IMG/VR virus record: IMGVR_UViG_3300026521_000471
Span: 1-64,000 of that record
Length of the DNA stretch: 64,000 nt
Reading direction: 5' to 3' (one strand)
In this document: in pieces, positions 1-64,000 of the stretch
Layout of the letters: the number at the start of each line of letters is the position of its first letter
How positions within the stretch are numbered: position 1 is the stretch's first letter
Notes under the pieces: generated by a model
What the model was told of the DNA's origin: nothing
Database searches by the model: none
What the model saw: the letters and a program-made list of their open reading frames with translations, nothing else
Position numbers and translations under genes: made by a program

Positions 1-208
1 TGCTATCACACAAGCAGAGGAAAAAGTTAAAAATGAACTTTCAACAAAAGCTGATTTAGAAGCTGAAAAAGAAAGTCTTGAAAAAGTGCTTATGGAAGTA
101 ATGCAAAAACAAGCTCAAGCACAACAAGCGGATCAACAACCAAATGAAGCATCTGGATACGCTGAAAAGGTTGATGATTCAGATGTAATTGACGCTGAAA
201 TCGAGTAA
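1..208 (+). CDS. dnaK: DnaK (Hsp70), C-terminal end only (gene starts before the window)
   Basis: Frame 2 is open to TAA at 206-208 and ends ...QQADQQPNEASGYAEKVDDSDVIDAEIE, a typical DnaK tail; grpE and a J-protein follow. Confidence 0.85.
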   Translation, partial: AITQAEEKVKNELSTKADLEAEKESLEKVLMEVMQKQAQAQQADQQPNEASGYAEKVDDSDVIDAEIE

Positions 209-210
209 AT

Positions 211-426
211 TTGAGCTATATCTATTTCAAAGATGGGAAACCTATTTCCCATCGTTCTGCTATAAAAATTCTATTTAATCCGTTGTTAAGAAGATTATTT
301 GGAATTGCTATAGCATCTGAAATAGATAATAATAGATTCAAAAGGTATAAGATTATAAAACAAAGTGAGCCAAAAGATTGGTCATTTAAAATACCTTTTG
401 AATATGATTACAGAATAAAACAATAA
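211..426 (+). CDS. hypothetical protein
   Basis: 71-aa ORF filling the gap between dnaK and grpE. Confidence 0.5.
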   Translation: MSYIYFKDGKPISHRSAIKILFNPLLRRLFGIAIASEIDNNRFKRYKIIKQSEPKDWSFKIPFEYDYRIKQ

Positions 427-436
427 GGAGTTAGAA

Positions 437-949
437 ATGGCTACAAAAGTTCACGAAGATTTAACTGAAAATGAAAAATTAGATACAGTTGAAGTGGAAG
501 AAAGAGAGCAACCAGATGCCCCTGATGAAATTACAAAACTTAAAGATAAAGTTAAAGAGTTAGAAGATGAAAATCTAAGAACTCATGCTGAATTTCAGAA
601 TGTGAAGAAAAGACTTGAAAAAGAAAAGTTACAAGCTATCAAACATTCACATGAAAAGTTTTCATTGGATTTACTTGAAGTGTTAGATACTCTTTACTTA
701 GCAGAAACGGCTATTAAAGATGAAAAAGAAAAAGAAGGTATTTCTAATACAATTAAAAAATTAGAAACGGTTTTTAAAAAATATAATATTACAGAAACAC
801 TTTATGATATTTTTGATCCAAATGACCACCAAGCAATTCAAACAGTTGAATCTGATAAAGAAAGTGGTGAAATTGTAGAAGTACACCGTAAAGGTTATAA
901 AATCCATGATAAAATTTTAAGACCTGCTATGGTTTCTGTTGCGAGTTAA
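437..949 (+). CDS. grpE: GrpE nucleotide exchange factor
   Basis: LRTHAEFQNVKKR, LLEVLD, FDPNDHQA, GYKIHDKILRPAMVSV motifs; AAGGAG RBS. Confidence 0.95.
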   Translation: MATKVHEDLTENEKLDTVEVEEREQPDAPDEITKLKDKVKELEDENLRTHAEFQNVKKRLEKEKLQAIKHSHEKFSLDLLEVLDTLYLAETAIKDEKEKEGISNTIKKLETVFKKYNITETLYDIFDPNDHQAIQTVESDKESGEIVEVHRKGYKIHDKILRPAMVSVAS

Positions 950-1154
950 GGAGATGATTATGGAATTTGCTAAAAAGTTTAAGGAAAAGCTTAAAAAATA
1001 TGACGATTTAACCATGAAAGATAAGAAAAGTATTCTCCAATCTAATCTTGAAAAAGTTAAAGGGATTATAACTAGGTTAAAAACTAAAGAAGATAAATTC
1101 CAAAAATCACACCCTCAACATGATCCAAAATATAGTGGTTCTTGGGATTGGTAG
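939..1154 (+). CDS. hypothetical protein (true start probably ATG after AAGGAG, ~954-960)
   Basis: ORF with RBS inside the chaperone cluster. Confidence 0.55.
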   Translation: MRVKEMIMEFAKKFKEKLKKYDDLTMKDKKSILQSNLEKVKGIITRLKTKEDKFQKSHPQHDPKYSGSWDW

Positions 1155-1161
1155 GTAAAAT

Positions 1162-1980
1162 ATGAAAGAATTATATAAAACATTAGGTGTTCAGGAGAAT
1201 GCTACTGAACAAGAGATTAAGAAAGCATATAGAAAGTTAGCCAAACAGTATCATCCTGATAAGTGTAAAACTCCTGAGTGCGAGGAAAAGTTTAAAGAAA
1301 TCAACGCAGCTCATGAGGTTCTTTCTGATAAAGAAAAGAGAGCACAATACGATCGAGTAGGTGATGCTGCATTTGGACAGGGTGGCTTTCATCAGTATTC
1401 TCAACAGCATGCTGATGTAGACATTAGTGATATTCTTAATCAGATGTTTGGACAAGGTGGTTTTGGGAGAGGATTTAAGTCTTCATTTGATCCATTTGGA
1501 CAGGCAGGATTTAGTAACCGACCTATAAATTTAGATAGAGTTATTAGGGTTAGGATACCATTAGAGAAAGCTATCACAGGTGGTAAAATGAACATCGAAG
1601 GTGATACAGTTACTATCCCAAAAGGTGTTGGTCAGGGAACTAAATTAAGAGTTAAGGGGAAAGGTCATTCTCACGAAGGGAAAACTGGTGATTTGTACAT
1701 TCAGCTTGTAATTTCACCAGATATGAACTTTGATTTAGAGGGGAATACAATACATACTTCTTTAACTCTTAATATCAAAGAAGCAATCTTTGGGAGTTCT
1801 AAAGAAATTGATTTGTATGGTGAAAAGATAAAAATCAAGACCCCTAAAGATATTAAGTATGGACAACAACTTAGAGTAGCTGGAAAAGGCTTAAAAGGTG
1901 GAAACCTAATAGTACATGTAATTTATGAGTTACCTAAATCAACAGAAATTAAAGAATCTGATTTAAATTTTATAAAATAG
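1162..1980 (+). CDS. cbpA: DnaJ-family co-chaperone, class B (CbpA-like, no Zn finger)
   Basis: J-domain with HPD ([14 protein letters not shown]), G/F-rich linker, C-terminal domain GDLYIQL; no CxxCxGxG repeats. Confidence 0.85.
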
Positions 1981-2241
1981 TTAGATGAATTCTTCAGGGA
2001 ATTCATCTTCTAATGCTTCAATCATTTTTATATAAGTTTTTATATATTCCTTTGATTTTATACCTTCATCAACTAAATATACTACCATTTTTTTAGCACT
2101 TTCTACTTCGGCTTTAATAGCTGATCGTCCAATACACTCATATCCCCATATGTTTTGAGCAGTACGAGATTCTGTATCACCGGTTACTGAATCAATGTCA
2201 AATGGATAATTAATATTCACATAATATTCTTTATATTTCAT
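1981..2241 (-). CDS. small protein with C-terminal PE-tail (FPEEFI)
   Basis: ORF track; AGAGGA RBS; shared terminal motif. Confidence 0.7.
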   Translation of the reverse strand: MKYKEYYVNINYPFDIDSVTGDTESRTAQNIWGYECIGRSAIKAEVESAKKMVVYLVDEGIKSKEYIKTYIKMIEALEDEFPEEFI

Positions 2242-2260
2242 TAATCCTCTTTAATTCAAA

Positions 2261-2282
2261 TTAAGTTTTTATATGATATAAT
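2261..2282 (+). promoter_or_regulatory. class I (host sigma70-type, early) promoter TTAAG-N11-TATAAT
   Basis: Identically spaced motif recurs upstream of 12 transcription units in the window. Confidence 0.7.
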
Positions 2283-2313
2283 ACCAAATATTAAATTAAA
2301 AAGGTCTTAAAAA

Positions 2314-3339
2314 ATGTACGAACTTAAACCATATTTTTATAAAAAATTAAATATTCCCTCTGAAGAAGATTATATTTCTAAACAGTTCTCAAAAATGCCA
2401 CCATCGAATGATTATAAAGTTATAAAAGAAAAGGAACAAGAACTAAGAAAATATTATTTTAAAATAATCAACTTTATTAGAAACAAGACTAATGCTACGG
2501 ATGAAATAAATAAAAAAATTGAAAAAATGAATTTGATTCATAATTTACCATATTTTAAGAAATTACTATTAGTTACCTTTGTAGAAGAATATGAATTCCA
2601 TTCATCTCATAACCCATTTGATTATGAAACAAAACCTAAATCTTTTAAAGATATAAATGATTATCTATTGATACCTCCATTAGATTATCTCAAAAATTAT
2701 CTTGAAAAAGTTGAATCGTATAATAAGCGGTTTGACAGTTTAATTGAAAAATTGATGGTATCAGTCAATAGTTTTAGTGATAAATTTACTAAGAATAGAA
2801 TTTTAGTAAAATATCTACAAGCGATTAAGCAAGATAATAGGTTGGAATCTATTTTTTATATGGGTGTAATAAAGCCTCATATTAAATTAAAAATTTTTCA
2901 TAAAGAGAATCTTTTATTACCGTTTAATAAAAAGAGATTTGATTTAATAGAAAAACTATTTACTAAATTTGGAAATGGTAATTATTATAAGTATGGTGAA
3001 TTATGGGATGTTTATTATCAAGATGATTTGAATAAGGTATTGCAATTTAATAAAGACGAAGTGTTATCATTATATGATTTAGTAATGTCCGATAAAATTT
3101 CTGCGAGATTGAACCAACGAGTTATTTTGCTTATTTTGATAGAATTATTGAATAAGCATAATGAAAGTGAGTTAGTAGAAAATTTATTTTTGAAATTTTA
3201 TTACGTCTTTAATAAAGTAGTTGTTGGTCGAATGGATTTTGATAGCTATGAAGATGATGATCTTTGGTTTATAAGACAAAATGTATCAACTGAAACTTAT
3301 AACAAGATTGTAGAAATTATAAAGTCGAGAAAAGATTAA
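2314..3339 (+). CDS. hypothetical protein
   Basis: 341-aa ORF with RBS behind a class I promoter. Confidence 0.7.
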   Translation: MYELKPYFYKKLNIPSEEDYISKQFSKMPPSNDYKVIKEKEQELRKYYFKIINFIRNKTNATDEINKKIEKMNLIHNLPYFKKLLLVTFVEEYEFHSSHNPFDYETKPKSFKDINDYLLIPPLDYLKNYLEKVESYNKRFDSLIEKLMVSVNSFSDKFTKNRILVKYLQAIKQDNRLESIFYMGVIKPHIKLKIFHKENLLLPFNKKRFDLIEKLFTKFGNGNYYKYGELWDVYYQDDLNKVLQFNKDEVLSLYDLVMSDKISARLNQRVILLILIELLNKHNESELVENLFLKFYYVFNKVVVGRMDFDSYEDDDLWFIRQNVSTETYNKIVEIIKSRKD

Positions 3340-3692
3340 TGAAATCTGAAAAAATATATACTCCCAACGGTCTTTATTTAACAAAATCTGGAAGATTACA
3401 TATTCCTTGTAAATTCAATGATATTAGAATACCGGATAGTTTAGAAAATAAATATGTTGTAATAGTTGCATATGGTGGAAGAATCAACCTTAAAAAAGTA
3501 GGGAAAGTTATTAAGGAGATAGAACATAATTATGGTTCACAAGCTTGTTTCTTACCTCCTAAATTTTCTACTATTAAATCGTATGAGATTGAATTACTTG
3601 ATGGTACTATCGTTTCGGATATTTATAACGATCAAGTTTATCCTTTAACGGGTGGAGAGTTAGAGGACATATTAAATTTTATACAAGATTAA
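3339..3692 (+). CDS. hypothetical protein
   Basis: TAATG coupling to the upstream ORF. Confidence 0.65.
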   Translation: MKSEKIYTPNGLYLTKSGRLHIPCKFNDIRIPDSLENKYVVIVAYGGRINLKKVGKVIKEIEHNYGSQACFLPPKFSTIKSYEIELLDGTIVSDIYNDQVYPLTGGELEDILNFIQD

Positions 3693-3710
3693 GTATAAAT
3701 TTAATATAAT
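3689..3710 (+). promoter_or_regulatory. class I promoter TTAAG-N11-TATAAT
   Basis: Motif match upstream of 3744. Confidence 0.65.
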
Positions 3711-3743
3711 TTAATATAATTTAAAAAAATAAGAAGGATTAAA

Positions 3744-4298
3744 ATGGATTTTGGTATTGTAACAGGTTTTTTCGCCGCAATGGTATGGTGGGAGATTATT
3801 ATTTTTGTCGGGTTATTTATGGTATTCTCTGCGTTCGTATTTGATGAACGAGGTAGTATCCCTTTTATTGCTGCAGCAATTATGCTTTTTGTTGATTGGA
3901 CTGGGAAAGGACCAATAATTTCATTCCATTCTACTTTAGATAGTTGGATATGGATTCTAGGATATTTACTAATTGGATTGATTTGGTCTTTCTTTAAATG
4001 GGGTAGATATGTTAAATATGCTATTGACAGATATGATGATGAAGAAGATGTTCGTCGGAAATTAAAGCAATTTTCAAATGACACAATCGCCTATTGGATT
4101 ATTTGGTGGCCATTTAGCTTAATCGGATTTATTTTTGAAGATGCAATTGATTGGGTTATTCATAGATTTAAAGGAGTTTATAATCTTATTGCAGATAAGA
4201 TGATTGTATCTGCTTTAAATTCAAAAAAATTGGATACTAATAGTTCTAATCTTGAAAAAAAAGTTAAAACAAATTTGGAAACTGATTGGAGGACTTAA
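3744..4298 (+). CDS. multi-pass membrane protein
   Basis: Several hydrophobic segments; AAGGA RBS. Confidence 0.75.
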   Translation: MDFGIVTGFFAAMVWWEIIIFVGLFMVFSAFVFDERGSIPFIAAAIMLFVDWTGKGPIISFHSTLDSWIWILGYLLIGLIWSFFKWGRYVKYAIDRYDDEEDVRRKLKQFSNDTIAYWIIWWPFSLIGFIFEDAIDWVIHRFKGVYNLIADKMIVSALNSKKLDTNSSNLEKKVKTNLETDWRT

Positions 4299-4321
4299 AT
4301 CCTCCAACTAAGGAAATATAA

Positions 4322-4663
4322 ATGTACTATGAAACACATATTACTTACAATAAACCTCTTTCACATATACGTAATCTACTACCAAATTTAAAATCGACAA
4401 AGCAACAAATTATTTCTGTAAAAATTATTAAAACTGAATCAATGACAGAAAATAATAAAGGTGTTTATTGTGTATTAAAAGATTATAATTTTGAAACTAT
4501 TGGTTTTATATCGACTACTCGCAAAGCTGCTTATGATATAGCACTTAAACATTGTGTACTTCCAGAAGAGAATAGTAGACTAATATATGATTTTAAAGCT
4601 ATGGATGATAGAAAAGAAATTTTAGAGACAGTTTCTAAAGATTTTCCAGAGTTATTAATATGA
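4322..4663 (+). CDS. small protein with PE-tail (FPELLI)
   Basis: Terminal motif; its C-terminal ~25 aa resemble the next ORF (F.A.DD.....L..(V/I)S..(F/Y)PEL). Confidence 0.7.
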   Translation: MYYETHITYNKPLSHIRNLLPNLKSTKQQIISVKIIKTESMTENNKGVYCVLKDYNFETIGFISTTRKAAYDIALKHCVLPEENSRLIYDFKAMDDRKEILETVSKDFPELLI

Positions 4664-4989
4664 TTACTGTGTTGGAACTATTATATCTTAATCGTACAGA
4701 CCAAACTATTCTACATACATTATATACTGATAATGTTTTGATAGGTATGGATTTATATGAAGTTGATGAAGAATTATCATCAAAAGCGATAACAGAATCA
4801 ACTTCTATTAATGTATCAGATCAGTTTGAAAAACTTATTATTAAAGGTGAACGTAAAGCTGTATTGATAGAAGCATTAAAAACATTTAGACCCCCAAAAG
4901 GGGAATGTGTAGAAAAATTTGATGCCGAAGATGATAAAGAAAAAATACTAAAAATAATTAGTGATGAATATCCAGAACTAATTATTTAA
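4660..4989 (+). CDS. small protein with PE-tail (YPELII)
   Basis: ATGA overlap; terminal motif. Confidence 0.7.
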   Translation: MITVLELLYLNRTDQTILHTLYTDNVLIGMDLYEVDEELSSKAITESTSINVSDQFEKLIIKGERKAVLIEALKTFRPPKGECVEKFDAEDDKEKILKIISDEYPELII

Positions 4990-5031
4990 AAAAATGTAAA
5001 ATATATTATATACCAATAAAAGAGGAAACAA

Positions 5032-5241
5032 TTGACAAAGCAAGAAAAAGAGTTAGTGAAAAAAATTGAGGCTGTAATGGCTAGAAAAAAGATTGATGGA
5101 AATCCACAAGATTTTTATTCAGTTGAAAAAAAATCAACTAACAATTATGAAGGCACAGTTGAAGTCGGAAATATATTTATAATCGCAAAGGGTAAAGATA
5201 TTAAATCGACGATTAAACAGTTATCAAAAGAATTAAATTAG
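5032..5241 (+). CDS. hypothetical protein
   Basis: TTG start with GAGGA RBS, TGTAAAAT motif at 4995. Confidence 0.6.
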   Translation: MTKQEKELVKKIEAVMARKKIDGNPQDFYSVEKKSTNNYEGTVEVGNIFIIAKGKDIKSTIKQLSKELN

Positions 5242-5250
5242 AAGGTAAGT

Positions 5251-6222
5251 ATGAATACTATCATAGAAACGATTTTAGAAGAAAGATACCCAGAATATAA
5301 AATGTTACCGATCATTGAAGATTTAGATATGGATAATCCACGAGAAGATTTCTGGGATAATCTATCTGAAAAAGAGGTTTATGATATTAATAAAGAATAC
5401 CTAGAAAAAATCGCTAATCCTAAATATGATTATCTTGTGTGTTGGGAACCTGGTAGATTAAATGAAGATGAAAAAATTACCGATTTTAACTCTCTTTATG
5501 AATTTGATTATAGCTGGTGGGATTATCAAAAGCAGGCTAGATATGATAGTGTTACAGAATATAAAGAATGGATGGAAAAGGGTAGCGAATATTGGACACC
5601 TGAAAGAGTAGCTACAACTATTAATGAATTAAATGCAGAATATGAAAATGGTTATTCAATTTATTGTACAGGAGATTGGATTCGTTTAATTGAATATGGT
5701 ATTTTTAGATACGCTCAAATTATCTCTGCTAAATGGTTTATATATTATCGTTTAGAATCTTTAATTTCAGATCTACAAGATAAATATTTGCCATATTCTC
5801 TTAATGAAGAAAAGATGGATTTTACCCAGCTTTTAAATGAACCAGATCCAACTAAGAAATATAAAGCGAACGGTAGAGAATTAGAATTAGAATCTTTACA
5901 AGAAAAAATTAGAGAATATGAGAGAAAACAATTAGGACGAATTATAGATAATGAGATGAAAAAATATAATTTTTCTGGTAAAGTATTTCGAGAAGATAAA
6001 GGTTACAATGAAGGAAAAGATTTTGATCCTTTTACAAGTTATATTTTTTGGGATGAAGAGTCATTAAAAAATATAAATCCTAAATCATTTGTTAAAGATA
6101 TTAATGCTAATTTGGAAGATATTGATAAATTAGAGTCTATTATAAAAGACTTAGAACATATAGTTGAAGATGATTTTATGAGATTTTATAATGCAAATAG
6201 AGATAGATACTTATCAAAATAA
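5251..6222 (+). CDS. hypothetical protein
   Basis: 323-aa ORF. Confidence 0.7.
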   Translation: MNTIIETILEERYPEYKMLPIIEDLDMDNPREDFWDNLSEKEVYDINKEYLEKIANPKYDYLVCWEPGRLNEDEKITDFNSLYEFDYSWWDYQKQARYDSVTEYKEWMEKGSEYWTPERVATTINELNAEYENGYSIYCTGDWIRLIEYGIFRYAQIISAKWFIYYRLESLISDLQDKYLPYSLNEEKMDFTQLLNEPDPTKKYKANGRELELESLQEKIREYERKQLGRIIDNEMKKYNFSGKVFREDKGYNEGKDFDPFTSYIFWDEESLKNINPKSFVKDINANLEDIDKLESIIKDLEHIVEDDFMRFYNANRDRYLSK

Positions 6223-6574
6223 TAAATTATATTATGGTATGAAAGGTTCTGATCAACGTACTAGATTATTGGCATTTAGGCGACAAAAATTCATGAATAC
6301 ATTTCTAGATGATTACCCTGATATTTATTTAAAATTACAAACTAATGAACTTATGTTTCTAAAAATTATATATCAAATGAGAAAATTAAAATTTAATGAT
6401 ATGTCGAAGTTAGTATATTCAATGAATAGTAGTTATTTAGAAGTAGTGAATACTAAAGAGTTTAAACTTTTAATTAAAAGGTTTAAACATTACTTAAAAT
6501 ATGGTGAAAATACAAAAGAAGAGCTAAAAGAAGTTATGAGTATAAATTTTAGAGCTCTTCCATCATATTGGTAA
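6191..6574 (+). CDS. hypothetical protein
   Basis: ORF track. Confidence 0.55.
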   Translation: MQIEIDTYQNNKLYYGMKGSDQRTRLLAFRRQKFMNTFLDDYPDIYLKLQTNELMFLKIIYQMRKLKFNDMSKLVYSMNSSYLEVVNTKEFKLLIKRFKHYLKYGENTKEELKEVMSINFRALPSYW

Positions 6575-6575
6575 T

Positions 6576-6893
6576 TTACTCGTTATTCTCTGAAGCTGTT
6601 GGAGCCTGAAATTTATCTATTTTCATATACTCGATATAATATTTTTTTATACCATTAACTTCATCTTTTTCATTTTCAAATCCTGCATCAGTAATAGAAA
6701 ATTTATTCATTGGGTTATTCTCTAACTCTCTTAGTGTAAAATTATCTAGTTTTATATACAATCCATCATCATCATCAAATTTTACTTCTGGTGCTTCTGA
6801 GTTAAAAATTCTTTCTAATTCATTTTTAACCATATCGATTTTAATGAAGTTATTTGGATAAATTTTTGTTTCTAGTAGATCTTTTAATTTCAT
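6576..6893 (-). CDS. putative late protein with MKLKDLLE leader
   Basis: AAGGA RBS; GATAAATA at 6912-6919 (minus); leader resembles those of 13283 and 13658. Confidence 0.65.
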   Translation of the reverse strand: MKLKDLLETKIYPNNFIKIDMVKNELERIFNSEAPEVKFDDDDGLYIKLDNFTLRELENNPMNKFSITDAGFENEKDEVNGIKKYYIEYMKIDKFQAPTASENNE

Positions 6894-6917
6894 ATTATTT
6901 CCTTTTTCTTTTATTTA

Positions 6918-7442
6918 TCAAAATACAAATATATCTTGGACATCTTTTGGTAAATATTGTGGATCATCTGTCAATTCATAAAGAATTAAATCTAATTCAT
7001 TTTTAGGTTTGTTCATTATAGATGAAAAATGTTCATAAAATTCACTACCATATTTTTCTAAAGTATCTACAAATAATAATAGTTTTCCTCCACCCATATA
7101 ATCCATTTCTAATTCATTATTTTTAAATCCTGAACTTACAATAATTGTTAAATCTGCATCTAATATATTAAAATTATTAAGATATTCTTCATCAAATTTA
7201 ATATCGTAAGGGTTATATAAATCTCTAATTAATACATTGATATTATCATATACATTATCTATATTTAAACCTATATACCAACTGATAGGTTCATTGACAT
7301 CTTCAAAATACATTTCACTATCATAGTTTGCTTCATATTTTTCAGCTATATTTTGAAAGATTTTATCTAGTTGTTTTTTTACAGGATTAGATGACTTTTC
7401 CAGCCAATTACTTAATTTTTCTATATCGTTCATACTTAACAC
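6918..7442 (-). CDS. protein with second tail family (YELTDDPQYLPKDVQDIFVF)
   Basis: C-terminus aligns with 10238..10996; AATAAATA upstream. Confidence 0.7.
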   Translation of the reverse strand: MLSMNDIEKLSNWLEKSSNPVKKQLDKIFQNIAEKYEANYDSEMYFEDVNEPISWYIGLNIDNVYDNINVLIRDLYNPYDIKFDEEYLNNFNILDADLTIIVSSGFKNNELEMDYMGGGKLLLFVDTLEKYGSEFYEHFSSIMNKPKNELDLILYELTDDPQYLPKDVQDIFVF

Positions 7443-7502
7443 CTTATCTATTTTTAAGTATTTATTATGTATAATTGATAAAATAAATAAAAAGGATAAA
7501 AT

Positions 7503-7829
7503 ATGTGGACATCGGAAAGAATTAAATTAACTGATAATTCTATGCATTTAGTTTCAAGGTTGATTATATGGTTTTTATTTTGGGAATTTATTTTTAGTAT
7601 TGTATTTTTAATTAATGGTAATGCTGACTTTATAGGATTTGGCCTGATTCTAATAACGATTGTTGGTGAATATATTTTAGCAAAGACTAGCCCCAGTAGA
7701 GTTCCAGTTGAGGTATCAAATTATATTGTTTCACTTATCAAAAATAAACCTGCTGTAGTTACCTACTATCTTCCTGATGGTGTTGAAAAAGATGAAGAAG
7801 ATATGAAAAAAAGAATTTATAAACTATGA
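7503..7829 (+). CDS. membrane protein
   Basis: Two hydrophobic helices; AAGGA RBS. Confidence 0.65.
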   Translation: MWTSERIKLTDNSMHLVSRLIIWFLFWEFIFSIVFLINGNADFIGFGLILITIVGEYILAKTSPSRVPVEVSNYIVSLIKNKPAVVTYYLPDGVEKDEEDMKKRIYKL

Positions 7830-8257
7830 GAGAATTTATACCATTTGTTAAAGATATTGAAAAAGGTGTAGATTATTTTTGGGTTAGTTTAAAAGATGGA
7901 TGTTTTTATAGAATTAGATTAAATTCACTTACTTCACAAGATAACTACGATATGAGAATAATCGAATTAATAGATATTGGATATTATACTGATAAACCTA
8001 TGGAAGAATTATTGAGTATAAAATCATTTCATAAAAATGAGTTACAAGTACATTATTCATATGATGATGCAAAATTAAATTATCTCCTTTATGCCATTAC
8101 TAATAATATACTATTTGAATTTGAAAAGATGATCGATATAAGTTTTGAGTTGTATGTTATACTAATAAAACGTCCGGAAGTCTATATAAAATATATCGAT
8201 AAACTGATGGTATCTAGTATTTTTAAAACTATGTTAGAAGGTAAGTTTAAGCGATAA
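7826..8257 (+). CDS. hypothetical protein (internal RPEVYI motif)
   Basis: ATGA overlap. Confidence 0.65.
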   Translation: MREFIPFVKDIEKGVDYFWVSLKDGCFYRIRLNSLTSQDNYDMRIIELIDIGYYTDKPMEELLSIKSFHKNELQVHYSYDDAKLNYLLYAITNNILFEFEKMIDISFELYVILIKRPEVYIKYIDKLMVSSIFKTMLEGKFKR

Positions 8258-8420
8258 GTGCTATATAAATAGCCAATAGTAATAAAGCTATACTGTTTAT
8301 ACTTAGAACCACAATTATTATTTTTATACTTTTTTCTAATTGTTCTGCTGTGCTAGTATCTATATTCATTTTTTCTAATTCATCCTTGATTCGTTGTTGT
8401 AATTGTGCCATTTTATACCC

Positions 8421-8678
8421 TTAAATAAAAAATTCGGGATATTTCTTTATCCCTGTATCTATCAAATATTTATCAGATTTTTTAATAAAATAAAACCCTT
8501 TTTTATAGCTCTTAGCAAGGTAACTATAAAATTCACTTTCTATATTAGTTTCAAATTCTTGAATATTATCAAAATTATGAGTAATATTGAAAACATTTAT
8601 ATATGGTTCTTTCTTATTATCAATATCTATACGTATTTCCATATCACTACCATACTTTAGTTTTATAAACCATTTCAT
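8421..8678 (-). CDS. small protein with PE-tail (YPEFFI)
   Basis: Terminal motif; coupled array. Confidence 0.7.
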   Translation of the reverse strand: MKWFIKLKYGSDMEIRIDIDNKKEPYINVFNITHNFDNIQEFETNIESEFYSYLAKSYKKGFYFIKKSDKYLIDTGIKKYPEFFI

Positions 8679-9037
8679 ATGAATAGCTCTGGAAATTTAT
8701 TAATTAGATAATATTTATTTTTATTTATGATTGAATATTTCCAATCCAAATAAATAGCTTCCATATAAATCAATGATAGAATATCATCTTCCCCTCGTTT
8801 TTTTAAAAGACCTGTTTCTAAGAATCTTTTTAGTCGAATTTGTTTTTCTAATGATGTAGTCTGTTCGATAATATTAAAGTGTTCATCGAGAGTAATAAGA
8901 GTTAGTTCATAGACACTTTTATCCATATCAAGTAATTCTTGCTTTATACTAGTATTTGATATATCTTGAATAAAAGCCTCTTTATCATCTTCCGTCATAG
9001 AATTATACAGTCGTCTAATACGTTTTAAAAGAATCAT
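8675..9037 (-). CDS. small protein with PE-tail (FPELFI)
   Basis: Terminal motif; coupled array. Confidence 0.7.
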   Translation of the reverse strand: MILLKRIRRLYNSMTEDDKEAFIQDISNTSIKQELLDMDKSVYELTLITLDEHFNIIEQTTSLEKQIRLKRFLETGLLKKRGEDDILSLIYMEAIYLDWKYSIINKNKYYLINKFPELFI

Positions 9038-9327
9038 ATAAAATCCTCAGGACACATATTTGCAGCAGTATTTATAAACGGTTTAAGAGTTCTAATAGCA
9101 TCTCTTGACATATTATTTTGTCGTTTATATAATGCTGCAATTATTTTATGAAATTCATTTTCTTCTTCAATTTTTAAAACTTGATATACTACTGTATCAA
9201 ATCCTCCACCAGGATTAAAATGATTTTCTTTTCTTTTATAATTTGTTTCGTATGGTATTTTTGTTATATAAAGATCTAAAATAAAATCAGATTTACCAAT
9301 AACTGCGATTTTCCATAATTTTTTCAT
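9034..9327 (-). CDS. small protein with PE-tail (CPEDFI)
   Basis: Terminal motif; coupled array. Confidence 0.7.
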   Translation of the reverse strand: MKKLWKIAVIGKSDFILDLYITKIPYETNYKRKENHFNPGGGFDTVVYQVLKIEEENEFHKIIAALYKRQNNMSRDAIRTLKPFINTAANMCPEDFI

Positions 9328-9626
9328 AAGTAATACTCCGGAAATTTATTTAGAGGATATGTTTTATCAAATTCATATTTTAGATTTTCAAGCGTATTGA
9401 CTAGCAAAGTATATTTTGTTGCTATTGAATTATTTAATGTTGGACAATCTAAAGACCCTTTAGCAATTTTTTGCTGAAACGTATATTCTTTAAGAAAACG
9501 ATTAGGTGACATAATTTGTAAGACATCACCCAAATCTTTTTTTTCATATAGAAAATATTTCATATCTATTAATTGTGCATACTTATCTAAAATTAAAAAT
9601 GGTAGATCTATTTTATTTTCTTTCAT
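9324..9626 (-). CDS. small protein with PE-tail (FPEYYL)
   Basis: Terminal motif; coupled array. Confidence 0.7.
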   Translation of the reverse strand: MKENKIDLPFLILDKYAQLIDMKYFLYEKKDLGDVLQIMSPNRFLKEYTFQQKIAKGSLDCPTLNNSIATKYTLLVNTLENLKYEFDKTYPLNKFPEYYL

Positions 9627-9641
9627 AATTCATTCCTATTT

Positions 9642-10022
9642 TTAAACATATAATTCTGGATACTTTTCAGAAAATATTTTATAATGTTTTGTGAAATTAG
9701 TTTGTTTATCAAAATCTTCTAATCGTTTTTTAAGTTCTATATATTTTTTACGTTGTAGTTTAGTAGCATAAGCTTGAGCTTTTTCAAATTCATCTTCAAA
9801 GAAAAAAAGACCAGCACTTGCATCACAACCAAAACCACCTTCAAAATCTAAGAATTTTTTCTTTTTTGTTTCACTAATTGCTATAGTAACAGATGATTTA
9901 TAAGGGAATTGATAATCATCAACATGATGACGATATTTAAGATCCTTTGGAACAATATAAAAAGTGTATGTGCCTAATTTGAGTTCTCTTTTGAGTCTAT
10001 ATTTAAATTCGTGAAAGTTCAT
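9642..10022 (-). CDS. small protein with PE-tail (YPELYV)
   Basis: Terminal motif. Confidence 0.7.
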   Translation of the reverse strand: MNFHEFKYRLKRELKLGTYTFYIVPKDLKYRHHVDDYQFPYKSSVTIAISETKKKKFLDFEGGFGCDASAGLFFFEDEFEKAQAYATKLQRKKYIELKKRLEDFDKQTNFTKHYKIFSEKYPELYV

Positions 10023-10023
10023 C

Positions 10024-10185
10024 CTAACCCCTTTTATAAATAATGAAGATAACTACAATAACCAATGTTGTTATTAAGATTGCAGGTACACCAGCGGCTT
10101 GTGAAGTAACCAATTCAGCTTCACTAACTTCAGCATTATAAAAAATATTAGCAGGGTGCCATGAAAAAGCTGGATTAGTTATCAT
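10024..10185 (-). CDS. 53-aa single-TM protein (not in ORF track)
   Basis: MITNPAFSWHPANIFY...PAILITTLVIVVIFIIYKRG; AAGGA RBS; first gene after the minus-strand class I promoter. Confidence 0.55.
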   Translation of the reverse strand: MITNPAFSWHPANIFYNAEVSEAELVTSQAAGVPAILITTLVIVVIFIIYKRG

Positions 10186-10208
10186 AATTATCCTTTTTAA
10201 TTTGGATA

Positions 10209-10230
10209 ATTATAACATAATGAGTCTTAA
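10209..10230 (-). promoter_or_regulatory. class I promoter TTAAG-N11-TATAAT (minus strand)
   Basis: Reverse complement reads TTAAG ACTCATTATGT TATAAT; heads the minus-strand PE-tail array. Confidence 0.7.
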
Positions 10231-10237
10231 GGGTAAA

Positions 10238-10996
10238 TTAAAAGATAAATAAATCTGTTACTATTTTTGGACGATATTTTTCATCATTTGTTTCTAAATA
10301 ATATTCACCTAGTAATATATGATTATCATTTAACGATTTAATTTCATCCAAAACCCATGTACGTTTTGAACTATTTGATGGGAGACTTTTATAAATTATC
10401 TCGAGCACTTCTAAATTTTTACTAAATTTCTTAATTAGGCTAATGATGATATTAGATTCATTTAAAGAAATTAATAATGGTATTATACTTTTAGAAATAT
10501 TTCCATTTTTAACAATAGTGCTTAAAATATATCCCTTATCATTAGAAAAGAATGCATCATCTATAGCTCTTTTTAAAAATATTTCCATTTTAGTTTCAGA
10601 TAATGAAGGGGCTATTTTTTGATAAAAATGTATAAGAAAATCAGATTTAGGATTTTGACTTGGATATGCTGAGTTATCATTTTCTATTTTAGATTTTCTT
10701 TCTTCGTCTGCTTTTGAAAATAAGTTATCTATAAATTTTTTAAATTCGTTATCATTTAATCTTTCTATAAAAGGAATTGCGTCATAATTGCTAATTAAAT
10801 CATAAGGGACTTCTTCTATAAACCAATCTTTTACTTTTTTAGAGAGTTCATTATTTTTTAGAATTTTTGAAAAACTATAAAAGTCATCAAATTCAATAGC
10901 CTTTTGTAAAAGTTGATTTTGTTCATCGTCTGAAATTTTACCAATATTGTCTAATTCATAAGAAAAATTCATATCATTTAGTTTGTCTATATTCAT
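10238..10996 (-). CDS. protein with second tail family (YLETNDEKYRPKIVTDLFIF)
   Basis: C-terminus aligns with 6918..7442; AATAAATA at 11018-11025. Confidence 0.7.
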   Translation of the reverse strand: MNIDKLNDMNFSYELDNIGKISDDEQNQLLQKAIEFDDFYSFSKILKNNELSKKVKDWFIEEVPYDLISNYDAIPFIERLNDNEFKKFIDNLFSKADEERKSKIENDNSAYPSQNPKSDFLIHFYQKIAPSLSETKMEIFLKRAIDDAFFSNDKGYILSTIVKNGNISKSIIPLLISLNESNIIISLIKKFSKNLEVLEIIYKSLPSNSSKRTWVLDEIKSLNDNHILLGEYYLETNDEKYRPKIVTDLFIF

Positions 10997-11081
10997 TTTT
11001 TAATCCATTTTTATTTTTATTTATTATTGTAAGAATTATAAAAAATGTAAAATAGAGAATATAACTAAAATAGGAGATTAT

Positions 11082-12120
11082 ATGACAAAAGAGGAATTAT
11101 TAAAAAGAAGAAAGGAAATTAAGTCCCAGATGTGGGATATTGAGAAAATATTAAAAGATAAGACATTCGTATCATCAGTTGACTTCGCTTCCATAAACTA
11201 ATGTGGCTTCTCTTGGTAACAAGGGAATGAAACAGAGTGTAAACTGCTGGAAACCCCTAAAGCTCGATTTCCTATTTTTAAAATAGGTGTGAGAACAGAA
11301 ACAATTATCGAGATGACTTAAAAGTGGAAACAGATTTGGGTTGGGTTAATTAAGTTTAACTAAAAATGGGCAATCAGCATCCAAGCTCTCTACCGGTTAG
11401 ATTAATACGTGAGTATTATTAAAGAGAGAAGGTTCAGAGACTATAATCACTCAGTCCTTAATTAAATTTGAAGGATTATTGTATAGTCCAGCGAAAAAAA
11501 TAATTACTAATTATTTCTGTGAAAGCAGATATTTTCGTAGGTACCCGAGCGTGATACGCCTCCTTAATGCCTCTATTGAAAATTTAGTTGGGTTTTTAGA
11601 TAATGACCCAATTGCATATAGAAAATTAGGGCTATCTAAAACTGTTAAGAAAGCAAAAGATATTTCAAAAGAACTAGTACGAACTGATTTACGGGAAAGT
11701 GATTATGTTAAATTTGTAGGTAAGAATGAAGATAAAATTTCATTACGTTTAGATTTATATAATGGAAAATATGCTGAGGCTGATATTACAGAAATTACAG
11801 AAACACCATTTGAACGATATTTTTTAGCAATATTATTTGGTGATGATGAGCAACTATTTAAGTTTCAAGATCAGACTTATACTGCTCAAGAATTTCAGGC
11901 TTTTCTTAAAGAGAATAATTTAAGTTTAAGTGGTAGTGGAGCAATCTATAAAGCCTATAAAATGGGTGATGATAAGAATAACCAAGGTATTATTCCTAGT
12001 TATTTAGAATACCTATTTTTGGAGCGAAAAAAAGTGAAGAAGGTGATGTTTACGCATTACCGACATAAAATTTTATTACAAAAATTTAAAAATGCTATGG
12101 AAGAAGATGGAAGATGGTAA
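11082..12120 (+). CDS. family B DNA polymerase middle fragment, two exons: join(11082..11194,11541..12120), 230 aa
   Basis: AGGAG RBS; splicing restores motif A FVSSVDFASMYPSVIRLLN; GIIPSYLEYLFLERKKVKK is the pre-motif-B fingers helix; no exonuclease, motif B or motif C in this ORF. Confidence 0.85.
11195..11540 (+). ncRNA. group I intron (346 nt, no ORF) in PolB motif A
   Basis: Exon-terminal U in P1 (CCAU/GUGG, U.G), terminal G, P3 GAGTG/CACTC, P4 TGCTG/CAGCA, GTTCAGAGACTA and ATAGTCC (P7); removal restores frame and motif. Confidence 0.92.
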
Positions 12121-12130
12121 GGGTTAAAAA

Positions 12131-12460
12131 TTGTTTCAAGAAGATGAAGAAGATTTATCTATATTAGAATTTTATAAACGTTTACCATATAATAAAATGA
12201 AAGAATGTGAAATTTTTATAACACCTGAGAAAATATATGGTATTCAATATGCTGATGATGCAGATACACGTATTTTGGCGGAATCATTAAATATTCTCAA
12301 AACATTAAAATCTAATGAGCTTAAAGACAAAATTGAACTCCATAGGACTGAGGGTGTATGGCGAGAGTTTTATACGTTCAAAAATGTAGTAAAAGCAATA
12401 AGAGAATATTTGCAGTTGCGACCAAATTTAATAGAAGAGTATCCAGAATGTATGATTTAA
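12131..12460 (+). CDS. small protein with PE-tail (YPECMI)
   Basis: Terminal motif. Confidence 0.7.
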   Translation: MFQEDEEDLSILEFYKRLPYNKMKECEIFITPEKIYGIQYADDADTRILAESLNILKTLKSNELKDKIELHRTEGVWREFYTFKNVVKAIREYLQLRPNLIEEYPECMI

Positions 12461-12690
12461 ACAATTTAAATAAAGGTGATATAATTGAATTTCAAATGTC
12501 CTTTGGAAAACTCCACGGTGTTATAGAAGTTAAAACAGAAGATTTAATACATGTTCGTAGTTTTTCTTTGGATAAAACTGCACATCGATGGTTTATGTTT
12601 TATCAAGAAACTTTTAAACATGTAAAAAATAATTATGGGGCTCAACTTGAAGACGACTTCATTACATCAAATCCTGAGAGGTTTATATGA
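12448..12690 (+). CDS. small protein with PE-tail (NPERFI); start moved from 12358 to ATG 12448
   Basis: GAAGAG upstream of 12448; avoids a long overlap. Confidence 0.65.
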   Translation: MYDLNNLNKGDIIEFQMSFGKLHGVIEVKTEDLIHVRSFSLDKTAHRWFMFYQETFKHVKNNYGAQLEDDFITSNPERFI

Positions 12691-12938
12691 AGAATATATA
12701 TGAAATAGCCAATGAATGTTATCCTATGTTATTAGTACACCCTGCAACAAACTGGGAACAGGAAATTCATAATTATAGAGCTCTAATTATCATAGAGATT
12801 TCAAAGCATTACCCTGATATTCTTGATAACTGTGAAGATTGCGTTAAAGTTATTCAAAATTCTGATGTACTAGAATATAAATTTAGTGATAAATTTATAA
12901 AACGGATTTTAGAAAAGTATCCTGAAGCATTAATATGA
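12687..12938 (+). CDS. small protein with PE-tail (YPEALI)
   Basis: Terminal motif; ATGA overlap. Confidence 0.7.
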   Translation: MKNIYEIANECYPMLLVHPATNWEQEIHNYRALIIIEISKHYPDILDNCEDCVKVIQNSDVLEYKFSDKFIKRILEKYPEALI

Positions 12939-13246
12939 AGTGTTCTGAAGAAGAAGCGATCGCTGTTAATTTTTTTAGAAAATTACCACCGGAAGTAAAG
13001 GTTGAAATTGATGAATATTTTTTACCTGAATTATCTGATGATACAAAAAATGCCCTTTTAAAAAATATTACTTTAATTGGTGAAGTTTTTAAAATGACAC
13101 CTAATTTAGCAGAATATTATACAAAATACGCTCAAGATTGTGATTACTTTCGATTGTTAGGATTTTGGGAAGAAATTAGTACTGTACTTGTAACTATATT
13201 TAATTCAACTGATTACTATGAAAGATACCCAGAATATTTGGTTTAA
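12935..13246 (+). CDS. small protein with PE-tail (YPEYLV)
   Basis: Terminal motif; ATGA overlap. Confidence 0.7.
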   Translation: MKCSEEEAIAVNFFRKLPPEVKVEIDEYFLPELSDDTKNALLKNITLIGEVFKMTPNLAEYYTKYAQDCDYFRLLGFWEEISTVLVTIFNSTDYYERYPEYLV

Positions 13247-13249
13247 ATG

Positions 13250-13257
13250 TATAAATA
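13250..13257 (+). promoter_or_regulatory. T4-like late promoter TATAAATA
   Basis: Exact T4 gp55 consensus 25 nt before 13283; chance matches are common in AT-rich DNA. Confidence 0.55.
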
Positions 13258-13282
13258 AATAAAAAATGAAAAGGTTAATAAT

Positions 13283-13657
13283 ATGAAATTAAATGATATT
13301 CTCTTTGAAAAAGAATTATCGGATTTAGCAAAAGAATTTGATCATGCCAAACAAGAATTAAAAAAAGATACAAATATAAGAATTACATTGGATGAAGTTA
13401 AACAATTTGTTAGAAAGTGGAAAAATTTTACTGATAAATTTGATATTACAAAAAAACGTATCTCTGTTATTAAAAAAACTGGGGATAAATTACTAAAATA
13501 TCTAAATTATAGAATTGATAAAATGGAAGAAGTAAAAACTATTGATAAAAGTGAGATTGAACCTCTTAGAAGTTATTTAGATGAATTAAAATTTGATATA
13601 GATTCACACATTGAAATACAACAAATAAAATATGATTCAACAGCTAGGAGAGTATAA
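13283..13657 (+). CDS. putative late helical protein, MKLNDILFE leader
   Basis: Late-type promoter, RBS, leader. Confidence 0.7.
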   Translation: MKLNDILFEKELSDLAKEFDHAKQELKKDTNIRITLDEVKQFVRKWKNFTDKFDITKKRISVIKKTGDKLLKYLNYRIDKMEEVKTIDKSEIEPLRSYLDELKFDIDSHIEIQQIKYDSTARRV

Positions 13658-14182
13658 ATGCAATTAGAAGATTTAAATAACGAATTACTATTAGAAAAAA
13701 CTTTTTATAAAATCAATAAAACCCTTAGTAAACATTTAGATAAACTGGAAGATGATGCGAGAGAAGTAAATTTGAATGTAGTTAATCTTTTAGTTAAAAA
13801 AGCAGAAAAGTTTTTGGATGATTTGGATGAAAAACTTAAAGATAAAAATGCTCCTATTCTTGAGTTAGACGACCTTATGGCAAAATATAAGAAACCTTTA
13901 CTTTTTTTCAAAAAACGTTTTGAAGATTTAGTTGATCAATATAGCGACAATGCATTTCAACGAGAAATAATGACTGAGGTTAGAATAATACTTACTAATT
14001 TAATAAATAGAATCGATTCAAGCCTAACTGGATTTGAAGGTGAAATTAAAAGAAAAATTAAAGCTACGGCACAAGAAGTATCTTCAGAAGTTACACAAAA
14101 AGGAAAAGGTATTAGAGTTCCACACGGTCTGGCACAGGATTTACATTCAAAAAAACATTATATTCATAAAGAGAAAAAATAA
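13658..14182 (+). CDS. putative late helical protein, MQLEDLNNELLLE leader
   Basis: AGGAG RBS; similar leader and composition to 13283. Confidence 0.7.
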   Translation: MQLEDLNNELLLEKTFYKINKTLSKHLDKLEDDAREVNLNVVNLLVKKAEKFLDDLDEKLKDKNAPILELDDLMAKYKKPLLFFKKRFEDLVDQYSDNAFQREIMTEVRIILTNLINRIDSSLTGFEGEIKRKIKATAQEVSSEVTQKGKGIRVPHGLAQDLHSKKHYIHKEKK

Positions 14183-14227
14183 TTTTTATTGTAAAATAAT
14201 TATAAAAGAATTAAGGGATTGAATTAA

Positions 14228-14611
14228 ATGACTCGTTATAATCTTGAGCTTGATAAAAAGCAATTAGAACTCATTATGAAATCGCTAGATTTTTATTCAA
14301 GAATACAAATGGGTCAAGTTTCAGAATTAGTTAATCCATTTGTACTACCTTTACCAGACGCTAATTATGATGATGTTGAAGAATTAATAATCGAATTAAA
14401 AAAAGCTATGTTTCCAAACTTAGATACCAATTCATACTATGCTATAAAATCAAATCATATACCTGATTCTACTCGTCAAATGATTGATATTATGGAAGTT
14501 ATACGATATAATTTAAATGATAAAAATGGTGATCGACCATATCAATGGTCAAATGAATTAGACGCCCCATCAATTACAAAAATAGGAGAAGATAATGAAA
14601 CTGCATCATAA
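14228..14611 (+). CDS. hypothetical phage protein
   Basis: ORF with RBS after TGTAAAAT at 14190. Confidence 0.65.
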   Translation: MTRYNLELDKKQLELIMKSLDFYSRIQMGQVSELVNPFVLPLPDANYDDVEELIIELKKAMFPNLDTNSYYAIKSNHIPDSTRQMIDIMEVIRYNLNDKNGDRPYQWSNELDAPSITKIGEDNETAS

Positions 14612-15035
14612 AACATTAGCAAAAATTGAGAAACTTTTTAGTATAAGTTTATCATATACCGAGACACAAGAAGAACAGTATAACACATACCCCGATATGA
14701 TGTTTATTATAGAATCTTATGTCGATTTTGTTTCATCATTAAAATTTAGATTGAAAAACAAAGAAGATTATACTCAGGAAAATTACCATGATGAAATCTA
14801 TGAATATGATTCAATGATTAGTGCATGGAGAGAACATTTAGTTTATCAATTGCCAGATGAAAATAATGAAAATCATAATGATTTATACTCTGTTTTATTC
14901 TCAACTTTACAAGCTGTTGACTCTTTAATTGATGATGATCATTTTTATTGGGAAGAAGATGAATCTAATGAAATAGATCTTCAAGATACTGACGAATCTT
15001 CTTCTGAAGAATTTGAGTTAGATAGAACATTCTAA
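14595..15035 (+). CDS. hypothetical acidic protein
   Basis: AGGAG RBS. Confidence 0.65.
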   Translation: MKLHHKTLAKIEKLFSISLSYTETQEEQYNTYPDMMFIIESYVDFVSSLKFRLKNKEDYTQENYHDEIYEYDSMISAWREHLVYQLPDENNENHNDLYSVLFSTLQAVDSLIDDDHFYWEEDESNEIDLQDTDESSSEEFELDRTF

Positions 15036-15041
15036 CTCAAA

Positions 15042-16229
15042 TTATTTCTTTCTCAGTTTATTTTTTAATTCTTCTATTTGCTTAATTTTTTTCTCAGTAA
15101 TATCTTGTTTGATTGAAATATAACCAATCTTTACCCCATCTTTATCATAATATGGTGAAATCACATTATTTGACCAATAAGCACCACCATTTTTCTTTTT
15201 AGATTTAATTTCTCCTACCCAGTTTTTATCCGCTTCAATAGTTTCCCATAATTTCTTAAAAACATTTGCATTCATATCCGGATGTCTTATAATATTATGT
15301 GGTTCGCCTAATAATTCTGTTTTTGAATAGCCTGTTGTTTTACAAAAAGCTGATGATACATCTACAATTACTCCAAATAAATTCGTCTTGGTAAATATGA
15401 CATGTTTTTCAAAATCAGAATGCATACTAGTTAGTTGTGTATTAAGAATATCATTTTGTGTCATTAAGTCCGAAAAATCTTTGCTGTATTCATCGGCGAT
15501 TTTTTCATTTTCAAAATCAGCCCTTTCTTTTATTTTAATCATTGAATATATATAAATTATTCCAGAAATAAGCATGATCATAGAGACAATGAATAAAACA
15601 AATAACTGTAAATGTTTAATATTATCATTAATATCATTTATTGGTATCGTAGCTTCAGTAACCCCTCTAGCATCCCCTATTTTCCATTTAAAATCCCAAG
15701 TCTTTAACGGGTGGTGATTATGGCATTGGACACAAGATTTATTAGTCATATATTCGGTTTTCGCATACGTTAGATAATCTGTCCCGTCCTTTTCCGTTCT
15801 TAAAAATAGTTCCTTATGACCCTTTATATTTTTTAAGACCTTCAGCTGTAATTTTGTCAGAACTCTATCAGATTGATTTTTAAATGGAAAATTACTATAA
15901 ACAGATATACGTAAATTTGGATCGTCTATCATTGAAGCTACATCATGCATAAATGTTGCAGGATACGGTATTGTATTATTATCTTTATGTTCTGTACTAA
16001 ATTTTATACCATTAATATTATATATATCATCAACTACGTATTTGGCATAGTATTCTTTCGTTTTTAAAAGTAGATTTACTACTGATTTAGTTTTATCTTC
16101 TGCTAAATCAACTGCATATTCATGCATTTTATATGGAATAAAGACGTAAAGTGATATTAATGTAACAATATAAGATATAGTCACTCCAATTAAAAATTTA
16201 TTAGAAAACATTTGTAAAATATTTTTCAT
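15042..16229 (-). CDS. membrane sensor: periplasmic c-type heme domain (DUF3365/Tll0287-like) plus cytoplasmic PAS, no output domain
   Basis: TM helix, IPYPATF, YSNFPFKN, CVQCH (CxxCH), WKIGDARG, TM helix, PAS (HNIIRHPDM...LWETI...WVGEIKS); start at ATG 16229 after GAGGGA. Confidence 0.85.
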   Translation of the reverse strand: MKNILQMFSNKFLIGVTISYIVTLISLYVFIPYKMHEYAVDLAEDKTKSVVNLLLKTKEYYAKYVVDDIYNINGIKFSTEHKDNNTIPYPATFMHDVASMIDDPNLRISVYSNFPFKNQSDRVLTKLQLKVLKNIKGHKELFLRTEKDGTDYLTYAKTEYMTNKSCVQCHNHHPLKTWDFKWKIGDARGVTEATIPINDINDNIKHLQLFVLFIVSMIMLISGIIYIYSMIKIKERADFENEKIADEYSKDFSDLMTQNDILNTQLTSMHSDFEKHVIFTKTNLFGVIVDVSSAFCKTTGYSKTELLGEPHNIIRHPDMNANVFKKLWETIEADKNWVGEIKSKKKNGGAYWSNNVISPYYDKDGVKIGYISIKQDITEKKIKQIEELKNKLRKK

Positions 16230-16293
16230 AAGTCCCTCAGTTTGTTGATTTATCAACTTATTTATTTTCGGATTTACTTTCTTTAATTTATGA

Positions 16294-16315
16294 TTAAGGT
16301 CTAATATAATATAAT
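16294..16315 (+). promoter_or_regulatory. class I promoter TTAAG-N11-TATAAT
   Basis: Motif match upstream of 16338. Confidence 0.65.
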
Positions 16316-16337
16316 ATAAAAAATTAAAAAAGGATAT

Positions 16338-16736
16338 ATGATGCATATACGTAGTTTAGATTATTTTGATAAAGTGGGTCTGGTAACAAGCGGACTCTCT
16401 ATTTTTATTTCAAGTATTTTTTTACTTATGAGTTTTAGTTATTTAACAGAGAATTATTTAGTTATTTTAGGGTTGGTAAGTATTTCTTTAGTCCTAAATA
16501 ATTACTACCTTACCATAACTACACCAGAAATATTTAAAAAGATTAATGATGATCCCTGGAAATTTATTTTAGAACAAAGACCTATACTCGGACCTATTGC
16601 CGTTTTATTAAGTTTTTTATTAATAGGGACATTAATTAGTGGTAATCTTTTTGCATGGCAAATATATATTATATATTTTATTATGCTTATGCTTATGAAT
16701 CATACCTATTCAAAAAAATATAAACTTAGAGATTAG
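16338..16736 (+). CDS. membrane protein (about 4 TM)
   Basis: Hydrophobic segments. Confidence 0.7.
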   Translation: MMHIRSLDYFDKVGLVTSGLSIFISSIFLLMSFSYLTENYLVILGLVSISLVLNNYYLTITTPEIFKKINDDPWKFILEQRPILGPIAVLLSFLLIGTLISGNLFAWQIYIIYFIMLMLMNHTYSKKYKLRD

Positions 16737-16737
16737 T

Positions 16738-17064
16738 ATGAAATTAAAGGATATTAATTATACTGGTATCTTTTTTAATGATGGTATGCATATGACTTGG
16801 AATTATGGATTACCTAGAAAATATCCTAGTAACATTCAATCTGGAGAGCTTGCAGAAGTTACTGTAATTGGGAAATATGAAGATGACCAAGTAGCGTGTT
16901 GGGTTGTTAAATATGGAAGATATACTCATCAACCGTCAGGAACTTTATTGCATGTTACTACTAAAGTTACTAATGGTGGTAAAGCTGTAATGAGTGGTCA
17001 AAGAGCAACAAAGAATGGTTATGAGAAAATTAAATCGTTTAAATTAAAAGGTGTATGGAGATGA
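16738..17064 (+). CDS. 2H phosphoesterase (cyclic phosphodiesterase-like)
   Basis: Two HxT motifs (HMT, HVT) followed by NGGKAVMSG; near the RNA ligase. Confidence 0.6.
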   Translation: MKLKDINYTGIFFNDGMHMTWNYGLPRKYPSNIQSGELAEVTVIGKYEDDQVACWVVKYGRYTHQPSGTLLHVTTKVTNGGKAVMSGQRATKNGYEKIKSFKLKGVWR

Positions 17065-17324
17065 ATTTAAAAAAGAGTGACATAGTCTTATTTAATTCTA
17101 ATATGTCTAATAATAAAATAGTTAAAACCACAGGTATTGTTATGGACAATGAAGATATTAATGGTATTATTAGTATTCAAGCTGTTGATGAAGTTGGAAG
17201 TATACGTTCTATTTTTGGAGCCTTTACATCGAATCCAACGGACATCCATAAGAGAAATATTATATCAGTCTTGGGTAATCTAAATGATTTAGTCATAGAA
17301 AAATTCCCTGAATATACAATTTGA
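17055..17324 (+). CDS. small protein with PE-tail (FPEYTI)
   Basis: Terminal motif. Confidence 0.7.
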   Translation: MEMNLKKSDIVLFNSNMSNNKIVKTTGIVMDNEDINGIISIQAVDEVGSIRSIFGAFTSNPTDIHKRNIISVLGNLNDLVIEKFPEYTI

Positions 17325-17337
17325 AAGGTAGGTACAA

Positions 17338-17721
17338 ATGGCACAACAAATAATTATGAGTGAAGATGGACAAGAAGATTTAAATAAAATAAGAGATGTT
17401 TATTTTGATTTAATGAATTATGGTATAATGCATGAAGATACAATTAATTCCATAGAAGAAGCATTCTTAACTTTGGTTACGAGAGATTTAGGAGCAGGTG
17501 GATTGACACTTGAAATGAACGAATCAGAGGATGAATATACTGATGCTTCAGAATTTCTTATAGATAACTACGGGTATTATGGTGTGTTTGAAGTTTTAAG
17601 TTTAGAAGATAATGAAACTCAACAAAAATATGCAAATTATCTTAGAGATATTTTTGCACTTGTTCTATATTCAGACAAATATTTGAATACAGAGGAAATT
17701 ATAGAAAAAATAGAGAGGTAG
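17338..17721 (+). CDS. hypothetical acidic protein
   Basis: ORF with RBS. Confidence 0.65.
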   Translation: MAQQIIMSEDGQEDLNKIRDVYFDLMNYGIMHEDTINSIEEAFLTLVTRDLGAGGLTLEMNESEDEYTDASEFLIDNYGYYGVFEVLSLEDNETQQKYANYLRDIFALVLYSDKYLNTEEIIEKIER

Positions 17722-17727
17722 AACGTT

Positions 17728-18390
17728 ATGAAAAAATATCCAAGAACATTTCATTTTCAGTTTTCTCCAGAAGTACATGATGATGATAAAGTTATATCTA
17801 TGAGATATCTTGGAAATTTTCTACAAGACGAAATAGTTATCCTAGAAAAATTAGATGGTGCTAATAGTTGTCTGAAAGGTCATCAAGGTGTATTTGGAAG
17901 AAGTCATACTTTACCAACTAAAGAACCTTGGTACGACCACCTAAAAGGTTTATACTATTCTAAATTGGATAACCTGAATCCGGACTATTGGTATTTTGGA
18001 GAAAATACCTATGCTATTCATAGCATTAAATATACTAATATGGATAGTTATTTTTATCTATTCGCTATCTATGATACAGTTAATAAAATATGGCTGTCTT
18101 GGGATGATTTAGTAGAAGAAGCAAAAAGAGTTGATATACCTACTGTACCTGTATTATTTAGAGGTACAGTTATCTCAATGGCTGAAGTAAATAAATGGAT
18201 GGATAAACACATTACCGATGAATCTCAATTAGGTGGTGAATTAGAAGGTTTTGTTATGAGAGTAACAAAAGCAATCCCAGGAGATAAATTCAATGAGTTT
18301 GTAGCAAAATACGTTAGAAAAGGTCATGTGCAGACTGATGACCATTGGACAAAAAATTGGAAACCTCAAACTTTAAAGGTAAATAAATGA
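17728..18390 (+). CDS. ATP-dependent RNA ligase family protein
   Basis: KYPRTFH, motif I EKLDGAN, FGEN, FYLFAI, motif IV EGFVMR, motif V AKYVR. Confidence 0.85.
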   Translation: MKKYPRTFHFQFSPEVHDDDKVISMRYLGNFLQDEIVILEKLDGANSCLKGHQGVFGRSHTLPTKEPWYDHLKGLYYSKLDNLNPDYWYFGENTYAIHSIKYTNMDSYFYLFAIYDTVNKIWLSWDDLVEEAKRVDIPTVPVLFRGTVISMAEVNKWMDKHITDESQLGGELEGFVMRVTKAIPGDKFNEFVAKYVRKGHVQTDDHWTKNWKPQTLKVNK

Positions 18391-18635
18391 GTGCATCGGA
18401 CTACTTAGATCCAGAAATTAAAGATTTTGTTAGAGGGTATTCTAGAATAAATGTTGAATTAAAAAGAATACCTCCTAAGCTTTTAAAAACTAAGTTGGTT
18501 TCTTCATATGAGTCTGTTTCTTCAGCATCATATTTAGGTGATATTGAAAAAAATAATATGTTATGGTGTATAACTCAAGCTATTGAGGAATTGCATAATG
18601 AGATTTCAGAAGTTTATCCAGAGATTTGTATATGA
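18387..18635 (+). CDS. small protein with PE-tail (YPEICI)
   Basis: Terminal motif. Confidence 0.7.
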   Translation: MSASDYLDPEIKDFVRGYSRINVELKRIPPKLLKTKLVSSYESVSSASYLGDIEKNNMLWCITQAIEELHNEISEVYPEICI

Positions 18636-18898
18636 ATAATTTATCAAAAATAAAAGAGAAAGTTGAAAATGAATTAGAGAAGGTATCTAGAGAGATCTTC
18701 GATATGAAGATAGTAAATGATATGACAATAAGATTCTTTCAGATGAATTATACTAAATGTGAAATTAAACCTGATTATATTAAATGTATGAAATGTCACA
18801 ATATGGAAGATCCTTTTAAATCAACCAATATAGAGATAATTCTTTCAGACGCTTTTATAAATGAGTTAAAAAAACATTACCCGGAAGATCTAATATGA
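18626..18898 (+). CDS. small protein with PE-tail (YPEDLI)
   Basis: Terminal motif; likely start ATG 18632. Confidence 0.7.
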   Translation: MYMNNLSKIKEKVENELEKVSREIFDMKIVNDMTIRFFQMNYTKCEIKPDYIKCMKCHNMEDPFKSTNIEIILSDAFINELKKHYPEDLI

Positions 18899-19161
18899 AC
18901 ACTTTAAAAGAATACGTGAATTATTGTGCACAACTTTTTAAAGCCTTTAGATTTAAAGAGACTGAAATTAGTACTATATTTTTATCAAAATTACAAAAGA
19001 AGTATCCATTAACTAAAAATCTATCAAAAGATGATTTTGAAATACATTTTGAATACTGTATTAGAGAATGGGATGACGTTAAAACTAGACATTGCTTTAT
19101 TGATATTAAACACTCTCTAGTAGATAAAATTTCTGAGGAGTACCCCGAATCATGCATATAA
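18895..19161 (+). CDS. small protein with PE-tail (YPESCI)
   Basis: Terminal motif. Confidence 0.7.
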   Translation: MNTLKEYVNYCAQLFKAFRFKETEISTIFLSKLQKKYPLTKNLSKDDFEIHFEYCIREWDDVKTRHCFIDIKHSLVDKISEEYPESCI

Positions 19162-19406
19162 AAGATTTTATAGATAGTATGGAACATGCACTACATCAAG
19201 ATAATATAATATCTAAGGAAGAAGTGGTTATAAAATACGTAGAAGCCGTATATCCAAAATTAAAAAATAAAATTCCTAAAAATGATATAATTATTACTGA
19301 AAATAAAATAACATTAAACTTTATCCCTCCAACAAAATATACTGTATCATTTAGAGAAAAGTTTTATGACGCATTTAAAATACATTATCCTGAATACATG
19401 ATTTAA
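19152..19406 (+). CDS. small protein with PE-tail (YPEYMI)
   Basis: Terminal motif. Confidence 0.7.
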   Translation: MHIKDFIDSMEHALHQDNIISKEEVVIKYVEAVYPKLKNKIPKNDIIITENKITLNFIPPTKYTVSFREKFYDAFKIHYPEYMI

Positions 19407-19413
19407 TTTTCAT

Positions 19414-19435
19414 TTAAGCCTTTTTATGTTATAAT
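19414..19435 (+). promoter_or_regulatory. class I promoter TTAAG-N11-TATAAT
   Basis: Motif match with extended TG. Confidence 0.7.
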
Positions 19436-19464
19436 CTTATTATAAGAAATAAAAGGAGATTGTT

Positions 19465-19848
19465 ATGGGTTGGTTTGGAACTGGAGCTTTAGATGGTGAT
19501 GATGGAATGGATTTACAAGATGAGTTGTTTAACTTTGTAGGTGTAAATTTTGATGATGATTATAATATTATTCAATCCGATGATGAGGTTAGAGTACTTT
19601 TAGAATCTAAACAAAATGAAATCTATGACTGGTTAAAAAATTATGACTGGGGGAATTATAATCCAGGTTTTAAACAAGCTGTTTACATTCAAGCTGTGGC
19701 TCAAATCTTCATTAATTATGGAGTAAAAATCAATGAAAGAGGGAGACAAGTTTTCCTAAGATTTATTAAAAATGATTTATGGGCTCAAGAAGATTCCAAT
19801 AGAAAAGAATCTATGGATAAACTCTACAATGAAGTAGAAGCAAATTAA
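19465..19848 (+). CDS. DUF4259-like protein
   Basis: N-terminus MGWFGTGALDGDDGMD resembles the MGxWGxGxFxxDxAxD pattern. Confidence 0.55.
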   Translation: MGWFGTGALDGDDGMDLQDELFNFVGVNFDDDYNIIQSDDEVRVLLESKQNEIYDWLKNYDWGNYNPGFKQAVYIQAVAQIFINYGVKINERGRQVFLRFIKNDLWAQEDSNRKESMDKLYNEVEAN

Positions 19849-19860
19849 AAAGGATTAAAA

Positions 19861-20127
19861 ATGAAATATGAAACACTCTACGCTATGGATATTGTTAATC
19901 CATTTACTAAAACGGTTAAAATGGATGGTTTAAAAGAACTTAATAGTCGTATTGTAAAAGAGGCTTGCTGGGATAAAGTTGGTGAAGATTATTACAAAAT
20001 TTCAGGGAGGGTTGTACTCAATGAAGTTCCAGATACGGATTTAGTTATTAAATTTTTAAATGAACTACACAATCGTCCTACTACAAGAGAAAGAGTAGGT
20101 TTTAAACTAGATGAATCAGGAGTATAA
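19861..20127 (+). CDS. hypothetical protein
   Basis: AAGGA RBS. Confidence 0.6.
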   Translation: MKYETLYAMDIVNPFTKTVKMDGLKELNSRIVKEACWDKVGEDYYKISGRVVLNEVPDTDLVIKFLNELHNRPTTRERVGFKLDESGV

Positions 20128-20470
20128 AATGGAGAATTTTAAAGTTATCATCGCAACAGAAATCGATACTGGAAAAACAGTTTATCTTGGAACAGATGAA
20201 AGAAGTGGAGGATACCCATATTGGTCTTCTACAATATTTGGAGCTAAGCGTTCTATTTCTAATAGAGATATTGAAGAAGTTTCAGCTGATTTTGGTAAGC
20301 AAGAAGGTTATACATATAGAAAAAATCTAGTAAATCCGAGAATTGCCACAATCGGTATAATTTCTGAAGAATCTATTGATCTTACTATGGAAACATCTGA
20401 AGAAAAACTAGCTAAAGTTCTAGCTAAACTTAGTTCAGATGAAATAGAAGTTCTTAAAGAAAATCTTTAA
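20111..20470 (+). CDS. hypothetical protein (likely start ATG 20129)
   Basis: AGGAG RBS before MENFK. Confidence 0.6.
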   Translation: MNQEYKMENFKVIIATEIDTGKTVYLGTDERSGGYPYWSSTIFGAKRSISNRDIEEVSADFGKQEGYTYRKNLVNPRIATIGIISEESIDLTMETSEEKLAKVLAKLSSDEIEVLKENL

Positions 20471-20480
20471 GGGTACTATA

Positions 20481-21176
20481 ATGGATTTAATTAGTACAGA
20501 TAACGAGTGGTTTTATACAGATAATATAGAGACTCTTTTTAAGTATATTGATTCGGAGAAAAATACAAATAGAGAGCAGTATCTTTATGAGTCTATTCTA
20601 TCGTATGAAAATCATCCATCACATGTAGAAATTAAGGATAAAGCTTCTTATACTTCTCATATCGTTTCGATAGCCTTAGATGCTGCTAAAAATATTGCTA
20701 TTGGAGATGAGAATAGAATCAAAAGTTTACAAAAACATGGATTTATTTATCTTAACCGTAATGGCGGATATAACTCTATTCTAGGATTTATTGATTTAGA
20801 TGATATGACAATTTCTAATAAATTCAATACTATTGATGACCCAAAAATAGATGGACCTATTTTATTTTTAGAAAACTCGAAAGAGATTGAAAATTTGGAC
20901 ACCTTTAGATCCATCTTAAAATTTGAAAACTATTCATCAATTACGATGCTTAAAGAAAATATGGAAAGAGGGATTATCATACCAACTATTAAAAAATTGA
21001 TAAGTCAGTATGGTAAAATAACTATTTGTTTTTCAACAACTCAAAAAGAATTGTCAGATGAACAATTAAAACTTTTTACATCATTTAAAGATTATATTGA
21101 AAGTATCTATTATATTGGTTCTGAAAAAATAGGTAATCAACTTAATGCACTTAGCATTGAAACTAAGGAAATTTGA
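20481..21176 (+). CDS. hypothetical protein
   Basis: 231-aa ORF. Confidence 0.65.
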   Translation: MDLISTDNEWFYTDNIETLFKYIDSEKNTNREQYLYESILSYENHPSHVEIKDKASYTSHIVSIALDAAKNIAIGDENRIKSLQKHGFIYLNRNGGYNSILGFIDLDDMTISNKFNTIDDPKIDGPILFLENSKEIENLDTFRSILKFENYSSITMLKENMERGIIIPTIKKLISQYGKITICFSTTQKELSDEQLKLFTSFKDYIESIYYIGSEKIGNQLNALSIETKEI

Positions 21177-21559
21177 TGGATGAGTTATATTTCGTTTATG
21201 GTACTCTTAAAAAAGGTATGAGAAACCATACAGTTCTCCAAAGGTGTAATGCTGAGTTAATCGCTGAGGTAGAAACAATAGAAAAGTATCCGATGTTTGA
21301 CCTTGGTAATGGATTCCCATTTTTACAAAATAAAGTTGGAGTCGGTTCCATAATTCAAGGAGAGTTATATAAAATCAACTCTAGGTATAGAAAACTTTTA
21401 GATGAGTTTGAAGGGGTTCCAACCCTTTATAAAAAAGGTGTTTTAACAGTAGAAATTGAGAATATTAAATACTCCAATGTAAACTGTTATTTTATAACTG
21501 ATGAATTGTCAGATGAAGAATTAAATCAAGTTGATTTATTCGATAATTGGGAGGAATAA
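21173..21559 (+). CDS. gamma-glutamylcyclotransferase (AIG2/GGCT-like)
   Basis: FVYGTLKKG, FPFL, GELY, LDEFEG...Y. Confidence 0.9.
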   Translation: MMDELYFVYGTLKKGMRNHTVLQRCNAELIAEVETIEKYPMFDLGNGFPFLQNKVGVGSIIQGELYKINSRYRKLLDEFEGVPTLYKKGVLTVEIENIKYSNVNCYFITDELSDEELNQVDLFDNWEE

Positions 21560-21812
21560 AATGCAACCAACATTACTAAAAAATAAAGAAACAAAAGAAG
21601 TTATTATCGCTTACAAATTTGACAATCTATGGTGTACCGCAAAAGCATTAGATGCTAATGGTAGAAAAGTAGTAGGAGAAACATCGGACTATTTGATTGA
21701 AGATTTTCATATCTACACAGGATCACTAACAGAAAGTCAAGAAGCAGTAGTTGCTCAAGTACAGAAATGGTTTATTGACGAACTTTTAACTCATTACAAC
21801 TCAAAGGATTAG
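21531..21812 (+). CDS. hypothetical protein (likely start ATG 21561)
   Basis: GGAGG RBS before MQPTLL. Confidence 0.6.
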   Translation: MIYSIIGRNKMQPTLLKNKETKEVIIAYKFDNLWCTAKALDANGRKVVGETSDYLIEDFHIYTGSLTESQEAVVAQVQKWFIDELLTHYNSKD

Positions 21813-21814
21813 TT

Positions 21815-22450
21815 ATGGAAATGATAGACGTTTTAATCTATGAAATTACTAAATGTCACAAACTAATAAATTTTGATGAAGTAATCACTATTACACCTTA
21901 TGGTTCTAAAGTTTATGGTACTACTACTGAGAAATCAGATTTAGATTTTGTAGTAATTCATTCAGGAACAAACGATGAGCTTTATACCTCTGATTTGATC
22001 GATGTTCATTTCATCTCATTAAACACTTTTAAAGAGTTATTAGACAAACATGATATTATGGCTTTAGAAGTTTATTATTGGAATAAACAACATGTTCCAA
22101 AATCTAAAATTTTAGATTTAGTGGAATTTAAATTAGATAAAGTGAAACTTAGAAAATCTATTTCTGCCATTGTTAATAATTCATGGGTTAAAGCTAAAAA
22201 GAAGATGACATTACCAGAGGAAAATTCTTATATTGGTTTGAAGTCGTTATTTCATTCTTTCAGAATTTTAGATTTTGGTATCCAATTAGCAAAAAGTAAT
22301 AAGATTAATTTCTCATCTAAAAATCAATTTTGGGAAGAATTAAAAGAGTTATGGAGTGCTACTCAAGAGTGGGATAATTTCTATAAGCAATATAAACAAG
22401 AGCACAACCATTTAATGACTGAGTTCAGAAAAGTAGCACCAAAGGAATAG
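21815..22450 (+). CDS. Pol-beta superfamily nucleotidyltransferase
   Basis: YGSKVYGT...SDLDFVV motif, helical C-terminal domain KSLFHSFRIL. Confidence 0.85.
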   Translation: MEMIDVLIYEITKCHKLINFDEVITITPYGSKVYGTTTEKSDLDFVVIHSGTNDELYTSDLIDVHFISLNTFKELLDKHDIMALEVYYWNKQHVPKSKILDLVEFKLDKVKLRKSISAIVNNSWVKAKKKMTLPEENSYIGLKSLFHSFRILDFGIQLAKSNKINFSSKNQFWEELKELWSATQEWDNFYKQYKQEHNHLMTEFRKVAPKE

Positions 22451-22452
22451 AT

Positions 22453-22806
22453 ATGATATATTCAAAAAAAGAGATAGATAATATGATAACCAATAGAAAA
22501 ATACGTGGGGCTAAATTTGATCTTGAACTAGTTCCAAAAGAATTAGCTAGTGAATGGTTGATTGATTTTGAAAATGGTTTTGTTCTTGCAGATACTGAAT
22601 TTGTTAAAGATACAAGACATAGAATATCAGAGTCCTATATTATTAAGAAAATAAGTGAAGAATATCCAGAAATTTTAGTTGCTGCAAATGAAACATTAAT
22701 TAACGGTATTTCTTTAAGTGATATGATTATGAATGAGTGTATAAGAAGTTCGCCTATTCCTAGACAGGAAGATGTAAACAATTATTGTGAAAATTGTACT
22801 GCTTAA
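22453..22806 (+). CDS. hypothetical protein (internal EEYPEILV plus extension)
   Basis: ORF with RBS. Confidence 0.6.
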   Translation: MIYSKKEIDNMITNRKIRGAKFDLELVPKELASEWLIDFENGFVLADTEFVKDTRHRISESYIIKKISEEYPEILVAANETLINGISLSDMIMNECIRSSPIPRQEDVNNYCENCTA

Positions 22807-22813
22807 TAATGAT

Positions 22814-22835
22814 TTAAGGTTTATTATTATATAAT
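22814..22835 (+). promoter_or_regulatory. class I promoter TTAAG-N11-TATAAT
   Basis: Motif match. Confidence 0.7.
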
Positions 22836-22865
22836 TACTTATCTAAACAACAAAAAGGAGATGAG

Positions 22866-23132
22866 ATGACTGATTTAAATTCACCTCAAACTTACGTTGA
22901 AGCTATTAGAAAGGCTTCGGATGAAATGAATATTAGTGCTTTAATTACTATTCATGATGAGTTGGTTAAAACAAATATAACAACAGTAAGTAAAGTTATG
23001 AAAGTGATTAAAAAAGACCCTGTTGATTATGAAGTATTTGCTAATGCTTCTGCAATGTCAAAAAATGCAAAAAATGGTGTTTTTAAATTGATTGTCGCTC
23101 AAGCTCTTCAAAGAGAAAATATAGGAGGCTAA
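22866..23132 (+). CDS. hypothetical protein
   Basis: AAGGAG RBS. Confidence 0.65.
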   Translation: MTDLNSPQTYVEAIRKASDEMNISALITIHDELVKTNITTVSKVMKVIKKDPVDYEVFANASAMSKNAKNGVFKLIVAQALQRENIGG

Positions 23133-23191
23133 CAATGGCTTTAACATTAGATGAAATGAATACTATTATCGCATACCTATCAAAGAAGTAA

Positions 23192-23569
23192 GTGATGACA
23201 GTACAATCAAATAAATCAAAGAAAAAGACTGAAAACCAAGGTGTTAAAAAAATTAAATCGTTCTATAATGAATATGGTGCTGGACCAATTCTATTGGTAT
23301 TATTGGTATTTGCAGTCTTATTTGGCGCAGTTATGGATGAACAAAATAAACTTGAGTTGGAGAAGTATAAAGTATCCGTAATTAAAAAATCGAAACCCCG
23401 TTTACTCCTTCCAAAAAGAGCGTTTATTAATGATGAAGAGGTAATCACAAATTATACTTTAGTAAAGATGGATGATGAATATAAAATTGATGTTTTAGAT
23501 AGTAAAAATAATCATGTAAAATTTGTACCTCTTTTTGAAGTTAAAGTTGTAGAAAAAATTAAGGATTAG
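23192..23569 (+). CDS. single-TM protein
   Basis: Hydrophobic helix ILLVLLVFAVLFG. Confidence 0.6.
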   Translation: MMTVQSNKSKKKTENQGVKKIKSFYNEYGAGPILLVLLVFAVLFGAVMDEQNKLELEKYKVSVIKKSKPRLLLPKRAFINDEEVITNYTLVKMDDEYKIDVLDSKNNHVKFVPLFEVKVVEKIKD

Positions 23570-23573
23570 AAAG

Positions 23574-24068
23574 ATGACTATAAAATCGCCAAAAATATTT
23601 AAAATGCCTTCATTCGATAATATAAATTTGAATAAAATGTTTTTATTTATGCTTGTATTTGCAACAATACTCTTAACAACATTAAGTATGATTTTACCAT
23701 TAGAAACAATTGCTAAATTAAATTTTTTTAGTTTTTTATTCTTATGTGCAACAGGTTATTTTTTCATTGTAGATTATGATAAACTAGGTCTAACACATAA
23801 GAACCATATTATAATTATTATATCCTTATTTTTCATGTTAATTATTACGAGTTTGAATATTCATTCTTCACATAAAACTATGTTTGTGGATATGATAAAA
23901 AAAGAGCATCCTCAACTTTCAACAGATTTTAGCAACTGTTCTGGAAAGAAAAATATTATTTTAGAGGATTATAAATTAATACGTGAAAATTCAAGATATT
24001 ATATTGTTAATGACGGTATAAAATATAATTTAGATGATGTAGCTAAATACGAATATGAGGAATTTTAG
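23574..24068 (+). CDS. membrane protein
   Basis: Three hydrophobic segments. Confidence 0.65.
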   Translation: MTIKSPKIFKMPSFDNINLNKMFLFMLVFATILLTTLSMILPLETIAKLNFFSFLFLCATGYFFIVDYDKLGLTHKNHIIIIISLFFMLIITSLNIHSSHKTMFVDMIKKEHPQLSTDFSNCSGKKNIILEDYKLIRENSRYYIVNDGIKYNLDDVAKYEYEEF

Positions 24069-24302
24069 ATGGAAATTATTTTAAAAGTTCGTGAAGGAAT
24101 TCATAAGAAGCCTAGTTTCTTTAATAAAAAAACATTCCAAAAAGTTATCCAATGTGAAGATTGTAAGTTTACAATTTCTGAGGATGAGGGGTATTTTTAT
24201 CAACCTTGTCCTAATTGTGGTGGAAGATTTTCTGGCTTTCTGTCATTTACAGGAATATGGAAAGATACAGCATGGGTAGAAAGAGTTGGAGTTAAGAATT
24301 AA
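24069..24302 (+). CDS. zinc-ribbon protein
   Basis: CEDC...CPNCG; GAGGA RBS. Confidence 0.65.
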   Translation: MEIILKVREGIHKKPSFFNKKTFQKVIQCEDCKFTISEDEGYFYQPCPNCGGRFSGFLSFTGIWKDTAWVERVGVKN

Positions 24303-24309
24303 TTTTTCT

Positions 24310-24331
24310 TTAAGCGAAATTGGTATATAAT
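24310..24331 (+). promoter_or_regulatory. class I promoter TTAAG-N11-TATAAT
   Basis: Motif match. Confidence 0.7.
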
Positions 24332-24353
24332 AAAAGAAATTAAAGGGTATATT

Positions 24354-24584
24354 ATGGATCTAATAGAAAAAATGATAGAAGCAGCAAAAGATTCAAATTC
24401 AATCGATGCAATTGCTATTGAAGATGATCTTCTTAGAATGGATGTTGAAAAAGCTAAGGGTATTCTTTTAGAATTTAAACAAAACCATAACATTAAGTTA
24501 TATTATGAATTCGCTAAATTATTACCTAAAAAAGATATTTTTAAAAAAATCTTGGCACACGAGAAAAAACAGGCTCACAAATGA
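24354..24584 (+). CDS. hypothetical protein
   Basis: ORF after promoter. Confidence 0.6.
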   Translation: MDLIEKMIEAAKDSNSIDAIAIEDDLLRMDVEKAKGILLEFKQNHNIKLYYEFAKLLPKKDIFKKILAHEKKQAHK

Positions 24585-24931
24585 AAGTAGCAATTATTAA
24601 ATCGACTAATGAAGCAATGCATAACTTAATAGTTGATACTCTTAATGATATAAATGATAATATTGAAATTATTGAAATAGATGAGACAAACCTAGATATT
24701 ATCGCTGATGGTGTTTTAGCTACATCAGTAAGAGATATTGAAATGTTAGATCAAATGATGACTCATAATGATTACGGTATGCTTATAACGGGGGGCAAAA
24801 TAGTCAACGGTGTAGTACCCAGTACACAGCAACACGTTTTAAAATATAGTAAAAAAATTTTATGGCGTGATAAAATACATTTTAAAAAAGTACTTAATGA
24901 AATGTATAAAGTTTTAAAAGGAAAGAGATGA
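24581..24931 (+). CDS. hypothetical protein
   Basis: ATGA overlap. Confidence 0.6.
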   Translation: MKVAIIKSTNEAMHNLIVDTLNDINDNIEIIEIDETNLDIIADGVLATSVRDIEMLDQMMTHNDYGMLITGGKIVNGVVPSTQQHVLKYSKKILWRDKIHFKKVLNEMYKVLKGKR

Positions 24932-26436
24932 AATTTACTTATCAGGGAAAACAATACACACTTATTTTATTTACTTTAGCAGGTTCAAGATTCTATGGAA
25001 CGCATTTCAATGGAAAAGGTACTGATAGAGAACATCCACTAAAACCTGATTATGTATCCGATAGTGACTATCGCGGAATCTTTGTCGCCGACGTAGATAC
25101 AAAAATCGGTTTAATGGGAACTATCGAACAAATCGAAGTTAAAAAAGGTAAAAATGGTATCGTTCCAAAAGAGCAACAAGAACTGATTAAAGAGTTAAAT
25201 GAAAAACTTGGTTTAGATATGCCGATGGATGAGGATATTACTCTTTATGAAACAAGAAAATTTGTAAGTATGGCTATTGAGAATAACCCAAACATCCTTG
25301 ATTTACTTTTTGCTGATGATGAAGCTATCATTTATTCTAATAAAAGAGGTAGAAAACTTCTTAAAAATAAAGATATTTTTCTAAGTAAAAAAACAAAACA
25401 TACTTTTTCAGGCTATGCAGCGAGCCAGTTAGGACGTATCCGTGGACATTACAAAATGCTTACAAAATACCCAAAAGTAAATACTGTAATTAGACAATTA
25501 AAACAAGCTTTTGAAGATAAAGTTATTGATTTTAATTGGATTACAGATCACTTCGGTGGTAACGTTTCACAATTCGTAACGGGCATGACACAAGAAGAAG
25601 CTTCAGAATTAGGTAAAATTCCATCAATTTCTTGGGAAGATTTTATCAAAGATAGAGAAGCAGATTTCTCAACTTTCTCTGATGGTGCAAAGTATATGGA
25701 TTATTCTGATGAAGAATATGAAGAAATGAAGAACTCTGTCATGTTTAAGGGTGAGTGGAATCTTTATAGAAAACCTCAAGCAATCGATTACTGTACTGCT
25801 AAAGATTTGAAAGCTCATAAACTTGATATGAATGATGGTGTATGGAGTTTAGATGGGGAAAGAGTAGTTACAAAGGAAGATGGTGAAATTATGACTATTA
25901 GAGAATTTCTTTTAACTGAAGCATCTTTTAGAACTATCTCTAAAACTCAATTTAATATCTTTACACCACCTGAAGGAAAATACAACGGTGGTATCTTTGC
26001 TAGAAATGGTAAACTTCGTTCAAATGATCCTAAAGAAGTTGGTGAATTTGTATTCCAACTTAGTTTCAATGAAAATGAATTTAAAAAACAAACGGATGCT
26101 ATAGCAAAACTTTGGGAGTGGCGTGTTAAAAGAAATGAAAAAAGAAGTATTTTAGAGGAAGCTTTCGGTTATGATACTAAACACGCAGCACATCTTGTAA
26201 GATTACTATTAGGTGCTAAAAATATCCTTGAAAAAGGTACTTATGAACCTCGGTTGAAAGGTAAAAACCTTAAATTAGTTAGAGATGTTTTAGCGGGAAA
26301 ATACACTTATAATGAAGTGGTAAAAATGGGAGAAGAATTAGAGAAAGAATTAGAACCTCTCTATGAAGCTTCTACTTTACCATTTAGTGCTGATAAAGTA
26401 AAAGCAAATGAGCTGCTACTAAAGCTTAGTAAGTGA
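24928..26436 (+). CDS. YcgL/RlaP-like nucleotidyltransferase with a large internal insertion
   Basis: AGSRFYG...SDSDYRGIF, NNPNILDLLF, TFSGYAASQL, GYDTKHAAHLVRLL. Confidence 0.85.
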   Translation: MKFTYQGKQYTLILFTLAGSRFYGTHFNGKGTDREHPLKPDYVSDSDYRGIFVADVDTKIGLMGTIEQIEVKKGKNGIVPKEQQELIKELNEKLGLDMPMDEDITLYETRKFVSMAIENNPNILDLLFADDEAIIYSNKRGRKLLKNKDIFLSKKTKHTFSGYAASQLGRIRGHYKMLTKYPKVNTVIRQLKQAFEDKVIDFNWITDHFGGNVSQFVTGMTQEEASELGKIPSISWEDFIKDREADFSTFSDGAKYMDYSDEEYEEMKNSVMFKGEWNLYRKPQAIDYCTAKDLKAHKLDMNDGVWSLDGERVVTKEDGEIMTIREFLLTEASFRTISKTQFNIFTPPEGKYNGGIFARNGKLRSNDPKEVGEFVFQLSFNENEFKKQTDAIAKLWEWRVKRNEKRSILEEAFGYDTKHAAHLVRLLLGAKNILEKGTYEPRLKGKNLKLVRDVLAGKYTYNEVVKMGEELEKELEPLYEASTLPFSADKVKANELLLKLSK

Positions 26437-26443
26437 CTGAAAC

Positions 26444-26806
26444 ATGAAATTTATTAATTTTTATAATAATTTAGATTTACAAACTGGGCACAAACTTTCA
26501 TTCTTTGTTGAAATGATTTTAGTGCCCTCTATACTTTCTTTGGTTATCACATTTGGTTTTGATAGTATTTTCTTTCTTACGTCTATAATTGATAATTCAT
26601 GGACTATTTATATTGTAGCGTTGATAGTGAATTATATAATTGTAGTTGGATTATTTTTACTTTGTGCTATTGTTTATATTATTATATCTTCAGAAATATT
26701 AGATTTCAAATTATCGAAAACTAGTTTTTTAAACTTTAAACGCATGATTAAGAAAGCATCACAAGAAGAATTAATAGAATCTAAAGTAAATTTAACTCCA
26801 GAATGA
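26444..26806 (+). CDS. membrane protein
   Basis: Hydrophobic segments. Confidence 0.6.
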   Translation: MKFINFYNNLDLQTGHKLSFFVEMILVPSILSLVITFGFDSIFFLTSIIDNSWTIYIVALIVNYIIVVGLFLLCAIVYIIISSEILDFKLSKTSFLNFKRMIKKASQEELIESKVNLTPE

Positions 26807-26841
26807 AAATTGTTTAATAAATAAAAGAAAAAGGGTTAATT

Positions 26842-28137
26842 GTGGAAAATATTGATATAGGTATTATTGATGTAGAATCTTTAAAAACCTTAAATAAAAT
26901 TTTAGAATCAAAAAAAGAATATATTATAAATTATTGGCTAGATGATGAAAAACTCAAGCCAATTTTTGAGATGTTGGAAATAGAAAAAGAAACATTTAAA
27001 AGCAAATACGCATATCATATTTTTCATCATTTTCAATCCATTGATTATGATAATATGTATTTTAAAACATATATCGATGAAATGGAAGACAAACAGCATT
27101 TAATAAAATATTTTTACCGATTAATCGCTCATCTAAAGAATAAGATTATATTATTTTTAATACAGTATAACATAGATAACAATGATAAAATATTTATGGA
27201 TGATTCACTGCTATATACGATTGATAATGCTATATCTGAATTATTAGATTCTATAACAAAACATCTTCAAAGAGATTATACTGCAAATACAAAAAAATTA
27301 AAGATATTAGAAAATGCTGCATTAGTTACTAGAACTGATAAAGACGGTAGCATATTATTTATGAGCCCACCATTATTAGAGTTACTAGGATATTCAGAAG
27401 AGGAAATGCTTGGAGCAGGTTTTAATAAAATCAGACATCCCAGAGTTTCTTCTAAATTTTATGAAAAACTATGGAGGACATTAAAATCTGGTAAACCTTT
27501 CAAAGGGACTATTAAAAATTTAACTAAGAATAGAAAAGAAGTAATATTTCATACACAAATTGTTCCTGATTTTAATTTTGATGGAGAAATAGTTGGTTAT
27601 ACAGCTATAAAAACAGATTTAACCGATAAAACAAGAGCAAGAACTGACACATTAACAGGTCTTTTAAATCGTTCAGCATTTAATGATCGATTATCTGAAC
27701 TTATAGATAGATATAACAATTTTCATATTCCAGTTTCTTTAATAATGATTGATATTGATTATTTTAGTGAAGTAAATAATAACTACGGTCATATTACTGG
27801 TGATAAAACTCTAAAACATTTTGTTAAACTAATTAAAGAGATAATTAGACCTACTGATACATTTGCAAGATGGGGAGGGGAAGAATTTATTATAATTCAA
27901 AATAATACATTAGATAATTCTATTAAAACTGCTGAAAGAATAAGAAAACATATAGCAGAAAGCACGTTCCCAGAAGTAGGACAAAAAACATGTAGTCTAG
28001 GTGTGGCAGAATTTAATAATAGTTATGCAGATATAGATTCATTTATAAATGAACTTGATAAAGCATTATATTATTCAAAAGAACATGGACGTAATAAGGT
28101 CTCATACGTAGTTAAAAATGGTATAGAATCTGTTTAA
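26842..28137 (+). CDS. PAS-GGDEF diguanylate cyclase
   Basis: PAS (FNKIRHP...LWRTL), DTLTGLLNR, DIDYFSEVNNNYGHITGD, I-site RPTD, active site RWGGEEF. Confidence 0.93.
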   Translation: MENIDIGIIDVESLKTLNKILESKKEYIINYWLDDEKLKPIFEMLEIEKETFKSKYAYHIFHHFQSIDYDNMYFKTYIDEMEDKQHLIKYFYRLIAHLKNKIILFLIQYNIDNNDKIFMDDSLLYTIDNAISELLDSITKHLQRDYTANTKKLKILENAALVTRTDKDGSILFMSPPLLELLGYSEEEMLGAGFNKIRHPRVSSKFYEKLWRTLKSGKPFKGTIKNLTKNRKEVIFHTQIVPDFNFDGEIVGYTAIKTDLTDKTRARTDTLTGLLNRSAFNDRLSELIDRYNNFHIPVSLIMIDIDYFSEVNNNYGHITGDKTLKHFVKLIKEIIRPTDTFARWGGEEFIIIQNNTLDNSIKTAERIRKHIAESTFPEVGQKTCSLGVAEFNNSYADIDSFINELDKALYYSKEHGRNKVSYVVKNGIESV

Positions 28138-28166
28138 AATGTATAATTCATATAAAGGATTAATAC

Positions 28167-28868
28167 ATGGTTAAACACAATTTAGAATTAAAATATTTTC
28201 ATGGATGTAATAATTGTAGAGATTGCTGCAATGGTAAATTGTTTTCAATGGGAGATGTCACATACTCAGATTTCACTAATATAATAAAATTGTTTCCTAC
28301 TGCTTTTAATATAAAAACAAAAAAGATGGTATTTTTTTACTCTTTGTTTCCATTTTTAGGATGTCATTATTTTAGGGATGGAAATTGTACCATTTATGAA
28401 ACCATTGATAGACCTAATACCTGTATAAACTATCCATTCGGTATAGATTCAAATCATACTATTCAATATGATCCCATACATTGTCCAGAATTAAATGATA
28501 ATATCTCTAAAACCCCTACAATTATAAACAATGAAATAAATCCAGACATAATGAATAATTTTTTTACGGAAAAACAGTATTTATCAAACATTAATAACCA
28601 TGATAAAATATTAGATGATTTTACTAAAATGGTATTTGAAACAGAATCGCTTTTGGATTTTCCAACATTTAAAACTTTAGACGGAGATATTATTAATATA
28701 AATGAATTAGAGGCTAATAGAGATATGAAAATATTGGATACTGATAATTTTTTAAAAATACTTAAACGACAAAAATTAGAGATGTATAGTCGATTTGTAT
28801 ATGGTCATTTATTTTCACTAGATAACTTACCACAATTTGGCACTAGATTATTAGAACAACTTAAATAA
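28167..28868 (+). CDS. YkgJ/FliB-like cysteine-cluster (CxxCxxCC) protein
   Basis: CNNCRDCC...CHYF...CTIY...RPNTCINYPF. Confidence 0.85.
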   Translation: MVKHNLELKYFHGCNNCRDCCNGKLFSMGDVTYSDFTNIIKLFPTAFNIKTKKMVFFYSLFPFLGCHYFRDGNCTIYETIDRPNTCINYPFGIDSNHTIQYDPIHCPELNDNISKTPTIINNEINPDIMNNFFTEKQYLSNINNHDKILDDFTKMVFETESLLDFPTFKTLDGDIININELEANRDMKILDTDNFLKILKRQKLEMYSRFVYGHLFSLDNLPQFGTRLLEQLK

Positions 28869-28895
28869 TTATTAAGGTAGATTTATGTATTATGT

Positions 28896-29219
28896 TTGAA
28901 AAAGGTTAAATGCATGAATCAAATAAAAGATAGAATTCCGTCAGAAGTTGCTATGAGCAATTTTGTAATTATATATCATAAAGGTAGAAAAGTTTTTAGA
29001 ATATTTGATCAAAGTCGTAGAAGTAAATGGAATAAGGTTTTAAAATATTGTCAAAAATCATTAGAATATGCTGCATCTGATGAAATGATTACTAGAACTT
29101 TAAACGAATATGAAAAAAATCAAGCTTTATACGCTATATTTTATACAGATAATACTGATGAATTAGAAATACGTTCAATGGATGATATGTATAAACAGCA
29201 TCCAGAAATTTTCATCTAA
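28896..29219 (+). CDS. small protein with PE-tail (HPEIFI)
   Basis: Terminal motif; likely start ATG 28914. Confidence 0.7.
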   Translation: MKKVKCMNQIKDRIPSEVAMSNFVIIYHKGRKVFRIFDQSRRSKWNKVLKYCQKSLEYAASDEMITRTLNEYEKNQALYAIFYTDNTDELEIRSMDDMYKQHPEIFI

Positions 29220-29287
29220 AAAATGTAAAATTCTAAAAAACAGTTGTACTCTGAATAGAGACACTATCAAAATTTAAGGTCATTATT

Positions 29288-30892
29288 ATGGCAAAATATG
29301 AAATAGATTTAAATGGTAATCCATTTAGTGAATTCGCTCAAGGTGAGGAAAAGATTAGAGTTACAAAATTACTTACAAATAATTGGCATACCGAACAGGA
29401 TGTCTTTAGAATATCTAAAGTCAAAAATTCAAAGCCTAAACATTCAGTTGATATTACAGAAGTAAATTTTAAAAAAATATATAAAGCATCAAAAGATCTA
29501 CCAAACTATACCTTTGAGATTGGTGGTGCTATAGAATCAGTTGAAGGCCCATTTATCATTGTTGACATTTATGATAATAGTTTACTTTATACTGTTGGAT
29601 TAGGTCGAACAGCTCCAATTAGATTAGGTTATAAACTTGATGAAGGTGAGAAATATATACATAAAGATAAGTTTGAGCTTGCTCTTCATAATAAGTTAAA
29701 GGGACGTGATTGGATTATTTGGGAAAATGGTGATTTCTTCCTATTATTTCACTTTGAAGACAAAGTATATAAGAAAATAAAATTTGATAGGAATTTTAAT
29801 CCTGCAAGTTTTTACCCTAGTTCACCTATTGTAGGAAATCCCGAGTACATTGTTAAACCGTATCAAATAGATAAAGCGATATTTATAGAGGATGTCACTT
29901 ATAATGATTCTCCTCAAGCATTAGATTCAGAAGAACGAGATTTGAATAATCCATATCAATCATATAATATTCCATTTAATAGTGAAGATCCTAGATTTGC
30001 AATACTAAATCAATATATTTTTAATAAATATCCAAATGATTTTGTTTCTAGTCAATGGTCAACATCATCATGGGCGGATAAATTTAATAAAGAAATGGAT
30101 AGAGAAATTGGATGGTTTAATTCTAAATATGACTTAATACAACCATTAAAAGAGTTTAACTACTCGCCTTTTAGAATTAGTATCATTTCATTCGATAATA
30201 TAGAAATGTACGTTAGTTTATTTGAAAAAAAAGCCGATGAAATATGGACTTGTTGTAATAAAACATTAGAGGAATTTATTTATCCTGGTAAATATAAACA
30301 TGAAAAGCAATTTTTACATATTTCTATAAAAGATAGAAAATCATCAGATGAATATAAAGAATATATCAATCCATCACCTTTAAAAGAAGGATACCTTAAA
30401 CTTAAAAATTCTCCATCTAGTAATTTTGAGTTGGTAAAAGATAGAATCAAGCCGATACATGAATTTGATGAGCCCATGATTTATTGCCTATACAGGGAAT
30501 TAAAAGACGATGAAGTTGAAGATAGATTGGCTTTAGATTTCAAACCACGATTTAAACAAAATGATAAGGTTGAGTTAAAAGAATCTCAATGGGAGGATAT
30601 AACTGATCATATAGAAACTATTGATAATTCTAAACTTACATTAGATGAGCAATATAAAATTATGGAAGATATTATCAAAGACGATTCATTGTTACAAAAT
30701 GCGGAATTGAAAATAGAAAACAATAAACTCATGCTAAATAAGAATTTATCATACCGAAATAGAATTTATTATATTACAAAAGTAGTATTTCGTGATGGGT
30801 ATTTCCTTTATTATGGTTATACACCTCAAAATATAAAAGATGATAAATATTTTTATGTTTCTGATATTGAAGTTAAATGTAAAATAGATTAA
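29288..30892 (+). CDS. hypothetical protein
   Basis: 534-aa ORF; TGTAAAAT at 29224. Confidence 0.75.
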   Translation: MAKYEIDLNGNPFSEFAQGEEKIRVTKLLTNNWHTEQDVFRISKVKNSKPKHSVDITEVNFKKIYKASKDLPNYTFEIGGAIESVEGPFIIVDIYDNSLLYTVGLGRTAPIRLGYKLDEGEKYIHKDKFELALHNKLKGRDWIIWENGDFFLLFHFEDKVYKKIKFDRNFNPASFYPSSPIVGNPEYIVKPYQIDKAIFIEDVTYNDSPQALDSEERDLNNPYQSYNIPFNSEDPRFAILNQYIFNKYPNDFVSSQWSTSSWADKFNKEMDREIGWFNSKYDLIQPLKEFNYSPFRISIISFDNIEMYVSLFEKKADEIWTCCNKTLEEFIYPGKYKHEKQFLHISIKDRKSSDEYKEYINPSPLKEGYLKLKNSPSSNFELVKDRIKPIHEFDEPMIYCLYRELKDDEVEDRLALDFKPRFKQNDKVELKESQWEDITDHIETIDNSKLTLDEQYKIMEDIIKDDSLLQNAELKIENNKLMLNKNLSYRNRIYYITKVVFRDGYFLYYGYTPQNIKDDKYFYVSDIEVKCKID

Positions 30893-30897
30893 AATAT

Positions 30898-30921
30898 AAA
30901 TACCCTTAAAAGAGGGTATTT
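30898..30921 (+). terminator. hairpin, possible terminator
   Basis: AAATACCCT-taaaag-AGGGTATTT directly after the 29288 ORF. Confidence 0.45.
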
Positions 30922-31207
30922 ATGGATTTTTTTATTTTCATTTTATATAGTCTAGCAGCTTATAATGTTTTTCTTATAGCTCCGCTTTTTTTTTAAAATC
31001 CTTTCTATTCTTGGATTTGTCTATATAAATTATTTGATATGGTGAGATAGATGTATGAAGTTATAGCAATATCAAAAGATAATCATAAGTACAGAGTAAT
31101 ACTAAATTGTAATATTAAAGATATTCCATCAGTATTCAAAGATTTTATTATTGATAAAGGGTGGGATCATTATGAATATAAAATACATTCTATTAATGAG
31201 ATAACCG

Positions 31208-31555
31208 ATGACTAGAATTGATAATAATTCATTCAAAGAAGCATTGGATAATATTTTAAATAAAAGTAGGATAGCTGTAATATTATCTGGTAGATTAAAC
31301 TGTATAAACTGCCAATTAACAAAAGCTAATATCCTAAATTATTTAAAAAAAAATCCAAAGACAAATATAGATTTTTTATATTTAAATGGTAGCATAGATG
31401 ATATTTTAGAGTCCTCTTATTATCAAATGGAAGAGCTTAATGAATACCCTAAAACTGCTATATTTTCAAGTTCAAATAATCCAACTTTTAAAGAAGGTAT
31501 TATTACAGAAGAAGATTTGTCTAAGATTGAACAATTAAAGAAAAACTGTTTATAA
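31208..31555 (+). CDS. thioredoxin-fold protein
   Basis: CINC near the N-terminus, EYPKT cis-Pro region. Confidence 0.6.
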   Translation: MTRIDNNSFKEALDNILNKSRIAVILSGRLNCINCQLTKANILNYLKKNPKTNIDFLYLNGSIDDILESSYYQMEELNEYPKTAIFSSSNNPTFKEGIITEEDLSKIEQLKKNCL

Positions 31556-31562
31556 CCGATAT
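31536..31562 (+). promoter_or_regulatory. sigma28 (FliA)-type promoter
   Basis: TAAA-N15-ACCGATAT versus consensus TAAA-N15-GCCGATAA, 28 nt before ATG 31591. Confidence 0.65.
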
Positions 31563-31590
31563 AGGAATTATAACGATTAAAGGAAAGAAA

Positions 31591-31818
31591 ATGAATGGGA
31601 TTAACTCGTATAATCAAATTTCTCATACGTATAAAGTAAATGATGTAGCTACGCATAAAAAAGAGAATAACATTGCAGATAATACAAAAGAACCTATGTC
31701 AAAAGAAGATATTATAAGTTCTAAGGATTTATCACCGGAACAAAAACTAGATATGTTAGGAATAAAGAAGATGTCGTCTGACGAATTAGCGAAAAAATTA
31801 GCTGATGAATTAATATAG
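31591..31818 (+). CDS. FlgM-like anti-sigma28 factor (putative)
   Basis: 75 aa, disordered N-half, C-terminal amphipathic DELAKKLADELI resembling short Campylobacterota FlgM ends; sigma28 promoter upstream. Confidence 0.55.
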   Translation: MNGINSYNQISHTYKVNDVATHKKENNIADNTKEPMSKEDIISSKDLSPEQKLDMLGIKKMSSDELAKKLADELI

Positions 31819-31820
31819 AT

Positions 31821-31842
31821 TTAAGAATAATTTTCATATAAT
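31821..31842 (+). promoter_or_regulatory. class I promoter TTAAG-N11-TATAAT
   Basis: Motif match; ATG 31849 lies 6 nt downstream, implying a leaderless mRNA. Confidence 0.65.
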
Positions 31843-31848
31843 TACAGT

Positions 31849-32268
31849 ATGAAAAAATTATTTAAAACTTCATTTTTTAGTATAAAAGTTAGTGATTCAA
31901 GACAGTCTATGTTTGGAAAAGGTGTTCAAGTTGCTGATATAACAATTCGTAGTAGCAATGAAATAGAGCTTAATCCATTAGAGAATCAATGGCATATACC
32001 AGTCAAAGTACCCTTCTGGTACGTAATACTTGAAACGATAAGTCAGTTAGAAGATGAATTTCATATCAATTTAGAGAAGCCAGTTTATGGTAATCTCACT
32101 ATGATTGAAAACAAAGAAACTGGATTATATAGTATTTCTGATCTAATATCAGAATATAATAATATACAGGAAAATCATCCTGATCTAATTTTAAAATACT
32201 ATCATGTAAATATTAATAACTTAAATATCTTTGATTCTAATGGTGCTTATACCAATATCAACATTTAA
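31849..32268 (+). CDS. hypothetical protein (internal HPDLIL)
   Basis: ORF track. Confidence 0.6.
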   Translation: MKKLFKTSFFSIKVSDSRQSMFGKGVQVADITIRSSNEIELNPLENQWHIPVKVPFWYVILETISQLEDEFHINLEKPVYGNLTMIENKETGLYSISDLISEYNNIQENHPDLILKYYHVNINNLNIFDSNGAYTNINI

Positions 32269-32305
32269 TTTGTATAATTAAATTATAAACCAACAAGGAA
32301 TAAAA

Positions 32306-33604
32306 ATGGCAAAAAAAACATACACAGTTATTGAACGTAATGGACATAAATATAATCTTTTAGCACTACCAGATACAAATTTTTTTAAGTTTGAAATAAT
32401 TAATTTGTGGGGTTCTAATATCGAACGTTTGTATGAAACAAAGTTTGGTAAAAATGTTTATGGTATCTCTCACTTTATAGAACACTTAGGTTTTAGAAAC
32501 CCCAAAGATTTCAGTACAGCAGAACTTTTAAACCATTTGAAAAACGACGGTACTTATAATGCTTCAACAGATTATGACCGCATCAATTATTGGTTTCAAA
32601 CTACAATGGATAGAGTTGATTTAGCTATAAAATTAGTTGCAAACTATGCTTTAAATACATTAGATAATATCCCATCAGATGAATTTGAAATCGAAAAGAA
32701 AGTAGTGTATAATGAAGCGAAACGTTATGCTGATGATGACCAAACGATGTTTTGGTTTAATAGTACTAGAGCACTAACAGGTTATAAAGAAGAAGATAAT
32801 ATTATAGGTATTCCTGAAACAATTGACACTTTTGAAATTGATGATTGTATAAGAATTAAAGATTTATTTTTAAGTAATGCACAAAATATTTTTAATGTTA
32901 CTTACGATCCAAGTATTCTAACTGCCAATGAAGTAATCGATAAGATAGAGCTTGAACTACATAGACATAAACCATTAGGTATTATGGATAAAATTTCTGA
33001 AGAAGAATATAAAGGAGTTGTAATTCAACCTAAACATATCAAAACTACGTTGAGTAATGAGAGTGAACAACATATAACTTATCTAAATTTTGATATTGTT
33101 GAAAATATAGAGGTTGCAAGAGCCGGAAATCAATATTTAGCAAGATATGCCGAAGGAACTTCTTTAGATGATGTAATTAGAGAGCAGAACGGTCTAACTT
33201 ATGGAATTACGTTAGGTGCAGCAAACATTTCGTATAAACCATATACTTATTTTGGGTGTGATGTTTCAAAAGGCGATGAGGAACTACTACTTAAATTATT
33301 TAAAGAAAGTATTAATGCTTCAGTTGATGCTTGGAATGAGAAAACACATAAAAAATTTATGGACGCTAAAAAATTGAAAAGAGTTATGAATTTATTAGAC
33401 CAAAAAAATTATGGTGGTTGGCATAATAATGGGACATGGTATCCAGAGATTATTGAAGAAATGAAAGAAGTATTAGCAACAGATTTAGATAATGCATATG
33501 AAGTCGCAGATGAAAAATATGCTACTGTTGAAAGAGTAAGAGATTATTTAGAAAAATTTAGAAAAGCAGTCAATGAAGATGATTTTGCATTAGTAACAAA
33601 TTGA
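32306..33604 (+). CDS. M16 (insulinase) family zinc peptidase
   Basis: GISHFIEHL (HxxEH), NASTDYD, EKKVVYNE, IREQNGLTY. Confidence 0.9.
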   Translation: MAKKTYTVIERNGHKYNLLALPDTNFFKFEIINLWGSNIERLYETKFGKNVYGISHFIEHLGFRNPKDFSTAELLNHLKNDGTYNASTDYDRINYWFQTTMDRVDLAIKLVANYALNTLDNIPSDEFEIEKKVVYNEAKRYADDDQTMFWFNSTRALTGYKEEDNIIGIPETIDTFEIDDCIRIKDLFLSNAQNIFNVTYDPSILTANEVIDKIELELHRHKPLGIMDKISEEEYKGVVIQPKHIKTTLSNESEQHITYLNFDIVENIEVARAGNQYLARYAEGTSLDDVIREQNGLTYGITLGAANISYKPYTYFGCDVSKGDEELLLKLFKESINASVDAWNEKTHKKFMDAKKLKRVMNLLDQKNYGGWHNNGTWYPEIIEEMKEVLATDLDNAYEVADEKYATVERVRDYLEKFRKAVNEDDFALVTN

Positions 33605-33619
33605 AGATAAAGGATTAAA

Positions 33620-33820
33620 ATGGAACCAAATTCTTGGAACGATTATTTAATGAGAAATACTCATTTAGTAGATGAATTATCGACGTATGTTTCAAATACA
33701 ATGGATAAAACTGAGTTAGAAGCTGAAAACATAAAGTTAAAATATACACTACGTGAAATTCTTTCTAAGGTGGGTACAACCCACCCAGATTTATTAATAA
33801 AATATAGTGAATTTGTTTAA
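33620..33820 (+). CDS. hypothetical protein (near-terminal HPDLLI)
   Basis: AAGGA RBS. Confidence 0.6.
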   Translation: MEPNSWNDYLMRNTHLVDELSTYVSNTMDKTELEAENIKLKYTLREILSKVGTTHPDLLIKYSEFV

Positions 33821-34037
33821 ATATGTGTAAATATGATATAAAATCTATAAATCCTAGATATAATATTACTAAAAAGACCGATGATAGAGACATTAATGAA
33901 ATCTATAACGATTAATATGGTATAAGAGATGATGACAACGACTTTATAAATATAATTGATATTTTCGCAACCACATTAACATGGTTTATATATTTGAGTT
34001 TACTTTTATCAATTTCCTTCTATTTTTTAAGTAAGAC

Positions 34038-34059
34038 TTAAGCACTTTTATTATATAAT
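34038..34059 (+). promoter_or_regulatory. class I promoter TTAAG-N11-TATAAT
   Basis: Motif match. Confidence 0.7.
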
Positions 34060-34084
34060 TTATAATTAAATTAAGGAGAATAGT

Positions 34085-34453
34085 ATGGATTACAATACTG
34101 TTACAGAAAAAGTGTTAGAAGGTTTATCAATAGGTGAAGAATTATTTTATTTTGAAGTTCCTACTTGCAAAATAGATTATATAGAAATCCCTCAAATTAT
34201 CAAAATCATTAAAAAAGATGACGACTCATTTTTTTGTCCCACATATGATTTAAATCGTAGTAAAGATACATTACTTAATCTTTTTTCAAAAGAAAATAAA
34301 TCGATTATGATTGCTAGAAGTGAATTGGAAGCTAAACAATTATTCTTATCGTATTATGAAAACTACTTAGAATCTCTTAGAGGAGAATTAGAATTTCTTG
34401 AAGAAGCAATACCAAATCTTAAAAAAACAGATTTTTTAAAAGATCTCCAGTAA
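34085..34453 (+). CDS. hypothetical protein
   Basis: AAGGAG RBS. Confidence 0.65.
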   Translation: MDYNTVTEKVLEGLSIGEELFYFEVPTCKIDYIEIPQIIKIIKKDDDSFFCPTYDLNRSKDTLLNLFSKENKSIMIARSELEAKQLFLSYYENYLESLRGELEFLEEAIPNLKKTDFLKDLQ

Positions 34454-34466
34454 TTTAGGATACCCT

Positions 34467-35093
34467 ATGAAGATCAAAAGTAACTTAAAATCTAAAGGTC
34501 GTAGATCCAATATCTTATTCGATAAAATGAGAGAATATATTTCATTACAACCAATACTAATCCGAAGTTTAGTAATTGGTGTGATTTTAATGATTTCATA
34601 CTTTATATGGTCATATTCTGGATTATTAGCAATAGGTTTTTTTGTATTGGCTAGTATTTTAACAGGACAGGCGGACCCAGGTGATAAACTGGGTATGGGT
34701 TTTCTCTCTATTTTAGCTATTTTTTCATTCGGTTTATTTGATGTTTATAAAGTATCCGAGGATAAAATTCCCATAGAGTTTAATAAAGTTGTTTATACAG
34801 ATAGTACAGAGAAAATTGTGCTATATGCCAATAAGCCCATTAACGAAGCTTTAGTAGTACATCCAGAATCAAAACTGTATTATGATTTTAAATTATATGA
34901 CCAAAATTTATCAGCATACATTAAAGAAGAATCTAGAAGATCACATTGGGCTAATCTTTTAAATCTCGAACCAACCACATATCAATACGATTTAATAATA
35001 AATGCTGGAAAGAAACAAATTAAAATTACTTCTTGGAAAAGTTCAAAAACAAAAATGTTATTTGGGAGAATAAATCATGAAAAAAATAATTAA
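34467..35093 (+). CDS. membrane protein
   Basis: N-terminal TM segments. Confidence 0.65.
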   Translation: MKIKSNLKSKGRRSNILFDKMREYISLQPILIRSLVIGVILMISYFIWSYSGLLAIGFFVLASILTGQADPGDKLGMGFLSILAIFSFGLFDVYKVSEDKIPIEFNKVVYTDSTEKIVLYANKPINEALVVHPESKLYYDFKLYDQNLSAYIKEESRRSHWANLLNLEPTTYQYDLIINAGKKQIKITSWKSSKTKMLFGRINHEKNN

Positions 35094-35415
35094 TTTAGGA
35101 TTAATATTTATTTTACTTGTATCGTTTACAGGTTGTGCTGATAGAAAAACCATCAATAATGTTACTTATGACACATACGGATTATTCAATGCCAATTCTA
35201 AGGAAAATCCGAATATTGAATATGAACTATCAGTAGGTAATGTTATTTGGGGAGTATTATTATTTGAAACACTTATAGCTCCAATTTATTTTTTCGGTTT
35301 TTCATTATGGGAGCCAGTCGGTCCAAAAATAACCAATCCAAACCTTAAAGGTGTAATTCGAGGCAATCCCGAAATGGTTAATGATACACCAAATGTTATA
35401 ATATATAAAAATTAG
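35077..35415 (+). CDS. lipoprotein
   Basis: Signal peptide with lipobox-like FTGC. Confidence 0.7.
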   Translation: MKKIINLGLIFILLVSFTGCADRKTINNVTYDTYGLFNANSKENPNIEYELSVGNVIWGVLLFETLIAPIYFFGFSLWEPVGPKITNPNLKGVIRGNPEMVNDTPNVIIYKN

Positions 35416-35424
35416 GACTTTGAT

Positions 35425-35607
35425 ATGAAAAAAGACTTTTTACTAATGAGTATAGAATCAGCTTGTAAGAATAGAACCCTTGTTTTACAAGATTTAGCAA
35501 AATATGGTGTGGATGAGAAACATCGTCCACAACTAGAAGAAAATCTGGAATACTTTTTGTTACGGTATAAAGAATTAACAGGAAATAATTTTGTCTTAAC
35601 TTCTTAA
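35425..35607 (+). CDS. hypothetical protein
   Basis: AGGA RBS. Confidence 0.55.
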   Translation: MKKDFLLMSIESACKNRTLVLQDLAKYGVDEKHRPQLEENLEYFLLRYKELTGNNFVLTS

Positions 35608-35614
35608 ATTTCCT

Positions 35615-35635
35615 TTAAGGTTATTATGGTATAAT
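35615..35635 (+). promoter_or_regulatory. class I promoter variant TTAAG-N10-TATAAT
   Basis: Spacer one base shorter, extended TG. Confidence 0.6.
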
Positions 35636-35665
35636 TATAGTAATCAAAGAAAAAAAGGTGAAATT

Positions 35666-35986
35666 ATGAAAATCGTTACAAAAGCATCAACACTAGGAAA
35701 AGGTATTGTACATAATACACAAGTTGAATTAAAATCAGAATGTGATAAAGTATTTTATTTCTATACACCACAATTAGAAAAAGCTGATGTAGAACCTACT
35801 TATTATTCTCCAATGGCGAAACATATTCCAGATTACATTGAATTTATTAAAAATAATTCAGATAAAAAAATAGGGATTATCTTAGAGTCTAGAAAAGATG
35901 ATTTTAGTACACGAGATTTGATTTTAGAGCAGATTAAATTGCTGGACAATACAAATGTGATTATCCACAATCTAATTCAGAAATAA
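35666..35986 (+). CDS. hypothetical protein
   Basis: AAGGTG RBS. Confidence 0.65.
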   Translation: MKIVTKASTLGKGIVHNTQVELKSECDKVFYFYTPQLEKADVEPTYYSPMAKHIPDYIEFIKNNSDKKIGIILESRKDDFSTRDLILEQIKLLDNTNVIIHNLIQK

Positions 35987-35995
35987 GGATTAAAA

Positions 35996-36766
35996 ATGAG
36001 ATATGGTATAGAGAAATTTGATGATGTGATCGCAGTTTATGTATCGCCAACTTTAGATGATAATGAATATTCAATAAGTGATGTTGAAAATACTTCAAAA
36101 CAATATACTTTAGAAAAAGATATAGAATCTATTCCAGGATATAGTACTGATTTTGAAATTGATGGAAGTGCAGAGAATACTATTTTTATTGTTTCTACAA
36201 AATCATTTTCAGAGATCGAGGAATTAATTGTTTCTAATCTCAAACACACTCTAGTATCAAATGATAAACATTTGAAAAAACTATCAAGAGAAGCTAAGAG
36301 TGAATCATCTTCAGATACACCAATAGATTTAGAAACTTATGAGGGTTTAAAAAAATATTTAGAAACACAAAAATACACTATCAAAAAAGCCAAAGAACTT
36401 TTAAATACCGAAACAGCTAAAAATCATTTAGATTTAATTGCGATTGTTCTTGATAAGATCTTTATGAAGTATAGTACAGAAGAAAAGTTTTTTAAATCTA
36501 TTGAATGGTTATCTGATTTTGATTTATCAAATGAAATTGAAAGTATTATTGAATACCGTTCAAAAGCAAAAGATGGTTATGCTGATGATAATAAAATGTC
36601 GACAATTCTTAGTAGATATGTTGGAGCTTCATCAAATGTTGAAGTATTAGAGAAAATAAAAGATAAGTTGGAGCCTGTTAAAAATGACCAATTCTTTTCA
36701 GGGGTTTATGAAGATGCAGATAACCAAATAAAAATACTTAAAGATTTATTTTTTAAGTTGGATTAA
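35996..36766 (+). CDS. hypothetical protein
   Basis: 256-aa ORF, AAGGA RBS. Confidence 0.7.
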   Translation: MRYGIEKFDDVIAVYVSPTLDDNEYSISDVENTSKQYTLEKDIESIPGYSTDFEIDGSAENTIFIVSTKSFSEIEELIVSNLKHTLVSNDKHLKKLSREAKSESSSDTPIDLETYEGLKKYLETQKYTIKKAKELLNTETAKNHLDLIAIVLDKIFMKYSTEEKFFKSIEWLSDFDLSNEIESIIEYRSKAKDGYADDNKMSTILSRYVGASSNVEVLEKIKDKLEPVKNDQFFSGVYEDADNQIKILKDLFFKLD

Positions 36767-36784
36767 GTTAGTATTCGATATAAT
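36763..36784 (+). promoter_or_regulatory. class I promoter TTAAG-N11-TATAAT
   Basis: Motif match. Confidence 0.7.
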
Positions 36785-36813
36785 AACAGAAGAAATCTAA
36801 AAGGATTAGTATA

Positions 36814-38268
36814 ATGAATGAAAATGATGTTAAAGAAGAAATTAAAGAAGCTTGGAAAGATTTAAAAAACGGTACAAAAGTTAAAGCTAAGCTTACTGAA
36901 AAAATGGATGAGAAGCTCGACGGTTTAGTAGCAGCAGCAAAAGCTGGAAATTGGAAAACTCAGCTGGAAGAAGCAATAGTACAGATGATTACTTATAATT
37001 ATTCAAGTAATGAAAGTTTAATGTGGTATGGACATTTAGTAACTCAATGTGAAATAAAAAGAGATTTAACTATGCCAAGTCCTGCTGGGGTAAGATTTAT
37101 GTTTAATAAATACGAGATGTTTATTAATCCTTTACTTTTTGGTTTATATTCAACCGATGAACAAATTGCTATATTGAAACATGAAATGTTACATATTATC
37201 AATTTGCACATTGTAAGACAAAAAGATAGAGACCATAAAAAATGGAATTATGGTACTGATTTATCTATCAACCAATTAATCCCAAACATTCCTGAAGATG
37301 GATTACAACCTGAAAAATTTGATTTTGCAAAAAACCTTAATGCAGAACAGTATTATGATATGATACCTACAAACTATGAGAGTGAAGAACCTCAAGAAGG
37401 TAATGAAGACGGTGAGGGTGGTGGAAGTTGTTCTGCACAAGGTTCCGGAGATGGAGAGCCACAAGATGGTGATGGTTCTGGAAACGGTGATGGTTCTGAT
37501 GTAATTGATGATGAGAAAAAACTTAAAGATCTAATCTCCCAAGCATTAAATGCAGCTCAAGAAGGAATGATTGGTGATCATGGTAAGTGGCAAAATTCTG
37601 AAGGTGATGAACAGGCCGCAAAAGAAATTACAAGACAGATGTGTGAAACAGCTACTAATAAATCCAGAGGTATGACACCAGGTGAAGTAGAAGGAGCAAT
37701 CCAATTACTTAAAATGCAGGAGCAAATTAACTGGAAGAAAGAGCTGAGAAGAATTGTTGGTAATAGAAAAGCATTTTCTAAACTTACAATTAAGAAAAAT
37801 GATAGAAGATTTCCAGGTCGTAAGGATTTAAGAGGTAAAACAAAAGATCATACAAAAGATATTGTAGTTATCTTAGATGTATCGGGTTCTATGAGTGATG
37901 AGGAAGTTCTCTATGGTTTAAATGAAATTAAGGCTATTGCAGAAAAAGCTAGAGCTGGGGTTACTATTATTCAAGTTGATACAGAGCCAAAAATTGTAGA
38001 AGATTTTGATCCAAAAGCAAAAACTTTTAATCGTAGAGGTTATGGTGGTACTTATATGACTCCTGGAATTGAAATGATTAAGGAACAGAAATTAAAATGT
38101 GACTGTATTTTGTGTATAACTGATGGTTACATTGAATCAACTTTTGATATTGATTTACCAAGAGTACCATTTATTTTCTTAGTTACACAAGATGCAGATA
38201 ATTTATCTATTGATGTAGGTTCATATCCGAGAATGAAAAAACATACATTGAAAATTGGTGATAAGTAG
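36814..38268 (+). CDS. DUF2201-type HExxH metallopeptidase plus VWA domain protein
   Basis: LKHEMLHI, WNYGTDLSIN, G/D-rich linker, MIDAS DVSGS, GYGGT, TDGY. Confidence 0.9.
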   Translation: MNENDVKEEIKEAWKDLKNGTKVKAKLTEKMDEKLDGLVAAAKAGNWKTQLEEAIVQMITYNYSSNESLMWYGHLVTQCEIKRDLTMPSPAGVRFMFNKYEMFINPLLFGLYSTDEQIAILKHEMLHIINLHIVRQKDRDHKKWNYGTDLSINQLIPNIPEDGLQPEKFDFAKNLNAEQYYDMIPTNYESEEPQEGNEDGEGGGSCSAQGSGDGEPQDGDGSGNGDGSDVIDDEKKLKDLISQALNAAQEGMIGDHGKWQNSEGDEQAAKEITRQMCETATNKSRGMTPGEVEGAIQLLKMQEQINWKKELRRIVGNRKAFSKLTIKKNDRRFPGRKDLRGKTKDHTKDIVVILDVSGSMSDEEVLYGLNEIKAIAEKARAGVTIIQVDTEPKIVEDFDPKAKTFNRRGYGGTYMTPGIEMIKEQKLKCDCILCITDGYIESTFDIDLPRVPFIFLVTQDADNLSIDVGSYPRMKKHTLKIGDK

Positions 38269-38524
38269 AGTTATTATGTGGGCTTATAAGTTTACAGATT
38301 CAAGAGGAAATGATTACTATGAGTTTCCTTTTGAAATATCTAGTTCAACATTTCTTAATTCAAATGAATATCAAATAGTAAATACTGAAAGAGAAGCTGT
38401 TAAAGAATTTAAAAAAGCAATTGATTTCAATATACCATATAAAGCTCATTATGAAGATATGCAAAAACTTAATAAAGAATTGGCTAAATTATATCTTAAA
38501 AAGTATCCGGAGATATTTATATAA
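38255..38524 (+). CDS. small protein with PE-tail (YPEIFI)
   Basis: Terminal motif. Confidence 0.7.
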   Translation: MVISRVIMWAYKFTDSRGNDYYEFPFEISSSTFLNSNEYQIVNTEREAVKEFKKAIDFNIPYKAHYEDMQKLNKELAKLYLKKYPEIFI

Positions 38525-38865
38525 TGTATCATTTTAAATTAAAACTTAGAGATATTCACAAAAATGCGTATAGATCATTTTTATTTCCAGAAAAAGCACC
38601 TAAAAATTCTACTAGTCATTGTGCGAAAATCAATTCGTTATATACAGAAGGTTGGTTTGCTGATAAATCATTGATAGAATCTGAAATCCACTTTATTAAA
38701 TCTGTTAAATTTTTTTTAAATGGTGCAATTAAAGATTTAAAGAAAAATAACACTTATACAGGGTGGGATGAATCATATCTTAAAGATGATGTTGCATTTT
38801 TAGAAAATGTATGGAAATTAACAATTCAAAAATATGCGGATAAATATCCGGAGCTAGTATTATGA
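38524..38865 (+). CDS. small protein with PE-tail (YPELVL)
   Basis: Terminal motif; TAATG overlap. Confidence 0.7.
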   Translation: MYHFKLKLRDIHKNAYRSFLFPEKAPKNSTSHCAKINSLYTEGWFADKSLIESEIHFIKSVKFFLNGAIKDLKKNNTYTGWDESYLKDDVAFLENVWKLTIQKYADKYPELVL

Positions 38866-39101
38866 GTTTTATCAAATTCACATTTAAAAATAACAGCTAT
38901 GCTATAGGACGTTTATTTTCAAAGATTGGAAAAGATAACTGGGCAAATATTGAAATAGTTAAGCCGTATAATGGTAGAAATGAGACTTTAAAAAAATATT
39001 ATACTAAGGGTAGAACATTTCAAGCTGATACATCTAGTACTTCAGATTATGTTAAAACTGCATTTATAGATCCAAAGTCTCACCCAGAATATTTTATTTA
39101 A
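38862..39101 (+). CDS. small protein with PE-tail (HPEYFI)
   Basis: Terminal motif; ATGA overlap. Confidence 0.7.
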   Translation: MSFIKFTFKNNSYAIGRLFSKIGKDNWANIEIVKPYNGRNETLKKYYTKGRTFQADTSSTSDYVKTAFIDPKSHPEYFI

Positions 39102-39106
39102 AAAGG

Positions 39107-39469
39107 TTGTTGATGTATTTCTCATATCAAGCACATACTTTAGATGGAAAATCTCTTAAAATTTATTTACCATTACCAACTAAAAAATCACAATATGAAG
39201 ATAGACTGAAATTTTATAAACAAATAGATGATAGAAAATTATATGTCGTGAAAGATACTAAAGATATTATTAGAGAATGTCATATACATAATACTTTAAA
39301 AGAATCAATAAATTATATAAGAAAAGATCTAATATATTCGATTGAATGGATAAGTGATGATAAAAATGCACCTCCTGGTAATCCTGATGTTTATGTGGCT
39401 AAATGTAGAGATGCTTTAACTGAATTAGAAAATAAATATATCAATAAATTCCCGGAGATATTCTTATGA
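39107..39469 (+). CDS. small protein with PE-tail (FPEIFL)
   Basis: Terminal motif. Confidence 0.7.
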   Translation: MLMYFSYQAHTLDGKSLKIYLPLPTKKSQYEDRLKFYKQIDDRKLYVVKDTKDIIRECHIHNTLKESINYIRKDLIYSIEWISDDKNAPPGNPDVYVAKCRDALTELENKYINKFPEIFL

Positions 39470-39654
39470 TTGTAGATGTAGATAAAAAGGCAATCCAACA
39501 ACAAATAAAGTTTTTAGTTAAAATAATAAACCAATATCAAAAAAGATTAGAAACTGAACCTCAATTTTTAACTAGAGAAGTTGAAGAAAATTTAGAAAGA
39601 GCTAAAGCAAAATATGATTATATTATTAAAGAATATCCAGACTTAATCATCTAG
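39466..39654 (+). CDS. small protein with PE-tail (YPDLII)
   Basis: Terminal motif; ATGA overlap. Confidence 0.7.
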   Translation: MIVDVDKKAIQQQIKFLVKIINQYQKRLETEPQFLTREVEENLERAKAKYDYIIKEYPDLII

Positions 39655-41301
39655 ACTATTTTTTAAATCTAATATATTACCGAATGATTTTTTATGAGTT
39701 ATTTGAGCAAAAATATTTTTCATATCATTACCTGAAAGATGACCTCGTTCTGCTTCTCTCATTAAATTTTTTGTTATTTTAAACTCGCCATTATATTTAA
39801 ATAATTCAAATGCTAAATTTATAATATGACCTTGTATTTGTAACGTATTAGAAGCACTAGCATATCCAAATTCTCTGGCTACTGCAATAATTTTTTTCAT
39901 GTTTTGTGGCATATTCCAAATACTAAAAAGCTTCTCAACAGCGTGTAAATTATTAAATCCTAATAGATTCATTTCTAAACTAGTTATAGATTTTGACGAT
40001 TTTTGTAAATTTTTAAAACGATCTACTCTCTCATTAATAATTAAAGCCTGATTTGTCAGGAGCATACCTAGTGGTAATATATGCATAACAGCAGTTAAAT
40101 CATCTTTATCATCTTGGGGTATATCTATAAATTTAATCCATTCTGAAACAAATTTAACTCGGTATTTTGAAACTTCAATTAACTCTTCTAATGAAATATC
40201 ATATGCGTCTAAATATAAACTGTCAAATGTTTCGTTAGCTACCTCTGTTATTGCTAATGCCCCTATTTGTTTTTTACCTAGTAATGATACAGCAATAGAG
40301 ATTTTTGATACTCGATTTGGTAGGCCTATATACGGGGAATTAATTTCCCGTAAAATAATTGCTGAGAACATTGGATCTTGTTCAACAACTTTTACTATTT
40401 GGTTGATATTTGAATTGCTATCAAAACACAATTCTTTTAACTTAGTTAATGTACTAGGTAAAGGTTCAATTGCTTCAGCTAGTTCAACTAATGTAATCTG
40501 CCCTTTATTAATAGGTATTTCAATCTCCGTATTACTACGTTCATATTTTTTAACAATCATAGTCTTAAAATCAGCCATTTTCATATTATGTGTATTATAA
40601 ACATTTTCGATTGCTAATTTTTCTTTAACTAAGTTTAAAGAACTTTCTTTACTGAATTTACTCAAAACATATAAATTTTCAAAATCGAATTCAATATCAT
40701 TTAAACAAACTATGAGATCTATGATATGCCCATCGGGGTATTTTAAATCAGTTATTAAAATTTTTTTACCGGGCATTTTTATAAGGTCAATTGCCTCGGA
40801 TTTAGTAGAAACACTATCCACAAATTTAAATTTTGTACTAAGAATTTCTGTTAATAATTTTGATACTTTTGGATCTCGATTAAGGATCACAATATCATAA
40901 TATTCATTAAGTTTTGGGGAAGTGTAATTTTTACATTGAACGATTGGCGCAGTATCAAATTCAATAGCATAAAATTCTGGATCTTCATGTTGTTGAATTT
41001 GAGTTACCCACCTTTCAATTTGAATAGAAAAGTTTTCAAACCAATTAATCACATCTTGATTAAAAGCACAAGTATAATTTTTTATAAAAAACAAAATATC
41101 TTCTGTTTTTTCAAGGAGAATAGAAATTTCTTCAAATTTATGATAGTAAGTAATAGCTTTTAATGAATGTATCGACCTAAATAATGTGTCGATCAATTTT
41201 GATGAATTAATTTCATCATTTCTAAAATCAATAATAGTGTTATTAATAATTATAGACAAATTATCTAATCTTATAATATAATCTTCAAGTTCTTCAGTCA
41301 T
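39643..41301 (-). CDS. Hpt + receiver-like + HDOD signalling protein
   Basis: CheA-P1-like LFRSIHSLKA; REC-like ILITDLKYPDG; HDOD PLPSTL...VEQDPMFSAIILREINSP...AVSLLG...WNMP. Confidence 0.85.
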   Translation of the reverse strand: MTEELEDYIIRLDNLSIIINNTIIDFRNDEINSSKLIDTLFRSIHSLKAITYYHKFEEISILLEKTEDILFFIKNYTCAFNQDVINWFENFSIQIERWVTQIQQHEDPEFYAIEFDTAPIVQCKNYTSPKLNEYYDIVILNRDPKVSKLLTEILSTKFKFVDSVSTKSEAIDLIKMPGKKILITDLKYPDGHIIDLIVCLNDIEFDFENLYVLSKFSKESSLNLVKEKLAIENVYNTHNMKMADFKTMIVKKYERSNTEIEIPINKGQITLVELAEAIEPLPSTLTKLKELCFDSNSNINQIVKVVEQDPMFSAIILREINSPYIGLPNRVSKISIAVSLLGKKQIGALAITEVANETFDSLYLDAYDISLEELIEVSKYRVKFVSEWIKFIDIPQDDKDDLTAVMHILPLGMLLTNQALIINERVDRFKNLQKSSKSITSLEMNLLGFNNLHAVEKLFSIWNMPQNMKKIIAVAREFGYASASNTLQIQGHIINLAFELFKYNGEFKITKNLMREAERGHLSGNDMKNIFAQITHKKSFGNILDLKNSLDD

Positions 41302-41469
41302 TACATTAAAAACCTATTTTAATTTTATTTATAATGAATATGCAATATTTTCCCAGTCAATGTCATTCCATGTCAAATACATTTTACCCTCCTATTTTTG
41401 GTATCTATAAAATATTTATATTAATTATAATATATTTTAAGCAAAAATCTGATTAAATTTTAAGCAAAA

Positions 41470-42027
41470 TTATTTACGTTTCATTATAATTTGCCCTTTA
41501 ACATTAACTAATGATTTTTTTCTAGTTAATTTATGCTCCCTTATAAAAATTTTAGAACGATATTCATAAGCATTATAAATTTCATCTCCAATTTTCAAAC
41601 TTATAAGTTGTTCTCTATAAAGTGATGCTAATCGTTCATCTGTTATATTCCATATTTCACCAAAATGAGCAAGTCGTACTCTTTCAGCAAGTACTTGAAA
41701 ATCATCAATACTAATATTTTTCTTTTTTAATTCTTCTTCTTTTTCTGGAGTAATTACAAATCTTTTATTTTTATCTTCATGAAAAACTAACTTAGTGTAT
41801 GCTGGATATTTTACAGCATCAACTTTTGTATGACCAAATCGTAATATCGGTTGTTTATTTTTAAAACGTTCAATATAGTCAATATCCATAAGATGCCAGG
41901 TATTTTGATGTTCAAAATTTGGATATGAAATAGCAATAAGTGACCACTCTTTTTTATCATGATATTTATAAAATTCATTCTTTAATTCGAGAAGTATTTC
42001 GTTTAAATTATGATAATATTCATTCAT
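41470..42027 (-). CDS. hypothetical protein
   Basis: AAGGGA RBS; TATAAATA at 42051-42058 (minus). Confidence 0.65.
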   Translation of the reverse strand: MNEYYHNLNEILLELKNEFYKYHDKKEWSLIAISYPNFEHQNTWHLMDIDYIERFKNKQPILRFGHTKVDAVKYPAYTKLVFHEDKNKRFVITPEKEEELKKKNISIDDFQVLAERVRLAHFGEIWNITDERLASLYREQLISLKIGDEIYNAYEYRSKIFIREHKLTRKKSLVNVKGQIIMKRK

Positions 42028-42065
42028 ATATTTCCCTTTTTATTTTAAATTATTTATATTTTTTT

Positions 42066-42073
42066 TGTAAAAT
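42066..42073 (+). promoter_or_regulatory. class II motif TGTAAAAT upstream of tuf
   Basis: Same 8-mer precedes the polB fragment, parM-like, PRTase, SSB and others. Confidence 0.5.
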
Positions 42074-42109
42074 ATAATATACCAAAAAAATTAAATTTAA
42101 GGATGAAAT

Positions 42110-43682
42110 ATGGCAAAAGAGAAATTTGTTAGGGGTGAAAAACCTCATGTTAATGTGGGAACAGTAGGGCATAGACTATGTGCCATCTCTTGGTAACAAG
42201 GGATTAAAAAGAGTTTAAATTGTCTGGAAACCCCTAAAGCTTCTTTTACTAAAACAGAGCCAGAAATGGCATATGGTATAGTTAATGAAAATTAGAAAGA
42301 AAAAAGAAGATGGAATATGTGGAAACGCTAAGTTCTTTATAATGGGCAATCAGCAGCCAAGTTACCTAACTCAAATATATTGAGATTTCTATGTGAATAG
42401 AATTTAAGGTAGAAGGTTCAGAGACTGTAATAACTCAGTCCGTTAATCTTAATTGAATTTCGGATTATGGTACAGTCCAGACTACAACAACTTTACTTAG
42501 TTAGTTGGCTTATGAAAGTAAGTGTAGTAATTGGTAGATCATGGCAAGACTACTTTAACTGCAGCAATTACAGCAGTAATGGCAGTTAAAAACGGTGCAG
42601 CATTTATGGATTACGATCAAATCGATAATGCACCAGAAGAAAGAGAAAGAGGTATCACTATTGCTACTTCTCATGTTGAATATGAAACTGATAAAAGACA
42701 TTATGCTCATGTTGATTGTCCAGGTCACGCAGATTATGTTAAAAATATGATTACTGGTGCTGCACAAATGGATGGTGCTATTCTTGTTATTGCTGCTACT
42801 GATGGACCTATGGCTCAAACGAGAGAACATATCCTTCTTTCAAAACAAGTTGGTGTACCAGCAATTGTTGTTTTTATGAACAAAGAGGACCAACTTGATG
42901 ATGAAGATAAAGATGAAATGGCTGAACTTGTAGAAATGGAGATTAGAGAACTTCTTGACCAATACGGTTTTGATGGTGATAACACTCCTGTTATTCTTGG
43001 TAGTGCATTTCAAGCTCTTGAAGAAGCAAAAACCGGTACTTTAGGTGAGTGGTCAGAAAAGATTGTACAACTTATGGATTCAGTAGATGAGTGGATTCCA
43101 GAACCAGTTAGAGATACTGATAAGGATTTCTTAATGCCTATTGAAGATGTATTCTCAATTGCAGGTAGAGGTACAGTTGTTACTGGTAAAATTGAGAGAG
43201 GTACAATCAAACTTGGTGAAACAGTAGAAATTGTAGGTATTAAAGACACTCAAACATCAACTGTTACAGGAATTGAGATGTTCCGTAAAGAGATGGAAGA
43301 AGGTTTAGCTGGGGATAATGCAGGTATTCTTCTAAGAGGAATTTCAAAAGATGATGTTGAAAGAGGTCAAGTTCTTTGTAAACCTGGTTCAATAACACCA
43401 CATACAAAGTTCAAAGCGGAAGTTTATGTTCTAAGTAAAGATGAGGGTGGTCGTCATACTCCATTCTTTAATAATTATAGACCTCAGTTCTATTTCTATA
43501 CATCTGATATTACTGGTGCAATTACACTAGAAGAAGGTGTTGAAATGGCTATGCCTGGTGATAATGTGACTATTACGGTAGAACTTATTGCTCCAATGGC
43601 TATCGAAAAAGGAACAACTTTTGCTATTAGAGAAGGTGGTAGAACTGTCGGCTCTGGTATGATTGGAGAAATTATCGAGTAA
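42110..43682 (+). CDS. tuf: elongation factor Tu, two exons: join(42110..42172,42534..43682), 403 aa
   Basis: Exon 1 [21 protein letters not shown] plus exon 2 VDHGKTT; [30 protein letters not shown]. Confidence 0.97.
42173..42533 (+). ncRNA. group I intron (361 nt, no ORF) in the tuf P-loop
   Basis: P1 GGCAU/GUGCC with U.G at the splice site; P10 CUAU/GUAG; GGGCAATCAGCAGCCAAG; GTTCAGAGACTG and ACAGTCC (P7); terminal G; removal restores GHVDHGKT. Confidence 0.95.
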
Positions 43683-43704
43683 ATCTCCTCTCGATAATTT
43701 TTTT
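43668..43704 (+). terminator. intrinsic terminator after tuf
   Basis: AAATTATCGAG...CTCGATAATTT followed by a T-run. Confidence 0.55.
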
Positions 43705-43738
43705 GTAAAATAAGTAATAAACTAAAGGAATTTAATAA

Positions 43739-44713
43739 ATGATAGATTATACAAGATGGAACACATTTCTACCAGTAGATTTGGGCTATGGAGATGTTAA
43801 AATCGCCCTTAAAAAAGAAGATGGTACTTTAATGATTGCTAAGTATCCGTCAGCAGTAGCTAAAGTCAATCCAAAGAGATTTGGTGCCGGCGAAGCAGTT
43901 GAATTTGAAGGCGATTATTACTTAATTGGCGAGAATGCTATAAACTACAAACCCGTAGAAATGAATGATTATGAAACATTAGAAAAGTACGCACCATTAC
44001 TTATTTTTCATGCATTTAGAAAATATGGAGAATTCAATACTATTGTAACAGGACTTTCAATTAGACAAGAGGATAATTCTCAATCATTTAAAGATAGGCT
44101 TTCTAGTTTTGAAATTGATGGTCAAGAATATAATATGGATGTAAAATTACTACCCCAAGGTATTGGAGCTAAAATTGTAGTACAAAAACAATTTAATGAA
44201 ATCCAAAACTATTTAGTTTGTGATGGTGGCTTTAATACTGTTGATTTAGTTCCTGTATTTGATGGAAAAGCAGATTTACACTCTGTTGATGCTTTAGAAA
44301 ATAGAGGCATTATTGAGGTTGTAAATGAATTAATTGAATATATTGCAGGTGAGTATAATATAGAACTATCACCAAAAGAAGCTAAGTATGCCTTAGATAA
44401 TCAACGCATTGATATTTATGGAAAAGAAATTGATTTAACAGATATTATTGCACATATTACAACAGATTATTCTAAAGACTTAGTAAGACAAATAGAAAGA
44501 AAGTTTAAAAAATCATGGCATAAATTCCAAAAAGTTATTATTGTTGGTGGGTTATCTCATTTTGTAGATGCTTCTGTTTATGAACATTTAGCAACTGTAC
44601 CTAAAGGTGAATACTTTAATGCTGTTGGGTTCCACCAATACGCTGATGAAAAATTAGGGGATACGACACCTCAAAAACCAAAGGTTACTAGAAGACGAGT
44701 GAGTAAACTCTAA
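43739..44713 (+). CDS. ParM/StbA-family actin-like ATPase
   Basis: VDLGYGDVK (phosphate 1), TGLS, LPQGIG, CDGGFNTVD (phosphate 2), IVGG, NAVGF. Confidence 0.88.
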   Translation: MIDYTRWNTFLPVDLGYGDVKIALKKEDGTLMIAKYPSAVAKVNPKRFGAGEAVEFEGDYYLIGENAINYKPVEMNDYETLEKYAPLLIFHAFRKYGEFNTIVTGLSIRQEDNSQSFKDRLSSFEIDGQEYNMDVKLLPQGIGAKIVVQKQFNEIQNYLVCDGGFNTVDLVPVFDGKADLHSVDALENRGIIEVVNELIEYIAGEYNIELSPKEAKYALDNQRIDIYGKEIDLTDIIAHITTDYSKDLVRQIERKFKKSWHKFQKVIIVGGLSHFVDASVYEHLATVPKGEYFNAVGFHQYADEKLGDTTPQKPKVTRRRVSKL

Positions 44714-44730
44714 TCTTCACTAATTTTTAT

Positions 44731-44752
44731 TTAAGGCTTTATACGATATAAT
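44731..44752 (+). promoter_or_regulatory. class I promoter TTAAG-N11-TATAAT
   Basis: Motif match. Confidence 0.7.
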
Positions 44753-44782
44753 ACATATACAAATCAATTAAAGGGACAGTTT

Positions 44783-45436
44783 ATGGCTTGTATTAAAGTT
44801 TTAAATAATTTAAGTGCTTTTTCAAAAAGCACTAAACTATATAAAAAAATAGATGGAGCGGATAAAACTCCATCTATAAACTACACACTACATTTTTCAA
44901 AACATCTTAACACTCCAAGAAAAATATCAAATTCAAAAGGTTATCAGTCAAGAATAGTTGATGGGTTAAGATTAAAAAGTTTTAAAATAATCATTGAAGA
45001 TATTTTACCTAAATTAATAGAAAAGGGAGAGGGAAAATATGTTATTTCATTACTTAAATCGGATAATGGTCCAATTCTAAATTTATTAATAGCATTTGAA
45101 AAAAATAAATTTATTGAAAACGAATGGTTTATATTATTAATAACTACCTTAGTTAAAAATGAATCAATGATGTCATTTAAAGATATTCCTGTTGATAATA
45201 GATTGTTTTCTAATATTATTTTTGATGATTTAATGGAAGTACCTATTATTGAACAGACTAAAAATAAACAAGCACAAGAACAATTTAAAAAAAATAAAAA
45301 GAATCAGTATGATCCTGAATACGTCAAGCGAAAATTATTACGACCTGGATTACGTATTAAAAAGAAAGTAAATCCAGGTATTAAACGTAGAGGTTTACGT
45401 ATTGTTAAAAAAAGAAGTGAAAAATATGATGTTTGA
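44783..45436 (+). CDS. hypothetical basic protein
   Basis: ORF after promoter. Confidence 0.65.
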   Translation: MACIKVLNNLSAFSKSTKLYKKIDGADKTPSINYTLHFSKHLNTPRKISNSKGYQSRIVDGLRLKSFKIIIEDILPKLIEKGEGKYVISLLKSDNGPILNLLIAFEKNKFIENEWFILLITTLVKNESMMSFKDIPVDNRLFSNIIFDDLMEVPIIEQTKNKQAQEQFKKNKKNQYDPEYVKRKLLRPGLRIKKKVNPGIKRRGLRIVKKRSEKYDV

Positions 45437-45712
45437 ATATAGTCCAGAATATAAAGTCGAACCAATCAGTACAAAATTCAATGACGATGAATTTTATTAT
45501 ATCGGGTATATAAACCAAAATGGAAAGGTTGATATTTTAGAAATTATGATAGGAGAATTATATTCTGAATCATCACCATATTCACATAGCAAAAGATATT
45601 ATGTAAAAGTGTTAATTCCCCAAGAATACTACAAAAGTTTCTTTCATAAATGGATGGATTTAACACATACAAAATATTATTTAAACGATACTAAAATTGA
45701 TATTGCGTTTAT

Positions 45713-47100
45713 ACACCTCGCTGAGAAAACCCAATGGCTAAAGACCATTGGGATGAATCAGCAATTATTTGACATTTTACATTAATTTATTGTAAAATAA
45801 GTATATAGATATAGAGTTTAAGGAGGATTGAGTTGAAATTTCATCGTAATTACAAATTCAGATTACAACCAAATACTGAACAATCCGATTTCCTTAATCA
45901 TTATTTCTTTACTGCAAATCAAGCCTGGAACTTTGCTTTGAATTTAAAAATCAAAGACCTTTCTGTCAATTCTTCTCTGCCGAAGGCAGATAGGAAATAC
46001 TTAAAGTTCAAAGATATTTATTCTCTTACAAAAGAACACCTTAAAGAACGAGGAATTAAATACAATTCAGGTGTAATTCAAGATGAACTAAGAAAATTAG
46101 ATGATACGTTTTCTCGATTCCATAAGAAAATTGGTGGATTTCCTAAATTCAAGTCCTCAAAGAAAATCGAACAATCAATCATCATCAGGAATCAAGCAAC
46201 TTATTGGGATGAAATGGAATTGGAGATCTTCAGAAAGAAAATCAGAACTAAATTCCATCGAGAAATTCCTTTGGAATCTAAATTTACTGGTGGTATTGTA
46301 AAAAGAGAGTCAGATGGAAACTATTATTTTATTGCTAATTTGATCATTAATGATAAAAATCAATATCCAAAAACAGGAACAGAATGTGCTCTTGATTTGA
46401 ATGTAGAAAATATAGCTATTTCAGATTCAAATGGAAATCGAAGATTGATTAAATTGGAGGATTTTTCAAAAAGTAAATATTCAAAGAACTTTTTAAAGTT
46501 ACAAAGAAAACTTTCAAAAAGATACAAAGAAAAGAACTTTTCTAAAAATACCAAACGATTACAAAAGAAATCAAATCGAATGTACAAGAAAATCAAAAAC
46601 AAAAAAGAGGATTTTTTTCACAAGCTCAGTAATGAGCTGACTAATCAATATGATAGAATCACAATAGAAGATCTGGAAATCAAAAAGATGAAAGAATCGA
46701 AATCAAATCGACTCAATCGTCTGATTTCAGATGTAAGTTGGGGTTCGTTGATACAAAAAATCAAATATAAACAAGAACAAAAGAACAAATTGATTAGAGA
46801 ATTAAATCCAGCTTTTAGCAGTCAGAGATGCTTCAAATGTGGTCATATCAGTAAGAACAATAGAAAAACGCAAAGCGTTTTTAATTGTGAAAACTGTGGA
46901 TACACTACTCATGCAGACCTGAATGCTTCAGATAATCTCTTAGATTATGATAATTGGTCTCTGGAACAGATGACCTTGATCCAGCAATGGAATCAGAATC
47001 TTTGTATCGAGAATGTCAGTTAATTCTGAAATTCGATGATTGGAGTGCCTCTCGGCACTCCCTTAGAAGCCCAATCGTCTTTAGCGGTTGGGTAGTTCAC
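45713..47100 (+). mobile_element. IS200/IS605-family non-autonomous (tnpB-only, IS1341-like) element, 1388 bp
   Basis: TTTAT target at 45708-45712; left hairpin CCCAATGG/CCATTGGG 45730-45752; right hairpin 47070-47092 then TTCAC; no target duplication; no tnpA. Confidence 0.9.
45833..47023 (+). CDS. tnpB: TnpB RNA-guided endonuclease
   Basis: YKFRLQP HTH, GFPKFKS, RuvC D (ALDLN), E (IEDL), Zn finger CFKC/CENC, D (ADLNAS). Confidence 0.95.
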   Translation: MKFHRNYKFRLQPNTEQSDFLNHYFFTANQAWNFALNLKIKDLSVNSSLPKADRKYLKFKDIYSLTKEHLKERGIKYNSGVIQDELRKLDDTFSRFHKKIGGFPKFKSSKKIEQSIIIRNQATYWDEMELEIFRKKIRTKFHREIPLESKFTGGIVKRESDGNYYFIANLIINDKNQYPKTGTECALDLNVENIAISDSNGNRRLIKLEDFSKSKYSKNFLKLQRKLSKRYKEKNFSKNTKRLQKKSNRMYKKIKNKKEDFFHKLSNELTNQYDRITIEDLEIKKMKESKSNRLNRLISDVSWGSLIQKIKYKQEQKNKLIRELNPAFSSQRCFKCGHISKNNRKTQSVFNCENCGYTTHADLNASDNLLDYDNWSLEQMTLIQQWNQNLCIENVS

Positions 47101-47120
47101 AAAAGACACACCATTAGAAG
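46950..47120 (+). ncRNA. TnpB omega/reRNA scaffold plus flanking guide (boundaries approximate)
   Basis: Hairpins 47042-47061 and 47070-47092 at the right end; by known TnpB biology the guide is the ~16-20 nt after TTCAC. Confidence 0.55.
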
Positions 47121-47377
47121 CCGAAATAGCCTTTTATTCAATATTGCAACGCCCTCATAAAGATTTCATGGAAATTATTAAAAGGTCAGAAGAAGGTTTC
47201 GCTATTAAATATCCGGATATTTATTTAAATAGGGTTCTTACTAAACAAAAAATGACCTGTTCACATCCTCCATTTTTAGAAGGAAAATCTATAAAGATAA
47301 TCAATAATTCTGCGAGTTTTATTTCATATAATTAAAAAAAATTGTAAAATTATTAATAAATATATTAAGGATTTACA

Positions 47378-47833
47378 ATGGCTGATAAAATCTATATGGA
47401 TTGGGCTACATTTGATAATGATGTGCAAATATTTATAGATTACTTGCACTCTTTTAATAGATTAGATAATGCAGTTATCTTATCTTTAAAACGAGGAGCA
47501 TTTCCTACTTCAACTACTCTTTCAAATAAATTAAATATACCTATTTCGGTAGTATCTTTCCAAACCAGGGATGGTAAAGATACCGAACCTACTTTTTTAG
47601 AACCGGATATTTTTAAAGATGCTAAAAACATTATCATCCCTGATGATATTTATGATACTGGTAAAACTATTGAAATAGTAATTGAAAAACTAATAAATGA
47701 CTATGGATTTAAATTAGAAAATTTAACAGGTTTATTTCATTATAGATCCGATAATATTTTTAAATCATCATTAAAATTTTATAGAAGTATTCGATACAAT
47801 GAAAACAAATGGGTTGTTATGCCATGGGAATAG
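47378..47833 (+). CDS. type I phosphoribosyltransferase (xanthine/guanine PRT-like)
   Basis: LKRGA, PRPP-binding IIIPDDIYDTGKT, WVVMPWE. Confidence 0.88.
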   Translation: MADKIYMDWATFDNDVQIFIDYLHSFNRLDNAVILSLKRGAFPTSTTLSNKLNIPISVVSFQTRDGKDTEPTFLEPDIFKDAKNIIIPDDIYDTGKTIEIVIEKLINDYGFKLENLTGLFHYRSDNIFKSSLKFYRSIRYNENKWVVMPWE

Positions 47834-48207
47834 ATAATATTGATGAATTTAAAAAGATAATATCAGACTGTGGTTCTATTTCTAAAAATTTTTCAGATAA
47901 AGATATTAATGGCGAATTATCCATAGAAGACCTTTTACAAAAAGGATTTGATAAACATATAGGTTCATTTGAAATTCCAGAAACTATTAAAAATATTATG
48001 GAAATAGATGAAATAAATGCAATAATAACATGGTATTTATCTTGGAAAATATCTTGCCCAATAGAAGAACAAAATACATGTACTATCAGAGATACTTTTG
48101 GTTATAAAGAAAGTATAAAAGTAATAATAGCAATAAATTTTTACAAATATCTAAGAAATAAGGGTTATGACCCCGATATTGTCGAAATTTTTTTAAAACA
48201 ACAATAA
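47809..48207 (+). CDS. hypothetical protein
   Basis: ORF track. Confidence 0.55.
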   Translation: MGCYAMGIDNIDEFKKIISDCGSISKNFSDKDINGELSIEDLLQKGFDKHIGSFEIPETIKNIMEIDEINAIITWYLSWKISCPIEEQNTCTIRDTFGYKESIKVIIAINFYKYLRNKGYDPDIVEIFLKQQ

Positions 48208-48232
48208 ATATAAATATAAGGAAATTAAGGCA

Positions 48233-48598
48233 ATGAATATGAATCAAAATAGAGTAGAGCACAAACAAAGTGTTGCAGAAGAATTTATTAGACAAGTTTT
48301 ATTCGTTAAGGATGATGATAAAGTACTTGCTGTATTCCCATTTTATCATGAAATAAGTGACTTAGAATATAATTCATTAGTCGAAAGTTTTTATGAAACA
48401 TCTGATGAAGAAGACCCTAAAATTCCAAAGAGACATGAATTTTGTTTAATGAATGAGGAAGAATTTGGATGGGGTTGGATACATAGTAAAATGATTCAAT
48501 ATTTGGATGTAGCTGAATTTGATGAATATGATACTTTTAGAAACGCTTTAGTCGATTCAAAAGTAATCAAAAGTACATTTATTCTAAATGAGGAATAA
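48233..48598 (+). CDS. hypothetical protein
   Basis: ORF with RBS. Confidence 0.65.
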   Translation: MNMNQNRVEHKQSVAEEFIRQVLFVKDDDKVLAVFPFYHEISDLEYNSLVESFYETSDEEDPKIPKRHEFCLMNEEEFGWGWIHSKMIQYLDVAEFDEYDTFRNALVDSKVIKSTFILNEE

Positions 48599-48600
48599 CT

Positions 48601-49119
48601 ATGGCTGTATTAGGAAGCCCAAATTATAGAGTAGGACTTATTATCGCTAATGCTCAACCATTTCATAATGGGCATTTAAAAATTATAGGTGATGCGTTAA
48701 TGATGTGTGATGAAGTCATAATTTCATTTAAAGATTATGATACATCATATTTTAATTATGATATTAATCAACAAATTGCAAGAAAAGTTTTTGACCTCAA
48801 TCCAAGAATAGCATTTTTTGGAACTGAATATGATCCTTTATTAGGCACACCTAAACATTTTATTTCTAGAACTCTTGATAAGTTGGAAGAAGCTAATTAT
48901 AATATGCCAACACATTTTTTTACAAATTATGATTTATGGGTTGAACCTGCAAAAGAATTACAACTAGAAACCATAAGAGTATCAACTTTAGCAGATACAA
49001 ATTCATTAGATATAATCAATTCTATCGAATCAAAAACAGATCTATGGAAAGAGAAAGTCCCTTACTCGGCTATTGATATTATCGAAACGTATATAGCTAC
49101 TAAAAATAGAAATTTTTAA
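48601..49119 (+). CDS. HxGH nucleotidyltransferase, NMN adenylyltransferase (NadM)-like
   Basis: AQPFHNGHLKII and WKEKVP; the GRFQP and SxT motifs are divergent. Confidence 0.7.
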   Translation: MAVLGSPNYRVGLIIANAQPFHNGHLKIIGDALMMCDEVIISFKDYDTSYFNYDINQQIARKVFDLNPRIAFFGTEYDPLLGTPKHFISRTLDKLEEANYNMPTHFFTNYDLWVEPAKELQLETIRVSTLADTNSLDIINSIESKTDLWKEKVPYSAIDIIETYIATKNRNF

Positions 49120-49160
49120 ATTAATTGTAAAATATTCCATATAAAACTGAAGGGATTTTA

Positions 49161-49961
49161 ATGGATTTAACTTATAAAAACAAAGAGGGTATTTCACTTA
49201 ATGATATTGTGAATGCCTTAAATTCAAAAAAACTAGCAAAGAAAGAAATCATTACAAGCGTCTCTGCTAAAAAATCAATCGATACGCTTCTTAAAAAATT
49301 ACTAGAAAATAATATTATTATTAAGGAACAAAGTGGTCGGTCAGTTTTTTATAAATTAAATGAAAGTAAAATCGATTATAAAACTAATCAACTTAATGAG
49401 ATGAAATCGGTTGTTTCAAAAGATAATCAGATAACAAAAATTATTGAAGTAGAACCCATAAAAGAAGATAAAAAAATTTCGGATGAAGTAGATGAAGAAA
49501 ATTTAAATTACCTTAAAAAAGAAATGGAAAGTAAATTAGGAAAAGAAGTTACTGCTATTTTACATCATAGAAATGAGCCTAAAGAAAAAGTAGAAGTTTC
49601 TAATCCTAAAAAAATTTATGATGATTTGGAAGAAGAAATATTAAAAGAGAATCCATATCGATTCGTTTTAAATTTTTTTAATACTACATTGAACAACGAA
49701 AAAGCTACAGGTTATTTTAGAAGACGAGATAGCTATGTTGTAAAATCAATATATAATAAATTTAAGACAAAAGCCGATAAGATTAAAGAATATGATGTTG
49801 ATCAACAACACCAACCATTTTATAGAGCATTTACTATTGTTAATGGTATTGTAAAGATTTATCATATAGATATGAATCGTATGATAAGAGCAAGCTATGA
49901 AATATTTAAAATAAAAGATGAAGATATGAAATTTTTTAAGGGTGAAAATAATGAAAATTAA
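49161..49961 (+). CDS. protein with N-terminal winged-helix-like domain
   Basis: SIDTLLKKLLENNIIIKEQSGRSVFYKL. Confidence 0.55.
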   Translation: MDLTYKNKEGISLNDIVNALNSKKLAKKEIITSVSAKKSIDTLLKKLLENNIIIKEQSGRSVFYKLNESKIDYKTNQLNEMKSVVSKDNQITKIIEVEPIKEDKKISDEVDEENLNYLKKEMESKLGKEVTAILHHRNEPKEKVEVSNPKKIYDDLEEEILKENPYRFVLNFFNTTLNNEKATGYFRRRDSYVVKSIYNKFKTKADKIKEYDVDQQHQPFYRAFTIVNGIVKIYHIDMNRMIRASYEIFKIKDEDMKFFKGENNEN

Positions 49962-50220
49962 AAGTGATGCACCATCTAATCCAAAAGATTTAACTCTTCA
50001 TGAAGAGTTAAGTGAACGAGGTATATCTATAACTCTTTTTTGGATTTTTATAATGTCATTTGGCATGATATTAATGTGGGTGGCTCTTATGAGTCCACAA
50101 ATAACAGGTTTAGTAGCATTTATAGTCTTCTTCATAGGTTTAAATAGAGTAGATGCTTCTATTGATTGGTTTAGAGGAATAGATGATAAAGTTTCAATTA
50201 GTGAAAAGGATATAATATAA
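49942..50220 (+). CDS. membrane protein (2 TM)
   Basis: Hydrophobic segments. Confidence 0.6.
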   Translation: MKIMKIKSDAPSNPKDLTLHEELSERGISITLFWIFIMSFGMILMWVALMSPQITGLVAFIVFFIGLNRVDASIDWFRGIDDKVSISEKDII

Positions 50221-50426
50221 TGGCTAAAAAAATATGTATGGAACACTTAAATGGTGAATGTAGAAATCCTGCAAAAGGAATAGTACCAGGTTTAACACCT
50301 ATTGAGGGATTAGAGTGTCCTCATTGCTTGAGAGAAGATGGGAAAGATGGAAACGGCAACCAATTAATACCCGAAGAAAAAGCTAAAAAAGTTTTTGAAA
50401 TATTAAAAGATAAAATTGAAGAATAA
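50220..50426 (+). CDS. small Cys-containing protein
   Basis: TAATG overlap; CPHC. Confidence 0.55.
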   Translation: MAKKICMEHLNGECRNPAKGIVPGLTPIEGLECPHCLREDGKDGNGNQLIPEEKAKKVFEILKDKIEE

Positions 50427-50428
50427 CT

Positions 50429-50713
50429 ATGAATACTAGTAGAGAAAGTTTTCAATTAGATTTAGAACGTACTACATCAACAGAATTAGAAGAAGTCGTA
50501 ATATGTTCAAAATGTAATGGTTATGGTTCTTCACAATTAAAAGGTGATTTTATTGTTTACGGGAATGATACAGATCTTAAACAAAATAATATTTGTTCAT
50601 CTTGCAATGGTACTGGAAAATTAATCAAACAAACCGTAGTATCATTTGTATCATTTGACCCAAATTTAGCAATAAAAACACATATCGTTTCAAATCCAGA
50701 AAATTTTATTTAA
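50429..50713 (+). CDS. DnaJ-type CxxCxGxG zinc-finger protein with PE-tail (NPENFI)
   Basis: CSKCNGYG, CSSCNGTG. Confidence 0.75.
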   Translation: MNTSRESFQLDLERTTSTELEEVVICSKCNGYGSSQLKGDFIVYGNDTDLKQNNICSSCNGTGKLIKQTVVSFVSFDPNLAIKTHIVSNPENFI

Positions 50714-50757
50714 TTTTAAAGTATAACATAGTATAATTAAAGAAAATAGGATTATGC

Positions 50758-51024
50758 ATGTTTATCAAAATGGAATTTGAAGATGATTATTATTTGATCG
50801 TGCCACCAGACTCAATAAATAATAATTTTTTAATTAAAGTAATATCTGAAAAAGATAAAATTGATTTTCCACATCTACATAATCATATTTATAATAATAA
50901 AATTAAGGCTGAAATTGAATGTCTTAAATTGGAAATAATGCGTACTAATAACGAAGAAACTAAATCTAGATTTAGAGAAATGTTATCTGTCTATACAAAA
51001 TTATATCCTGAATATATTATATAA
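50758..51024 (+). CDS. small protein with PE-tail (YPEYII)
   Basis: Terminal motif. Confidence 0.7.
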   Translation: MFIKMEFEDDYYLIVPPDSINNNFLIKVISEKDKIDFPHLHNHIYNNKIKAEIECLKLEIMRTNNEETKSRFREMLSVYTKLYPEYII

Positions 51025-51035
51025 GAAGGTGATTT

Positions 51036-51410
51036 ATGAAACGAACATTAACAAGTACATTTGATAATATGGTTGCATTGATTAAAAGAAAAGAACCTCA
51101 TATCGATGCCATTAAAAAAGCAGAAGAAGAATTCAAGAATCAAAATATCAAATTAAAATACTATGTTACTACAATAGGTATGCCAAAATTATCAGATATA
51201 GCAGAAGGTACATTAGTCAAAACACCTGCTAAGTATTTTGATAATTTGATACAAGCAAAATTATTTCAAGATAAAATAATTTTAGATGAAAGTAAGAAAA
51301 ATATTGATGAGCGACATATTTGGTTTGATAGTATTACAAATGATGAACTAAATTTTGTCAAAAATGAATTTAATAATCTAATAAAGAATTATCCAGAATA
51401 TGCAATTTAA
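51036..51410 (+). CDS. small protein with PE-tail (YPEYAI)
   Basis: Terminal motif. Confidence 0.7.
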   Translation: MKRTLTSTFDNMVALIKRKEPHIDAIKKAEEEFKNQNIKLKYYVTTIGMPKLSDIAEGTLVKTPAKYFDNLIQAKLFQDKIILDESKKNIDERHIWFDSITNDELNFVKNEFNNLIKNYPEYAI

Positions 51411-51651
51411 TAATATAGAAATAGGTTCTATAATTATTACAAAGTATGGTGCATTTAAAGTATTTGCTTCCCCAAGTATGAAACAAATCAATGGAAATAA
51501 TATATTATCCATACCATCAATAAACTTATTACATAAGGCATCAAAACCATTTGATATTGGTATTAAATATATACCTATTAGTCATATAATAGAGAAATTT
51601 AATATCTCTATCAATGAATTTATAAAAGAATACCCGGAGAAAATTATATGA
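51400..51651 (+). CDS. small protein with PE-tail (YPEKII)
   Basis: Terminal motif. Confidence 0.7.
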   Translation: MQFNNIEIGSIIITKYGAFKVFASPSMKQINGNNILSIPSINLLHKASKPFDIGIKYIPISHIIEKFNISINEFIKEYPEKII

Positions 51652-52262
51652 AATTAGATGATATTACTATGAGTGAATTTGACTGGTGTATCCACGCTAT
51701 TTTAGTTGCTGGAAAATCAGCAAAATTTGGAACTTCAAAAATTACTATATTAAAAAAATTTGCAAGTAATATGGATTTAACCATGGAAGATTATTTATTT
51801 AAGTTGTGGAATGAAGATAAATTGATTGATAAATTGAAAGAAATTAAAACTGGTAAATATCAGTTACTTGGTAAAACTTTCGATTACTTGTTTAAGAATA
51901 AATTAAATATTTTTTCAAATTTAGATACTACTGAATTAGAAAAAATCCCTGGTATTGGAATGAAGTCATCAAGATTTTTAAAGTCATTAGTTGAATCAAA
52001 TCATAATGATTTCGCAATATTGGATGTTCATATTTTGAAATGGATGAAAACATTAGACTTAAACTTAGAAATTAAAATACCTAGTTCAACACCTAATAAA
52101 AAGGAATATTTAATATTAGAAAAAGTCTTTATAGCTGAGGCAAATAAAAGAGGCAAAACTTCATTTGAATTAGATAGAGAAATATGGTATAATTATACTA
52201 AAGATTCAGGTTTGCAAAAGTTGGAAAAAAATAAAGTTGAGGGTATAAACTATGAAAATTAA
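51648..52262 (+). CDS. HhH-GPD DNA glycosylase (Ogg-like)
   Basis: LEKIPGIGMKSSRF, AILDVHILK, YLILEK, ELDREIW. Confidence 0.85.
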   Translation: MKLDDITMSEFDWCIHAILVAGKSAKFGTSKITILKKFASNMDLTMEDYLFKLWNEDKLIDKLKEIKTGKYQLLGKTFDYLFKNKLNIFSNLDTTELEKIPGIGMKSSRFLKSLVESNHNDFAILDVHILKWMKTLDLNLEIKIPSSTPNKKEYLILEKVFIAEANKRGKTSFELDREIWYNYTKDSGLQKLEKNKVEGINYEN

Positions 52263-53031
52263 AGCTGTTTTTAATAGAGATGATAAAAGACAACAAACAT
52301 ATATAAAATATTTAGAAAGAACTTTTCCAGAAATAATCAATGAGCCTAACCCAGATTTATTTTTGGTTGTTGGTGGTGACGGTGCTATGCTACATGCTCA
52401 TAAAGAGTATGGTCATTTAGGAAAACCATTTCTAGGAAAAGGTTTTGGGACTCTTAATTTCATTATGAATCATTTTGAAAATGATTTTGAAATTATTGAT
52501 GGATTACTAGAAGGAACTATGGTTCCAACCATAATAAAGACTGAAAAAATTAAGGTTATAGTCAAGAAAACCAACGGTAAAAAAATTATAAAAGAGGCAA
52601 TAAATGATATTGTGATTGGTAATGATATAATGGATTATCATCATTTTCAAATTGATTCGGAAAGAGGATCTTTTGAAAGATTTAACTTTTCTGGATTAGG
52701 TATTTGTATTTCAACTCCATTAGGTTCAACAGCATTTAACCTTAATAATGGTGGTAAAGTTTTGCCACCAGATGCTGAAATGTGGAGCATTACATCCGTA
52801 GTATCTGACCATAATGTGAATGAAGTTATGATGGCTCAAACAGTTGATATAAAAATAAAAAGTTCTAGACATTCACCAACATTGTACGTTGATGGAACAG
52901 CAACAGCAATACCATTAGAATACGGTGATAAAATTAAGTTAAAAAAATTTAAGCATAAGTTTAAACTCGCTTTTATCGAACCAAAGGTATTCTTTAAAAA
53001 AAGAATGAAACTTATTCAAAAAAAGAGATAA
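52252..53031 (+). CDS. nadK: NAD kinase
   Basis: VGGDGAML, GTLNF, AINDIV, ISTPLGSTAFNLNNGG, VDG. Confidence 0.9.
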   Translation: MKIKAVFNRDDKRQQTYIKYLERTFPEIINEPNPDLFLVVGGDGAMLHAHKEYGHLGKPFLGKGFGTLNFIMNHFENDFEIIDGLLEGTMVPTIIKTEKIKVIVKKTNGKKIIKEAINDIVIGNDIMDYHHFQIDSERGSFERFNFSGLGICISTPLGSTAFNLNNGGKVLPPDAEMWSITSVVSDHNVNEVMMAQTVDIKIKSSRHSPTLYVDGTATAIPLEYGDKIKLKKFKHKFKLAFIEPKVFFKKRMKLIQKKR

Positions 53032-53038
53032 CTTTTTG

Positions 53039-53046
53039 TATAAATA
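53039..53046 (+). promoter_or_regulatory. T4-like late promoter TATAAATA
   Basis: Consensus 27 nt before 53074. Confidence 0.55.
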
Positions 53047-53073
53047 AAGTAAAATATACAAAGAGGTAAATTT

Positions 53074-53505
53074 ATGTCATGGATTTCAGACCATCATATC
53101 GATGTTGAGTGGTGTATCGTTGGACCAATTACAATCTTATATCATGCAAATCTATCGGTGAATACATCAGTAACTTATGATGAACGATCTGTTTTTGGTT
53201 CACATGGTGCTTATGCTGTATGGACTGGAACAGCTCCTAGGAGTTACTCATTATCGACTAATTTAGTTGGAGCGAATTCTGGAGAAGTAGCATTTAATAT
53301 GGGGTTAATTTATCTTGCGTACGATTGGACTCAACAGAGTCCCCCGAAATGCGAAGAATTAAAGGCTCCAGCGCCAGAGATATTTAATACTAAAGTTAGA
53401 ATAGAAAGTTATGATGCAAGTATTGAAGAGGGTACACATTTGGATATGAATATACCAATCCAAATATCATTAAGTTTATCACTTAAAGAATGTAAACCAA
53501 TTTAA
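53074..53505 (+). CDS. putative tail-tube/baseplate-fold structural protein
   Basis: WTGTAPRSYSLS...IESYD...PIQISLSLSLKE resembles tube-initiator patterns; late promoter. Confidence 0.5.
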   Translation: MSWISDHHIDVEWCIVGPITILYHANLSVNTSVTYDERSVFGSHGAYAVWTGTAPRSYSLSTNLVGANSGEVAFNMGLIYLAYDWTQQSPPKCEELKAPAPEIFNTKVRIESYDASIEEGTHLDMNIPIQISLSLSLKECKPI

Positions 53506-53524
53506 ATAAAATAAAGGATAGTTA

Positions 53525-53917
53525 ATGGGATTATATACAAGTTTTAGTACATCAGATTATTATGATGAACCAATTACAAAAAAGCAACCAGTACAAAAAA
53601 CTGAAGCACCAAAAAAAGTAGAACAGAAAGTTGAACCGATTAAAGAGGAAGTAAAAAAATCTCTTTATGCTCAAGCAACAGAAATAGCAACATCTTCAAT
53701 AGAATATAAAGGACCAGATTTTAGAGATATTTATAGAGTTGGTCAGTTAGTTGCAATACAAGGTCCTAATGGTAATTACCGAACAACTAAAGGTAGAATA
53801 GCTGAAATAGTAGCAGAGAATCTAATGTATGTATATATGGAAGATACATATAAAGATGCAACAGATCAATGGCTTGTTGATTTTGTAACAGATAAAGACA
53901 CGATTACACTTCTATAA
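53525..53917 (+). CDS. hypothetical protein
   Basis: AAGGA RBS. Confidence 0.65.
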   Translation: MGLYTSFSTSDYYDEPITKKQPVQKTEAPKKVEQKVEPIKEEVKKSLYAQATEIATSSIEYKGPDFRDIYRVGQLVAIQGPNGNYRTTKGRIAEIVAENLMYVYMEDTYKDATDQWLVDFVTDKDTITLL

Positions 53918-54152
53918 TTCTTTCTTCAAAAAACCAACTTATTTTTATTTTTTTTGTAAAATATATTATGAAATTTGTATAAATAAAAATAAGGTTGGAA
54001 ATTTCAACCGATTTTTAAACAGTCTATAAGACTTTAAACAAATTGACACAAAGTTATCAAAAATCAATTTTTTTATTGTAAAATGATAACAAGTCCAAGC
54101 GACTTTAAGCAATAAAATATTAGTGCATTGCACTTTAAACAAGGAGACCATT

Positions 54153-55091
54153 ATGGCAATTAATTTAAGAAAAACAGTAAACAAATCAAAGCTAAAAGCT
54201 AAATTTGAAGCAGAAGCTCAAGGTGGAAATCAAGGGTCATCAGACTTTTTACCATACTTTAAACTGAAAAATAAAGATTCAGTTACTCTACGATTCCTTT
54301 CGGATGCAAATCCAGATAATCAAGACTTTTTTACATATACAGAAGAAGTATTCAATTTCAATGGCAAAAATATGAAATTTGATGGACCATCAAAAGATTG
54401 TCCAGCTTCTAAAATTTCAGCAGATTTATTTGCAGAAGCTAAATCATTGGGTGAAGAAACTCCCGAAGGTAAAGAAGTTAGAGAAAGAGCACTTAAATTC
54501 TATAAAAAGAGAAAATATCTTGCAAATGCATATATCGTTGATGCACCTGAGTATTTTTGGATTGAAACTGGATTAGATCCAGATAATATTCAAGATAGAG
54601 TTAAAGTAGTTTCACTACCTAAAAAAGTTTATGATACTATTAAAGATACTGTTATGGATGAAGATTTTGATGATGTAGAATTCTATAACTTTGGTGATGA
54701 TGTTGTAAACTTCAAACTAACAGTTAAGAAAAATGCAGGTGGTTACAATGATTATTCTGCTTCTAAGTTTGAAATCAAACCTAAAGAATTAGATGTTGAT
54801 GATGATGAACTTGAAATTATTGCTGAAAGCTTAAAAGATTTATCAACTCTTTTCAAAACACATTCATTAGATGAATTCAATGAAGCAATTGAAATTGAAA
54901 TGTCGGATGATGAAGACGAGGATGAAGAAGAAGCTCCAGCTCCTAAAAAAAGAGCTACTAAGAAAAAAGCTCCTGTTGTAGAAGATGACGAAGATGATGA
55001 AGACGAGGATGAAGAAGAAGCTCCTAAGAAAGATATTAAATCATTAAGAAGTGGAATCTTAAACAAACTTAAAATTCAAGAAGAGTCGTAA
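54153..55091 (+). CDS. phage single-stranded DNA-binding protein (T4 gp32-like)
   Basis: AAGGAG RBS before MAINLRK; TLRFL, CP, RKYLANAYIV, NFKLTVKKNAGGYNDYSASKF, acidic tail. Confidence 0.8.
   Translation: MAINLRKTVNKSKLKAKFEAEAQGGNQGSSDFLPYFKLKNKDSVTLRFLSDANPDNQDFFTYTEEVFNFNGKNMKFDGPSKDCPASKISADLFAEAKSLGEETPEGKEVRERALKFYKKRKYLANAYIVDAPEYFWIETGLDPDNIQDRVKVVSLPKKVYDTIKDTVMDEDFDDVEFYNFGDDVVNFKLTVKKNAGGYNDYSASKFEIKPKELDVDDDELEIIAESLKDLSTLFKTHSLDEFNEAIEIEMSDDEDEDEEEAPAPKKRATKKKAPVVEDDEDDEDEDEEEAPKKDIKSLRSGILNKLKIQEES
54906..55024 (+). repeat. 32-bp perfect direct repeat in the SSB acidic tail
   Basis: GATGATGAAGACGAGGATGAAGAAGAAGCTCC at 54906-54937 and 54993-55024. Confidence 0.85.
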
Positions 55092-55096
55092 AAATC

Positions 55097-55336
55097 ATGG
55101 AAGAAGAATTTAAGGACAAACGAACAAAAAATGGGTGGGTTCTTAATTTGGTGAAAGTGAATGATATTCACATCACCTCTTCTTTATATGATGATGGTGG
55201 TTCTTTTGTTGAAAGTAAAACTTTTAATCTGAATTATGAAAATGATATGGATATTCTAAGAAAATATATTGAATTATTTGAAGAAAATCCAGAAAAAAAT
55301 AAAAAAACAATGCTAAGATTAATTCTTAGATCATAA
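55097..55336 (+). CDS. hypothetical protein
   Basis: ORF track. Confidence 0.6.
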   Translation: MEEEFKDKRTKNGWVLNLVKVNDIHITSSLYDDGGSFVESKTFNLNYENDMDILRKYIELFEENPEKNKKTMLRLILRS

Positions 55337-55346
55337 GGACTTTTTT

Positions 55347-55679
55347 ATGGAAAAAAATGAAAACCAACCTATTATTCTTAAAGGAGTTTATACTTTTACA
55401 TTTGGTAGAAATATATACACAATAAGATTGTCAGATATTAAAAAAATTACCTTATTAGAGCATAACTTTATGGAAAAAAGAGATGATACTGAAGATGTAA
55501 AAAAAAGTTTATATATTTTTTCTGTTATGGGTGATCAAATTCAAGGTGTAGTTGATGATAATGGTAAGCCTATGTATGAAACTATAATGGAAGTTAAAGC
55601 TGAAGAACCAGATTATGCATCCCTTTATAACATTTATGAAGATTTAGTTAAATGTTGGGATGCTTATTTAGATAGATAA
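55347..55679 (+). CDS. hypothetical protein
   Basis: AAGGA RBS. Confidence 0.65.
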   Translation: MEKNENQPIILKGVYTFTFGRNIYTIRLSDIKKITLLEHNFMEKRDDTEDVKKSLYIFSVMGDQIQGVVDDNGKPMYETIMEVKAEEPDYASLYNIYEDLVKCWDAYLDR

Positions 55680-55681
55680 TA

Positions 55682-56368
55682 TTAATTAGAATTTAAAAAT
55701 TTATTAATTTTTAATTTTGGAATAGTAAAATGTTCTGTATCTAATATATTTTCTTCGGAAAAAATATTAAATTTTACGGTTGAATTATCCGTCGTAACAT
55801 AAGTAAATACCAATGGATATGTTTGAATATCTACTCCAGCTACTGAATTTGGAAGTGTAAAATTTAATTGCTCTTTAAAATTTTTTTGAGTAATATCTTT
55901 ACCTTCCAATTCATCTGTACTAACAATTACATTCCCATATTCAGTTTCAAACTCCATACTATCAAATTTTCCACTCAATACTTTTTTCATATTTTTAAAA
56001 TTCATTTCAGAATATGGTATATTATAAGATTCTAAAATAGATTCAACTAGATGTTTATTTTTTAAAGTATAATTCAATGTAATTGAATAATCTATATAAT
56101 TGGCAGATGAAATAAAATTTGGAATGATGTTATTTGAAGACTCCTCATCATTATAAAATGTTTTCATATCAATTTCATATTGATAACTATTGTAATATTT
56201 CGGTAATTCTGCAAAAAGTTTTGTAAAATGTTTAATGTAAGTTGATTTAAGAATCTTGGAAACCTTTTTATTGTTTATCAAATACGCTAATATTTGAGCT
56301 TGTAACAATTTATTATCAAGTTTTTCAATTTTCTTAATCATTGCCGTGCCTTTATTTTCTTTTTTCAT
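55682..56368 (-). CDS. hypothetical protein (likely start ATG 56341)
   Basis: AAAGG before MIKK; CATAAATA at 56374-56381 (minus). Confidence 0.65.
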   Translation of the reverse strand: MKKENKGTAMIKKIEKLDNKLLQAQILAYLINNKKVSKILKSTYIKHFTKLFAELPKYYNSYQYEIDMKTFYNDEESSNNIIPNFISSANYIDYSITLNYTLKNKHLVESILESYNIPYSEMNFKNMKKVLSGKFDSMEFETEYGNVIVSTDELEGKDITQKNFKEQLNFTLPNSVAGVDIQTYPLVFTYVTTDNSTVKFNIFSEENILDTEHFTIPKLKINKFLNSN

Positions 56369-56427
56369 AAAATTATTTATGTTTAAAAAATAGAGATTAG
56401 TAAAACTTTCTATAAATTAGGAAAAAA

Positions 56428-56841
56428 ATGAATAAACCAATAATATATTTAGCAGGAAATATGACTCCATCACCAGAATCTTATAATAAATGGACAAAAA
56501 ATATAGAAGATAGCTTAAAATATAAATTTAGATGTACAGCATCACATTTTAAAAGTGGTAATAATTTTATAGTTCAACAAGATTTAGGACGTTTAAAAAA
56601 TGCTCATATTCTTATTGTTAATTTAGGAGTTAGTGATATTTCAAACCATTTAACGGGATTAGTAGTTGAATGTTATGAAGCATTTAAGCAGAACAAACCT
56701 GTTTATGCATTTGTATCTAATGATTTAATTAGAAGTAATCAAGCTGATTCACCGTGGATACAATCTTTTATCACTCACGAATTTAATAGTCAAAGCGAAA
56801 TGATAAATTATTTAATTAACGATGATAATTTAATAGTTTAA
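56428..56841 (+). CDS. nucleoside 2-deoxyribosyltransferase-like protein
   Basis: IYLAG, QQDL...AHILIVN, TGLVVECYEA...KPV. Confidence 0.75.
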   Translation: MNKPIIYLAGNMTPSPESYNKWTKNIEDSLKYKFRCTASHFKSGNNFIVQQDLGRLKNAHILIVNLGVSDISNHLTGLVVECYEAFKQNKPVYAFVSNDLIRSNQADSPWIQSFITHEFNSQSEMINYLINDDNLIV

Positions 56842-57494
56842 TGTATAATGAATATAAAAAAGGAGTAGTTATGGATGATAAAGCCAAGGATTTTGGAAGC
56901 ATCTGGGGAATTTCAGATGAAGTGATTAAAAAACAAAAAGAAGTAAAAGAAGAAATTTTATCAGAAGAAACAAATGAGGCAAAAGTTGCAGATAATATCA
57001 AAGGATATGTAATAAATGATGTTGGTAATATTGTAGCACAATTTGGTTTCTTTATTGATAGTCAGGATGAAGAAACTATTGATGTATTTGTTAGTAAAGA
57101 CGGTTTCTTATCAAAAATTTACAATGAAGATACTAATATTATTTTGGGATATGGACATCCATTAGGATTTACAGGTATGGTTGATCCAGAAAAATCTCAA
57201 ATTTTACACTTAGGACCAAAGGCTGCAAATGGGGGTGATATTATTATTAGTGTTTCAAATGATGAACTTCTCCAAGCTCAAGGAATGGTTATTATAATTA
57301 GAGATAATGATATAGATATAAATTTATTATCAGAAGATATTAAAGATAGTTATATTGAAAATGTAGAAGATGCAAAAGAACCAATGGGTGAATTGAATGA
57401 AATTGAACAAGCGTACAATAATTACATGATTCATATTTATAGTATTTTAGGTGAATCAGGTCCAGAAGTAGAAGAGGAAGAAGTTTATGAGTAG
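56841..57494 (+). CDS. hypothetical acidic protein (likely start ATG 56871)
   Basis: AAGGAG before MDDK. Confidence 0.65.
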   Translation: MYNEYKKGVVMDDKAKDFGSIWGISDEVIKKQKEVKEEILSEETNEAKVADNIKGYVINDVGNIVAQFGFFIDSQDEETIDVFVSKDGFLSKIYNEDTNIILGYGHPLGFTGMVDPEKSQILHLGPKAANGGDIIISVSNDELLQAQGMVIIIRDNDIDINLLSEDIKDSYIENVEDAKEPMGELNEIEQAYNNYMIHIYSILGESGPEVEEEEVYE

Positions 57495-58218
57495 TTTTTT
57501 ATCAGATACAGAAGTAATTAACAGTAATTTAAATTTAGAACCTAGCAATATTGAAATGACTGTTTTAAAAGCCGCTTTTCTACCTTATTATGTGGATCCA
57601 GTCAGTATGCGATTGACTGTTGTTTTGAAACGTAGTATTTTAAAAGGTATGGCTGCAAGAACAGATATAAAAATGGGATTGACAGCTTTAAAAATTGAAT
57701 TGCCAGAAGAAACACCTTTAACCATTGAGGAAGCTTATGATACATTACATATAAATGCAACTTTACAAGATCCTATACCATTCGGGAGTGTAATGCCTAA
57801 TCCAGAAAATTCTACCGAAACAATAGAAATGGTTTTAGCCCACATTGATCCACCACAACTGTTAGATGAATCAAGAGGCATTTTATTTCAAAAGGAAGGG
57901 GAATACGAAATCGGTATTGTTGCCTTTGATGAATTATTAGAAGCTATACAAAAAGGATTTATCCAAGATGTTATTACTAGAATGATGCTGAGCGAATTAT
58001 ATATTTTAGCAATTGATGAGGCTCAAAATCAAGAGCAAAATCCTCAGCAAATGTATGAATCTAAAAGTAGTGAAGGAGTTATTGGTGCAGGAAATAATTA
58101 CCCTAATACAACAACACCTATTTCAGAAAATGATTTACCATCAACTACTGATATTCCAGAAGAAATATTAGAACAAAATCAACAAATGGATTTTGGAGCA
58201 ATATACGCAAAAAAATAA
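57487..58218 (+). CDS. degenerate Nudix-fold-like protein (tentative)
   Basis: AAFLPY, FGSVMPNPENSTE, EGEYEIGIVAFDELLEAIQKGFIQD resemble ADP-ribose pyrophosphatase flanks; no intact Nudix box. Confidence 0.45.
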   Translation: MSSFLSDTEVINSNLNLEPSNIEMTVLKAAFLPYYVDPVSMRLTVVLKRSILKGMAARTDIKMGLTALKIELPEETPLTIEEAYDTLHINATLQDPIPFGSVMPNPENSTETIEMVLAHIDPPQLLDESRGILFQKEGEYEIGIVAFDELLEAIQKGFIQDVITRMMLSELYILAIDEAQNQEQNPQQMYESKSSEGVIGAGNNYPNTTTPISENDLPSTTDIPEEILEQNQQMDFGAIYAKK

Positions 58219-58347
58219 ATATTTACAACTTTTATATAAATAAAAGTAACATTAAAAAGAAAGCATTTATATGATTTTAAAATGAATAATATTTTTATTG
58301 TTCATATAAATAATTTTGAAATTTAATTATAATTAAGGAGAGTCAAA

Positions 58348-59172
58348 ATGACACAAGGTACAGATTTAGAAGTAATTGCATTCGTAGACGCTGGTATAGC
58401 TAGCGGTAATATAGATATGATGAGAGGGATCGCTGAAACAGTAACGGATTTAAGCGATGAGCAAATTAAAGGGTTATTATTTTCAGGTTCATTAGAAGTA
58501 GCTACTTCTATGATTGGTAAATTATCTGCAGGTTCAACAATTTTTGCTGAAATCGCACAAACAGCTTTAAGTGAAACTGAAATTGCAGGCGGAGCATTTG
58601 TAAAATATTTTGATGAGAATAATGCGGTTTTAGATACATTTATCGTAGTTAAACCTTCTTGTGACATTGATTTAGAAACAGCTCAAGATGCAGCATTAAG
58701 ATATGCAAAAGATAATATCGCACAAATTATTTTAGGACTTAACTTAGATAATTTAGATACTACTTCTACAACAGTTGCTGGTTTGGTTATGGAAATTGAA
58801 AAAGCATTACTTTCTAATCAAAATGCACCAACTGATGTTGTAACTCCATATTTAACTAACCCATCAGATACTTTAAGAGCTAAAGCATTTGTACATGCTA
58901 ATACTGATAATGCTGAAATCATTAATGTTATGACTGCTGAAGATACTGCTGGAAATAATATCGATGGATTTAAATTAGCAATGATTGAAGATTTAAATAC
59001 TGATGCTATGATTCAATCAAATGCAGCAATCGTTACATATTTATTAGGTGAAAATCAATCAACACCAGTAAGATATGCAATGTTTAAAAGTTATATTACT
59101 GTGGTTCTTAATGGTGGAACTGCTATTCCAGGTCTTGATACAGAAGCATTAATCGCTGCTTACGTAGGTTAA
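58348..59172 (+). CDS. Ala-rich putative late/virion protein
   Basis: TATAAATA at 58235 and 58305, AAGGAG RBS, own terminator. Confidence 0.7.
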   Translation: MTQGTDLEVIAFVDAGIASGNIDMMRGIAETVTDLSDEQIKGLLFSGSLEVATSMIGKLSAGSTIFAEIAQTALSETEIAGGAFVKYFDENNAVLDTFIVVKPSCDIDLETAQDAALRYAKDNIAQIILGLNLDNLDTTSTTVAGLVMEIEKALLSNQNAPTDVVTPYLTNPSDTLRAKAFVHANTDNAEIINVMTAEDTAGNNIDGFKLAMIEDLNTDAMIQSNAAIVTYLLGENQSTPVRYAMFKSYITVVLNGGTAIPGLDTEALIAAYVG

Positions 59173-59199
59173 TCTTTATTTGTAAAATTTAATTTACTT

Positions 59200-59227
59200 T
59201 AAAGGGGAGTTAAACTCCCCTTTTTTT
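59200..59227 (+). terminator. intrinsic terminator
   Basis: AAAGGGGAGT-taa-ACTCCCC followed by T7. Confidence 0.85.
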
Positions 59228-59256
59228 ATGTTCGCATTTTCATCATTTATTTTTTT

Positions 59257-59278
59257 TTAAGGTAGATTATATTATAAT
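59257..59278 (+). promoter_or_regulatory. class I promoter TTAAG-N11-TATAAT
   Basis: Motif match. Confidence 0.7.
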
Positions 59279-59308
59279 AAACTATTCAAAAAAATAAAGG
59301 ATTACAAA

Positions 59309-60442
59309 ATGGCAGAACATTTAATAGATGGTGAAGAATTTGTCGATGTACAATCAGTTGAAGAAAGTAAACCAAAGAAAGCAAAAAGAAAATCAAAAAA
59401 GAAAAAAGTAGAAACTGTTGCTCCCGCAGAGATAATGGATGAAACGGAAGATAAAATTGCTGAAATTCAACTCAAAATCGTTACTTTAAATGATGAGGCT
59501 GATTCAATTACAACCCAGGCATTATCAAATGCCAAAACTTCTGATCTAACACAATATCAAGAAACTCTTGTGACTGCTATTCTAGCTATTCAAGAAGCAA
59601 CGGGAGAGAAAATTGATGATGAAGAAGGCTTAATTGGGGGTCTTTGGAGCAAATTTACTTCAAGTTTTGGTTTGGCAAAAAAAATTCAACGTTCAGTAGA
59701 AGAAACTTTTATTGAAAATGCTTCTTTGCAAGAGAATATTGATAGAATTTTTGATAGTTTAGAGGGGTCTATTCAAGCTACTGAATCCGACTTCGTTACT
59801 CTTTCACATTTACAAGATTCTTTGACGAGAAGTGTTGATTATGGAGCTGAGCTTGTAAGTGAGATTACGAATCTTATTTCTGAATTGTCAGACAGTAATG
59901 ATGATCTAATGGAGCGTGCTAAACTAGACGGTCTTCTGAGAGAGCTAAAATCTATTAACTTAGTAAACTCTAATACTGCAGATCAAATTAGAGCACAAAT
60001 TACAACTACGGGTGGATTAGCACAAAACCTTAGAGAGGTTAGACCTATTCTTAAAAATCTTATTAAATCTCAAACCTTAGTTGCCCTTCAAAATGCAAGA
60101 ATGGGACAAGCAAAAGAAGTAAGAGATTTAGTTTCGGGTGTTGTTAATGATTTCATTACTAGAAATAATGCAAATACTAATGCTACTATCCTTGACGCTA
60201 TTGAATATAGTGGTAAAACTGTTATTGAAAAAGAAACAGTAGAAGAACTAGGTACACAACATGAACAATTTGTTAAAGAGTTACAACATATTGTGACAGA
60301 TCTTAATAGACAAAAAATCGAATACAATAAAACAGTAGATAGAGTTACTACACAGTTAGGTAAAGGGCTTACAGAATTACCTAGATTAATGGCCGGTGAA
60401 ACTTCTAGACCTGCTATTTCATCTGGAAAAACTGAGGCTTAA
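59309..60442 (+). CDS. TelA/KlaA-like coiled-coil protein (tentative)
   Basis: GLIGGLWSKF...SLQENIDRIFDSLE...ALQNARMGQAKE pattern, all-helical. Confidence 0.55.
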   Translation: MAEHLIDGEEFVDVQSVEESKPKKAKRKSKKKKVETVAPAEIMDETEDKIAEIQLKIVTLNDEADSITTQALSNAKTSDLTQYQETLVTAILAIQEATGEKIDDEEGLIGGLWSKFTSSFGLAKKIQRSVEETFIENASLQENIDRIFDSLEGSIQATESDFVTLSHLQDSLTRSVDYGAELVSEITNLISELSDSNDDLMERAKLDGLLRELKSINLVNSNTADQIRAQITTTGGLAQNLREVRPILKNLIKSQTLVALQNARMGQAKEVRDLVSGVVNDFITRNNANTNATILDAIEYSGKTVIEKETVEELGTQHEQFVKELQHIVTDLNRQKIEYNKTVDRVTTQLGKGLTELPRLMAGETSRPAISSGKTEA

Positions 60443-60447
60443 AGGTT

Positions 60448-61047
60448 ATGGGATATAGAGTCCCTCGACCCAAGAAACCGAATTTTGATAAATTTTCAAA
60501 TAACTTAAATACAAAAATAGAGACCGGTTTAAAAGAACGAATTTCTGAGCATATTAATAACTCGGTTAATTTTAAAGATGATTTACTTAAATACGTAAAA
60601 CCACAAGATAACATAAAAGGACACTCAATGAATCAATTCTTAACATTAGATATTGGTAGTAATAAAGCTACAATAGATCTTTCAAAAGTTCGTAAGCAAG
60701 GACTAATATTTGAAAAATCAATGTTTGGTAAAAAGCCTAAAATCGTTATTTATTATAATGACCGTCCAGATACACCAGAAGTAAATTTTGAACTTAATTC
60801 TGAAGAAGAAGCTGAAAAAGTGTACAACGATATTCAAAAAAAATTAAATCGTTGGGCTGAAGACTCAAATTCTGCAAGATTACAATTACTTGAAAAAGAA
60901 CTAGATATTATGAAAGAGCAAAAAGAAGCTCTCCTTGAAGAAAAACAGGTTCTAATGGATGTATTTAATCAATTTAAAGAAATGATGCAAATTATGGAAG
61001 ATGATACAAAAACTTCATCATTAGTTGATGTTATTAAAGAAATGTAG
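60448..61047 (+). CDS. hypothetical coiled-coil protein (alternative start ATG 60628)
   Basis: AAAGGA precedes MNQFLTL. Confidence 0.6.
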   Translation: MGYRVPRPKKPNFDKFSNNLNTKIETGLKERISEHINNSVNFKDDLLKYVKPQDNIKGHSMNQFLTLDIGSNKATIDLSKVRKQGLIFEKSMFGKKPKIVIYYNDRPDTPEVNFELNSEEEAEKVYNDIQKKLNRWAEDSNSARLQLLEKELDIMKEQKEALLEEKQVLMDVFNQFKEMMQIMEDDTKTSSLVDVIKEM

Positions 61048-62554
61048 AATGGAAAATATTGAGTATAGACCTAGATTTAAATCATATCATATCAATATAC
61101 CAACTATTATAGGTGGAGTTATAGACTATTCGCCTATAATGGATAAAATCGCTTCACCAAATATAAAATTTACTGATAATTTTAATAATAATTTCGATAA
61201 GCAAATAGTAATATCTAATCTTAATAATTTAAGTACCGATTTACTTATCGAAATTAGTATTTATTATAGAGGTGAGGTTTTAAACGTTAGATCTATAATC
61301 AATAGATACGATTTAATAGATATTAGTGAGCCGATAATTCTATTAAATGACCATTTAGAAAGAATGCTTTATAGTTTAAAAGAAGCTATGTATAATTTAT
61401 CACCCTTTAAGGATGAATTAGATAGAATATATAGAGAATTATATATGAATAGAACATTAATAAGCAATGATTATCTTGTTAATCGAGAATTTGAATTAAA
61501 GAAACGCATTGATAACTTAGAAGATATAATGAATAAAGAATTTGAAAGGATGATTATGAGTGAAACATATTTTGAATCTAGTCAATCTATCGACAAACCT
61601 CAAATTTCAAAAGAAGAAGAAACATTTGAAGAAATTGAGTCTAGACTTTTATCTAGTTCAGACACATTTAAATTAACTATCAAAACTATTAAAAGATTAG
61701 ATAAAGAGCGAACTGATAAATTTGTATTACCCTTAGAAAGAGGTAAAGATGGTGATGTTGATAAATTTGAACATTTAACAAAACAGCCATTTAGCTTCTT
61801 AAATTATAATGGTGCAACTTTCTGTGTGAATTTAAATACAGGTATTCATAGTGATTGGGATGAAGATAAAGATGAGAGTGTTTGGATAAGTAGCGTGAAA
61901 CGGTATTATGATTTATATAGTGAGAATACTAAAAAAATCAATACTAAAAAAACAGAAATTTATGAACGTATCTCAAAAGTTTCTGACTCATTCAAAGTGT
62001 TATCTGAACAAATAGATTATCTTAAAAAACAGTTTGAAGATAGAAGTAAGAAGTTTAAGAATTCAACATATGTAAAATTTTTAGGTGAACGAACTATTAA
62101 AAATATTGAAACTATACGCACTGCAGAATCTATTGCCAAAAGAAAATTAGAGGTACTAAAAAATAAAAATTTAATCAAGCGACCTATAGCTTTTTTTGAA
62201 AGAGCCGCAACATTATATCTTGGTAAAACAGGCGAAGATATTATGACCGATATGTATAAATTGGGTTATACAAGTAAAGATATTCATATATTAGCTATCG
62301 AATATTTATTCTTTTTACTAAAGGTAGTTAAATTAAATGAGGAAGGTGGACATTATACATCACCAATTTTACCTATTCTAAATGGTGAAGACACTAATAG
62401 TCTATCTTATATTGAACCAGATCTTCTTAGACTTATGGCAAATCATATGTTTATTCATACTATAAACATTACAACTGATTATAAATTTGATGACCCAGTT
62501 AAAAAAGAAGAAGATCCTATTGAAATTCCTAGTATAGTTTACGTTATGGAATAA
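61025..62554 (+). CDS. hypothetical coiled-coil protein (likely start ATG 61049)
   Basis: ~500-aa ORF. Confidence 0.7.
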   Translation: MMLLKKCRMENIEYRPRFKSYHINIPTIIGGVIDYSPIMDKIASPNIKFTDNFNNNFDKQIVISNLNNLSTDLLIEISIYYRGEVLNVRSIINRYDLIDISEPIILLNDHLERMLYSLKEAMYNLSPFKDELDRIYRELYMNRTLISNDYLVNREFELKKRIDNLEDIMNKEFERMIMSETYFESSQSIDKPQISKEEETFEEIESRLLSSSDTFKLTIKTIKRLDKERTDKFVLPLERGKDGDVDKFEHLTKQPFSFLNYNGATFCVNLNTGIHSDWDEDKDESVWISSVKRYYDLYSENTKKINTKKTEIYERISKVSDSFKVLSEQIDYLKKQFEDRSKKFKNSTYVKFLGERTIKNIETIRTAESIAKRKLEVLKNKNLIKRPIAFFERAATLYLGKTGEDIMTDMYKLGYTSKDIHILAIEYLFFLLKVVKLNEEGGHYTSPILPILNGEDTNSLSYIEPDLLRLMANHMFIHTINITTDYKFDDPVKKEEDPIEIPSIVYVME

Positions 62555-62566
62555 AAAAGGGTTATA

Positions 62567-62899
62567 ATGATTAATTCAATAGATTTTACAAAAGTACGAC
62601 CCAACCAAACATTATACTTGGTTCGATATAGTCAAAAAGAACATCCTGATGTAATTGATATAAAGTTTAAAGGATATGATAAGACAAAGCAAATTATAGA
62701 ATATGAGTATGAAACCCCAAAAGGATTAAAACTTAAACGTATTCCAATACGCAAGGCTAATTTCCGTATTTTTATAGATTCTGATGAGATGGCTAGAACA
62801 TTATATGATTGCTTTGAAAAACGAGAGATTAAACCGTCTGAAAAATATACTGAAATATTTAATCAAAGTCAAAATAATAGACCAGAAATATGGATATAA
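62567..62899 (+). CDS. small protein with PE-tail (RPEIWI)
   Basis: Terminal motif. Confidence 0.7.
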   Translation: MINSIDFTKVRPNQTLYLVRYSQKEHPDVIDIKFKGYDKTKQIIEYEYETPKGLKLKRIPIRKANFRIFIDSDEMARTLYDCFEKREIKPSEKYTEIFNQSQNNRPEIWI

Positions 62900-63198
62900 T
62901 ACCTGTAAGTTATGATAATGGTATAGGACGATTGTTAGTTTCTATTGAATCTATAACTGGGACATTTGCATATCAAAAAGTTATTAATAGACATATAATA
63001 GAAACGCTTAATTGGTTTTATGATGATATAGCATACACACCCCATAAAATAATTAAGGGATTGATTATAGAAAAAGCAGCACTTGAAAAGAATATTATAT
63101 TATGTCATTCATCAAAATATTATGCAGCTATTCTATTTACTATAAATCATTTAGAAAATAAATTCCCAGTTGAAACATATCCAGAATTATATATTTAA
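62890..63198 (+). CDS. small protein with PE-tail (YPELYI)
   Basis: Terminal motif. Confidence 0.7.
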   Translation: MDIIPVSYDNGIGRLLVSIESITGTFAYQKVINRHIIETLNWFYDDIAYTPHKIIKGLIIEKAALEKNIILCHSSKYYAAILFTINHLENKFPVETYPELYI

Positions 63199-63250
63199 TC
63201 TTTTTATAAGGTTTGATTATTTATAATTAATTATAAAGAAGGAGATAGAA

Positions 63251-63427
63251 ATGGACAGAACTAAATATACTGAAGAAATATTTAATGAGATAAAAAAATT
63301 ATCTGAAAGAGATTTACGAGTCGGACAAACCTTTGAAATTATAAGAGGACAGGCTGGAGATTTATTTTCTATGGAAAATTATAAATTGCTTGAACTCTTA
63401 AAAAATCTAAATGCATCCTTTAAATGA
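63251..63427 (+). CDS. 58-aa hypothetical protein (not in ORF track)
   Basis: AAGGAG RBS; MDRTKYTEEIF...DLRVGQ...; ATGA overlap with the next gene. Confidence 0.6.
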   Translation: MDRTKYTEEIFNEIKKLSERDLRVGQTFEIIRGQAGDLFSMENYKLLELLKNLNASFK

Positions 63428-64000
63428 TGAAATTAACACTTTCAGAACTTATTAATTTAATTGATGAAAATAACAGTCCATTTTATATTCTTGTAGCCGG
63501 TTCAGTAGGTAGTGGAAAATCTTATTTAGTTAATCAATATTTATCTCATTTAAAATTAATTGATCCGGATATGTTTACAATGCAATTGGGGGATGGGATA
63601 TATGATAGTAAAAATGTTGCTAAATCTATGAGTTTAGTTAAGAAAACAGTAAAAACATATTTAGATGATAAAATATCATTTATTCAACAAGGAACTTCAG
63701 CTAACTTACAATCAACAATTAATAAATTAATATTAGCAAAAGAAAAAGGGTATAATACTGTATTATTTTACGTCGATACCATTCCTGATAAAGCAGAAGA
63801 ATATATTAAAATGAGAGTATCAAATAATGGTCATGGTTCAACAATTACTAAAGATAAAATAAATCGTACTTATGAAGGATCGAATTTTACTTATCGATTT
63901 TTAACTTCTGAAGTTAAAAATGTCTTTTCAATAGAAGAAAAAGAAAGAATTGATGAAATATTGAATAAATTTAAGTTATCCAGAGATAAATTGAGAAGTA
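63424..64000 (+). CDS. zeta-toxin/AAA_33-like P-loop kinase, truncated by the window end
   Basis: ILVAGSVGSGKS Walker A, IDPD, QQGT, GYNTVLFYV, RVSNNGH. Confidence 0.75.
   Translation, partial: MMKLTLSELINLIDENNSPFYILVAGSVGSGKSYLVNQYLSHLKLIDPDMFTMQLGDGIYDSKNVAKSMSLVKKTVKTYLDDKISFIQQGTSANLQSTINKLILAKEKGYNTVLFYVDTIPDKAEEYIKMRVSNNGHGSTITKDKINRTYEGSNFTYRFLTSEVKNVFSIEEKERIDEILNKFKLSRDKLRS

What the first reader, a model, noticed from the sequence alone, without database searches (positions are those of the whole stretch)
31536..31818. FlgM-like gene driven by a sigma28-type promoter: a phage brake on host flagella
Seen: TAAA-N15-ACCGATAT sits 28 nt before a 75-aa ORF with a low-complexity N-half and C-terminal ...DELAKKLADELI. 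It is the only such promoter I noticed in the window. Established: FlgM inhibits FliA through its C-terminal helices, is short in Campylobacterota, and flgM is often FliA-transcribed. Inference: expressed only when host FliA is active, it would shut off flagellin synthesis, saving resources or removing a receptor for superinfecting phages. The usual 'I..G.Y' segment is replaced by KLDMLGIKKM, so homology is uncertain.
Basis: partly seen in the sequence, partly recalled or inferred. Interest (0 to 1): 0.8.

Follow-up and report, generated by a model that had tools for sequence, protein, structure and literature searches.

The report
Huge-phage gene with sigma-28 promoter
A small, conserved gene of a family of very large phages from hydrothermal-vent bacteria carries its own, strongly conserved promoter of the type used for late flagellar genes. 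This suggests the phage links the gene to the host's motility programme, but no search supports the idea that the protein is a copy of the flagellar brake FlgM.

Summary
TAAAG-N14-ACCGATATA lies 28 nt before a real 75-aa gene (31591-31818). It is the only such site in the window. In all 11 related lineages recovered from metagenomes, the same two blocks sit at the same spacing before the orthologous gene. They fall in three reading-frame contexts of the upstream gene, which points to selection on the DNA itself. The rest of the region uses Campylobacter-type sigma-70 promoters (TTTAAG-N11-TATAAT).

The element is a 224-kb IMG/VR viral contig, with relatives of 221 and 496 kb. Its EF-Tu is closest to EF-Tu of Campylobacterota.

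The protein has a conserved MNxINPY tip, a disordered linker of about 30 aa and a confident three-helix C-terminal domain. It is under purifying selection.

FlgM membership is not supported. Pfam, NCBIfam, PDB profile and two profile-profile comparisons all gave nothing, and the protein-language-model search (ESM Atlas) did not list FlgM. The nearest lead from that search is the Cj0814 family of flagellum-dependent secreted proteins.

The closest named EF-Tu sequences are from Arcobacteraceae, which are reported to lack FliA and FlgM, so which sigma factor reads the promoter is not settled.

Verdict: a real, new, sigma-28-wired phage gene. A flagellar role is plausible and FlgM-like action is unproven.

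The parts
31536..31540 (+). -35 element TAAAG of the sigma-28-class promoter. It lies inside the last codons of the upstream gene.
   Evidence: Invariant in 11 lineages, in different reading-frame contexts.
31555..31563 (+). -10 element ACCGATATA. It matches the Campylobacter sigma-28 -10 sequence CGATwt, and its first base is the last base of the upstream stop codon.
   Evidence: GATATA is invariant and C(C/A) precedes it in 10 of 11 lineages. Consensus taken from PMC4626219 and PMC3656092.
31580..31584 (+). Shine-Dalgarno sequence AAGGA, 6 nt before the ATG.
   Evidence: AAGG is conserved in all lineages. An AAGGA motif is reported for C. jejuni in PMC3656092.
31591..31818 (+). Gene for the 75-aa protein, stop codon included.
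   Evidence: dN/dS is 0.21.
31591..31611 (+). Codons for the conserved N-terminal tip MNGINSY (family consensus MNxINPY).
   Evidence: Alignments.
31612..31698 (+). Variable, polar linker that tolerates indels and is predicted to be disordered (residues 8-36).
   Evidence: pLDDT is 51-57.
31699..31815 (+). Conserved C-terminal domain (residues 37-75; consensus LSREEIISSKDLSPEQKLxMLGIKPMSxxELAxxLAxxL), predicted as three short helices.
   Evidence: Helices at 38-42, 49-55 and 63-74, with pLDDT about 90.
31208..31555 (+). Upstream neighbour: a 115-aa thioredoxin-fold-like protein with a CxxC motif and a YPKT loop. It precedes the small gene in every locus that extends upstream, and its 3' end overlaps the promoter.
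   Evidence: The fold assignment rests on motifs only.
31820..31842 (+). Promoter of the next gene (31849..32268): TTTAAG-N11-TATAAT, the phage's general Campylobacter-type sigma-70 motif. It marks the downstream end of the small gene's unit.
   Evidence: The -35 consensus TTTAAGTnTT is given in PMC3824568.

Best explanation
The gene 31591-31818 is a conserved core gene of a clade of huge phages (221 to at least 496 kb) from hydrothermal-vent Campylobacterota. It has its own sigma-28 (FliA)-class promoter, whereas neighbouring genes use Campylobacter-type sigma-70 promoters. The gene should therefore be switched on when a sigma-28-class factor is active in the infected cell. The most likely such factor is host FliA, which is active in cells that have finished the hook-basal body and are building filaments.

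The product has a conserved seven-residue N-terminal tip, a disordered linker of about 30 residues and a compact three-helix C-terminal domain of about 40 residues. This is the general layout of small late-flagellar-regulon proteins.

My best guess is that it acts on the late flagellar pathway. The leading mechanism is FlgM-like negative feedback: the protein binds the sigma-28 factor that transcribes it and so lowers flagellin synthesis and motility.

Shown: the gene, the family, the synteny, the promoter conservation and the domain layout. Inferred: that FliA reads the promoter, that the target is flagellar, and the anti-sigma action. The protein is not a detectable FlgM homologue.
For: - Promoter: exact match and unique in the window. 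The two blocks are invariant, with fixed spacing, in 11 lineages and irrespective of the reading frame or coding status of the upstream gene. The motif is absent elsewhere in about 132 kb of these phages. It matches published sigma-28 -10 sequences, CGATwt/CGATTT (PMC4626219, PMC3656092).
- Different promoter class from the neighbours: TTTAAG-N11-TATAAT gives 20 hits against 5.4 expected, exceeded in 0 of 100 shuffles.
- Real, constrained protein family found only in this synteny.
- Layout: disordered N-terminal half and confident helices in the C-terminal part.
- The best named clusters in the ESM Atlas search are Campylobacterota Cj0814-family flagellum-dependent secreted proteins. This holds for two members that are 50% identical and for the C-terminal part alone.
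- The same elements carry PAS-GGDEF and HDOD signalling genes. These domains are commonly tied to the motile/sessile switch (general knowledge).
- Precedent: C. jejuni in the phage carrier state shows repressed sigma-28-dependent flaA expression and truncated flagella (PMC4534711).
Against: - No homology to FlgM by any test, and no structural match.
- The C-terminal domain is predicted to fold as a compact module on its own, which is less like the disordered FlgM.
- No flagellar genes lie nearby.
- The closest named cellular EF-Tu sequences are from Arcobacteraceae, which are reported to lack FliA and FlgM (PMC9321776).
- Three lineages have CAGATAT instead of CCGATAT. A change at the equivalent C abolishes a C. 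jejuni sigma-28 promoter (PMC3656092).
- A contig from an RNA library spans the promoter (31447-31653). Read-through from the upstream gene is therefore possible, or the library contains DNA.
Confidence: 0.35

Rival explanations
1. The protein is a flagellar type III export substrate or an export-gate competitor (like Cj0814, FspA or FlaG). It is expressed with late flagellar genes, and its conserved N-terminal tip and disordered linker act as the export signal. It would either be secreted through the flagellum or compete with flagellin for export, without touching sigma-28.
For: The top named ESM Atlas clusters are Cj0814-family flagellum-dependent secreted proteins (scores 0.93-0.94). Other small families, including a T3SS one (YopR/PscH), rank lower. 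The extreme N-terminus MNxINPY is conserved and followed by a disordered linker. The promoter is of the sigma-28 class, as for late secreted proteins of C. jejuni (PMC3656092). FlaG-type competition at FlhA is a known mechanism (PMC11536152).
Against: There is no HMM-level similarity to any such family. The number of shared language-model features (128-138) is below the level typical of true family members (170), so this is only a lead. No export chaperone lies next to the gene; the upstream neighbour looks thioredoxin-like.
Confidence: 0.2
2. The promoter is read by a sigma factor encoded by the phage in the roughly 160 kb that were not examined, or by another non-FliA factor. The small protein then has a phage-internal role unrelated to flagella, for example nucleic-acid binding or assembly.
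For: The hosts may be Arcobacteraceae, which lack FliA (PMC9321776). Three lineages tolerate C to A in the -10 core, which may point to a non-canonical reader. Huge phages are known to carry their own transcription factors (general knowledge). The C-terminal domain has a helix, 'LGI' turn, helix pattern that resembles HeH/SAP motifs; this is my own reading and was not tested.
Against: No FliA-like or sigma-70-family ORF was found in the 64-kb window or in related loci (phmmer; Pfam on 46 window ORFs). A phage sigma factor would be expected to serve many genes, yet the motif occurs once in about 132 kb. However, the virion gene region was not seen.
Confidence: 0.2
3. The protein is a true but highly diverged member of the FlgM family.
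For: It has a sigma-28 promoter.
Against: That alignment is not significant (P = 0.36, and 0.47 with a broader profile). Of the residues invariant across gamma- and beta-proteobacterial FlgM (D57, V63, A69, G73, D78, I82, A83 in E. coli numbering), the only invariant one retained in that alignment is A83. The Gly lies just outside it at conserved spacing, I82 becomes Leu and D78 becomes Ser. No Pfam, NCBIfam or PDB hit was found. FlgM was absent from the families listed in the ESM Atlas output. FlgM sequences from Campylobacterota could not be obtained for comparison.
Confidence: 0.12
4. The conserved bipartite DNA motif is not a promoter. It could be an operator for a phage regulator or a signal within a longer transcript, and the small gene is simply co-transcribed with the thioredoxin-like gene.
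For: A 207-nt contig from an RNA library runs across the motif, from 31447 to 31653. There is no terminator between the two genes.
Against: Two invariant blocks at exactly the canonical sigma-28 spacing, lying 21-33 nt before the ATG and followed by a Shine-Dalgarno sequence, are just what a promoter looks like. No RNA structure or Rfam family is present. The RNA library may contain DNA, and contigs do not show transcript ends.
Confidence: 0.08

Closest known systems
FlgM, the anti-sigma-28 factor (Pfam PF04316; TIGR03824)
   Same: It is a small protein. The N-terminal half is disordered and the C-terminal part is helical. The gene is preceded by a sigma-28-class promoter, which would give autoregulatory feedback. 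A short C-terminal stretch can be aligned (G-x3-M-x4-(I/L)A-x2-L).
   Different: No significant sequence, profile or structural similarity was found. Most FlgM-invariant residues are missing. The C-terminal domain is predicted to be a compact three-helix module. The gene is encoded by a phage and lies next to a thioredoxin-like gene, not next to flgN, flgK or other flagellar genes.
Cj0814 family of flagellar-dependent secreted proteins of Campylobacterota (PF28266)
   Same: It is the nearest named cluster by protein-language-model features, for two family members and for the C-terminal part. It comes from the same phylum as the presumed host. It is a small protein linked to the flagellum.
   Different: Its members are longer (99-128 aa). 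No HMM-level match was found. The shared-feature count is below that typical of true members. I could not obtain family sequences for an alignment, and I found no paper on the family.
Sigma-28 (FliA/SigD) class 3 promoters: TAAA-N15-GCCGATAA, with the Campylobacter -10 sequence CGATwt
   Same: The -35 TAAA(G), the 15-nt spacing and the -10 (A/G)CCGATAT all match. Several lineages even carry TAAAGTTT, which is the E. coli extended -35 as I recall it.
   Different: The promoter sits in a phage genome, partly inside the preceding gene. Three lineages have CAGATAT. The sigma factor that reads it has not been identified.
Phage-encoded anti-sigma factors and host-takeover proteins (for example T4 AsiA; general knowledge), and phage 'moron' genes that have their own promoters
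   Same: A small phage protein expressed from its own promoter inside a block of otherwise co-oriented genes, plausibly aimed at a host regulator.
   Different: The known examples target the housekeeping sigma factor and are made from early phage promoters. Here the gene is wired to an alternative, flagellar-class promoter and the target is unknown. I found no report of a phage gene under sigma-28 control or of a phage FlgM mimic.

Membership tests
FlgM (PF04316 / TIGR03824) | Match to the family HMM. | tested here: not met
   No FlgM hit at E <= 10 for the window protein or for any of 12 family members in Pfam or NCBIfam. HMMER's filters can drop very weak matches.
FlgM (PF04316 / TIGR03824) | Profile-profile similarity to FlgM alignments. 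| tested here: not met
   hhalign of A3 against enterobacterial FlgM gave P = 0.36 over 11 columns. Against gamma+beta-proteobacterial FlgM it gave P = 0.47 over 4 columns. A Campylobacterota FlgM profile could not be built.
FlgM (PF04316 / TIGR03824) | Conserved residues of the C-terminal sigma-28-binding helices (invariant D57, V63, A69, G73, D78, I82, A83 in alignment A7). | tested here: not met
   In the only alignable stretch, A83 is retained, the Gly lies at conserved spacing just outside it, I82 becomes Leu, D78 becomes Ser, and the rest have no counterpart without a gap.
FlgM (PF04316 / TIGR03824) | Disordered N-terminal half and helical C-terminal half. | tested here: met
   AlphaFold2: residues 1-36 have pLDDT 51-57 and the helices at 38-42, 49-55 and 63-74 have pLDDT about 90. 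This feature is not specific to FlgM.
FlgM (PF04316 / TIGR03824) | Binds and inhibits sigma-28. | not testable with these tools
   No complex prediction or assay is available here.
FlgM (PF04316 / TIGR03824) | Flagellar gene neighbourhood (flgN, flgK and others). | tested here: not met
   In all loci the neighbours are RlaP, PAS-GGDEF, a CxxCxxCC protein, a thioredoxin-like protein, an M16 peptidase, DUF2201 and HDOD.
Sigma-28 (FliA)-class promoter | TAAA and (G)CCGATA(A/T) separated by 15 nt. | tested here: met
   The site at 31536-31562 is exact, and 11 of 11 lineages keep both blocks and the spacing.
Sigma-28 (FliA)-class promoter | Conservation beyond what the overlapping coding sequence explains. 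| tested here: met
   TAAAG lies in codon position 2, in codon position 3, as the stop codon or after the stop in different lineages. Spacer and flanks vary, and synonymous divergence is 0.6 to above 1.
Sigma-28 (FliA)-class promoter | A sigma-28 factor is present in the infected cell. | tested here: inconclusive
   The host is inferred to be Campylobacterota. The top named EF-Tu hits are from Arcobacteraceae, reported to lack FliA (PMC9321776), while other Campylobacterota have it. No sigma factor gene was found in the window, and the rest of the genome was not seen.
Sigma-28 (FliA)-class promoter | Transcription starts downstream of the -10 element and depends on fliA. | not testable with these tools
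   Only assembled contigs of one RNA library were available, and one of them spans the site.
Cj0814 family of flagellar-dependent secreted proteins (PF28266) | Match to the family model. | tested here: inconclusive
   There was no NCBIfam or Pfam hit, but I could not verify that the model is in the copies searched.
Cj0814 family of flagellar-dependent secreted proteins (PF28266) | Resemblance by language-model features. | tested here: inconclusive
   It is the best named cluster for two members (scores 0.93 and 0.94 with 128 and 138 shared features) and ranks second for the C-terminal part (0.88). This is below the roughly 170 features typical of members.
Cj0814 family of flagellar-dependent secreted proteins (PF28266) | Flagellum-dependent secretion. 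| not testable with these tools
   This needs an experiment.

The most novel reading that the evidence does not exclude
A clade of huge phages of vent Campylobacterota carries a dedicated sensor-and-brake module for the host flagellar programme. A gene that is transcribed only when the late flagellar sigma factor is active encodes a new, non-FlgM fold, and this protein shuts down sigma-28 activity or flagellar export. Infected cells would then become non-motile, for example to block superinfection by flagellotropic phages or to keep the infected cell in the biofilm. If the hosts are FliA-less Arcobacteraceae, the alternative is that the phage brings its own sigma-28-class factor together with this promoter.
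Probability: 0.2. Interest if true: 0.8.

Novelty: new variant of a known kind. Interest (0 to 1): 0.6.

Why it matters
Phages are known to change host motility, but the molecular links are mostly unknown. In the Campylobacter phage carrier state, for example, sigma-28-dependent flagellin expression is repressed without a known phage factor (PMC4534711).

The phage gene described here has a promoter of the late-flagellar class that has been conserved through deep divergence. It is a concrete, cloneable candidate for such a link. It is also a rare case in which comparative data alone show that a phage gene is wired to an alternative sigma factor.

It offers a new 40-residue domain family to test for sigma-28 or export-gate binding. 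It also raises a clear question: who reads this promoter if the hosts are Arcobacteraceae, which are thought to lack FliA?

Tried and rejected
- A tblastn search with the 75-aa protein and a blastn search with an 8-kb stretch of the window found nothing in the phage collection.
- PHROGs gave nothing for the gene or its neighbours.
- A PDB profile search gave only a spurious U1-C match. Foldseek against the PDB found nothing with E < 1.
- Two HMMER hits to long proteins were rejected as repeat or compositional artefacts: a tail fibre P0010 and a eukaryote-type SRCR protein P0013.
- I built FlgM profiles from E. coli flgM, its homologues (which returned only close enterobacterial sequences) and plasmid-borne Ralstonia, Pandoraea and Burkholderia flgM. 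hhalign was negative with both.
- FlgM and Cj0814 sequences from Campylobacterota could not be obtained with the tools. Literature searches for Cj0814 gave nothing useful. CJM1_0791 in PMC5223770 is a different, 48.9-kDa protein.
- No family member was found in 185,579 species' genomes.
- A TnpB search aimed at naming the host found nothing.
- EF-Tu cluster look-ups returned no organism names.
- Walking the contig yields only about 4 kb per scan, so I abandoned it.
- Rfam and RNA folding of the 5' region showed nothing.
- RNA-library contigs cover the region only in fragments and give no transcript ends.

Full report
**1. The observation**

- TAAA is at 31536-31539. Fifteen bases follow, then ACCGATAT at 31555-31562.
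- A 28-nt leader contains AAGGA at 31580-31584.
- The ATG is at 31591. The ORF 31591..31818 gives 75 aa ending DELAKKLADELI.
- The -35 block lies in the last codons of the upstream gene (31208..31555). The -10 block begins at the last base of that gene's stop codon.

Taken alone the match is weak. The exact TAAA-N16-CCGATA occurs once in 64 kb, with 0.13 expected, and 12 of 100 shuffles had at least one match. Relaxed scans found nothing else that is well placed before a gene, so it is the only such site in the window.

**2. Relatives, and what they show about the promoter**

The first protein search found two relatives, at 99% and 76% identity. A full HMMER search of 1.84 billion representative proteins added nine small proteins of 71-92 aa. 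A metagenome scan added two more loci.

All of them come from metagenomes. No family member was found in genomes of 185,579 species.

Every locus has the same gene neighbourhood:
- an RlaP-like nucleotidyltransferase;
- a PAS-GGDEF protein;
- a CxxCxxCC protein;
- a protein of 109-125 aa with a CxxC motif;
- the small gene;
- an M16 peptidase;
- a DUF2201 metallopeptidase/VWA protein;
- an HDOD protein.

I compared the upstream DNA of 11 lineages, whose proteins are 42-80% identical to the window's protein.
- TAAAG and GATATA are invariant. C(C/A) precedes GATATA in ten lineages and AC in one.
- The spacing is fixed, and the site ends 21-33 nt before the ATG.
- A conserved AAGG ribosome-binding site follows.
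- The spacer and the flanks vary.
- TAAAG lies in codon position 2 of the upstream gene in two lineages and in codon position 3 in three. In at least four it is that gene's stop codon, and in one it lies after the stop.

The conservation is therefore at the DNA level and is not a by-product of coding. Synonymous divergence is already 0.6 between the two closest lineages and above 1 between others.

In about 132 kb of these phages, the motif in well-conserved form occurs only at this position.

The consensus, TAAAG-N14-(a/g)C(c/a)GATATA, fits the sigma-28 class. The published Campylobacter -10 sequence is CGATwt or CGATTT (PMC4626219, PMC3656092). Several lineages even carry TAAAGTTT-N11-GCCGATAT.

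I regard a sigma-28-class promoter as well supported (about 0.75).

**3. The surrounding transcription signals and the element**

The region otherwise uses a different, recurrent motif, TTTAAG-N11-TATAAT.
- There are eight exact copies on the + strand, seven of them 20-30 nt before a ribosome-binding site and ATG. The eighth, at 31820, lies directly before the ATG at 31849.
- With up to one mismatch there are 20 hits against 5.4 expected, a count reached by none of 100 shuffles.
- The motif equals the published C. jejuni sigma-70 -35 consensus TTTAAGTnTT combined with the -10 (PMC3824568).
- One copy (31820-31842) lies directly after the small gene and serves the next gene.

The small gene is therefore a single-gene unit with a different promoter class from its neighbours.

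The window is the first 64 kb of a 224,467-bp IMG/VR viral contig.
- Relatives include a 221-kb contig and a 496-kb contig that shares the EF-Tu/actin-like gene pair.
- The window encodes GrpE, DnaJ, EF-Tu, an RNA ligase, nucleotidyltransferases, an NAD kinase, an actin-like protein and TnpB. This is content typical of huge phages.
- I saw no virion genes in this part of the genome.

**4. The host**

The phage EF-Tu is 81-82% identical to cellular EF-Tu. The named sequences among the top hits are Malaciobacter mytili, an Arcobacteraceae bacterium and Campylobacterota MAGs.

The G+C content (27%), the sample types (hydrothermal vent, epibiont and biofilm), the sigma-70 motif and the AAGGA ribosome-binding site all fit Campylobacterota.

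Within the phylum the margin is small, and I could not resolve the host further.

This matters. Arcobacter species are reported to have lost FliA, FlgM, RpoN and FlgRS, while other flagellated Campylobacterota keep them (PMC9321776).

I found no sigma factor gene in the window or in related loci (Pfam on 46 window ORFs; phmmer with E. coli FliA on all ORFs). About 160 kb of the genome was out of reach.

**5. The protein**

The family shares three parts:
- an N-terminal tip, MNxINPY;
- a variable linker of 25-30 residues, rich in T, K, N and Q, which tolerates indels;
- a conserved C-terminal block, LSREEIISSKDLSPEQKLxMLGIKPMSxxELAxxLAxxL.

dN/dS between the window and L001 is 0.21.

AlphaFold2 with the 12-sequence alignment predicts residues 1-36 as disordered (pLDDT 51-57). 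It predicts three short helices at 38-42, 49-55 and 63-74, with pLDDT about 90. Foldseek found no significant PDB match.

**6. Is it FlgM?**

All tests were negative.
- Pfam and NCBIfam gave no FlgM hit for any of 12 members at E <= 10.
- A profile search of the PDB found no FlgM.
- Against a broader gamma+beta-proteobacterial FlgM alignment, P was 0.47.
- Most of the residues invariant in that FlgM alignment have no counterpart in this family.
- In the ESM Atlas, FlgM was not among the families listed in the named-cluster output.
- The best named cluster there, for two members that are 50% identical, is the Cj0814 family of flagellum-dependent secreted proteins of Campylobacterota. It ranks second for the C-terminal part.
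- The scores (0.88-0.94, with 82-138 shared features) make this a lead, not a finding.

I could not obtain Campylobacterota FlgM or Cj0814 sequences for a direct comparison. Very remote homology to short FlgMs therefore remains possible, at about 0.12.

**7. How it most likely works**

Shown:
- a conserved phage gene;
- a conserved sigma-28-class promoter that is unique in the region;
- a layout of disordered tip and linker followed by a small helical domain;
- co-residence with c-di-GMP-type signalling genes.

Inferred:
- The promoter is read by the host's FliA, so the gene reports, and is limited to, cells in the late flagellar, motile state.
- The product acts back on that pathway.

I rank the mechanisms as follows.
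- FlgM-like sequestration of sigma-28, as a functional analogue and not a homologue: about 0.25-0.3 within an overall 0.35 for 'FliA-gated effector of the late flagellar pathway'.
- A flagellar export substrate or export-gate competitor: 0.2.
- A phage-sigma-driven gene with an unrelated role: 0.2.
- True FlgM membership: 0.12.
- Not a promoter at all: 0.08.

The carrier-state phenotype of C. jejuni, in which sigma-28-dependent flaA is repressed and flagella are truncated (PMC4534711), shows that phage interference at this regulatory tier exists in the phylum without a known factor.

**8. RNA evidence**

One metatranscriptome library from a biofilm holds 100%-identical contigs scattered over 31.4-34.7 kb. 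One of them spans the promoter, from 31447 to 31653.

This shows the phage is present in that library. It gives no transcript ends, it may reflect read-through, and DNA carry-over cannot be excluded.

**9. Novelty and verdict**

I found no report of a phage gene under a sigma-28 promoter or of a phage FlgM mimic.

The feature is real and new in this setting. Its kind, a phage accessory gene with its own promoter and possibly an anti-sigma-like effector, is known, so I rate it a new variant of a known kind.

Interest is 0.6. It is higher if binding to FliA or to the export gate is shown, and lower if the motif turns out to be a general late promoter read by a phage sigma factor.

Noticed in passing
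window 7453, 19413, 22813, 24309, 31820, 35614, 44730, 59256 (+ strand), plus 12 one-mismatch sites: A recurrent promoter-like motif, TTTAAG-N11-TATAAT, lies 20-30 nt before a ribosome-binding site and ATG. With up to one mismatch there are 20 hits against 5.4 expected, reached by 0 of 100 shuffles. It matches the published C. jejuni sigma-70 -35 consensus TTTAAGTnTT (PMC3824568) and is probably the phage's general host-RpoD promoter.
   Followed up: partly
window 31820-31851: The TATAAT of the promoter before gene 31849..32268 ends only 6 nt before the ATG, with no Shine-Dalgarno sequence. This arrangement is conserved in the 76%-identity relative. The mRNA may be leaderless.
   Followed up: no
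window 1-64000; L015, L016, L024: The window is the first 64 kb of IMGVR_UViG_3300026521_000471 (224,467 bp). Relatives include a 221-kb JGI contig and a 496-kb NCBI contig (GCA_029935755.1) that shares the EF-Tu/actin-like gene pair. This looks like an undescribed clade of huge phages from hydrothermal vents.
   Followed up: partly
window 42531-43682: The phage-encoded EF-Tu is 81-82% identical to EF-Tu of Arcobacteraceae and other Campylobacterota. Other phage copies are 88-94% identical to it. Relatives are called at 402-403 aa, so the true start probably lies upstream of the listed TTG.
   Followed up: partly
window 15042-16346 (-), 26842-28137 (+), 39643-41301 (-): There are three signalling-type genes: PAS plus a Tll0287-like domain, a PAS-GGDEF diguanylate cyclase, and an HDOD protein. 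GGDEF and HDOD are conserved in the relatives. They may be phage tools acting on host c-di-GMP and motility.
   Followed up: no
window 437-1980, 17728-18390, 43739-44713, 52252-53031: The window also encodes GrpE and DnaJ chaperones, an RNA ligase, an actin-like (Alp7A-type) protein and an NAD kinase.
   Followed up: no
window 31208-31555: The upstream neighbour has an invariant G-x3-C-x2-C motif and a Y-P-(K/F)-T loop, as in thioredoxin-fold proteins. No Pfam hit was found. It precedes the small gene in every locus that extends upstream.
   Followed up: partly
window 30895-30924: A strong terminator-like hairpin (13 pairs) followed by a T run, readable on both strands, lies just after the 534-aa ORF. 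It probably ends the preceding transcription unit.
   Followed up: no
window 45833-47023; L001 17165-18682: The window carries a TnpB (IS605 OrfB/Cas12f-like) gene. Relative L001 carries a TnpB-like gene called on the opposite strand in its 20-kb locus, and none was called in the 20-kb locus of the 99% relative L003. No close copy was found in reference genomes.
   Followed up: partly
window 31447-34711: A biofilm metatranscriptome library (coded X7) holds seven contigs that are 100% identical to this region. The phage, or its RNA, is therefore present in an RNA data set that could be mined for transcript ends.
   Followed up: partly

What the first reader, a model, noticed from the sequence alone, without database searches (positions are those of the whole stretch)
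38500..39470. The PE-tail DNA doubles as a translational-coupling cassette
Seen: where the next gene overlaps, the Pro-Glu codons tend to spell a Shine-Dalgarno and the last codon plus stop supplies the start: CCGGAG atatttata TAATG (38524), CCGGAG ctagtatt ATGA (38862), CCGGAG atattctt ATGA (39466), CCGGAG aaaattat ATGA (51648), CCTGAGAGG tttat ATGA (12687), minus-strand CCGGAG and CCTGAGGA at 9327 and 9037. Members without an overlapping follower mostly use CCAGAA...TAA (4989, 13246, 29219, 39101, 50713, 63198). CCG is otherwise rare in this AT-rich DNA. Inference: the tail is a plug-and-play junction (tag + RBS + start) that could let arrays grow or shuffle by microhomology recombination.
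Basis: partly seen in the sequence, partly recalled or inferred. Interest (0 to 1): 0.6.

Follow-up and report, generated by a model that had tools for sequence, protein, structure and literature searches.

The report
Shine-Dalgarno embedded in Pro-Glu tail
In a 224-kb hydrothermal-vent phage, dozens of small genes end in the same Pro-Glu peptide tail, and where the next gene starts on the stop codon the silent letters of those two codons spell a ribosome-binding site: a real, replicated but mechanistically ordinary case of overlapping-gene translational coupling.

Summary
The genome (224,467 bp, 27.9% GC, a jumbo phage) has 39 ORFs ending [YF]-P-E-x-h-[ILV]-stop (h = hydrophobic), 29 of them in the window. 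Thirteen are followed by a gene starting on the stop (ATGA, once TAATG). These use GAG for Glu in 11/13 and CCG for Pro in 7/13. The other 26 use GAG 1/26 and CCG 0/26 (Fisher p=5e-7 and 1e-4). Genome usage is GAG 16%, CCG 7.7%. CCGGAG puts GGAG 8 nt before the ATG, within this phage's usual SD spacing.

The association replicates in other IMG/VR phage contigs (GAG 60/72 against 19/53, p=7e-8). In a 221-kb relative, junction GAGs are kept 8/9 against a 47% synonymous baseline. One orthologue lost the Pro but kept GGAG and ATGA. Where the follower gene was deleted, CCG became CCA and ATGA was lost.

So peptide-level conservation is primary, and selection on silent positions adds an intragenic SD. 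This is known biology.

The "plug-and-play recombination junction" idea is not supported: array order is conserved, breakpoints are not enriched beyond gene boundaries, and no tail-to-tail exchange was seen. The unannotated PE tail, shared by about 170 unrelated protein bodies, is the more interesting object.

The parts
38276..38524 (+). PE-tail gene 1 of the focal array (82 aa, ends KYPEIFI). The start is taken at ATG 38276, matching the gene call in the relative.
38507..38526 (+). Junction cassette CCG GAG ATA TTT ATA TAA-TG. GGAG lies at 38509-38512, the stop at 38522-38524 and the follower ATG at 38524-38526 (-1 overlap, 11-nt spacer).
   Evidence: Identical in the relative.
38524..38865 (+). 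PE-tail gene 2 (113 aa, ends KYPELVL).
38848..38865 (+). Junction cassette CCG GAG CTA GTA TTA TGA. GGAG lies at 38850-38853, followed by an 8-nt spacer and ATGA at 38862-38865.
   Evidence: The relative has CCA GAA here with ATGA kept, the one loss among nine retained junctions.
38862..39101 (+). PE-tail gene 3 (79 aa, ends SHPEYFI). Its tail is CCA GAA ... ATT TAA with no overlapping follower. The next gene has its own intergenic AAAGG Shine-Dalgarno at 39102-39106.
39113..39469 (+). PE-tail gene 4 (118 aa from ATG 39113, ends KFPEIFL).
39452..39469 (+). Junction cassette CCG GAG ATA TTC TTA TGA. GGAG lies at 39454-39457 and ATGA at 39466-39469.
   Evidence: CCG GAG and ATGA are conserved in the relative while neighbouring silent sites differ.
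39466..39654 (+). PE-tail gene 5, the last of the array (62 aa, ends EYPDLII). Its tail is CCA GAC ... ATC TAG with no follower on this strand.
4646..4663 (+). Junction cassette CCA GAG TTA TTA ATA TGA. The follower is PE gene 4660-4989.
8675..8692 (-). Junction cassette CCA GAG CTA TTC ATA TGA. The follower is PE gene 8421-8678. The relative has CCG GAG.
9034..9051 (-). Junction cassette CCT GAG GAT TTT ATA TGA (GAGGA core). The follower is PE gene 8675-9037.
9324..9341 (-). Junction cassette CCG GAG TAT TAC TTA TGA. The follower is PE gene 9034-9327. In the relative the tail reads CTG GAG ... TTA TGA: Pro is lost, GGAG and ATGA are kept.
12673..12690 (+). Junction cassette CCT GAG AGG TTT ATA TGA. 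The follower is PE gene 12687-12938.
12921..12938 (+). Exception: junction tail CCT GAA GCA TTA ATA TGA (ATGA overlap, no SD core in the PE codons). The relative has the same sequence.
18618..18635 (+). Junction cassette CCA GAG ATT TGT ATA TGA. The relative has CCG GAG.
18881..18898 (+). Partial case: CCG GAA GAT CTA ATA TGA (a GGA core only).
51634..51651 (+). Junction cassette CCG GAG AAA ATT ATA TGA feeding a non-PE gene (51648-52262, 204 aa). In the relative that gene is internally deleted and the tail reads CCA GAG ... ATA TAA.

Best explanation
The window belongs to a jumbo phage from hydrothermal-vent metagenomes.

The phage carries a large set of otherwise unrelated small proteins that share a C-terminal peptide tag: an amphipathic helix followed by [YF]-P-E-x-h-[ILV]-COOH. 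The tag is conserved at the amino-acid level.

The tag fixes a Pro-Glu pair at codons -5/-4. Silent third-base choices (CCN to CCG, GAA to GAG) therefore create GGAG exactly 8 nt upstream of an ATG formed by the last codon (ATA or TTA) plus a TGA stop.

Where the next cistron begins on that ATGA, selection on silent positions holds the rare codons in place as an intragenic Shine-Dalgarno. Terminating ribosomes can then re-initiate, or new 30S subunits can load, on the follower. Where no gene overlaps, the codons relax to the AT-rich genome's preferred CCA GAA ... ATT TAA.

Shown here:
- the codon-junction association;
- its replication in other phages;
- its evolutionary retention.

Inferred, not shown:
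- that GGAG acts as an SD;
- that translation of the follower actually depends on the upstream gene.

The arrays are thus tightly packed operons of tagged genes, and the dual use is the ordinary consequence of a fixed dipeptide sitting in the SD window.
For: 1. Association in the genome: 11/13 junction tails use GAG against 1/26 others, and CCG is 7/13 against 0/26. Genome usage is 16% and 7.7%.

2. The phage uses canonical AAGGAG-type SDs. GGAG-to-start spacers peak at 6-8 nt, and the tail gives 8 nt.

3. It is a general rule in this genome. Of 30 non-PE genes with -4/-1 followers, 24 also embed an SD-like core in their last codons.

4. Five tails have the follower ATG deeper inside the tail (-10 to -13), so the Glu codon cannot serve as an SD. 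All five use GAA.

5. Replication in IMG/VR contigs of 26-43% GC, with seed matches excluded:
- GAG 60/72 against 19/53 (p=7e-8); CCG 40/72 against 7/53 (p=9e-7).
- The result is unchanged after collapsing to protein clusters.
- The 183 tails fall into 170 clusters, so they are not recent copies.

6. Relative phage, about 87% DNA identity:
- An own GAG is GAG in the relative 47% of the time overall (101/215).
- At retained junctions the figure is 8/9 (p=0.012).
- The Pro third base changes freely.

7. Natural dissociations:
- The orthologue of 9324-9626 is truncated and diverged, with tail KFLEYHL (CTG GAG). Pro is gone, yet GGAG and ATGA for the surviving follower are intact.
- Where follower 51648-52262 is internally deleted, the tail is CCA GAG ... 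ATA TAA.

8. Peptide-level conservation is primary. All 26 tails without a -4/-1 follower keep Pro and Glu (Asp in one), written with CCA, CCT or CCC and GAA.

9. Contigs from a metatranscriptome library, identical to the window, bridge the junctions at 38524, 38865 and 39469. This is weak evidence.
Against: - No direct evidence of translation or of coupling: there is no ribosome profiling or reporter test.
- The RNA-library contigs cannot prove transcription or a single transcript.
- Two junction tails lack GAG (12921-12938 and 18881-18898).
- One orthologous junction in the relative is CCA GAA with ATGA kept, so the SD is helpful rather than obligatory.
- In two IMG/VR contigs with few tails (A and G) no association is seen.
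- The IMG/VR loci were found through a CCGGAG junction seed. The seeds were excluded, but a reciprocal CCAGAA seed yielded no usable arrays.
- Predicted RNA structure does not show the junction SDs to be especially sequestered. Whether initiation is coupled or independent therefore stays open.
Confidence: 0.82

Rival explanations
1. The tail DNA (tag + RBS + start) is a recombination junction. Microhomology at the tails lets arrays gain, lose or shuffle genes, and this explains why so many unrelated bodies carry the same tail.
For: - PE genes are arrayed, and 11 of 13 junction followers are PE genes themselves.
- The 183 tails sit on about 170 unrelated bodies.
- PE genes carry -4/-1 junctions more often than size-matched genes.
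- Two PE-gene indels against the relative have one breakpoint inside tail codons: 16810-17312, and the loss of 50429-50713.
- The relative carries a partial duplicate of the 3' half of a PE gene.
Against: - Array order is identical over about 68 kb.
- About 4 of about 28 indel end-points lie near PE tails, while PE tails make up about 22% of gene ends. That is no enrichment over the gene-boundary baseline.
- In neither tail-breakpoint case is the other breakpoint in a tail.
- The microhomologies are CCT-GA, AAT and AATTATG, not the cassette.
- The partial duplicate extends 19 nt past the tail into the convergent dnaJ gene, so it is not bounded by the tail.
- Tails vary freely at silent sites, with no sign of homogenisation.
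Confidence: 0.08
2. The association is an artefact of shared ancestry. Junction tails would be recent tandem copies that inherited CCGGAG...ATGA together, with no selection on the silent sites.
For: Some near-identical tails occur in IMG/VR arrays, for example PKSKYPEYYL three times in one contig.
Against: - Members are nearly unalignable outside the tail: only 10 weak BLAST pairs among the 39, and 170 clusters among 183 proteins.
- The cluster-collapsed Fisher tests stay at p of about 1e-7.
- Silent sites between the two relatives are about 32% changed at four-fold positions, yet junction GAG is kept 8/9.
Confidence: 0.03
3. The DNA/RNA element is primary and the Pro-Glu peptide is only its translation. 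An SD (or another CCGGAG-type site) would be conserved, with no function for the peptide tail.
For: In several IMG/VR arrays most tails are junction tails with CCGGAG.
Against: - Twenty-six of 39 tails in this genome have no -4/-1 follower, yet keep Pro and Glu (Asp in one) with AT-rich codons.
- These tails also keep the aromatic residue at -6 and the hydrophobic residues at -2 and -1.
- An SD alone would appear in all three frames and give varied residues, as it does at the non-PE junctions.
Confidence: 0.04

Closest known systems
Co-directional gene pairs with a 4-nt (ATGA) or 1-nt stop-start overlap and an intragenic Shine-Dalgarno, translated by termination-reinitiation (Huber et al. 2019, PMC6728339)
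   Same: - ATGA/TAATG overlaps.
- An SD core inside the upstream ORF at the normal spacing.
- An SD that helps but is not always essential; exceptions exist here too.
   Different: - Here the SD is always written in the same two codons of a conserved C-terminal peptide tag shared by many unrelated proteins. The dual coding is therefore stereotyped rather than ad hoc.
- Coupling itself is not demonstrated here.
Codon bias at the 3' ends of genes caused by the neighbouring gene's ribosome-binding site
   Same: Silent codon choice near the stop is shifted toward SD-forming codons when a gene follows closely.
   Different: That effect is a weak genome-wide trend. Here it is almost all-or-none (85% against 4% GAG), because the amino acids are fixed and only the silent positions can respond.
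Conserved boundary or linker sequences between phage gene modules, and integron attC cassette junctions (recalled from memory)
   Same: A short repeated sequence sits at the junction between successive genes of an array.
   Different: - Those are DNA-level recombination sites whose sequence is conserved as DNA.
- Here silent positions vary freely.
- No recombinase is linked to the tail.
- No breakpoint enrichment or reshuffling was seen.
C-terminal short linear docking motifs, such as sliding-clamp-binding tails or the SSB acidic-hydrophobic tail (recalled from memory)
   Same: A short peptide at the extreme C terminus, ending in hydrophobic residues, is shared by proteins that are otherwise unrelated.
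   Different: The sequence ([YF]PExh[ILV]) matches none of the motifs recalled. No partner is known, and no Pfam, PHROG or NCBIfam family covers it.

Membership tests
Translationally coupled overlapping gene pairs with an intragenic SD | Co-directional genes whose stop and start codons overlap by 4 nt (ATGA) or 1 nt | tested here: met
   Thirteen of 39 PE-tail genes meet this: 12 with ATGA and one with TAATG. Eleven of the followers are themselves PE-family genes. The same starts were called independently in the relative.
Translationally coupled overlapping gene pairs with an intragenic SD | An SD-like motif inside the upstream ORF at functional distance from the downstream start | tested here: met
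   GGAG or GAGG lies 8 nt (11 nt in one case) before the ATG in 11/13 junction tails. The genome's SD spacing peaks at 6-8 nt.
Translationally coupled overlapping gene pairs with an intragenic SD | Both cistrons lie on one transcript | tested here: inconclusive
   Contigs from a metatranscriptome library, identical to the window, span 38117-38636, 38829-39263 and 39267-39524. Contigs cannot prove transcription or a single RNA. Consensus promoter and terminator scans are uninformative in this AT-rich DNA.
Translationally coupled overlapping gene pairs with an intragenic SD | Translation of the downstream gene depends on translation of the upstream gene | not testable with these tools
   This needs a premature-stop or reporter experiment, or ribosome profiling. 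RNA folding gave no clear sign that the SD is sequestered.
Known protein families (Pfam-A, PHROGs v4, NCBIfam) for the PE-tail proteins | A significant profile match shared by the members | tested here: not met
   No family is shared by the 29 window members. Nine of 10 IMG/VR members have no hit at all.
DNA-level recombination junction (module boundary sequence or cassette site) | Sequence conserved as DNA beyond what the coding requires | tested here: not met
   Pro, Tyr/Phe and last-residue codons vary among members and between orthologues. Only the junction-linked G's are held.
DNA-level recombination junction (module boundary sequence or cassette site) | Breakpoints between related genomes concentrate at the element, and gene order is shuffled | tested here: inconclusive
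   Only one relative pair over about 68 kb was available. Order is conserved, two of about 14 indels have one end in tail codons, and no tail-to-tail exchange was seen. The sample is too small to exclude the idea.

The most novel reading that the evidence does not exclude
The tail could be more than a passive dual-coding site. It would be a self-contained evolutionary module (docking tag + RBS + start) that any ORF can acquire or donate without amino-acid change. Phages would use it to recruit new small genes into co-translated arrays. That would explain why about 170 unrelated protein bodies in several phage lineages, from N4-like relatives to jumbo phages, end in the same hexapeptide.
Probability: 0.1. 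Interest if true: 0.7.

Novelty: new member of a known kind. Interest (0 to 1): 0.4.

Why it matters
The mechanism, an intragenic SD at a stop-start overlap, is textbook. Its value here is as an unusually clean natural experiment. The amino acids are fixed, so the silent positions report selection for ribosome binding almost all-or-none. That gives a simple rule for calling starts and operons in these phages.

The larger point lies beside the finding. An unannotated C-terminal tag, [YF]-P-E-x-h-[ILV]-COOH, is shared by hundreds of otherwise unrelated small proteins in several uncultured phage lineages. This suggests a common docking partner or fate that nobody has described. The tight coupling implies these proteins are made together.

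Tried and rejected
- DNA searches of 36000-42000 against GenBank phages and PLSDB plasmids found nothing.
- The search for related loci with the VWA protein found no relative in IMG/VR.
- The genome search cannot draw relatives for a virus record, and the relative's record is not held there. The relative was therefore reached by walking with the look-up of encoding contigs. Only about 68 kb of it was compared.
- RIIA and AspRS tblastn showed no close cultured phage.
- Alteromonas phage AD45-P1, the cultured relative of one IMG/VR contig, has no PE arrays in the 42 kb examined. It has only one APELLL-ended gene.
- A reciprocal, unbiased seed (AARTWYCCAGAA-N6-ATTTAA) returned almost only chance matches. 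The IMG/VR replication therefore rests on CCGGAG-seeded loci with the seeds removed.
- RNA folding of junctions against intergenic SDs gave unpaired probabilities of 0.48 and 0.56, p=0.2 in this genome. This says nothing about coupled against independent initiation.
- The consensus promoter/terminator scan found 24 sites against 29 expected by shuffling, so it is uninformative.
- A literature search for the tail strings found nothing relevant.
- ESM Atlas look-alikes: the model of gene 4 is poor (pLDDT 0.43). One IMG/VR member resembles small beta-barrel domains, at lead level only.
- I first read the orthologue of 9324-9626 as a dead pseudogene and rejected that. A 62-codon ORF with its own SD is still open.
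- Structure prediction, complex prediction and the large profile search were not run. The bodies are unrelated and the alignments too shallow to be informative for this question.

Full report
**What the window is**

The window is the first 64 kb of a single 224,467-bp contig with 27.9% GC. It is a virus record. The contig carries:
- RIIA and many PHROG-only proteins;
- 22 tRNAs and a tmRNA;
- EF-Tu, GGDEF/PAS and HDOD proteins, an M16 peptidase and a DUF2201 VWA protein;
- AspRS and GroEL.

It has no close DNA or protein relative among cultured phages or plasmids. Public runs that hold it are hydrothermal-vent, epibiont and biofilm metagenomes.

**The tail family**

Genome-wide, 39 ORFs end in P-[ED]-x-x-[ILV]-stop; 29 of them are in the window. 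The count of P-[ED] at that exact offset is 40, against 0-5 at neighbouring offsets.

The conserved part is a hydrophobic periodicity over about 15 residues followed by [YF]-P-E-x-h-[ILV]. Apart from that the members barely align: there are 10 weak BLAST pairs, mostly C-terminal. No Pfam, PHROG or NCBIfam family covers them.

Pro is written CCA, CCT, CCC or CCG, and the aromatic and last residues also use varied codons. Conservation is therefore at the peptide level.

**Checking the observation**

I classified each member by whether an ATG at -4 (ATGA) or -1 (TAATG) relative to the stop opens a downstream gene. Thirteen members have such a follower. Eleven of the followers are PE genes themselves. 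The independent gene calls on a related contig use the same starts.

| Codon | Junction tails (n=13) | All other tails (n=26) | Fisher p |
|---|---|---|---|
| GAG for Glu | 11 | 1 | 5.2e-7 |
| CCG for Pro | 7 | 0 | 1.1e-4 |

. Genome usage is GAG 16.2% and CCG 7.7%.

Five members have the follower's ATG deeper inside the tail (-10 to -13), where the Glu codon cannot act as an SD. All five use GAA, which is a useful internal control.

**Is GGAG at that place a plausible Shine-Dalgarno?**

Upstream of this phage's genes the enriched words are AAGG, AGGA and GGAG. GGAG-to-start spacers peak at 6-8 nt. CCGGAG followed by three codons and ATGA gives 8 nt; the TAATG case gives 11 nt.

The rule is general in this genome. 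Of 30 non-PE genes with -4/-1 followers, 24 embed an SD-like core in their last codons, usually AAGGA in other frames and other residues. The PE tail is thus the family-specific way of doing what overlapping pairs do everywhere.

PE genes carry such junctions about four times more often than size-matched non-PE genes with a close follower (13/31 against 16/99, p=0.005).

**Replication elsewhere**

A pattern search for K-[YF]-P(CCG)-E(GAG)-x-x-[IL]-TGA in IMG/VR returned 44 loci. About a dozen contigs of 26-43% GC carry dense arrays of small ORFs ending [YHF]-P-E-x-x-[ILV], for example 28 tails in 13 kb of one contig.

Some of these contigs are unrelated phage types. One is a relative of N4-like Alteromonas phages; another shares phrog_10773 with the present phage.

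With the seed matches excluded:

| Codon | Tails with a follower start 8-12 nt after the Glu codon | All other tails | Fisher p |
|---|---|---|---|
| GAG | 60/72 | 19/53 | 7e-8 |
| CCG | 40/72 | 7/53 | 9e-7 |

Among tails whose follower starts 13-40 nt after the Glu codon, GAG is 3/24 and CCG 0/24. The result holds after collapsing to protein clusters, and the 183 tails fall into 170 clusters.

Per contig the effect is significant in two, goes in the same direction in two, and is absent in two with few tails.

A caveat is that the loci were found through a CCGGAG junction. A reciprocal seed gave no usable arrays.

**Comparison with a relative**

One member has a 71%-identical homologue on a 221,509-bp JGI contig. 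By walking along that contig, plus a 72-kb ENA contig that shares identical proteins with it, I covered the equivalent of window positions 1-68 kb at about 82-92% DNA identity.

Silent sites have turned over substantially:
- Four-fold third positions are identical in 68% of cases.
- An own GAG is GAG in the relative in 101 of 215 conserved Glu columns, or 47%.
- At junctions retained in both genomes, GAG is kept in 8 of 9 (p=0.012).
- The adjacent Pro third base and neighbouring codons change freely.

Three variants are informative:
- The orthologue of 9324-9626 is N-terminally truncated and strongly diverged, though still an open 62-codon ORF. It ends KFLEYHL, written TTT CTG GAG TAT CAC TTA TGA. 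The Pro is gone, but GGAG and the ATGA of the surviving follower are intact.
- The 204-aa follower of 51400-51651 is internally deleted in the relative. There the tail reads CCA GAG ... ATA TAA, so the SD is weakened and the overlapping start is lost.
- Against the trend, the orthologue of 38524-38865 has CCA GAA with ATGA kept.

Together these show that the peptide and the SD are separable functions laid on the same letters. The SD is favoured rather than obligatory, as found experimentally for other overlapping pairs (PMC6728339).

**The recombination inference**

Between the two genomes, gene order in every array is the same. I found about 14 non-IS indels of gene or sub-gene size and two reciprocal TnpB/IS605 insertions.

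- Two indels have one breakpoint inside tail codons.
  - The 16810-17312 segment is absent from the relative. This leaves a short ORF ending ...YTI, joined at a CCT-AGA / CCT-GAA microhomology with a site inside a non-PE gene.
  - PE gene 50429-50713 is absent from the relative, which keeps the first two and last four codons; the join is at AAT.
- Two more indels begin just after a tail: at 19409 and at 51655.
- PE tails make up about 22% of gene ends in the window. Nearly all indels, PE or not, end at gene boundaries, so this is not an enrichment.
- No event joins one tail to another.
- The 113-nt deletion in the 9324-9626 orthologue uses AATTATG at the gene's start.
- A partial duplicate of PE gene 1981-2241 in the relative extends 19 nt beyond the tail into the convergent dnaJ gene.

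The inference is therefore unsupported by these data. With one relative pair it is not excluded.

**Expression**

Contigs from a metatranscriptome library, identical to the window, cover 38117-38636, 38829-39263 and 39267-39524, so they bridge three junctions. This fits co-transcription, but contigs cannot prove it. RNA folding gave no clear evidence that junction SDs are masked.

**Verdict**

Its mechanism is the known one: an intragenic SD at a -4/-1 overlap. It is made unusually regular because a conserved C-terminal dipeptide happens to sit in the SD window.

The "plug-and-play" reading is speculative and currently unsupported. The tail itself is an unannotated tag on about 170 unrelated small phage proteins across lineages. 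It is the more novel object and deserves its own study.

Noticed in passing
IMG/VR loci L016, L022, L026, L028, L029, L033, L039, L040, L048, L054, L058: The PE tail is not private to this phage. Dense arrays of 60-100-aa ORFs ending K-[YH]-P-E-Y-[YF]-[LI] occur in about a dozen uncultured viral contigs of 26-43% GC, including unrelated phage types. The bodies fall into about 170 clusters with no known family.
   Followed up: partly
G000 97868-99421, 100580-101929, 101930-103519, 112040-113350, 126668-127999, 128012-129322 and 198576-200702(-); window 6918-7442(-), 10238-10996(-): There are two other C-terminal tail types. Six phrog_10773 paralogues (a possible seventh, 105266-106705, has no PHROG match) and RIIA end in [DN]-x-L-F. 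Seven unrelated ORFs end in [DE]-h-F-[IVL]-F, which resembles a docking motif such as a clamp-binding tail.
   Followed up: no
window 45833-47023; L009 8215-10000: The TnpB/IS605-family element in the window is absent from the relative. The relative has a different TnpB inserted about 28 nt into the coding 5' end of the orthologue of 39113-39469, next to a TTAC, and that gene restarts at a GTG.
   Followed up: partly
L015 16242-17238 (the relative; equivalent to window about 3635-3710): The relative has an extra 217-aa gene with leucine-rich-type repeats (NNLTSLKGAPKE...). It also has a 58-aa partial duplicate of the C-terminal half of PE gene 1981-2241, tail included.
   Followed up: partly
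L012 8699-8953, L012 8183-8416 and L015 10398-10586: Some orthologues have damaged tails. One ends YYSEHLI (Pro to Ser). One ends KFLEYHL (Pro to Leu). One has a 1-nt frameshift that stops 26 nt before the tail, with the tail DNA and ATGA still in place.
   Followed up: partly
whole genome, for example window 4993-5000, 29223-29230 and 50720-50740: TGTAWAAT occurs 129 times, 49% of them in the 11% of the genome that is intergenic. It follows several array-terminal PE tails. It is probably an extended -10 type phage promoter marking the start of the next array.
   Followed up: partly
window 42531-43682, 1162-1980, 26842-28137, 39643-41301(-); G000 67779-83762, 181437-181818(-), 94364-96214, 121726-123351: The phage has an unusually rich translation and chaperone toolkit: EF-Tu, DnaJ, GroEL, AspRS, 22 tRNAs and a tmRNA (tag ANTKLYIPQTARVAA). 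It also has signalling genes for a GGDEF/PAS diguanylate cyclase and an HDOD protein.
   Followed up: no
window 12448, 19152, 51400, 62890; G000 167717: Five followers start at an ATG buried 10-13 nt inside the upstream PE tail, for example GA[A TG]T across the Glu codon. These give longer overlaps in other registers.
   Followed up: partly
window 50429-50713: This PE-tail member has a DnaJ-type CxxCxGxG zinc-finger motif (Pfam DnaJ_CXXCXGXG, E=5e-5). It shows that the tail sits on bodies of different folds. The gene is absent from the relative.
   Followed up: no
junction tails genome-wide: Leu as the last residue (TTA before TGA) occurs only in junction tails of this genome (4/13 against 0/26). 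The reason is unexplained.
   Followed up: no

What the first reader, a model, noticed from the sequence alone, without database searches (positions are those of the whole stretch)
39643..41333. Hpt-REC-HDOD fusion with a late-type promoter
Seen: CheA-P1-like His (HSLKA), a receiver-like domain keeping the phospho-Asp (ITDL), and a C-terminal HDOD domain; no kinase domain; TATAAATA at 41326-41333. Inference: a phosphate sink or relay that taps host chemotaxis/two-component signalling. This architecture is unusual for a phage.
Basis: partly seen in the sequence, partly recalled or inferred. Interest (0 to 1): 0.6.

Follow-up and report, generated by a model that had tools for sequence, protein, structure and literature searches.

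The report
Phage copy of a motility-signalling protein
A giant virus of hydrothermal-vent bacteria carries a signalling protein of bacterial type with three domains: a CheA-like phosphate carrier, a worn-down receiver and a non-enzymatic HDOD output. It has kept this protein under strong selection and most likely uses it to interfere with its host's swimming and attachment signalling.

Summary
Window 39643-41301 (minus strand) is one 552-aa gene of a 224-kb jumbo phage. It has a CheA-P1-type Hpt domain (His45/Lys48/Glu67), a receiver-fold middle domain and a C-terminal HDOD domain, and no kinase. TATAAATA at 41326-41333 belongs to a real upstream motif class in this genome.

The architecture is not a phage invention. 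Dozens of bacterial proteins of about 530 aa, apparently mostly from Campylobacterota, align with it end to end, and those whose neighbours could be read sit among housekeeping genes.

The phage copies form their own well-supported clade. They are under strong purifying selection (dN/dS 0.095) and keep the upstream motif.

In the phage clade the receiver has lost the acidic pocket and the conserved lysine, and the "phospho-Asp" is serine in two members. A receiver-based phosphate sink is therefore unlikely. The Hpt catalytic network is nearly invariant, and the HDOD lacks the HD dyad.

The phage also encodes three intact GGDEF cyclases, a GGDEF-EAL protein and a PAS sensor.

My best reading is that host CheA-type phosphoryl flux reaches the Hpt in trans and is converted, through a pseudo-receiver, into a non-catalytic HDOD output on motility and c-di-GMP behaviour. 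This mechanism is inferred, not shown.

The parts
39643..41301 (-). Gene for the 552-aa Hpt / receiver-like / HDOD protein (P0001)
   Evidence: ORF. The N-terminus MTEELEDY is conserved in homologues. dN/dS is 0.095 against the sibling phage.
40981..41301 (-). CheA-P1-type Hpt four-helix bundle, residues 1-107
   Evidence: Models. VIA Z 15.3 to CheA3 P1 (3kyj), 14.3 to 1i5n, 12.9 to 1tqg. Foldseek's top ten matches are all CheA P1 or a design that aligns like one. Profile against PDB.
41167..41169 (-). Codon of His45, the predicted phospho-accepting histidine (FRSIHSLKA)
   Evidence: Aligns to the His of FRALHTLKG in T. maritima CheA P1, with Lys at +3 and Glu at +22. His is present in 59 of 61 family members.
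40537..40905 (-). Receiver-fold domain, degenerate (pseudo-receiver), residues 133-255
   Evidence: (beta-alpha)5 fold in the model. Matches solved receivers at TM 0.68-0.77. N141-R142-D143 replaces the acidic pair and there is no K-P after beta5. No Pfam Response_reg match.
40747..40749 (-). Codon of Asp185 (ITDL), at the C-terminal end of beta3
   Evidence: Its position in the model is the phospho-Asp position. It is Asp in 4 and Ser in 2 of the six closest homologues.
39652..40491 (-). HDOD domain, residues 271-550, non-catalytic
   Evidence: Pfam HDOD 73.5 bits. Cj0248 (1vqr) E 8.5e-24 over 271-535. Foldseek matches 1vqr, 3mem, SadB 9qzk and MmoQ. HILPLG stands where an HD dyad would be, and no His is conserved.
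41326..41333 (-). TATAAATA promoter-like motif, 24 nt before the ATG
   Evidence: Genome-wide enrichment and orientation bias. No conserved -35 element. (T/C)ATAAATA is kept before orthologues in L002, L018, L021 and L043.
41313..41315 (-). Weak Shine-Dalgarno-like AGG, 11 nt before the ATG
   Evidence: Read directly from the sequence.
41470..42027 (-). Upstream same-strand gene (185 aa, no known family), with its own TATAAATA at 42051-42058. It is context only. No functional link is shown.
   Evidence: The pairing is kept in the sibling phage only.

Best explanation
The gene is a phage-borne member of a bacterial family of Hpt / receiver / HDOD signalling proteins, apparently mostly from Campylobacterota. 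A lineage of hydrothermal-vent jumbo phages carries it and has kept it under selection.

Shown:
- the three folds;
- the near-invariant CheA-P1 reactive network (His45, Lys48, Glu67);
- the loss of the receiver's metal and phosphate pocket in the phage clade;
- the absence of an HD catalytic dyad in the HDOD;
- chromosomal homologues;
- a single well-supported phage clade;
- purifying selection on all three domains;
- a phage-specific upstream motif;
- a companion set of c-di-GMP genes in the same phage.

Inferred mechanism:
1. After infection the protein is made from a non-early phage promoter.
2. Its P1-like domain is phosphorylated in trans by a host CheA-type kinase core, or by back-transfer from a host CheY-like receiver.
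3. The phosphorylation state is passed through the pseudo-receiver to the HDOD domain.
4. The HDOD acts by binding a partner rather than by catalysis, and changes flagellar motility or attachment. It does so in concert with the phage's own diguanylate cyclases and phosphodiesterase.
5. Drawing phosphoryl groups away from CheA would by itself also lower CheY phosphorylation.
For: Architecture and folds.

The residues F41, R42, H45, K48 and E67 are at least 90% conserved in 61 full-length relatives. They align to the same motif in T. maritima, Salmonella and E. coli CheA P1.

The best structural match is the P1 domain of R. sphaeroides CheA3. From my own knowledge, that protein is phosphorylated in trans by another CheA.

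Family: about 60 representatives of 518-565 aa align end to end. Pfam finds HDOD in 61 of 61, Hpt in 37 and Response_reg in 20.

Chromosomal contexts. The nearest ESM Atlas cluster has Hpt and HDOD, and Campylobacterota is the commonest phylum among the 15 of its 75 members whose phylum is on record.

The phage clade is monophyletic, with SH-aLRT 100. It shares synteny with DUF2201 and M16 peptidase genes.

dN/dS is 0.095 overall, and 0.09, 0.12 and 0.08 for the three domains.

The promoter motif is conserved before orthologues and is a class distinct from the sigma70-like early promoters.

c-di-GMP genes in the same phage: four GGDEF domains, three of them with intact GG[DE]EF motifs, and one EAL. 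A distant phage homologue is directly followed by a GGDEF-EAL gene.

HDOD proteins studied so far affect motility or attachment: Cj0248, GsmR, SadB, PFL_0554/5871 and PSPTO_4229 (PMC11004494, PMC11813219, PMC6543031, PMC12075610).
Against: - No phosphotransfer, binding or phenotype has been measured.
- The host and its CheA are unknown.
- The one complex prediction (Hpt with C. jejuni CheY) gave no answer.
- Pfam's own Hpt and Response_reg models do not match this protein.
- The biochemical function of HDOD is unknown. SadB acts as a protease adaptor and did not bind c-di-GMP in one study (PMC12075610), whereas it did bind it in another (PMC6543031).
- None of the three chromosomal homologues whose neighbours could be read lies in a chemotaxis operon, although one has an MCP gene and a GGDEF gene nearby.
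- The conserved His could serve a phosphorelay unrelated to chemotaxis.
Confidence: 0.4

Rival explanations
1. This is the first reader's version, a phosphate sink or relay through the receiver. Phosphoryl groups would pass from host proteins to His45 and on to Asp185 within the same protein, and would be lost there by hydrolysis. That would drain host chemotaxis or two-component signalling.
For: Asp185 sits at the end of beta3, in the phospho-Asp position, and is kept in 10 of 13 phage-clade members. Ser214 is at the beta4 position. Some chromosomal relatives keep a DD pair and a K-P motif and match Pfam Response_reg, so an intramolecular relay is plausible in the ancestral protein.
Against: The acidic pair that binds Mg2+ is N-R-D here, with an invariant basic residue. 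The conserved Lys after beta5 is missing. Asp185 is Ser in P0005 and P0006, whose His45 is intact. Pfam Response_reg finds nothing in the whole phage genome, even at E 1.
Confidence: 0.15
2. A component of a c-di-GMP circuit. The HDOD domain would bind c-di-GMP, or would dock on the phage's or host's GGDEF/EAL enzymes. The protein would tune the c-di-GMP programme that the phage imposes, with the Hpt as a regulatory input unrelated to chemotaxis.
For: The phage has four GGDEF domains and one EAL domain. A GGDEF-EAL gene lies directly downstream of the distant phage homologue P0006. GGDEF or EAL-HDOD genes lie near chromosomal homologues. SadB of P. fluorescens was reported to bind c-di-GMP (PMC6543031).
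Against: In the window the gene is not adjacent to any GGDEF or EAL gene; the nearest is 11.5 kb away. SadB of P. aeruginosa did not bind c-di-GMP (PMC12075610). The P1-specific Lys and Glu network points to a CheA-type kinase partner.
Confidence: 0.2
3. A proteolysis adaptor of the SadB type. The HDOD domain, together with the N-terminal domains, would deliver a host regulator of motility or biofilm formation to a host protease.
For: SadB (9qzk) is among the structural matches of the HDOD part. SadB acts as an adaptor for AmrZ degradation without ligand binding (PMC12075610).
Against: SadB's N-terminal domain is YbaK-like, not Hpt plus receiver. The structural match is far weaker than the match to Cj0248. 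This reading does not explain the conserved His/Lys/Glu network.
Confidence: 0.08
4. A passenger gene with no role in the phage, recently picked up from a host chromosome and not yet lost.
For: Homologues are chromosomal. The gene lies on the minority strand among small genes of unknown function.
Against: The phage clade has 13 representative clusters down to 28% identity. It is monophyletic and sits on a long stem. dN/dS is 0.095. A promoter-like motif of the phage's own class is conserved before orthologues. The phage is found in vent and epibiont samples from four studies.
Confidence: 0.03

Closest known systems
Chromosomal Hpt / receiver / HDOD proteins of about 530 aa, apparently mostly from Campylobacterota (uncharacterised; machine-annotated as 'HD-like signal output (HDOD) protein / HPt'), for example P0155, P0024 and P0018
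   Same: They have the same three domains in the same order and align end to end. They share the FR..H..K..E motif and the conserved HDOD residues.
   Different: They are only 15-23% identical to the phage protein, on the other side of a long, fully supported branch. They sit among housekeeping genes. Several keep canonical receiver residues (DD, K-P) that the phage clade has lost.
Cj0248 of Campylobacter jejuni (PDB 1vqr), a stand-alone HDOD protein
   Same: It is the best solved relative of residues 271-535 (E 8.5e-24; Foldseek rank 1). Mutants have altered motility (cited in PMC11004494).
   Different: Cj0248 has no Hpt and no receiver domain. It is a chromosomal gene.
CheA P1 domains, in particular the split CheA3/CheA4 system of Rhodobacter sphaeroides (PDB 3kyj)
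   Same: The fold matches (Z 15.3) and the reactive His/Lys/Glu network is aligned. From my own knowledge, the P1 of CheA3 is phosphorylated by a kinase on another polypeptide.
   Different: There are no P2 to P5 domains. P1 is fused to a pseudo-receiver and an HDOD domain. No kinase partner has been identified.
Receiver-HDOD response regulators (GsmR of Xanthomonas campestris; MmoQ, PDB 3p3q)
   Same: A receiver fold lies directly before an HDOD output. GsmR controls flagellar synthesis (cited in PMC6543031 and PMC11004494).
   Different: Those proteins have a canonical receiver and no Hpt domain. Here the receiver pocket is degenerate and a P1-type Hpt is added.
SadB of Pseudomonas (PDB 9qzk)
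   Same: Its HDOD domain lacks the metal-binding histidines. It acts through protein contacts on motility and biofilm formation (PMC12075610).
   Different: Its N-terminal domain is YbaK-like. It is not encoded by a phage.
Phage proteins that interfere with host two-component or c-di-GMP signalling (PIT4 of phage LSL4, PMC10714779; YfiN-binding peptides, PMC8085984)
   Same: They are products of lytic phages aimed at host signal transduction.
   Different: By their abstracts, one is an early phage protein that inhibits host systems and the others are peptides that bind a host cyclase. I did not compare their sequences with this protein. This one is a full-size, host-type, multi-domain signalling protein.
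T4-type late promoter TATAAATA
   Same: The octamer is identical, there is no -35 element, and it lies a short way before the genes.
   Different: The timing is unknown. No gp55-like factor was sought. In a genome with 72% A+T it could equally be an extended -10 element for a host sigma factor.

Membership tests
CheA-P1-type Hpt domain | Antiparallel helical bundle of the P1 type | tested here: met
   The model has pLDDT 92.3. VIA Z is 15.3, 14.3, 14.1, 12.9 and 11.7 to CheA P1 domains, against 10.9 or less for unrelated bundles. All of the top ten Foldseek matches are CheA P1 or BRIC1, a designed repeat protein that aligns like E. coli CheA P1.
CheA-P1-type Hpt domain | Phospho-accepting His in the motif FRxxH[ST]xK[GA], with Lys at +3 and Glu at +22 | tested here: met
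   H45, K48 and E67 align to the same residues of T. maritima and enteric CheA P1. They are at least 90% conserved in 61 relatives.
CheA-P1-type Hpt domain | Match to Pfam Hpt (PF01627) at the curated cut-off | tested here: not met
   P0001 has no match. Of 61 relatives, 37 match at E 0.01 or better. P0011, from the phage clade, scores 28.3 bits against a cut-off of 24.6.
CheA-P1-type Hpt domain | His is actually phosphorylated by a kinase or a receiver | not testable with these tools
   This needs biochemistry. The complex prediction with C. jejuni CheY gave no answer.
Receiver domain (REC, PF00072) | (beta-alpha)5 fold | tested here: met
   Strands and helices at 135-253. Foldseek TM 0.68-0.77 with rmsd 2.5-3.7 A to solved receivers.
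Receiver domain (REC, PF00072) | Acidic pair after beta1 that binds Mg2+ | tested here: not met
   The residues are N141-R142-D143. The pattern is [NFH]-[RK]-[DE] in the six closest homologues.
Receiver domain (REC, PF00072) | Phospho-accepting Asp at the end of beta3, conserved | tested here: inconclusive
   D185 is present here and in 10 of 13 phage-clade members. It is Ser in P0005 and P0006.
Receiver domain (REC, PF00072) | Conserved Lys (K-P) after beta5 | tested here: not met
   The sequence is VYNTHNMK. There is no Lys at that position in the phage clade, while K-P is present in several chromosomal relatives.
Receiver domain (REC, PF00072) | Match to the Pfam model | tested here: not met
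   There is none in the protein or anywhere in the phage genome. Of 61 relatives, 20 match; in the three read in detail the match lies at about 138-249, the same position.
HDOD domain (PF08668) | Match to the Pfam model above the cut-off | tested here: met
   73.5 bits against a cut-off of 22.9, residues 280-475; 75.6 bits in the genome scan.
HDOD domain (PF08668) | All-helical HD-like fold without the catalytic His-Asp dyad | tested here: met
   Matches to 1vqr, 3mem, 9qzk and 3p3q. H407-I408 stands where the HD dyad would be, and no His is conserved in the domain.
T4-type late promoter | TATAAATA at a short distance before the gene, over-represented and oriented with genes | tested here: met
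   31 of 76 copies lie in the upstream zone, an 11.8-fold excess with p 2e-25. 33 are in the gene's orientation and 12 in the opposite one.
T4-type late promoter | Drives late (structural, lysis) genes and depends on a phage late factor | tested here: inconclusive
   The genes that carry the motif and could be named are GGDEF and GGDEF-EAL proteins, endonuclease VII and a homing endonuclease. No structural genes could be identified. The class is separate from the sigma70-like cluster at 190-222 kb. No gp55-like factor was sought.
Chemotaxis phosphate sink (CheY2 or CheV type) | A phosphorylatable receiver that accepts phosphate from CheA and loses it | tested here: not met
   The receiver pocket is incomplete. 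A sink acting through the His alone cannot be excluded.

The most novel reading that the evidence does not exclude
A lineage of hydrothermal-vent jumbo phages carries a whole behaviour-control kit: three diguanylate cyclases, a phosphodiesterase, a PAS sensor and this P1 / pseudo-receiver / HDOD protein. The last would be the first phage-encoded mimic of the CheA P1 domain. It would take phosphoryl groups from the host chemotaxis kinase in trans, so that the infected cell stops navigating and switches between swimming and attachment to the phage's advantage.
Probability: 0.25. Interest if true: 0.75.

Novelty: new variant of a known kind. Interest (0 to 1): 0.5.

Why it matters
Phages are known to carry metabolic genes, but cases where they carry full-size host signalling proteins aimed at behaviour are rare. 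I found no report of an HDOD protein or of a CheA-P1-type Hpt domain in a phage.

The biochemical role of the HDOD domain is still unknown, although its link to motility has been seen repeatedly. A compact phage version under strong selection offers two things:
- It gives a simple test of whether phosphorylation of a P1 domain can drive an HDOD output. The receiver in this version has already lost its phosphorylation pocket.
- It gives an entry point to the uncharacterised chromosomal family.

It also suggests that vent epibiont phages manipulate the motile-sessile switch of their hosts.

Tried and rejected
- Megablast of the locus against 50,697 phage records found nothing. tblastn of the protein found only a weak 70-residue HDOD match in Pseudomonas phage Y10.
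- Pattern scans of IMG/VR and of 185,579 species genomes found no relative. These scans need exact short peptide patterns, so the blanks are weak evidence.
- Pfam models for terminase, tail sheath and T4 gp23 found nothing in the genome. PHROG scans of 30 further large or motif-bearing proteins named no structural gene. The temporal class of the TATAAATA motif could therefore not be fixed.
- The sigma70 consensus scan around the gene was at chance level, 30 sites against 28 expected. A TTGACT lies 21 nt before the octamer, which is too far for a standard promoter.
- The complex prediction of Hpt (1-128) with C. jejuni CheY returned 'no answer'. It is not evidence either way.
- The upstream 185-aa gene has no family in Pfam, PHROGs or the ESM Atlas and is paired with the gene only in the sibling phage. 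I do not treat it as a partner.
- I rejected the idea that the HDOD is a phosphohydrolase, because there is no HD dyad and no conserved His.
Full report
WHAT IS THERE

The window is the first 64 kb of a 224,467-bp IMG/VR virus record. It has 28% G+C and an estimated completeness of 85%. At 39643-41301 on the minus strand lies one 552-aa ORF, P0001. It runs against the prevailing gene direction.

DOMAINS

Pfam sees only the HDOD domain (residues 280-475, E 2e-20). The other two domains are real but divergent.

A profile of the six closest homologues matches three kinds of solved structure:
- Cj0248 of Campylobacter jejuni, over residues 271-535 (E 8.5e-24);
- CheA P1 domains, over residues 1-120;
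- receiver domains, weakly, over residues 135-249.

An AlphaFold model of the whole protein (pLDDT 75) shows a four-helix bundle at 3-103, a (beta-alpha)5 unit at 135-253 and a helical domain at 271-550. Foldseek matches the last domain to Cj0248, Maqu_0641, SadB and MmoQ. It matches the middle domain to many receivers at TM 0.68-0.77.

A separate model of residues 1-128 has pLDDT 92. Its best matches are CheA P1 domains and BRIC1, a designed repeat protein that aligns like E. coli CheA P1. This holds for Foldseek (top ten, TM 0.71-0.75) and for the exhaustive aligner. In the latter, Z is 15.3 for R. sphaeroides CheA3 P1, 14.3 for Salmonella, 12.9 for T. maritima, and 10.9 or less for unrelated bundles.

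A ten-sequence profile of this domain matches T. maritima CheA P1 at E 6e-9. It aligns FR..H..K and the Glu 22 residues later to the corresponding CheA residues. From my own knowledge, these are the residues that tune the reactivity of the phospho-accepting histidine towards the CheA kinase domain.

THE RECEIVER IS DEGENERATE

Asp185 sits at the end of beta3, the phospho-Asp position. The rest of the pocket is not there. The acidic pair after beta1 is N-R-D, with an invariant basic residue, and the K-P after beta5 is missing. Asp185 itself is Ser in two of the six closest homologues, both of which keep His45. Pfam Response_reg finds nothing in the whole phage genome, even at E 1. In the HDOD domain there is no HD dyad and no conserved histidine, so no hydrolase activity is expected.

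RELATIVES

The word-based search found only five full-length relatives, all from metagenomes. The exhaustive HMMER search changed the picture. It returned 5,721 hits, and among the best 150 about 60 cluster representatives of 518-565 aa align end to end. Of 61 of these, all match Pfam HDOD, 37 match Hpt and 20 match Response_reg. In the members read in detail, each match lies at the position of the corresponding domain.

Three of the more distant members could be placed in their genomic context. All three lie among housekeeping genes: adenylate kinase, MoaC and ThiG in one case, EF-P, MinDE and TatC in another, UvrA in the third. In one case there are two tandem paralogues near an MCP gene and a GGDEF gene.

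The nearest ESM Atlas cluster has 75 members and carries HDOD plus Hpt. Campylobacterota is the commonest phylum among the 15 members whose phylum is on record. The architecture is therefore a bacterial one, uncharacterised but already machine-annotated.

THE PHAGE CLADE

In a quick maximum-likelihood tree, the 13 representatives closest to the window protein form one clade with SH-aLRT 100, on a stem of 1.31 substitutions per site. The clade is separate from the 46 chromosomal-type rows. The careful search did not finish, so only SH-aLRT support is available.

Where context exists, members of this clade lie on phage-like contigs. These contigs share DUF2201, M16-peptidase or RlaP genes with the window.

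Against the 88%-identical sibling phage, dN/dS is 0.095 overall. It is 0.09, 0.12 and 0.08 for the three domains.

DNA of the locus occurs in runs labelled hydrothermal vent metagenome and epibiont metagenome, from four studies. No RNA run holds it.

PROMOTER

TATAAATA occurs 76 times in the genome, fewer than composition predicts. Yet 31 copies lie 8-60 nt before a same-strand start codon, an 11.8-fold excess (p 2e-25). Their distances to the ATG cluster at 14-32 nt.

A second, quite different class has the form TTGACTTTTTA...TATGTTATAAT, a sigma70-type -35 element plus an extended -10. It is concentrated at 190-222 kb in two divergent blocks, which is the likely early region.

The target gene, its 185-aa upstream neighbour, a GGDEF gene and the GGDEF-EAL gene all carry the TATAAATA class. 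(T/C)ATAAATA is also found before orthologues in four other phage contigs whose coding sequences are only 19-88% identical.

The motif is thus very probably a promoter of a non-early class. I could not show that it is 'late', because no structural genes could be recognised.

CONTEXT IN THE PHAGE

The genome encodes four GGDEF domains:
- a PAS-GGEEF protein at 26842-28137;
- a GGDEF protein at 116056-116805;
- a GGDEF protein at about 191.9 kb, in the early region;
- an SGDEF-EAL protein at 151851-154028, with intact EAL and DDFGTG motifs.

It also encodes a Tll0287-PAS protein. It has no histidine kinase and no canonical receiver. In a distant phage homologue, a GGDEF-EAL gene directly follows the HDOD gene.

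HOW IT MOST LIKELY WORKS

Three features are shown: a conserved CheA-type reactive histidine, a receiver that can probably no longer be phosphorylated, and a non-catalytic HDOD domain.

The HDOD proteins studied so far affect flagellar motility or attachment. They are Cj0248, GsmR, SadB, two P. protegens genes and PSPTO_4229. Overexpression of PSPTO_4229 abolishes swimming, and the gene's fitness profile groups it with the chemotaxis genes (PMC11004494, PMC11813219, PMC6543031, PMC12075610).

I infer the following. The P1-like domain is charged in trans by a host CheA-type kinase core, or by back-transfer from a CheY-like protein. This state is relayed through the pseudo-receiver to the HDOD domain, which binds a host or phage partner and shifts motility and attachment alongside the phage's c-di-GMP enzymes. 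The precedent for a P1 domain phosphorylated from another polypeptide is the CheA3/CheA4 pair of R. sphaeroides (my own knowledge). Its P1 is the best structural match.

I give this 0.4. The rivals are a sink acting through Asp185 (0.15), a c-di-GMP circuit component independent of chemotaxis (0.2), a SadB-like protease adaptor (0.08) and a functionless passenger gene (0.03).

COMPARISON AND NOVELTY

The protein is a member of the HDOD family and, by fold and motif, of the CheA-P1 class of Hpt domains. Its middle domain has the receiver fold but fails three defining features of a phosphorylatable receiver. It belongs to an existing but uncharacterised bacterial architecture.

What is new is a selected, monophyletic phage branch of that family, with a degenerate receiver, embedded in a phage c-di-GMP toolkit. 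I found no report of an HDOD or P1-type Hpt protein in a phage, no PHROG family for it, and essentially nothing in 50,697 phage records. I rate it a new variant of a known kind, with interest 0.5.

LIMITS

- The host is inferred only from the taxa of look-alike clusters, the low G+C content and the sample labels.
- The alignment of the receiver region across the 61 sequences is unreliable outside the phage clade.
- The tree is the quick one.
- All mechanistic steps are inference.
- The EF-Tu gene next door appears to be split by an intron. I examined its exons by reference only, and did not build or search the joined product.

Noticed in passing
window 42110-43682 (+): The phage EF-Tu gene is interrupted inside the P-loop codons. 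Exon 1 is 42110-42172 and ends in ...CAT. A 361-nt insert follows at 42173-42533 and ends in G. Exon 2 starts at 42534. The sibling phage has the uninterrupted 403-aa gene. Rfam's group I intron model matches 42221-42426 below its threshold (20 bits, E 0.012), including the conserved GUUCAGAGACU core. The insert folds with z -2.5. I did not build the joined product.
   Followed up: partly
window 26842-28137 (+) and 15042-16346 (-); G000:C1 116056-116805, 151851-154028, about 191935-192228 (-): The phage carries its own c-di-GMP set: a PAS-GGEEF protein, two further GGDEF proteins with intact motifs, an SGDEF-EAL protein with intact EAL and DDFGTG motifs, and a Tll0287-PAS sensor.
   Followed up: partly
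G000:C1 190000-222000: There is a cluster of about 20 near-identical sigma70-type promoters (TTGACTTTTTA...TATGTTATAAT). They lie on the minus strand left of about 207 kb and on the plus strand right of about 210 kb. This is probably a divergently transcribed early region.
   Followed up: partly
window 43739-44713 (+): An Alp7A/ParM-like actin gene lies directly after EF-Tu. It is conserved in the sibling phage.
   Followed up: no
G000:C1 94364-96214, 121726-123351, 132675-134048: The phage has further host-like genes: an aspartyl-tRNA synthetase (40% identical to aspS of other jumbo phages), GroEL and topoisomerase II.
   Followed up: no
G000:C1 97868-99421, 100580-101929, 101930-103519, 112040-113350, 126668-127999, 128012-129322: There are six paralogues of one PHROG family of unknown function (phrog_10773), each 436-529 aa.
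   Followed up: no
L002 12358-13875 and L003 12358-13875: The sibling phage has a TnpB-like gene (Cas12f1-like_TNB, 505 aa) inserted two genes away from the HDOD gene. It is absent at the corresponding place in the window.
   Followed up: no
L003 7999-9209: In one assembly of the sibling phage the EF-Tu gene is called as two ORFs (129 and 278 aa). This is either a frameshift or an assembly error.
   Followed up: no
P0016 (4858 aa) and P0097 (1950 aa): Two very long proteins repeat, 26 and 14 times, a unit that matches the His-bearing helix region of the Hpt profile (positions 21-70). They may be giant multi-Hpt proteins, or the match may be a repeat artefact.
   Followed up: no
L019 8855-12115: One bacterial chromosome carries two tandem paralogues of the Hpt / receiver / HDOD protein (542 and 543 aa). 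They lie three to four genes from a GGDEF gene and an MCP-CZB gene.
   Followed up: no
window 32306-33604 and 36814-38268 (+): An M16 peptidase gene and a DUF2201 (metallopeptidase plus VWA-like) gene are syntenic with the HDOD gene in several related phage contigs.
   Followed up: no
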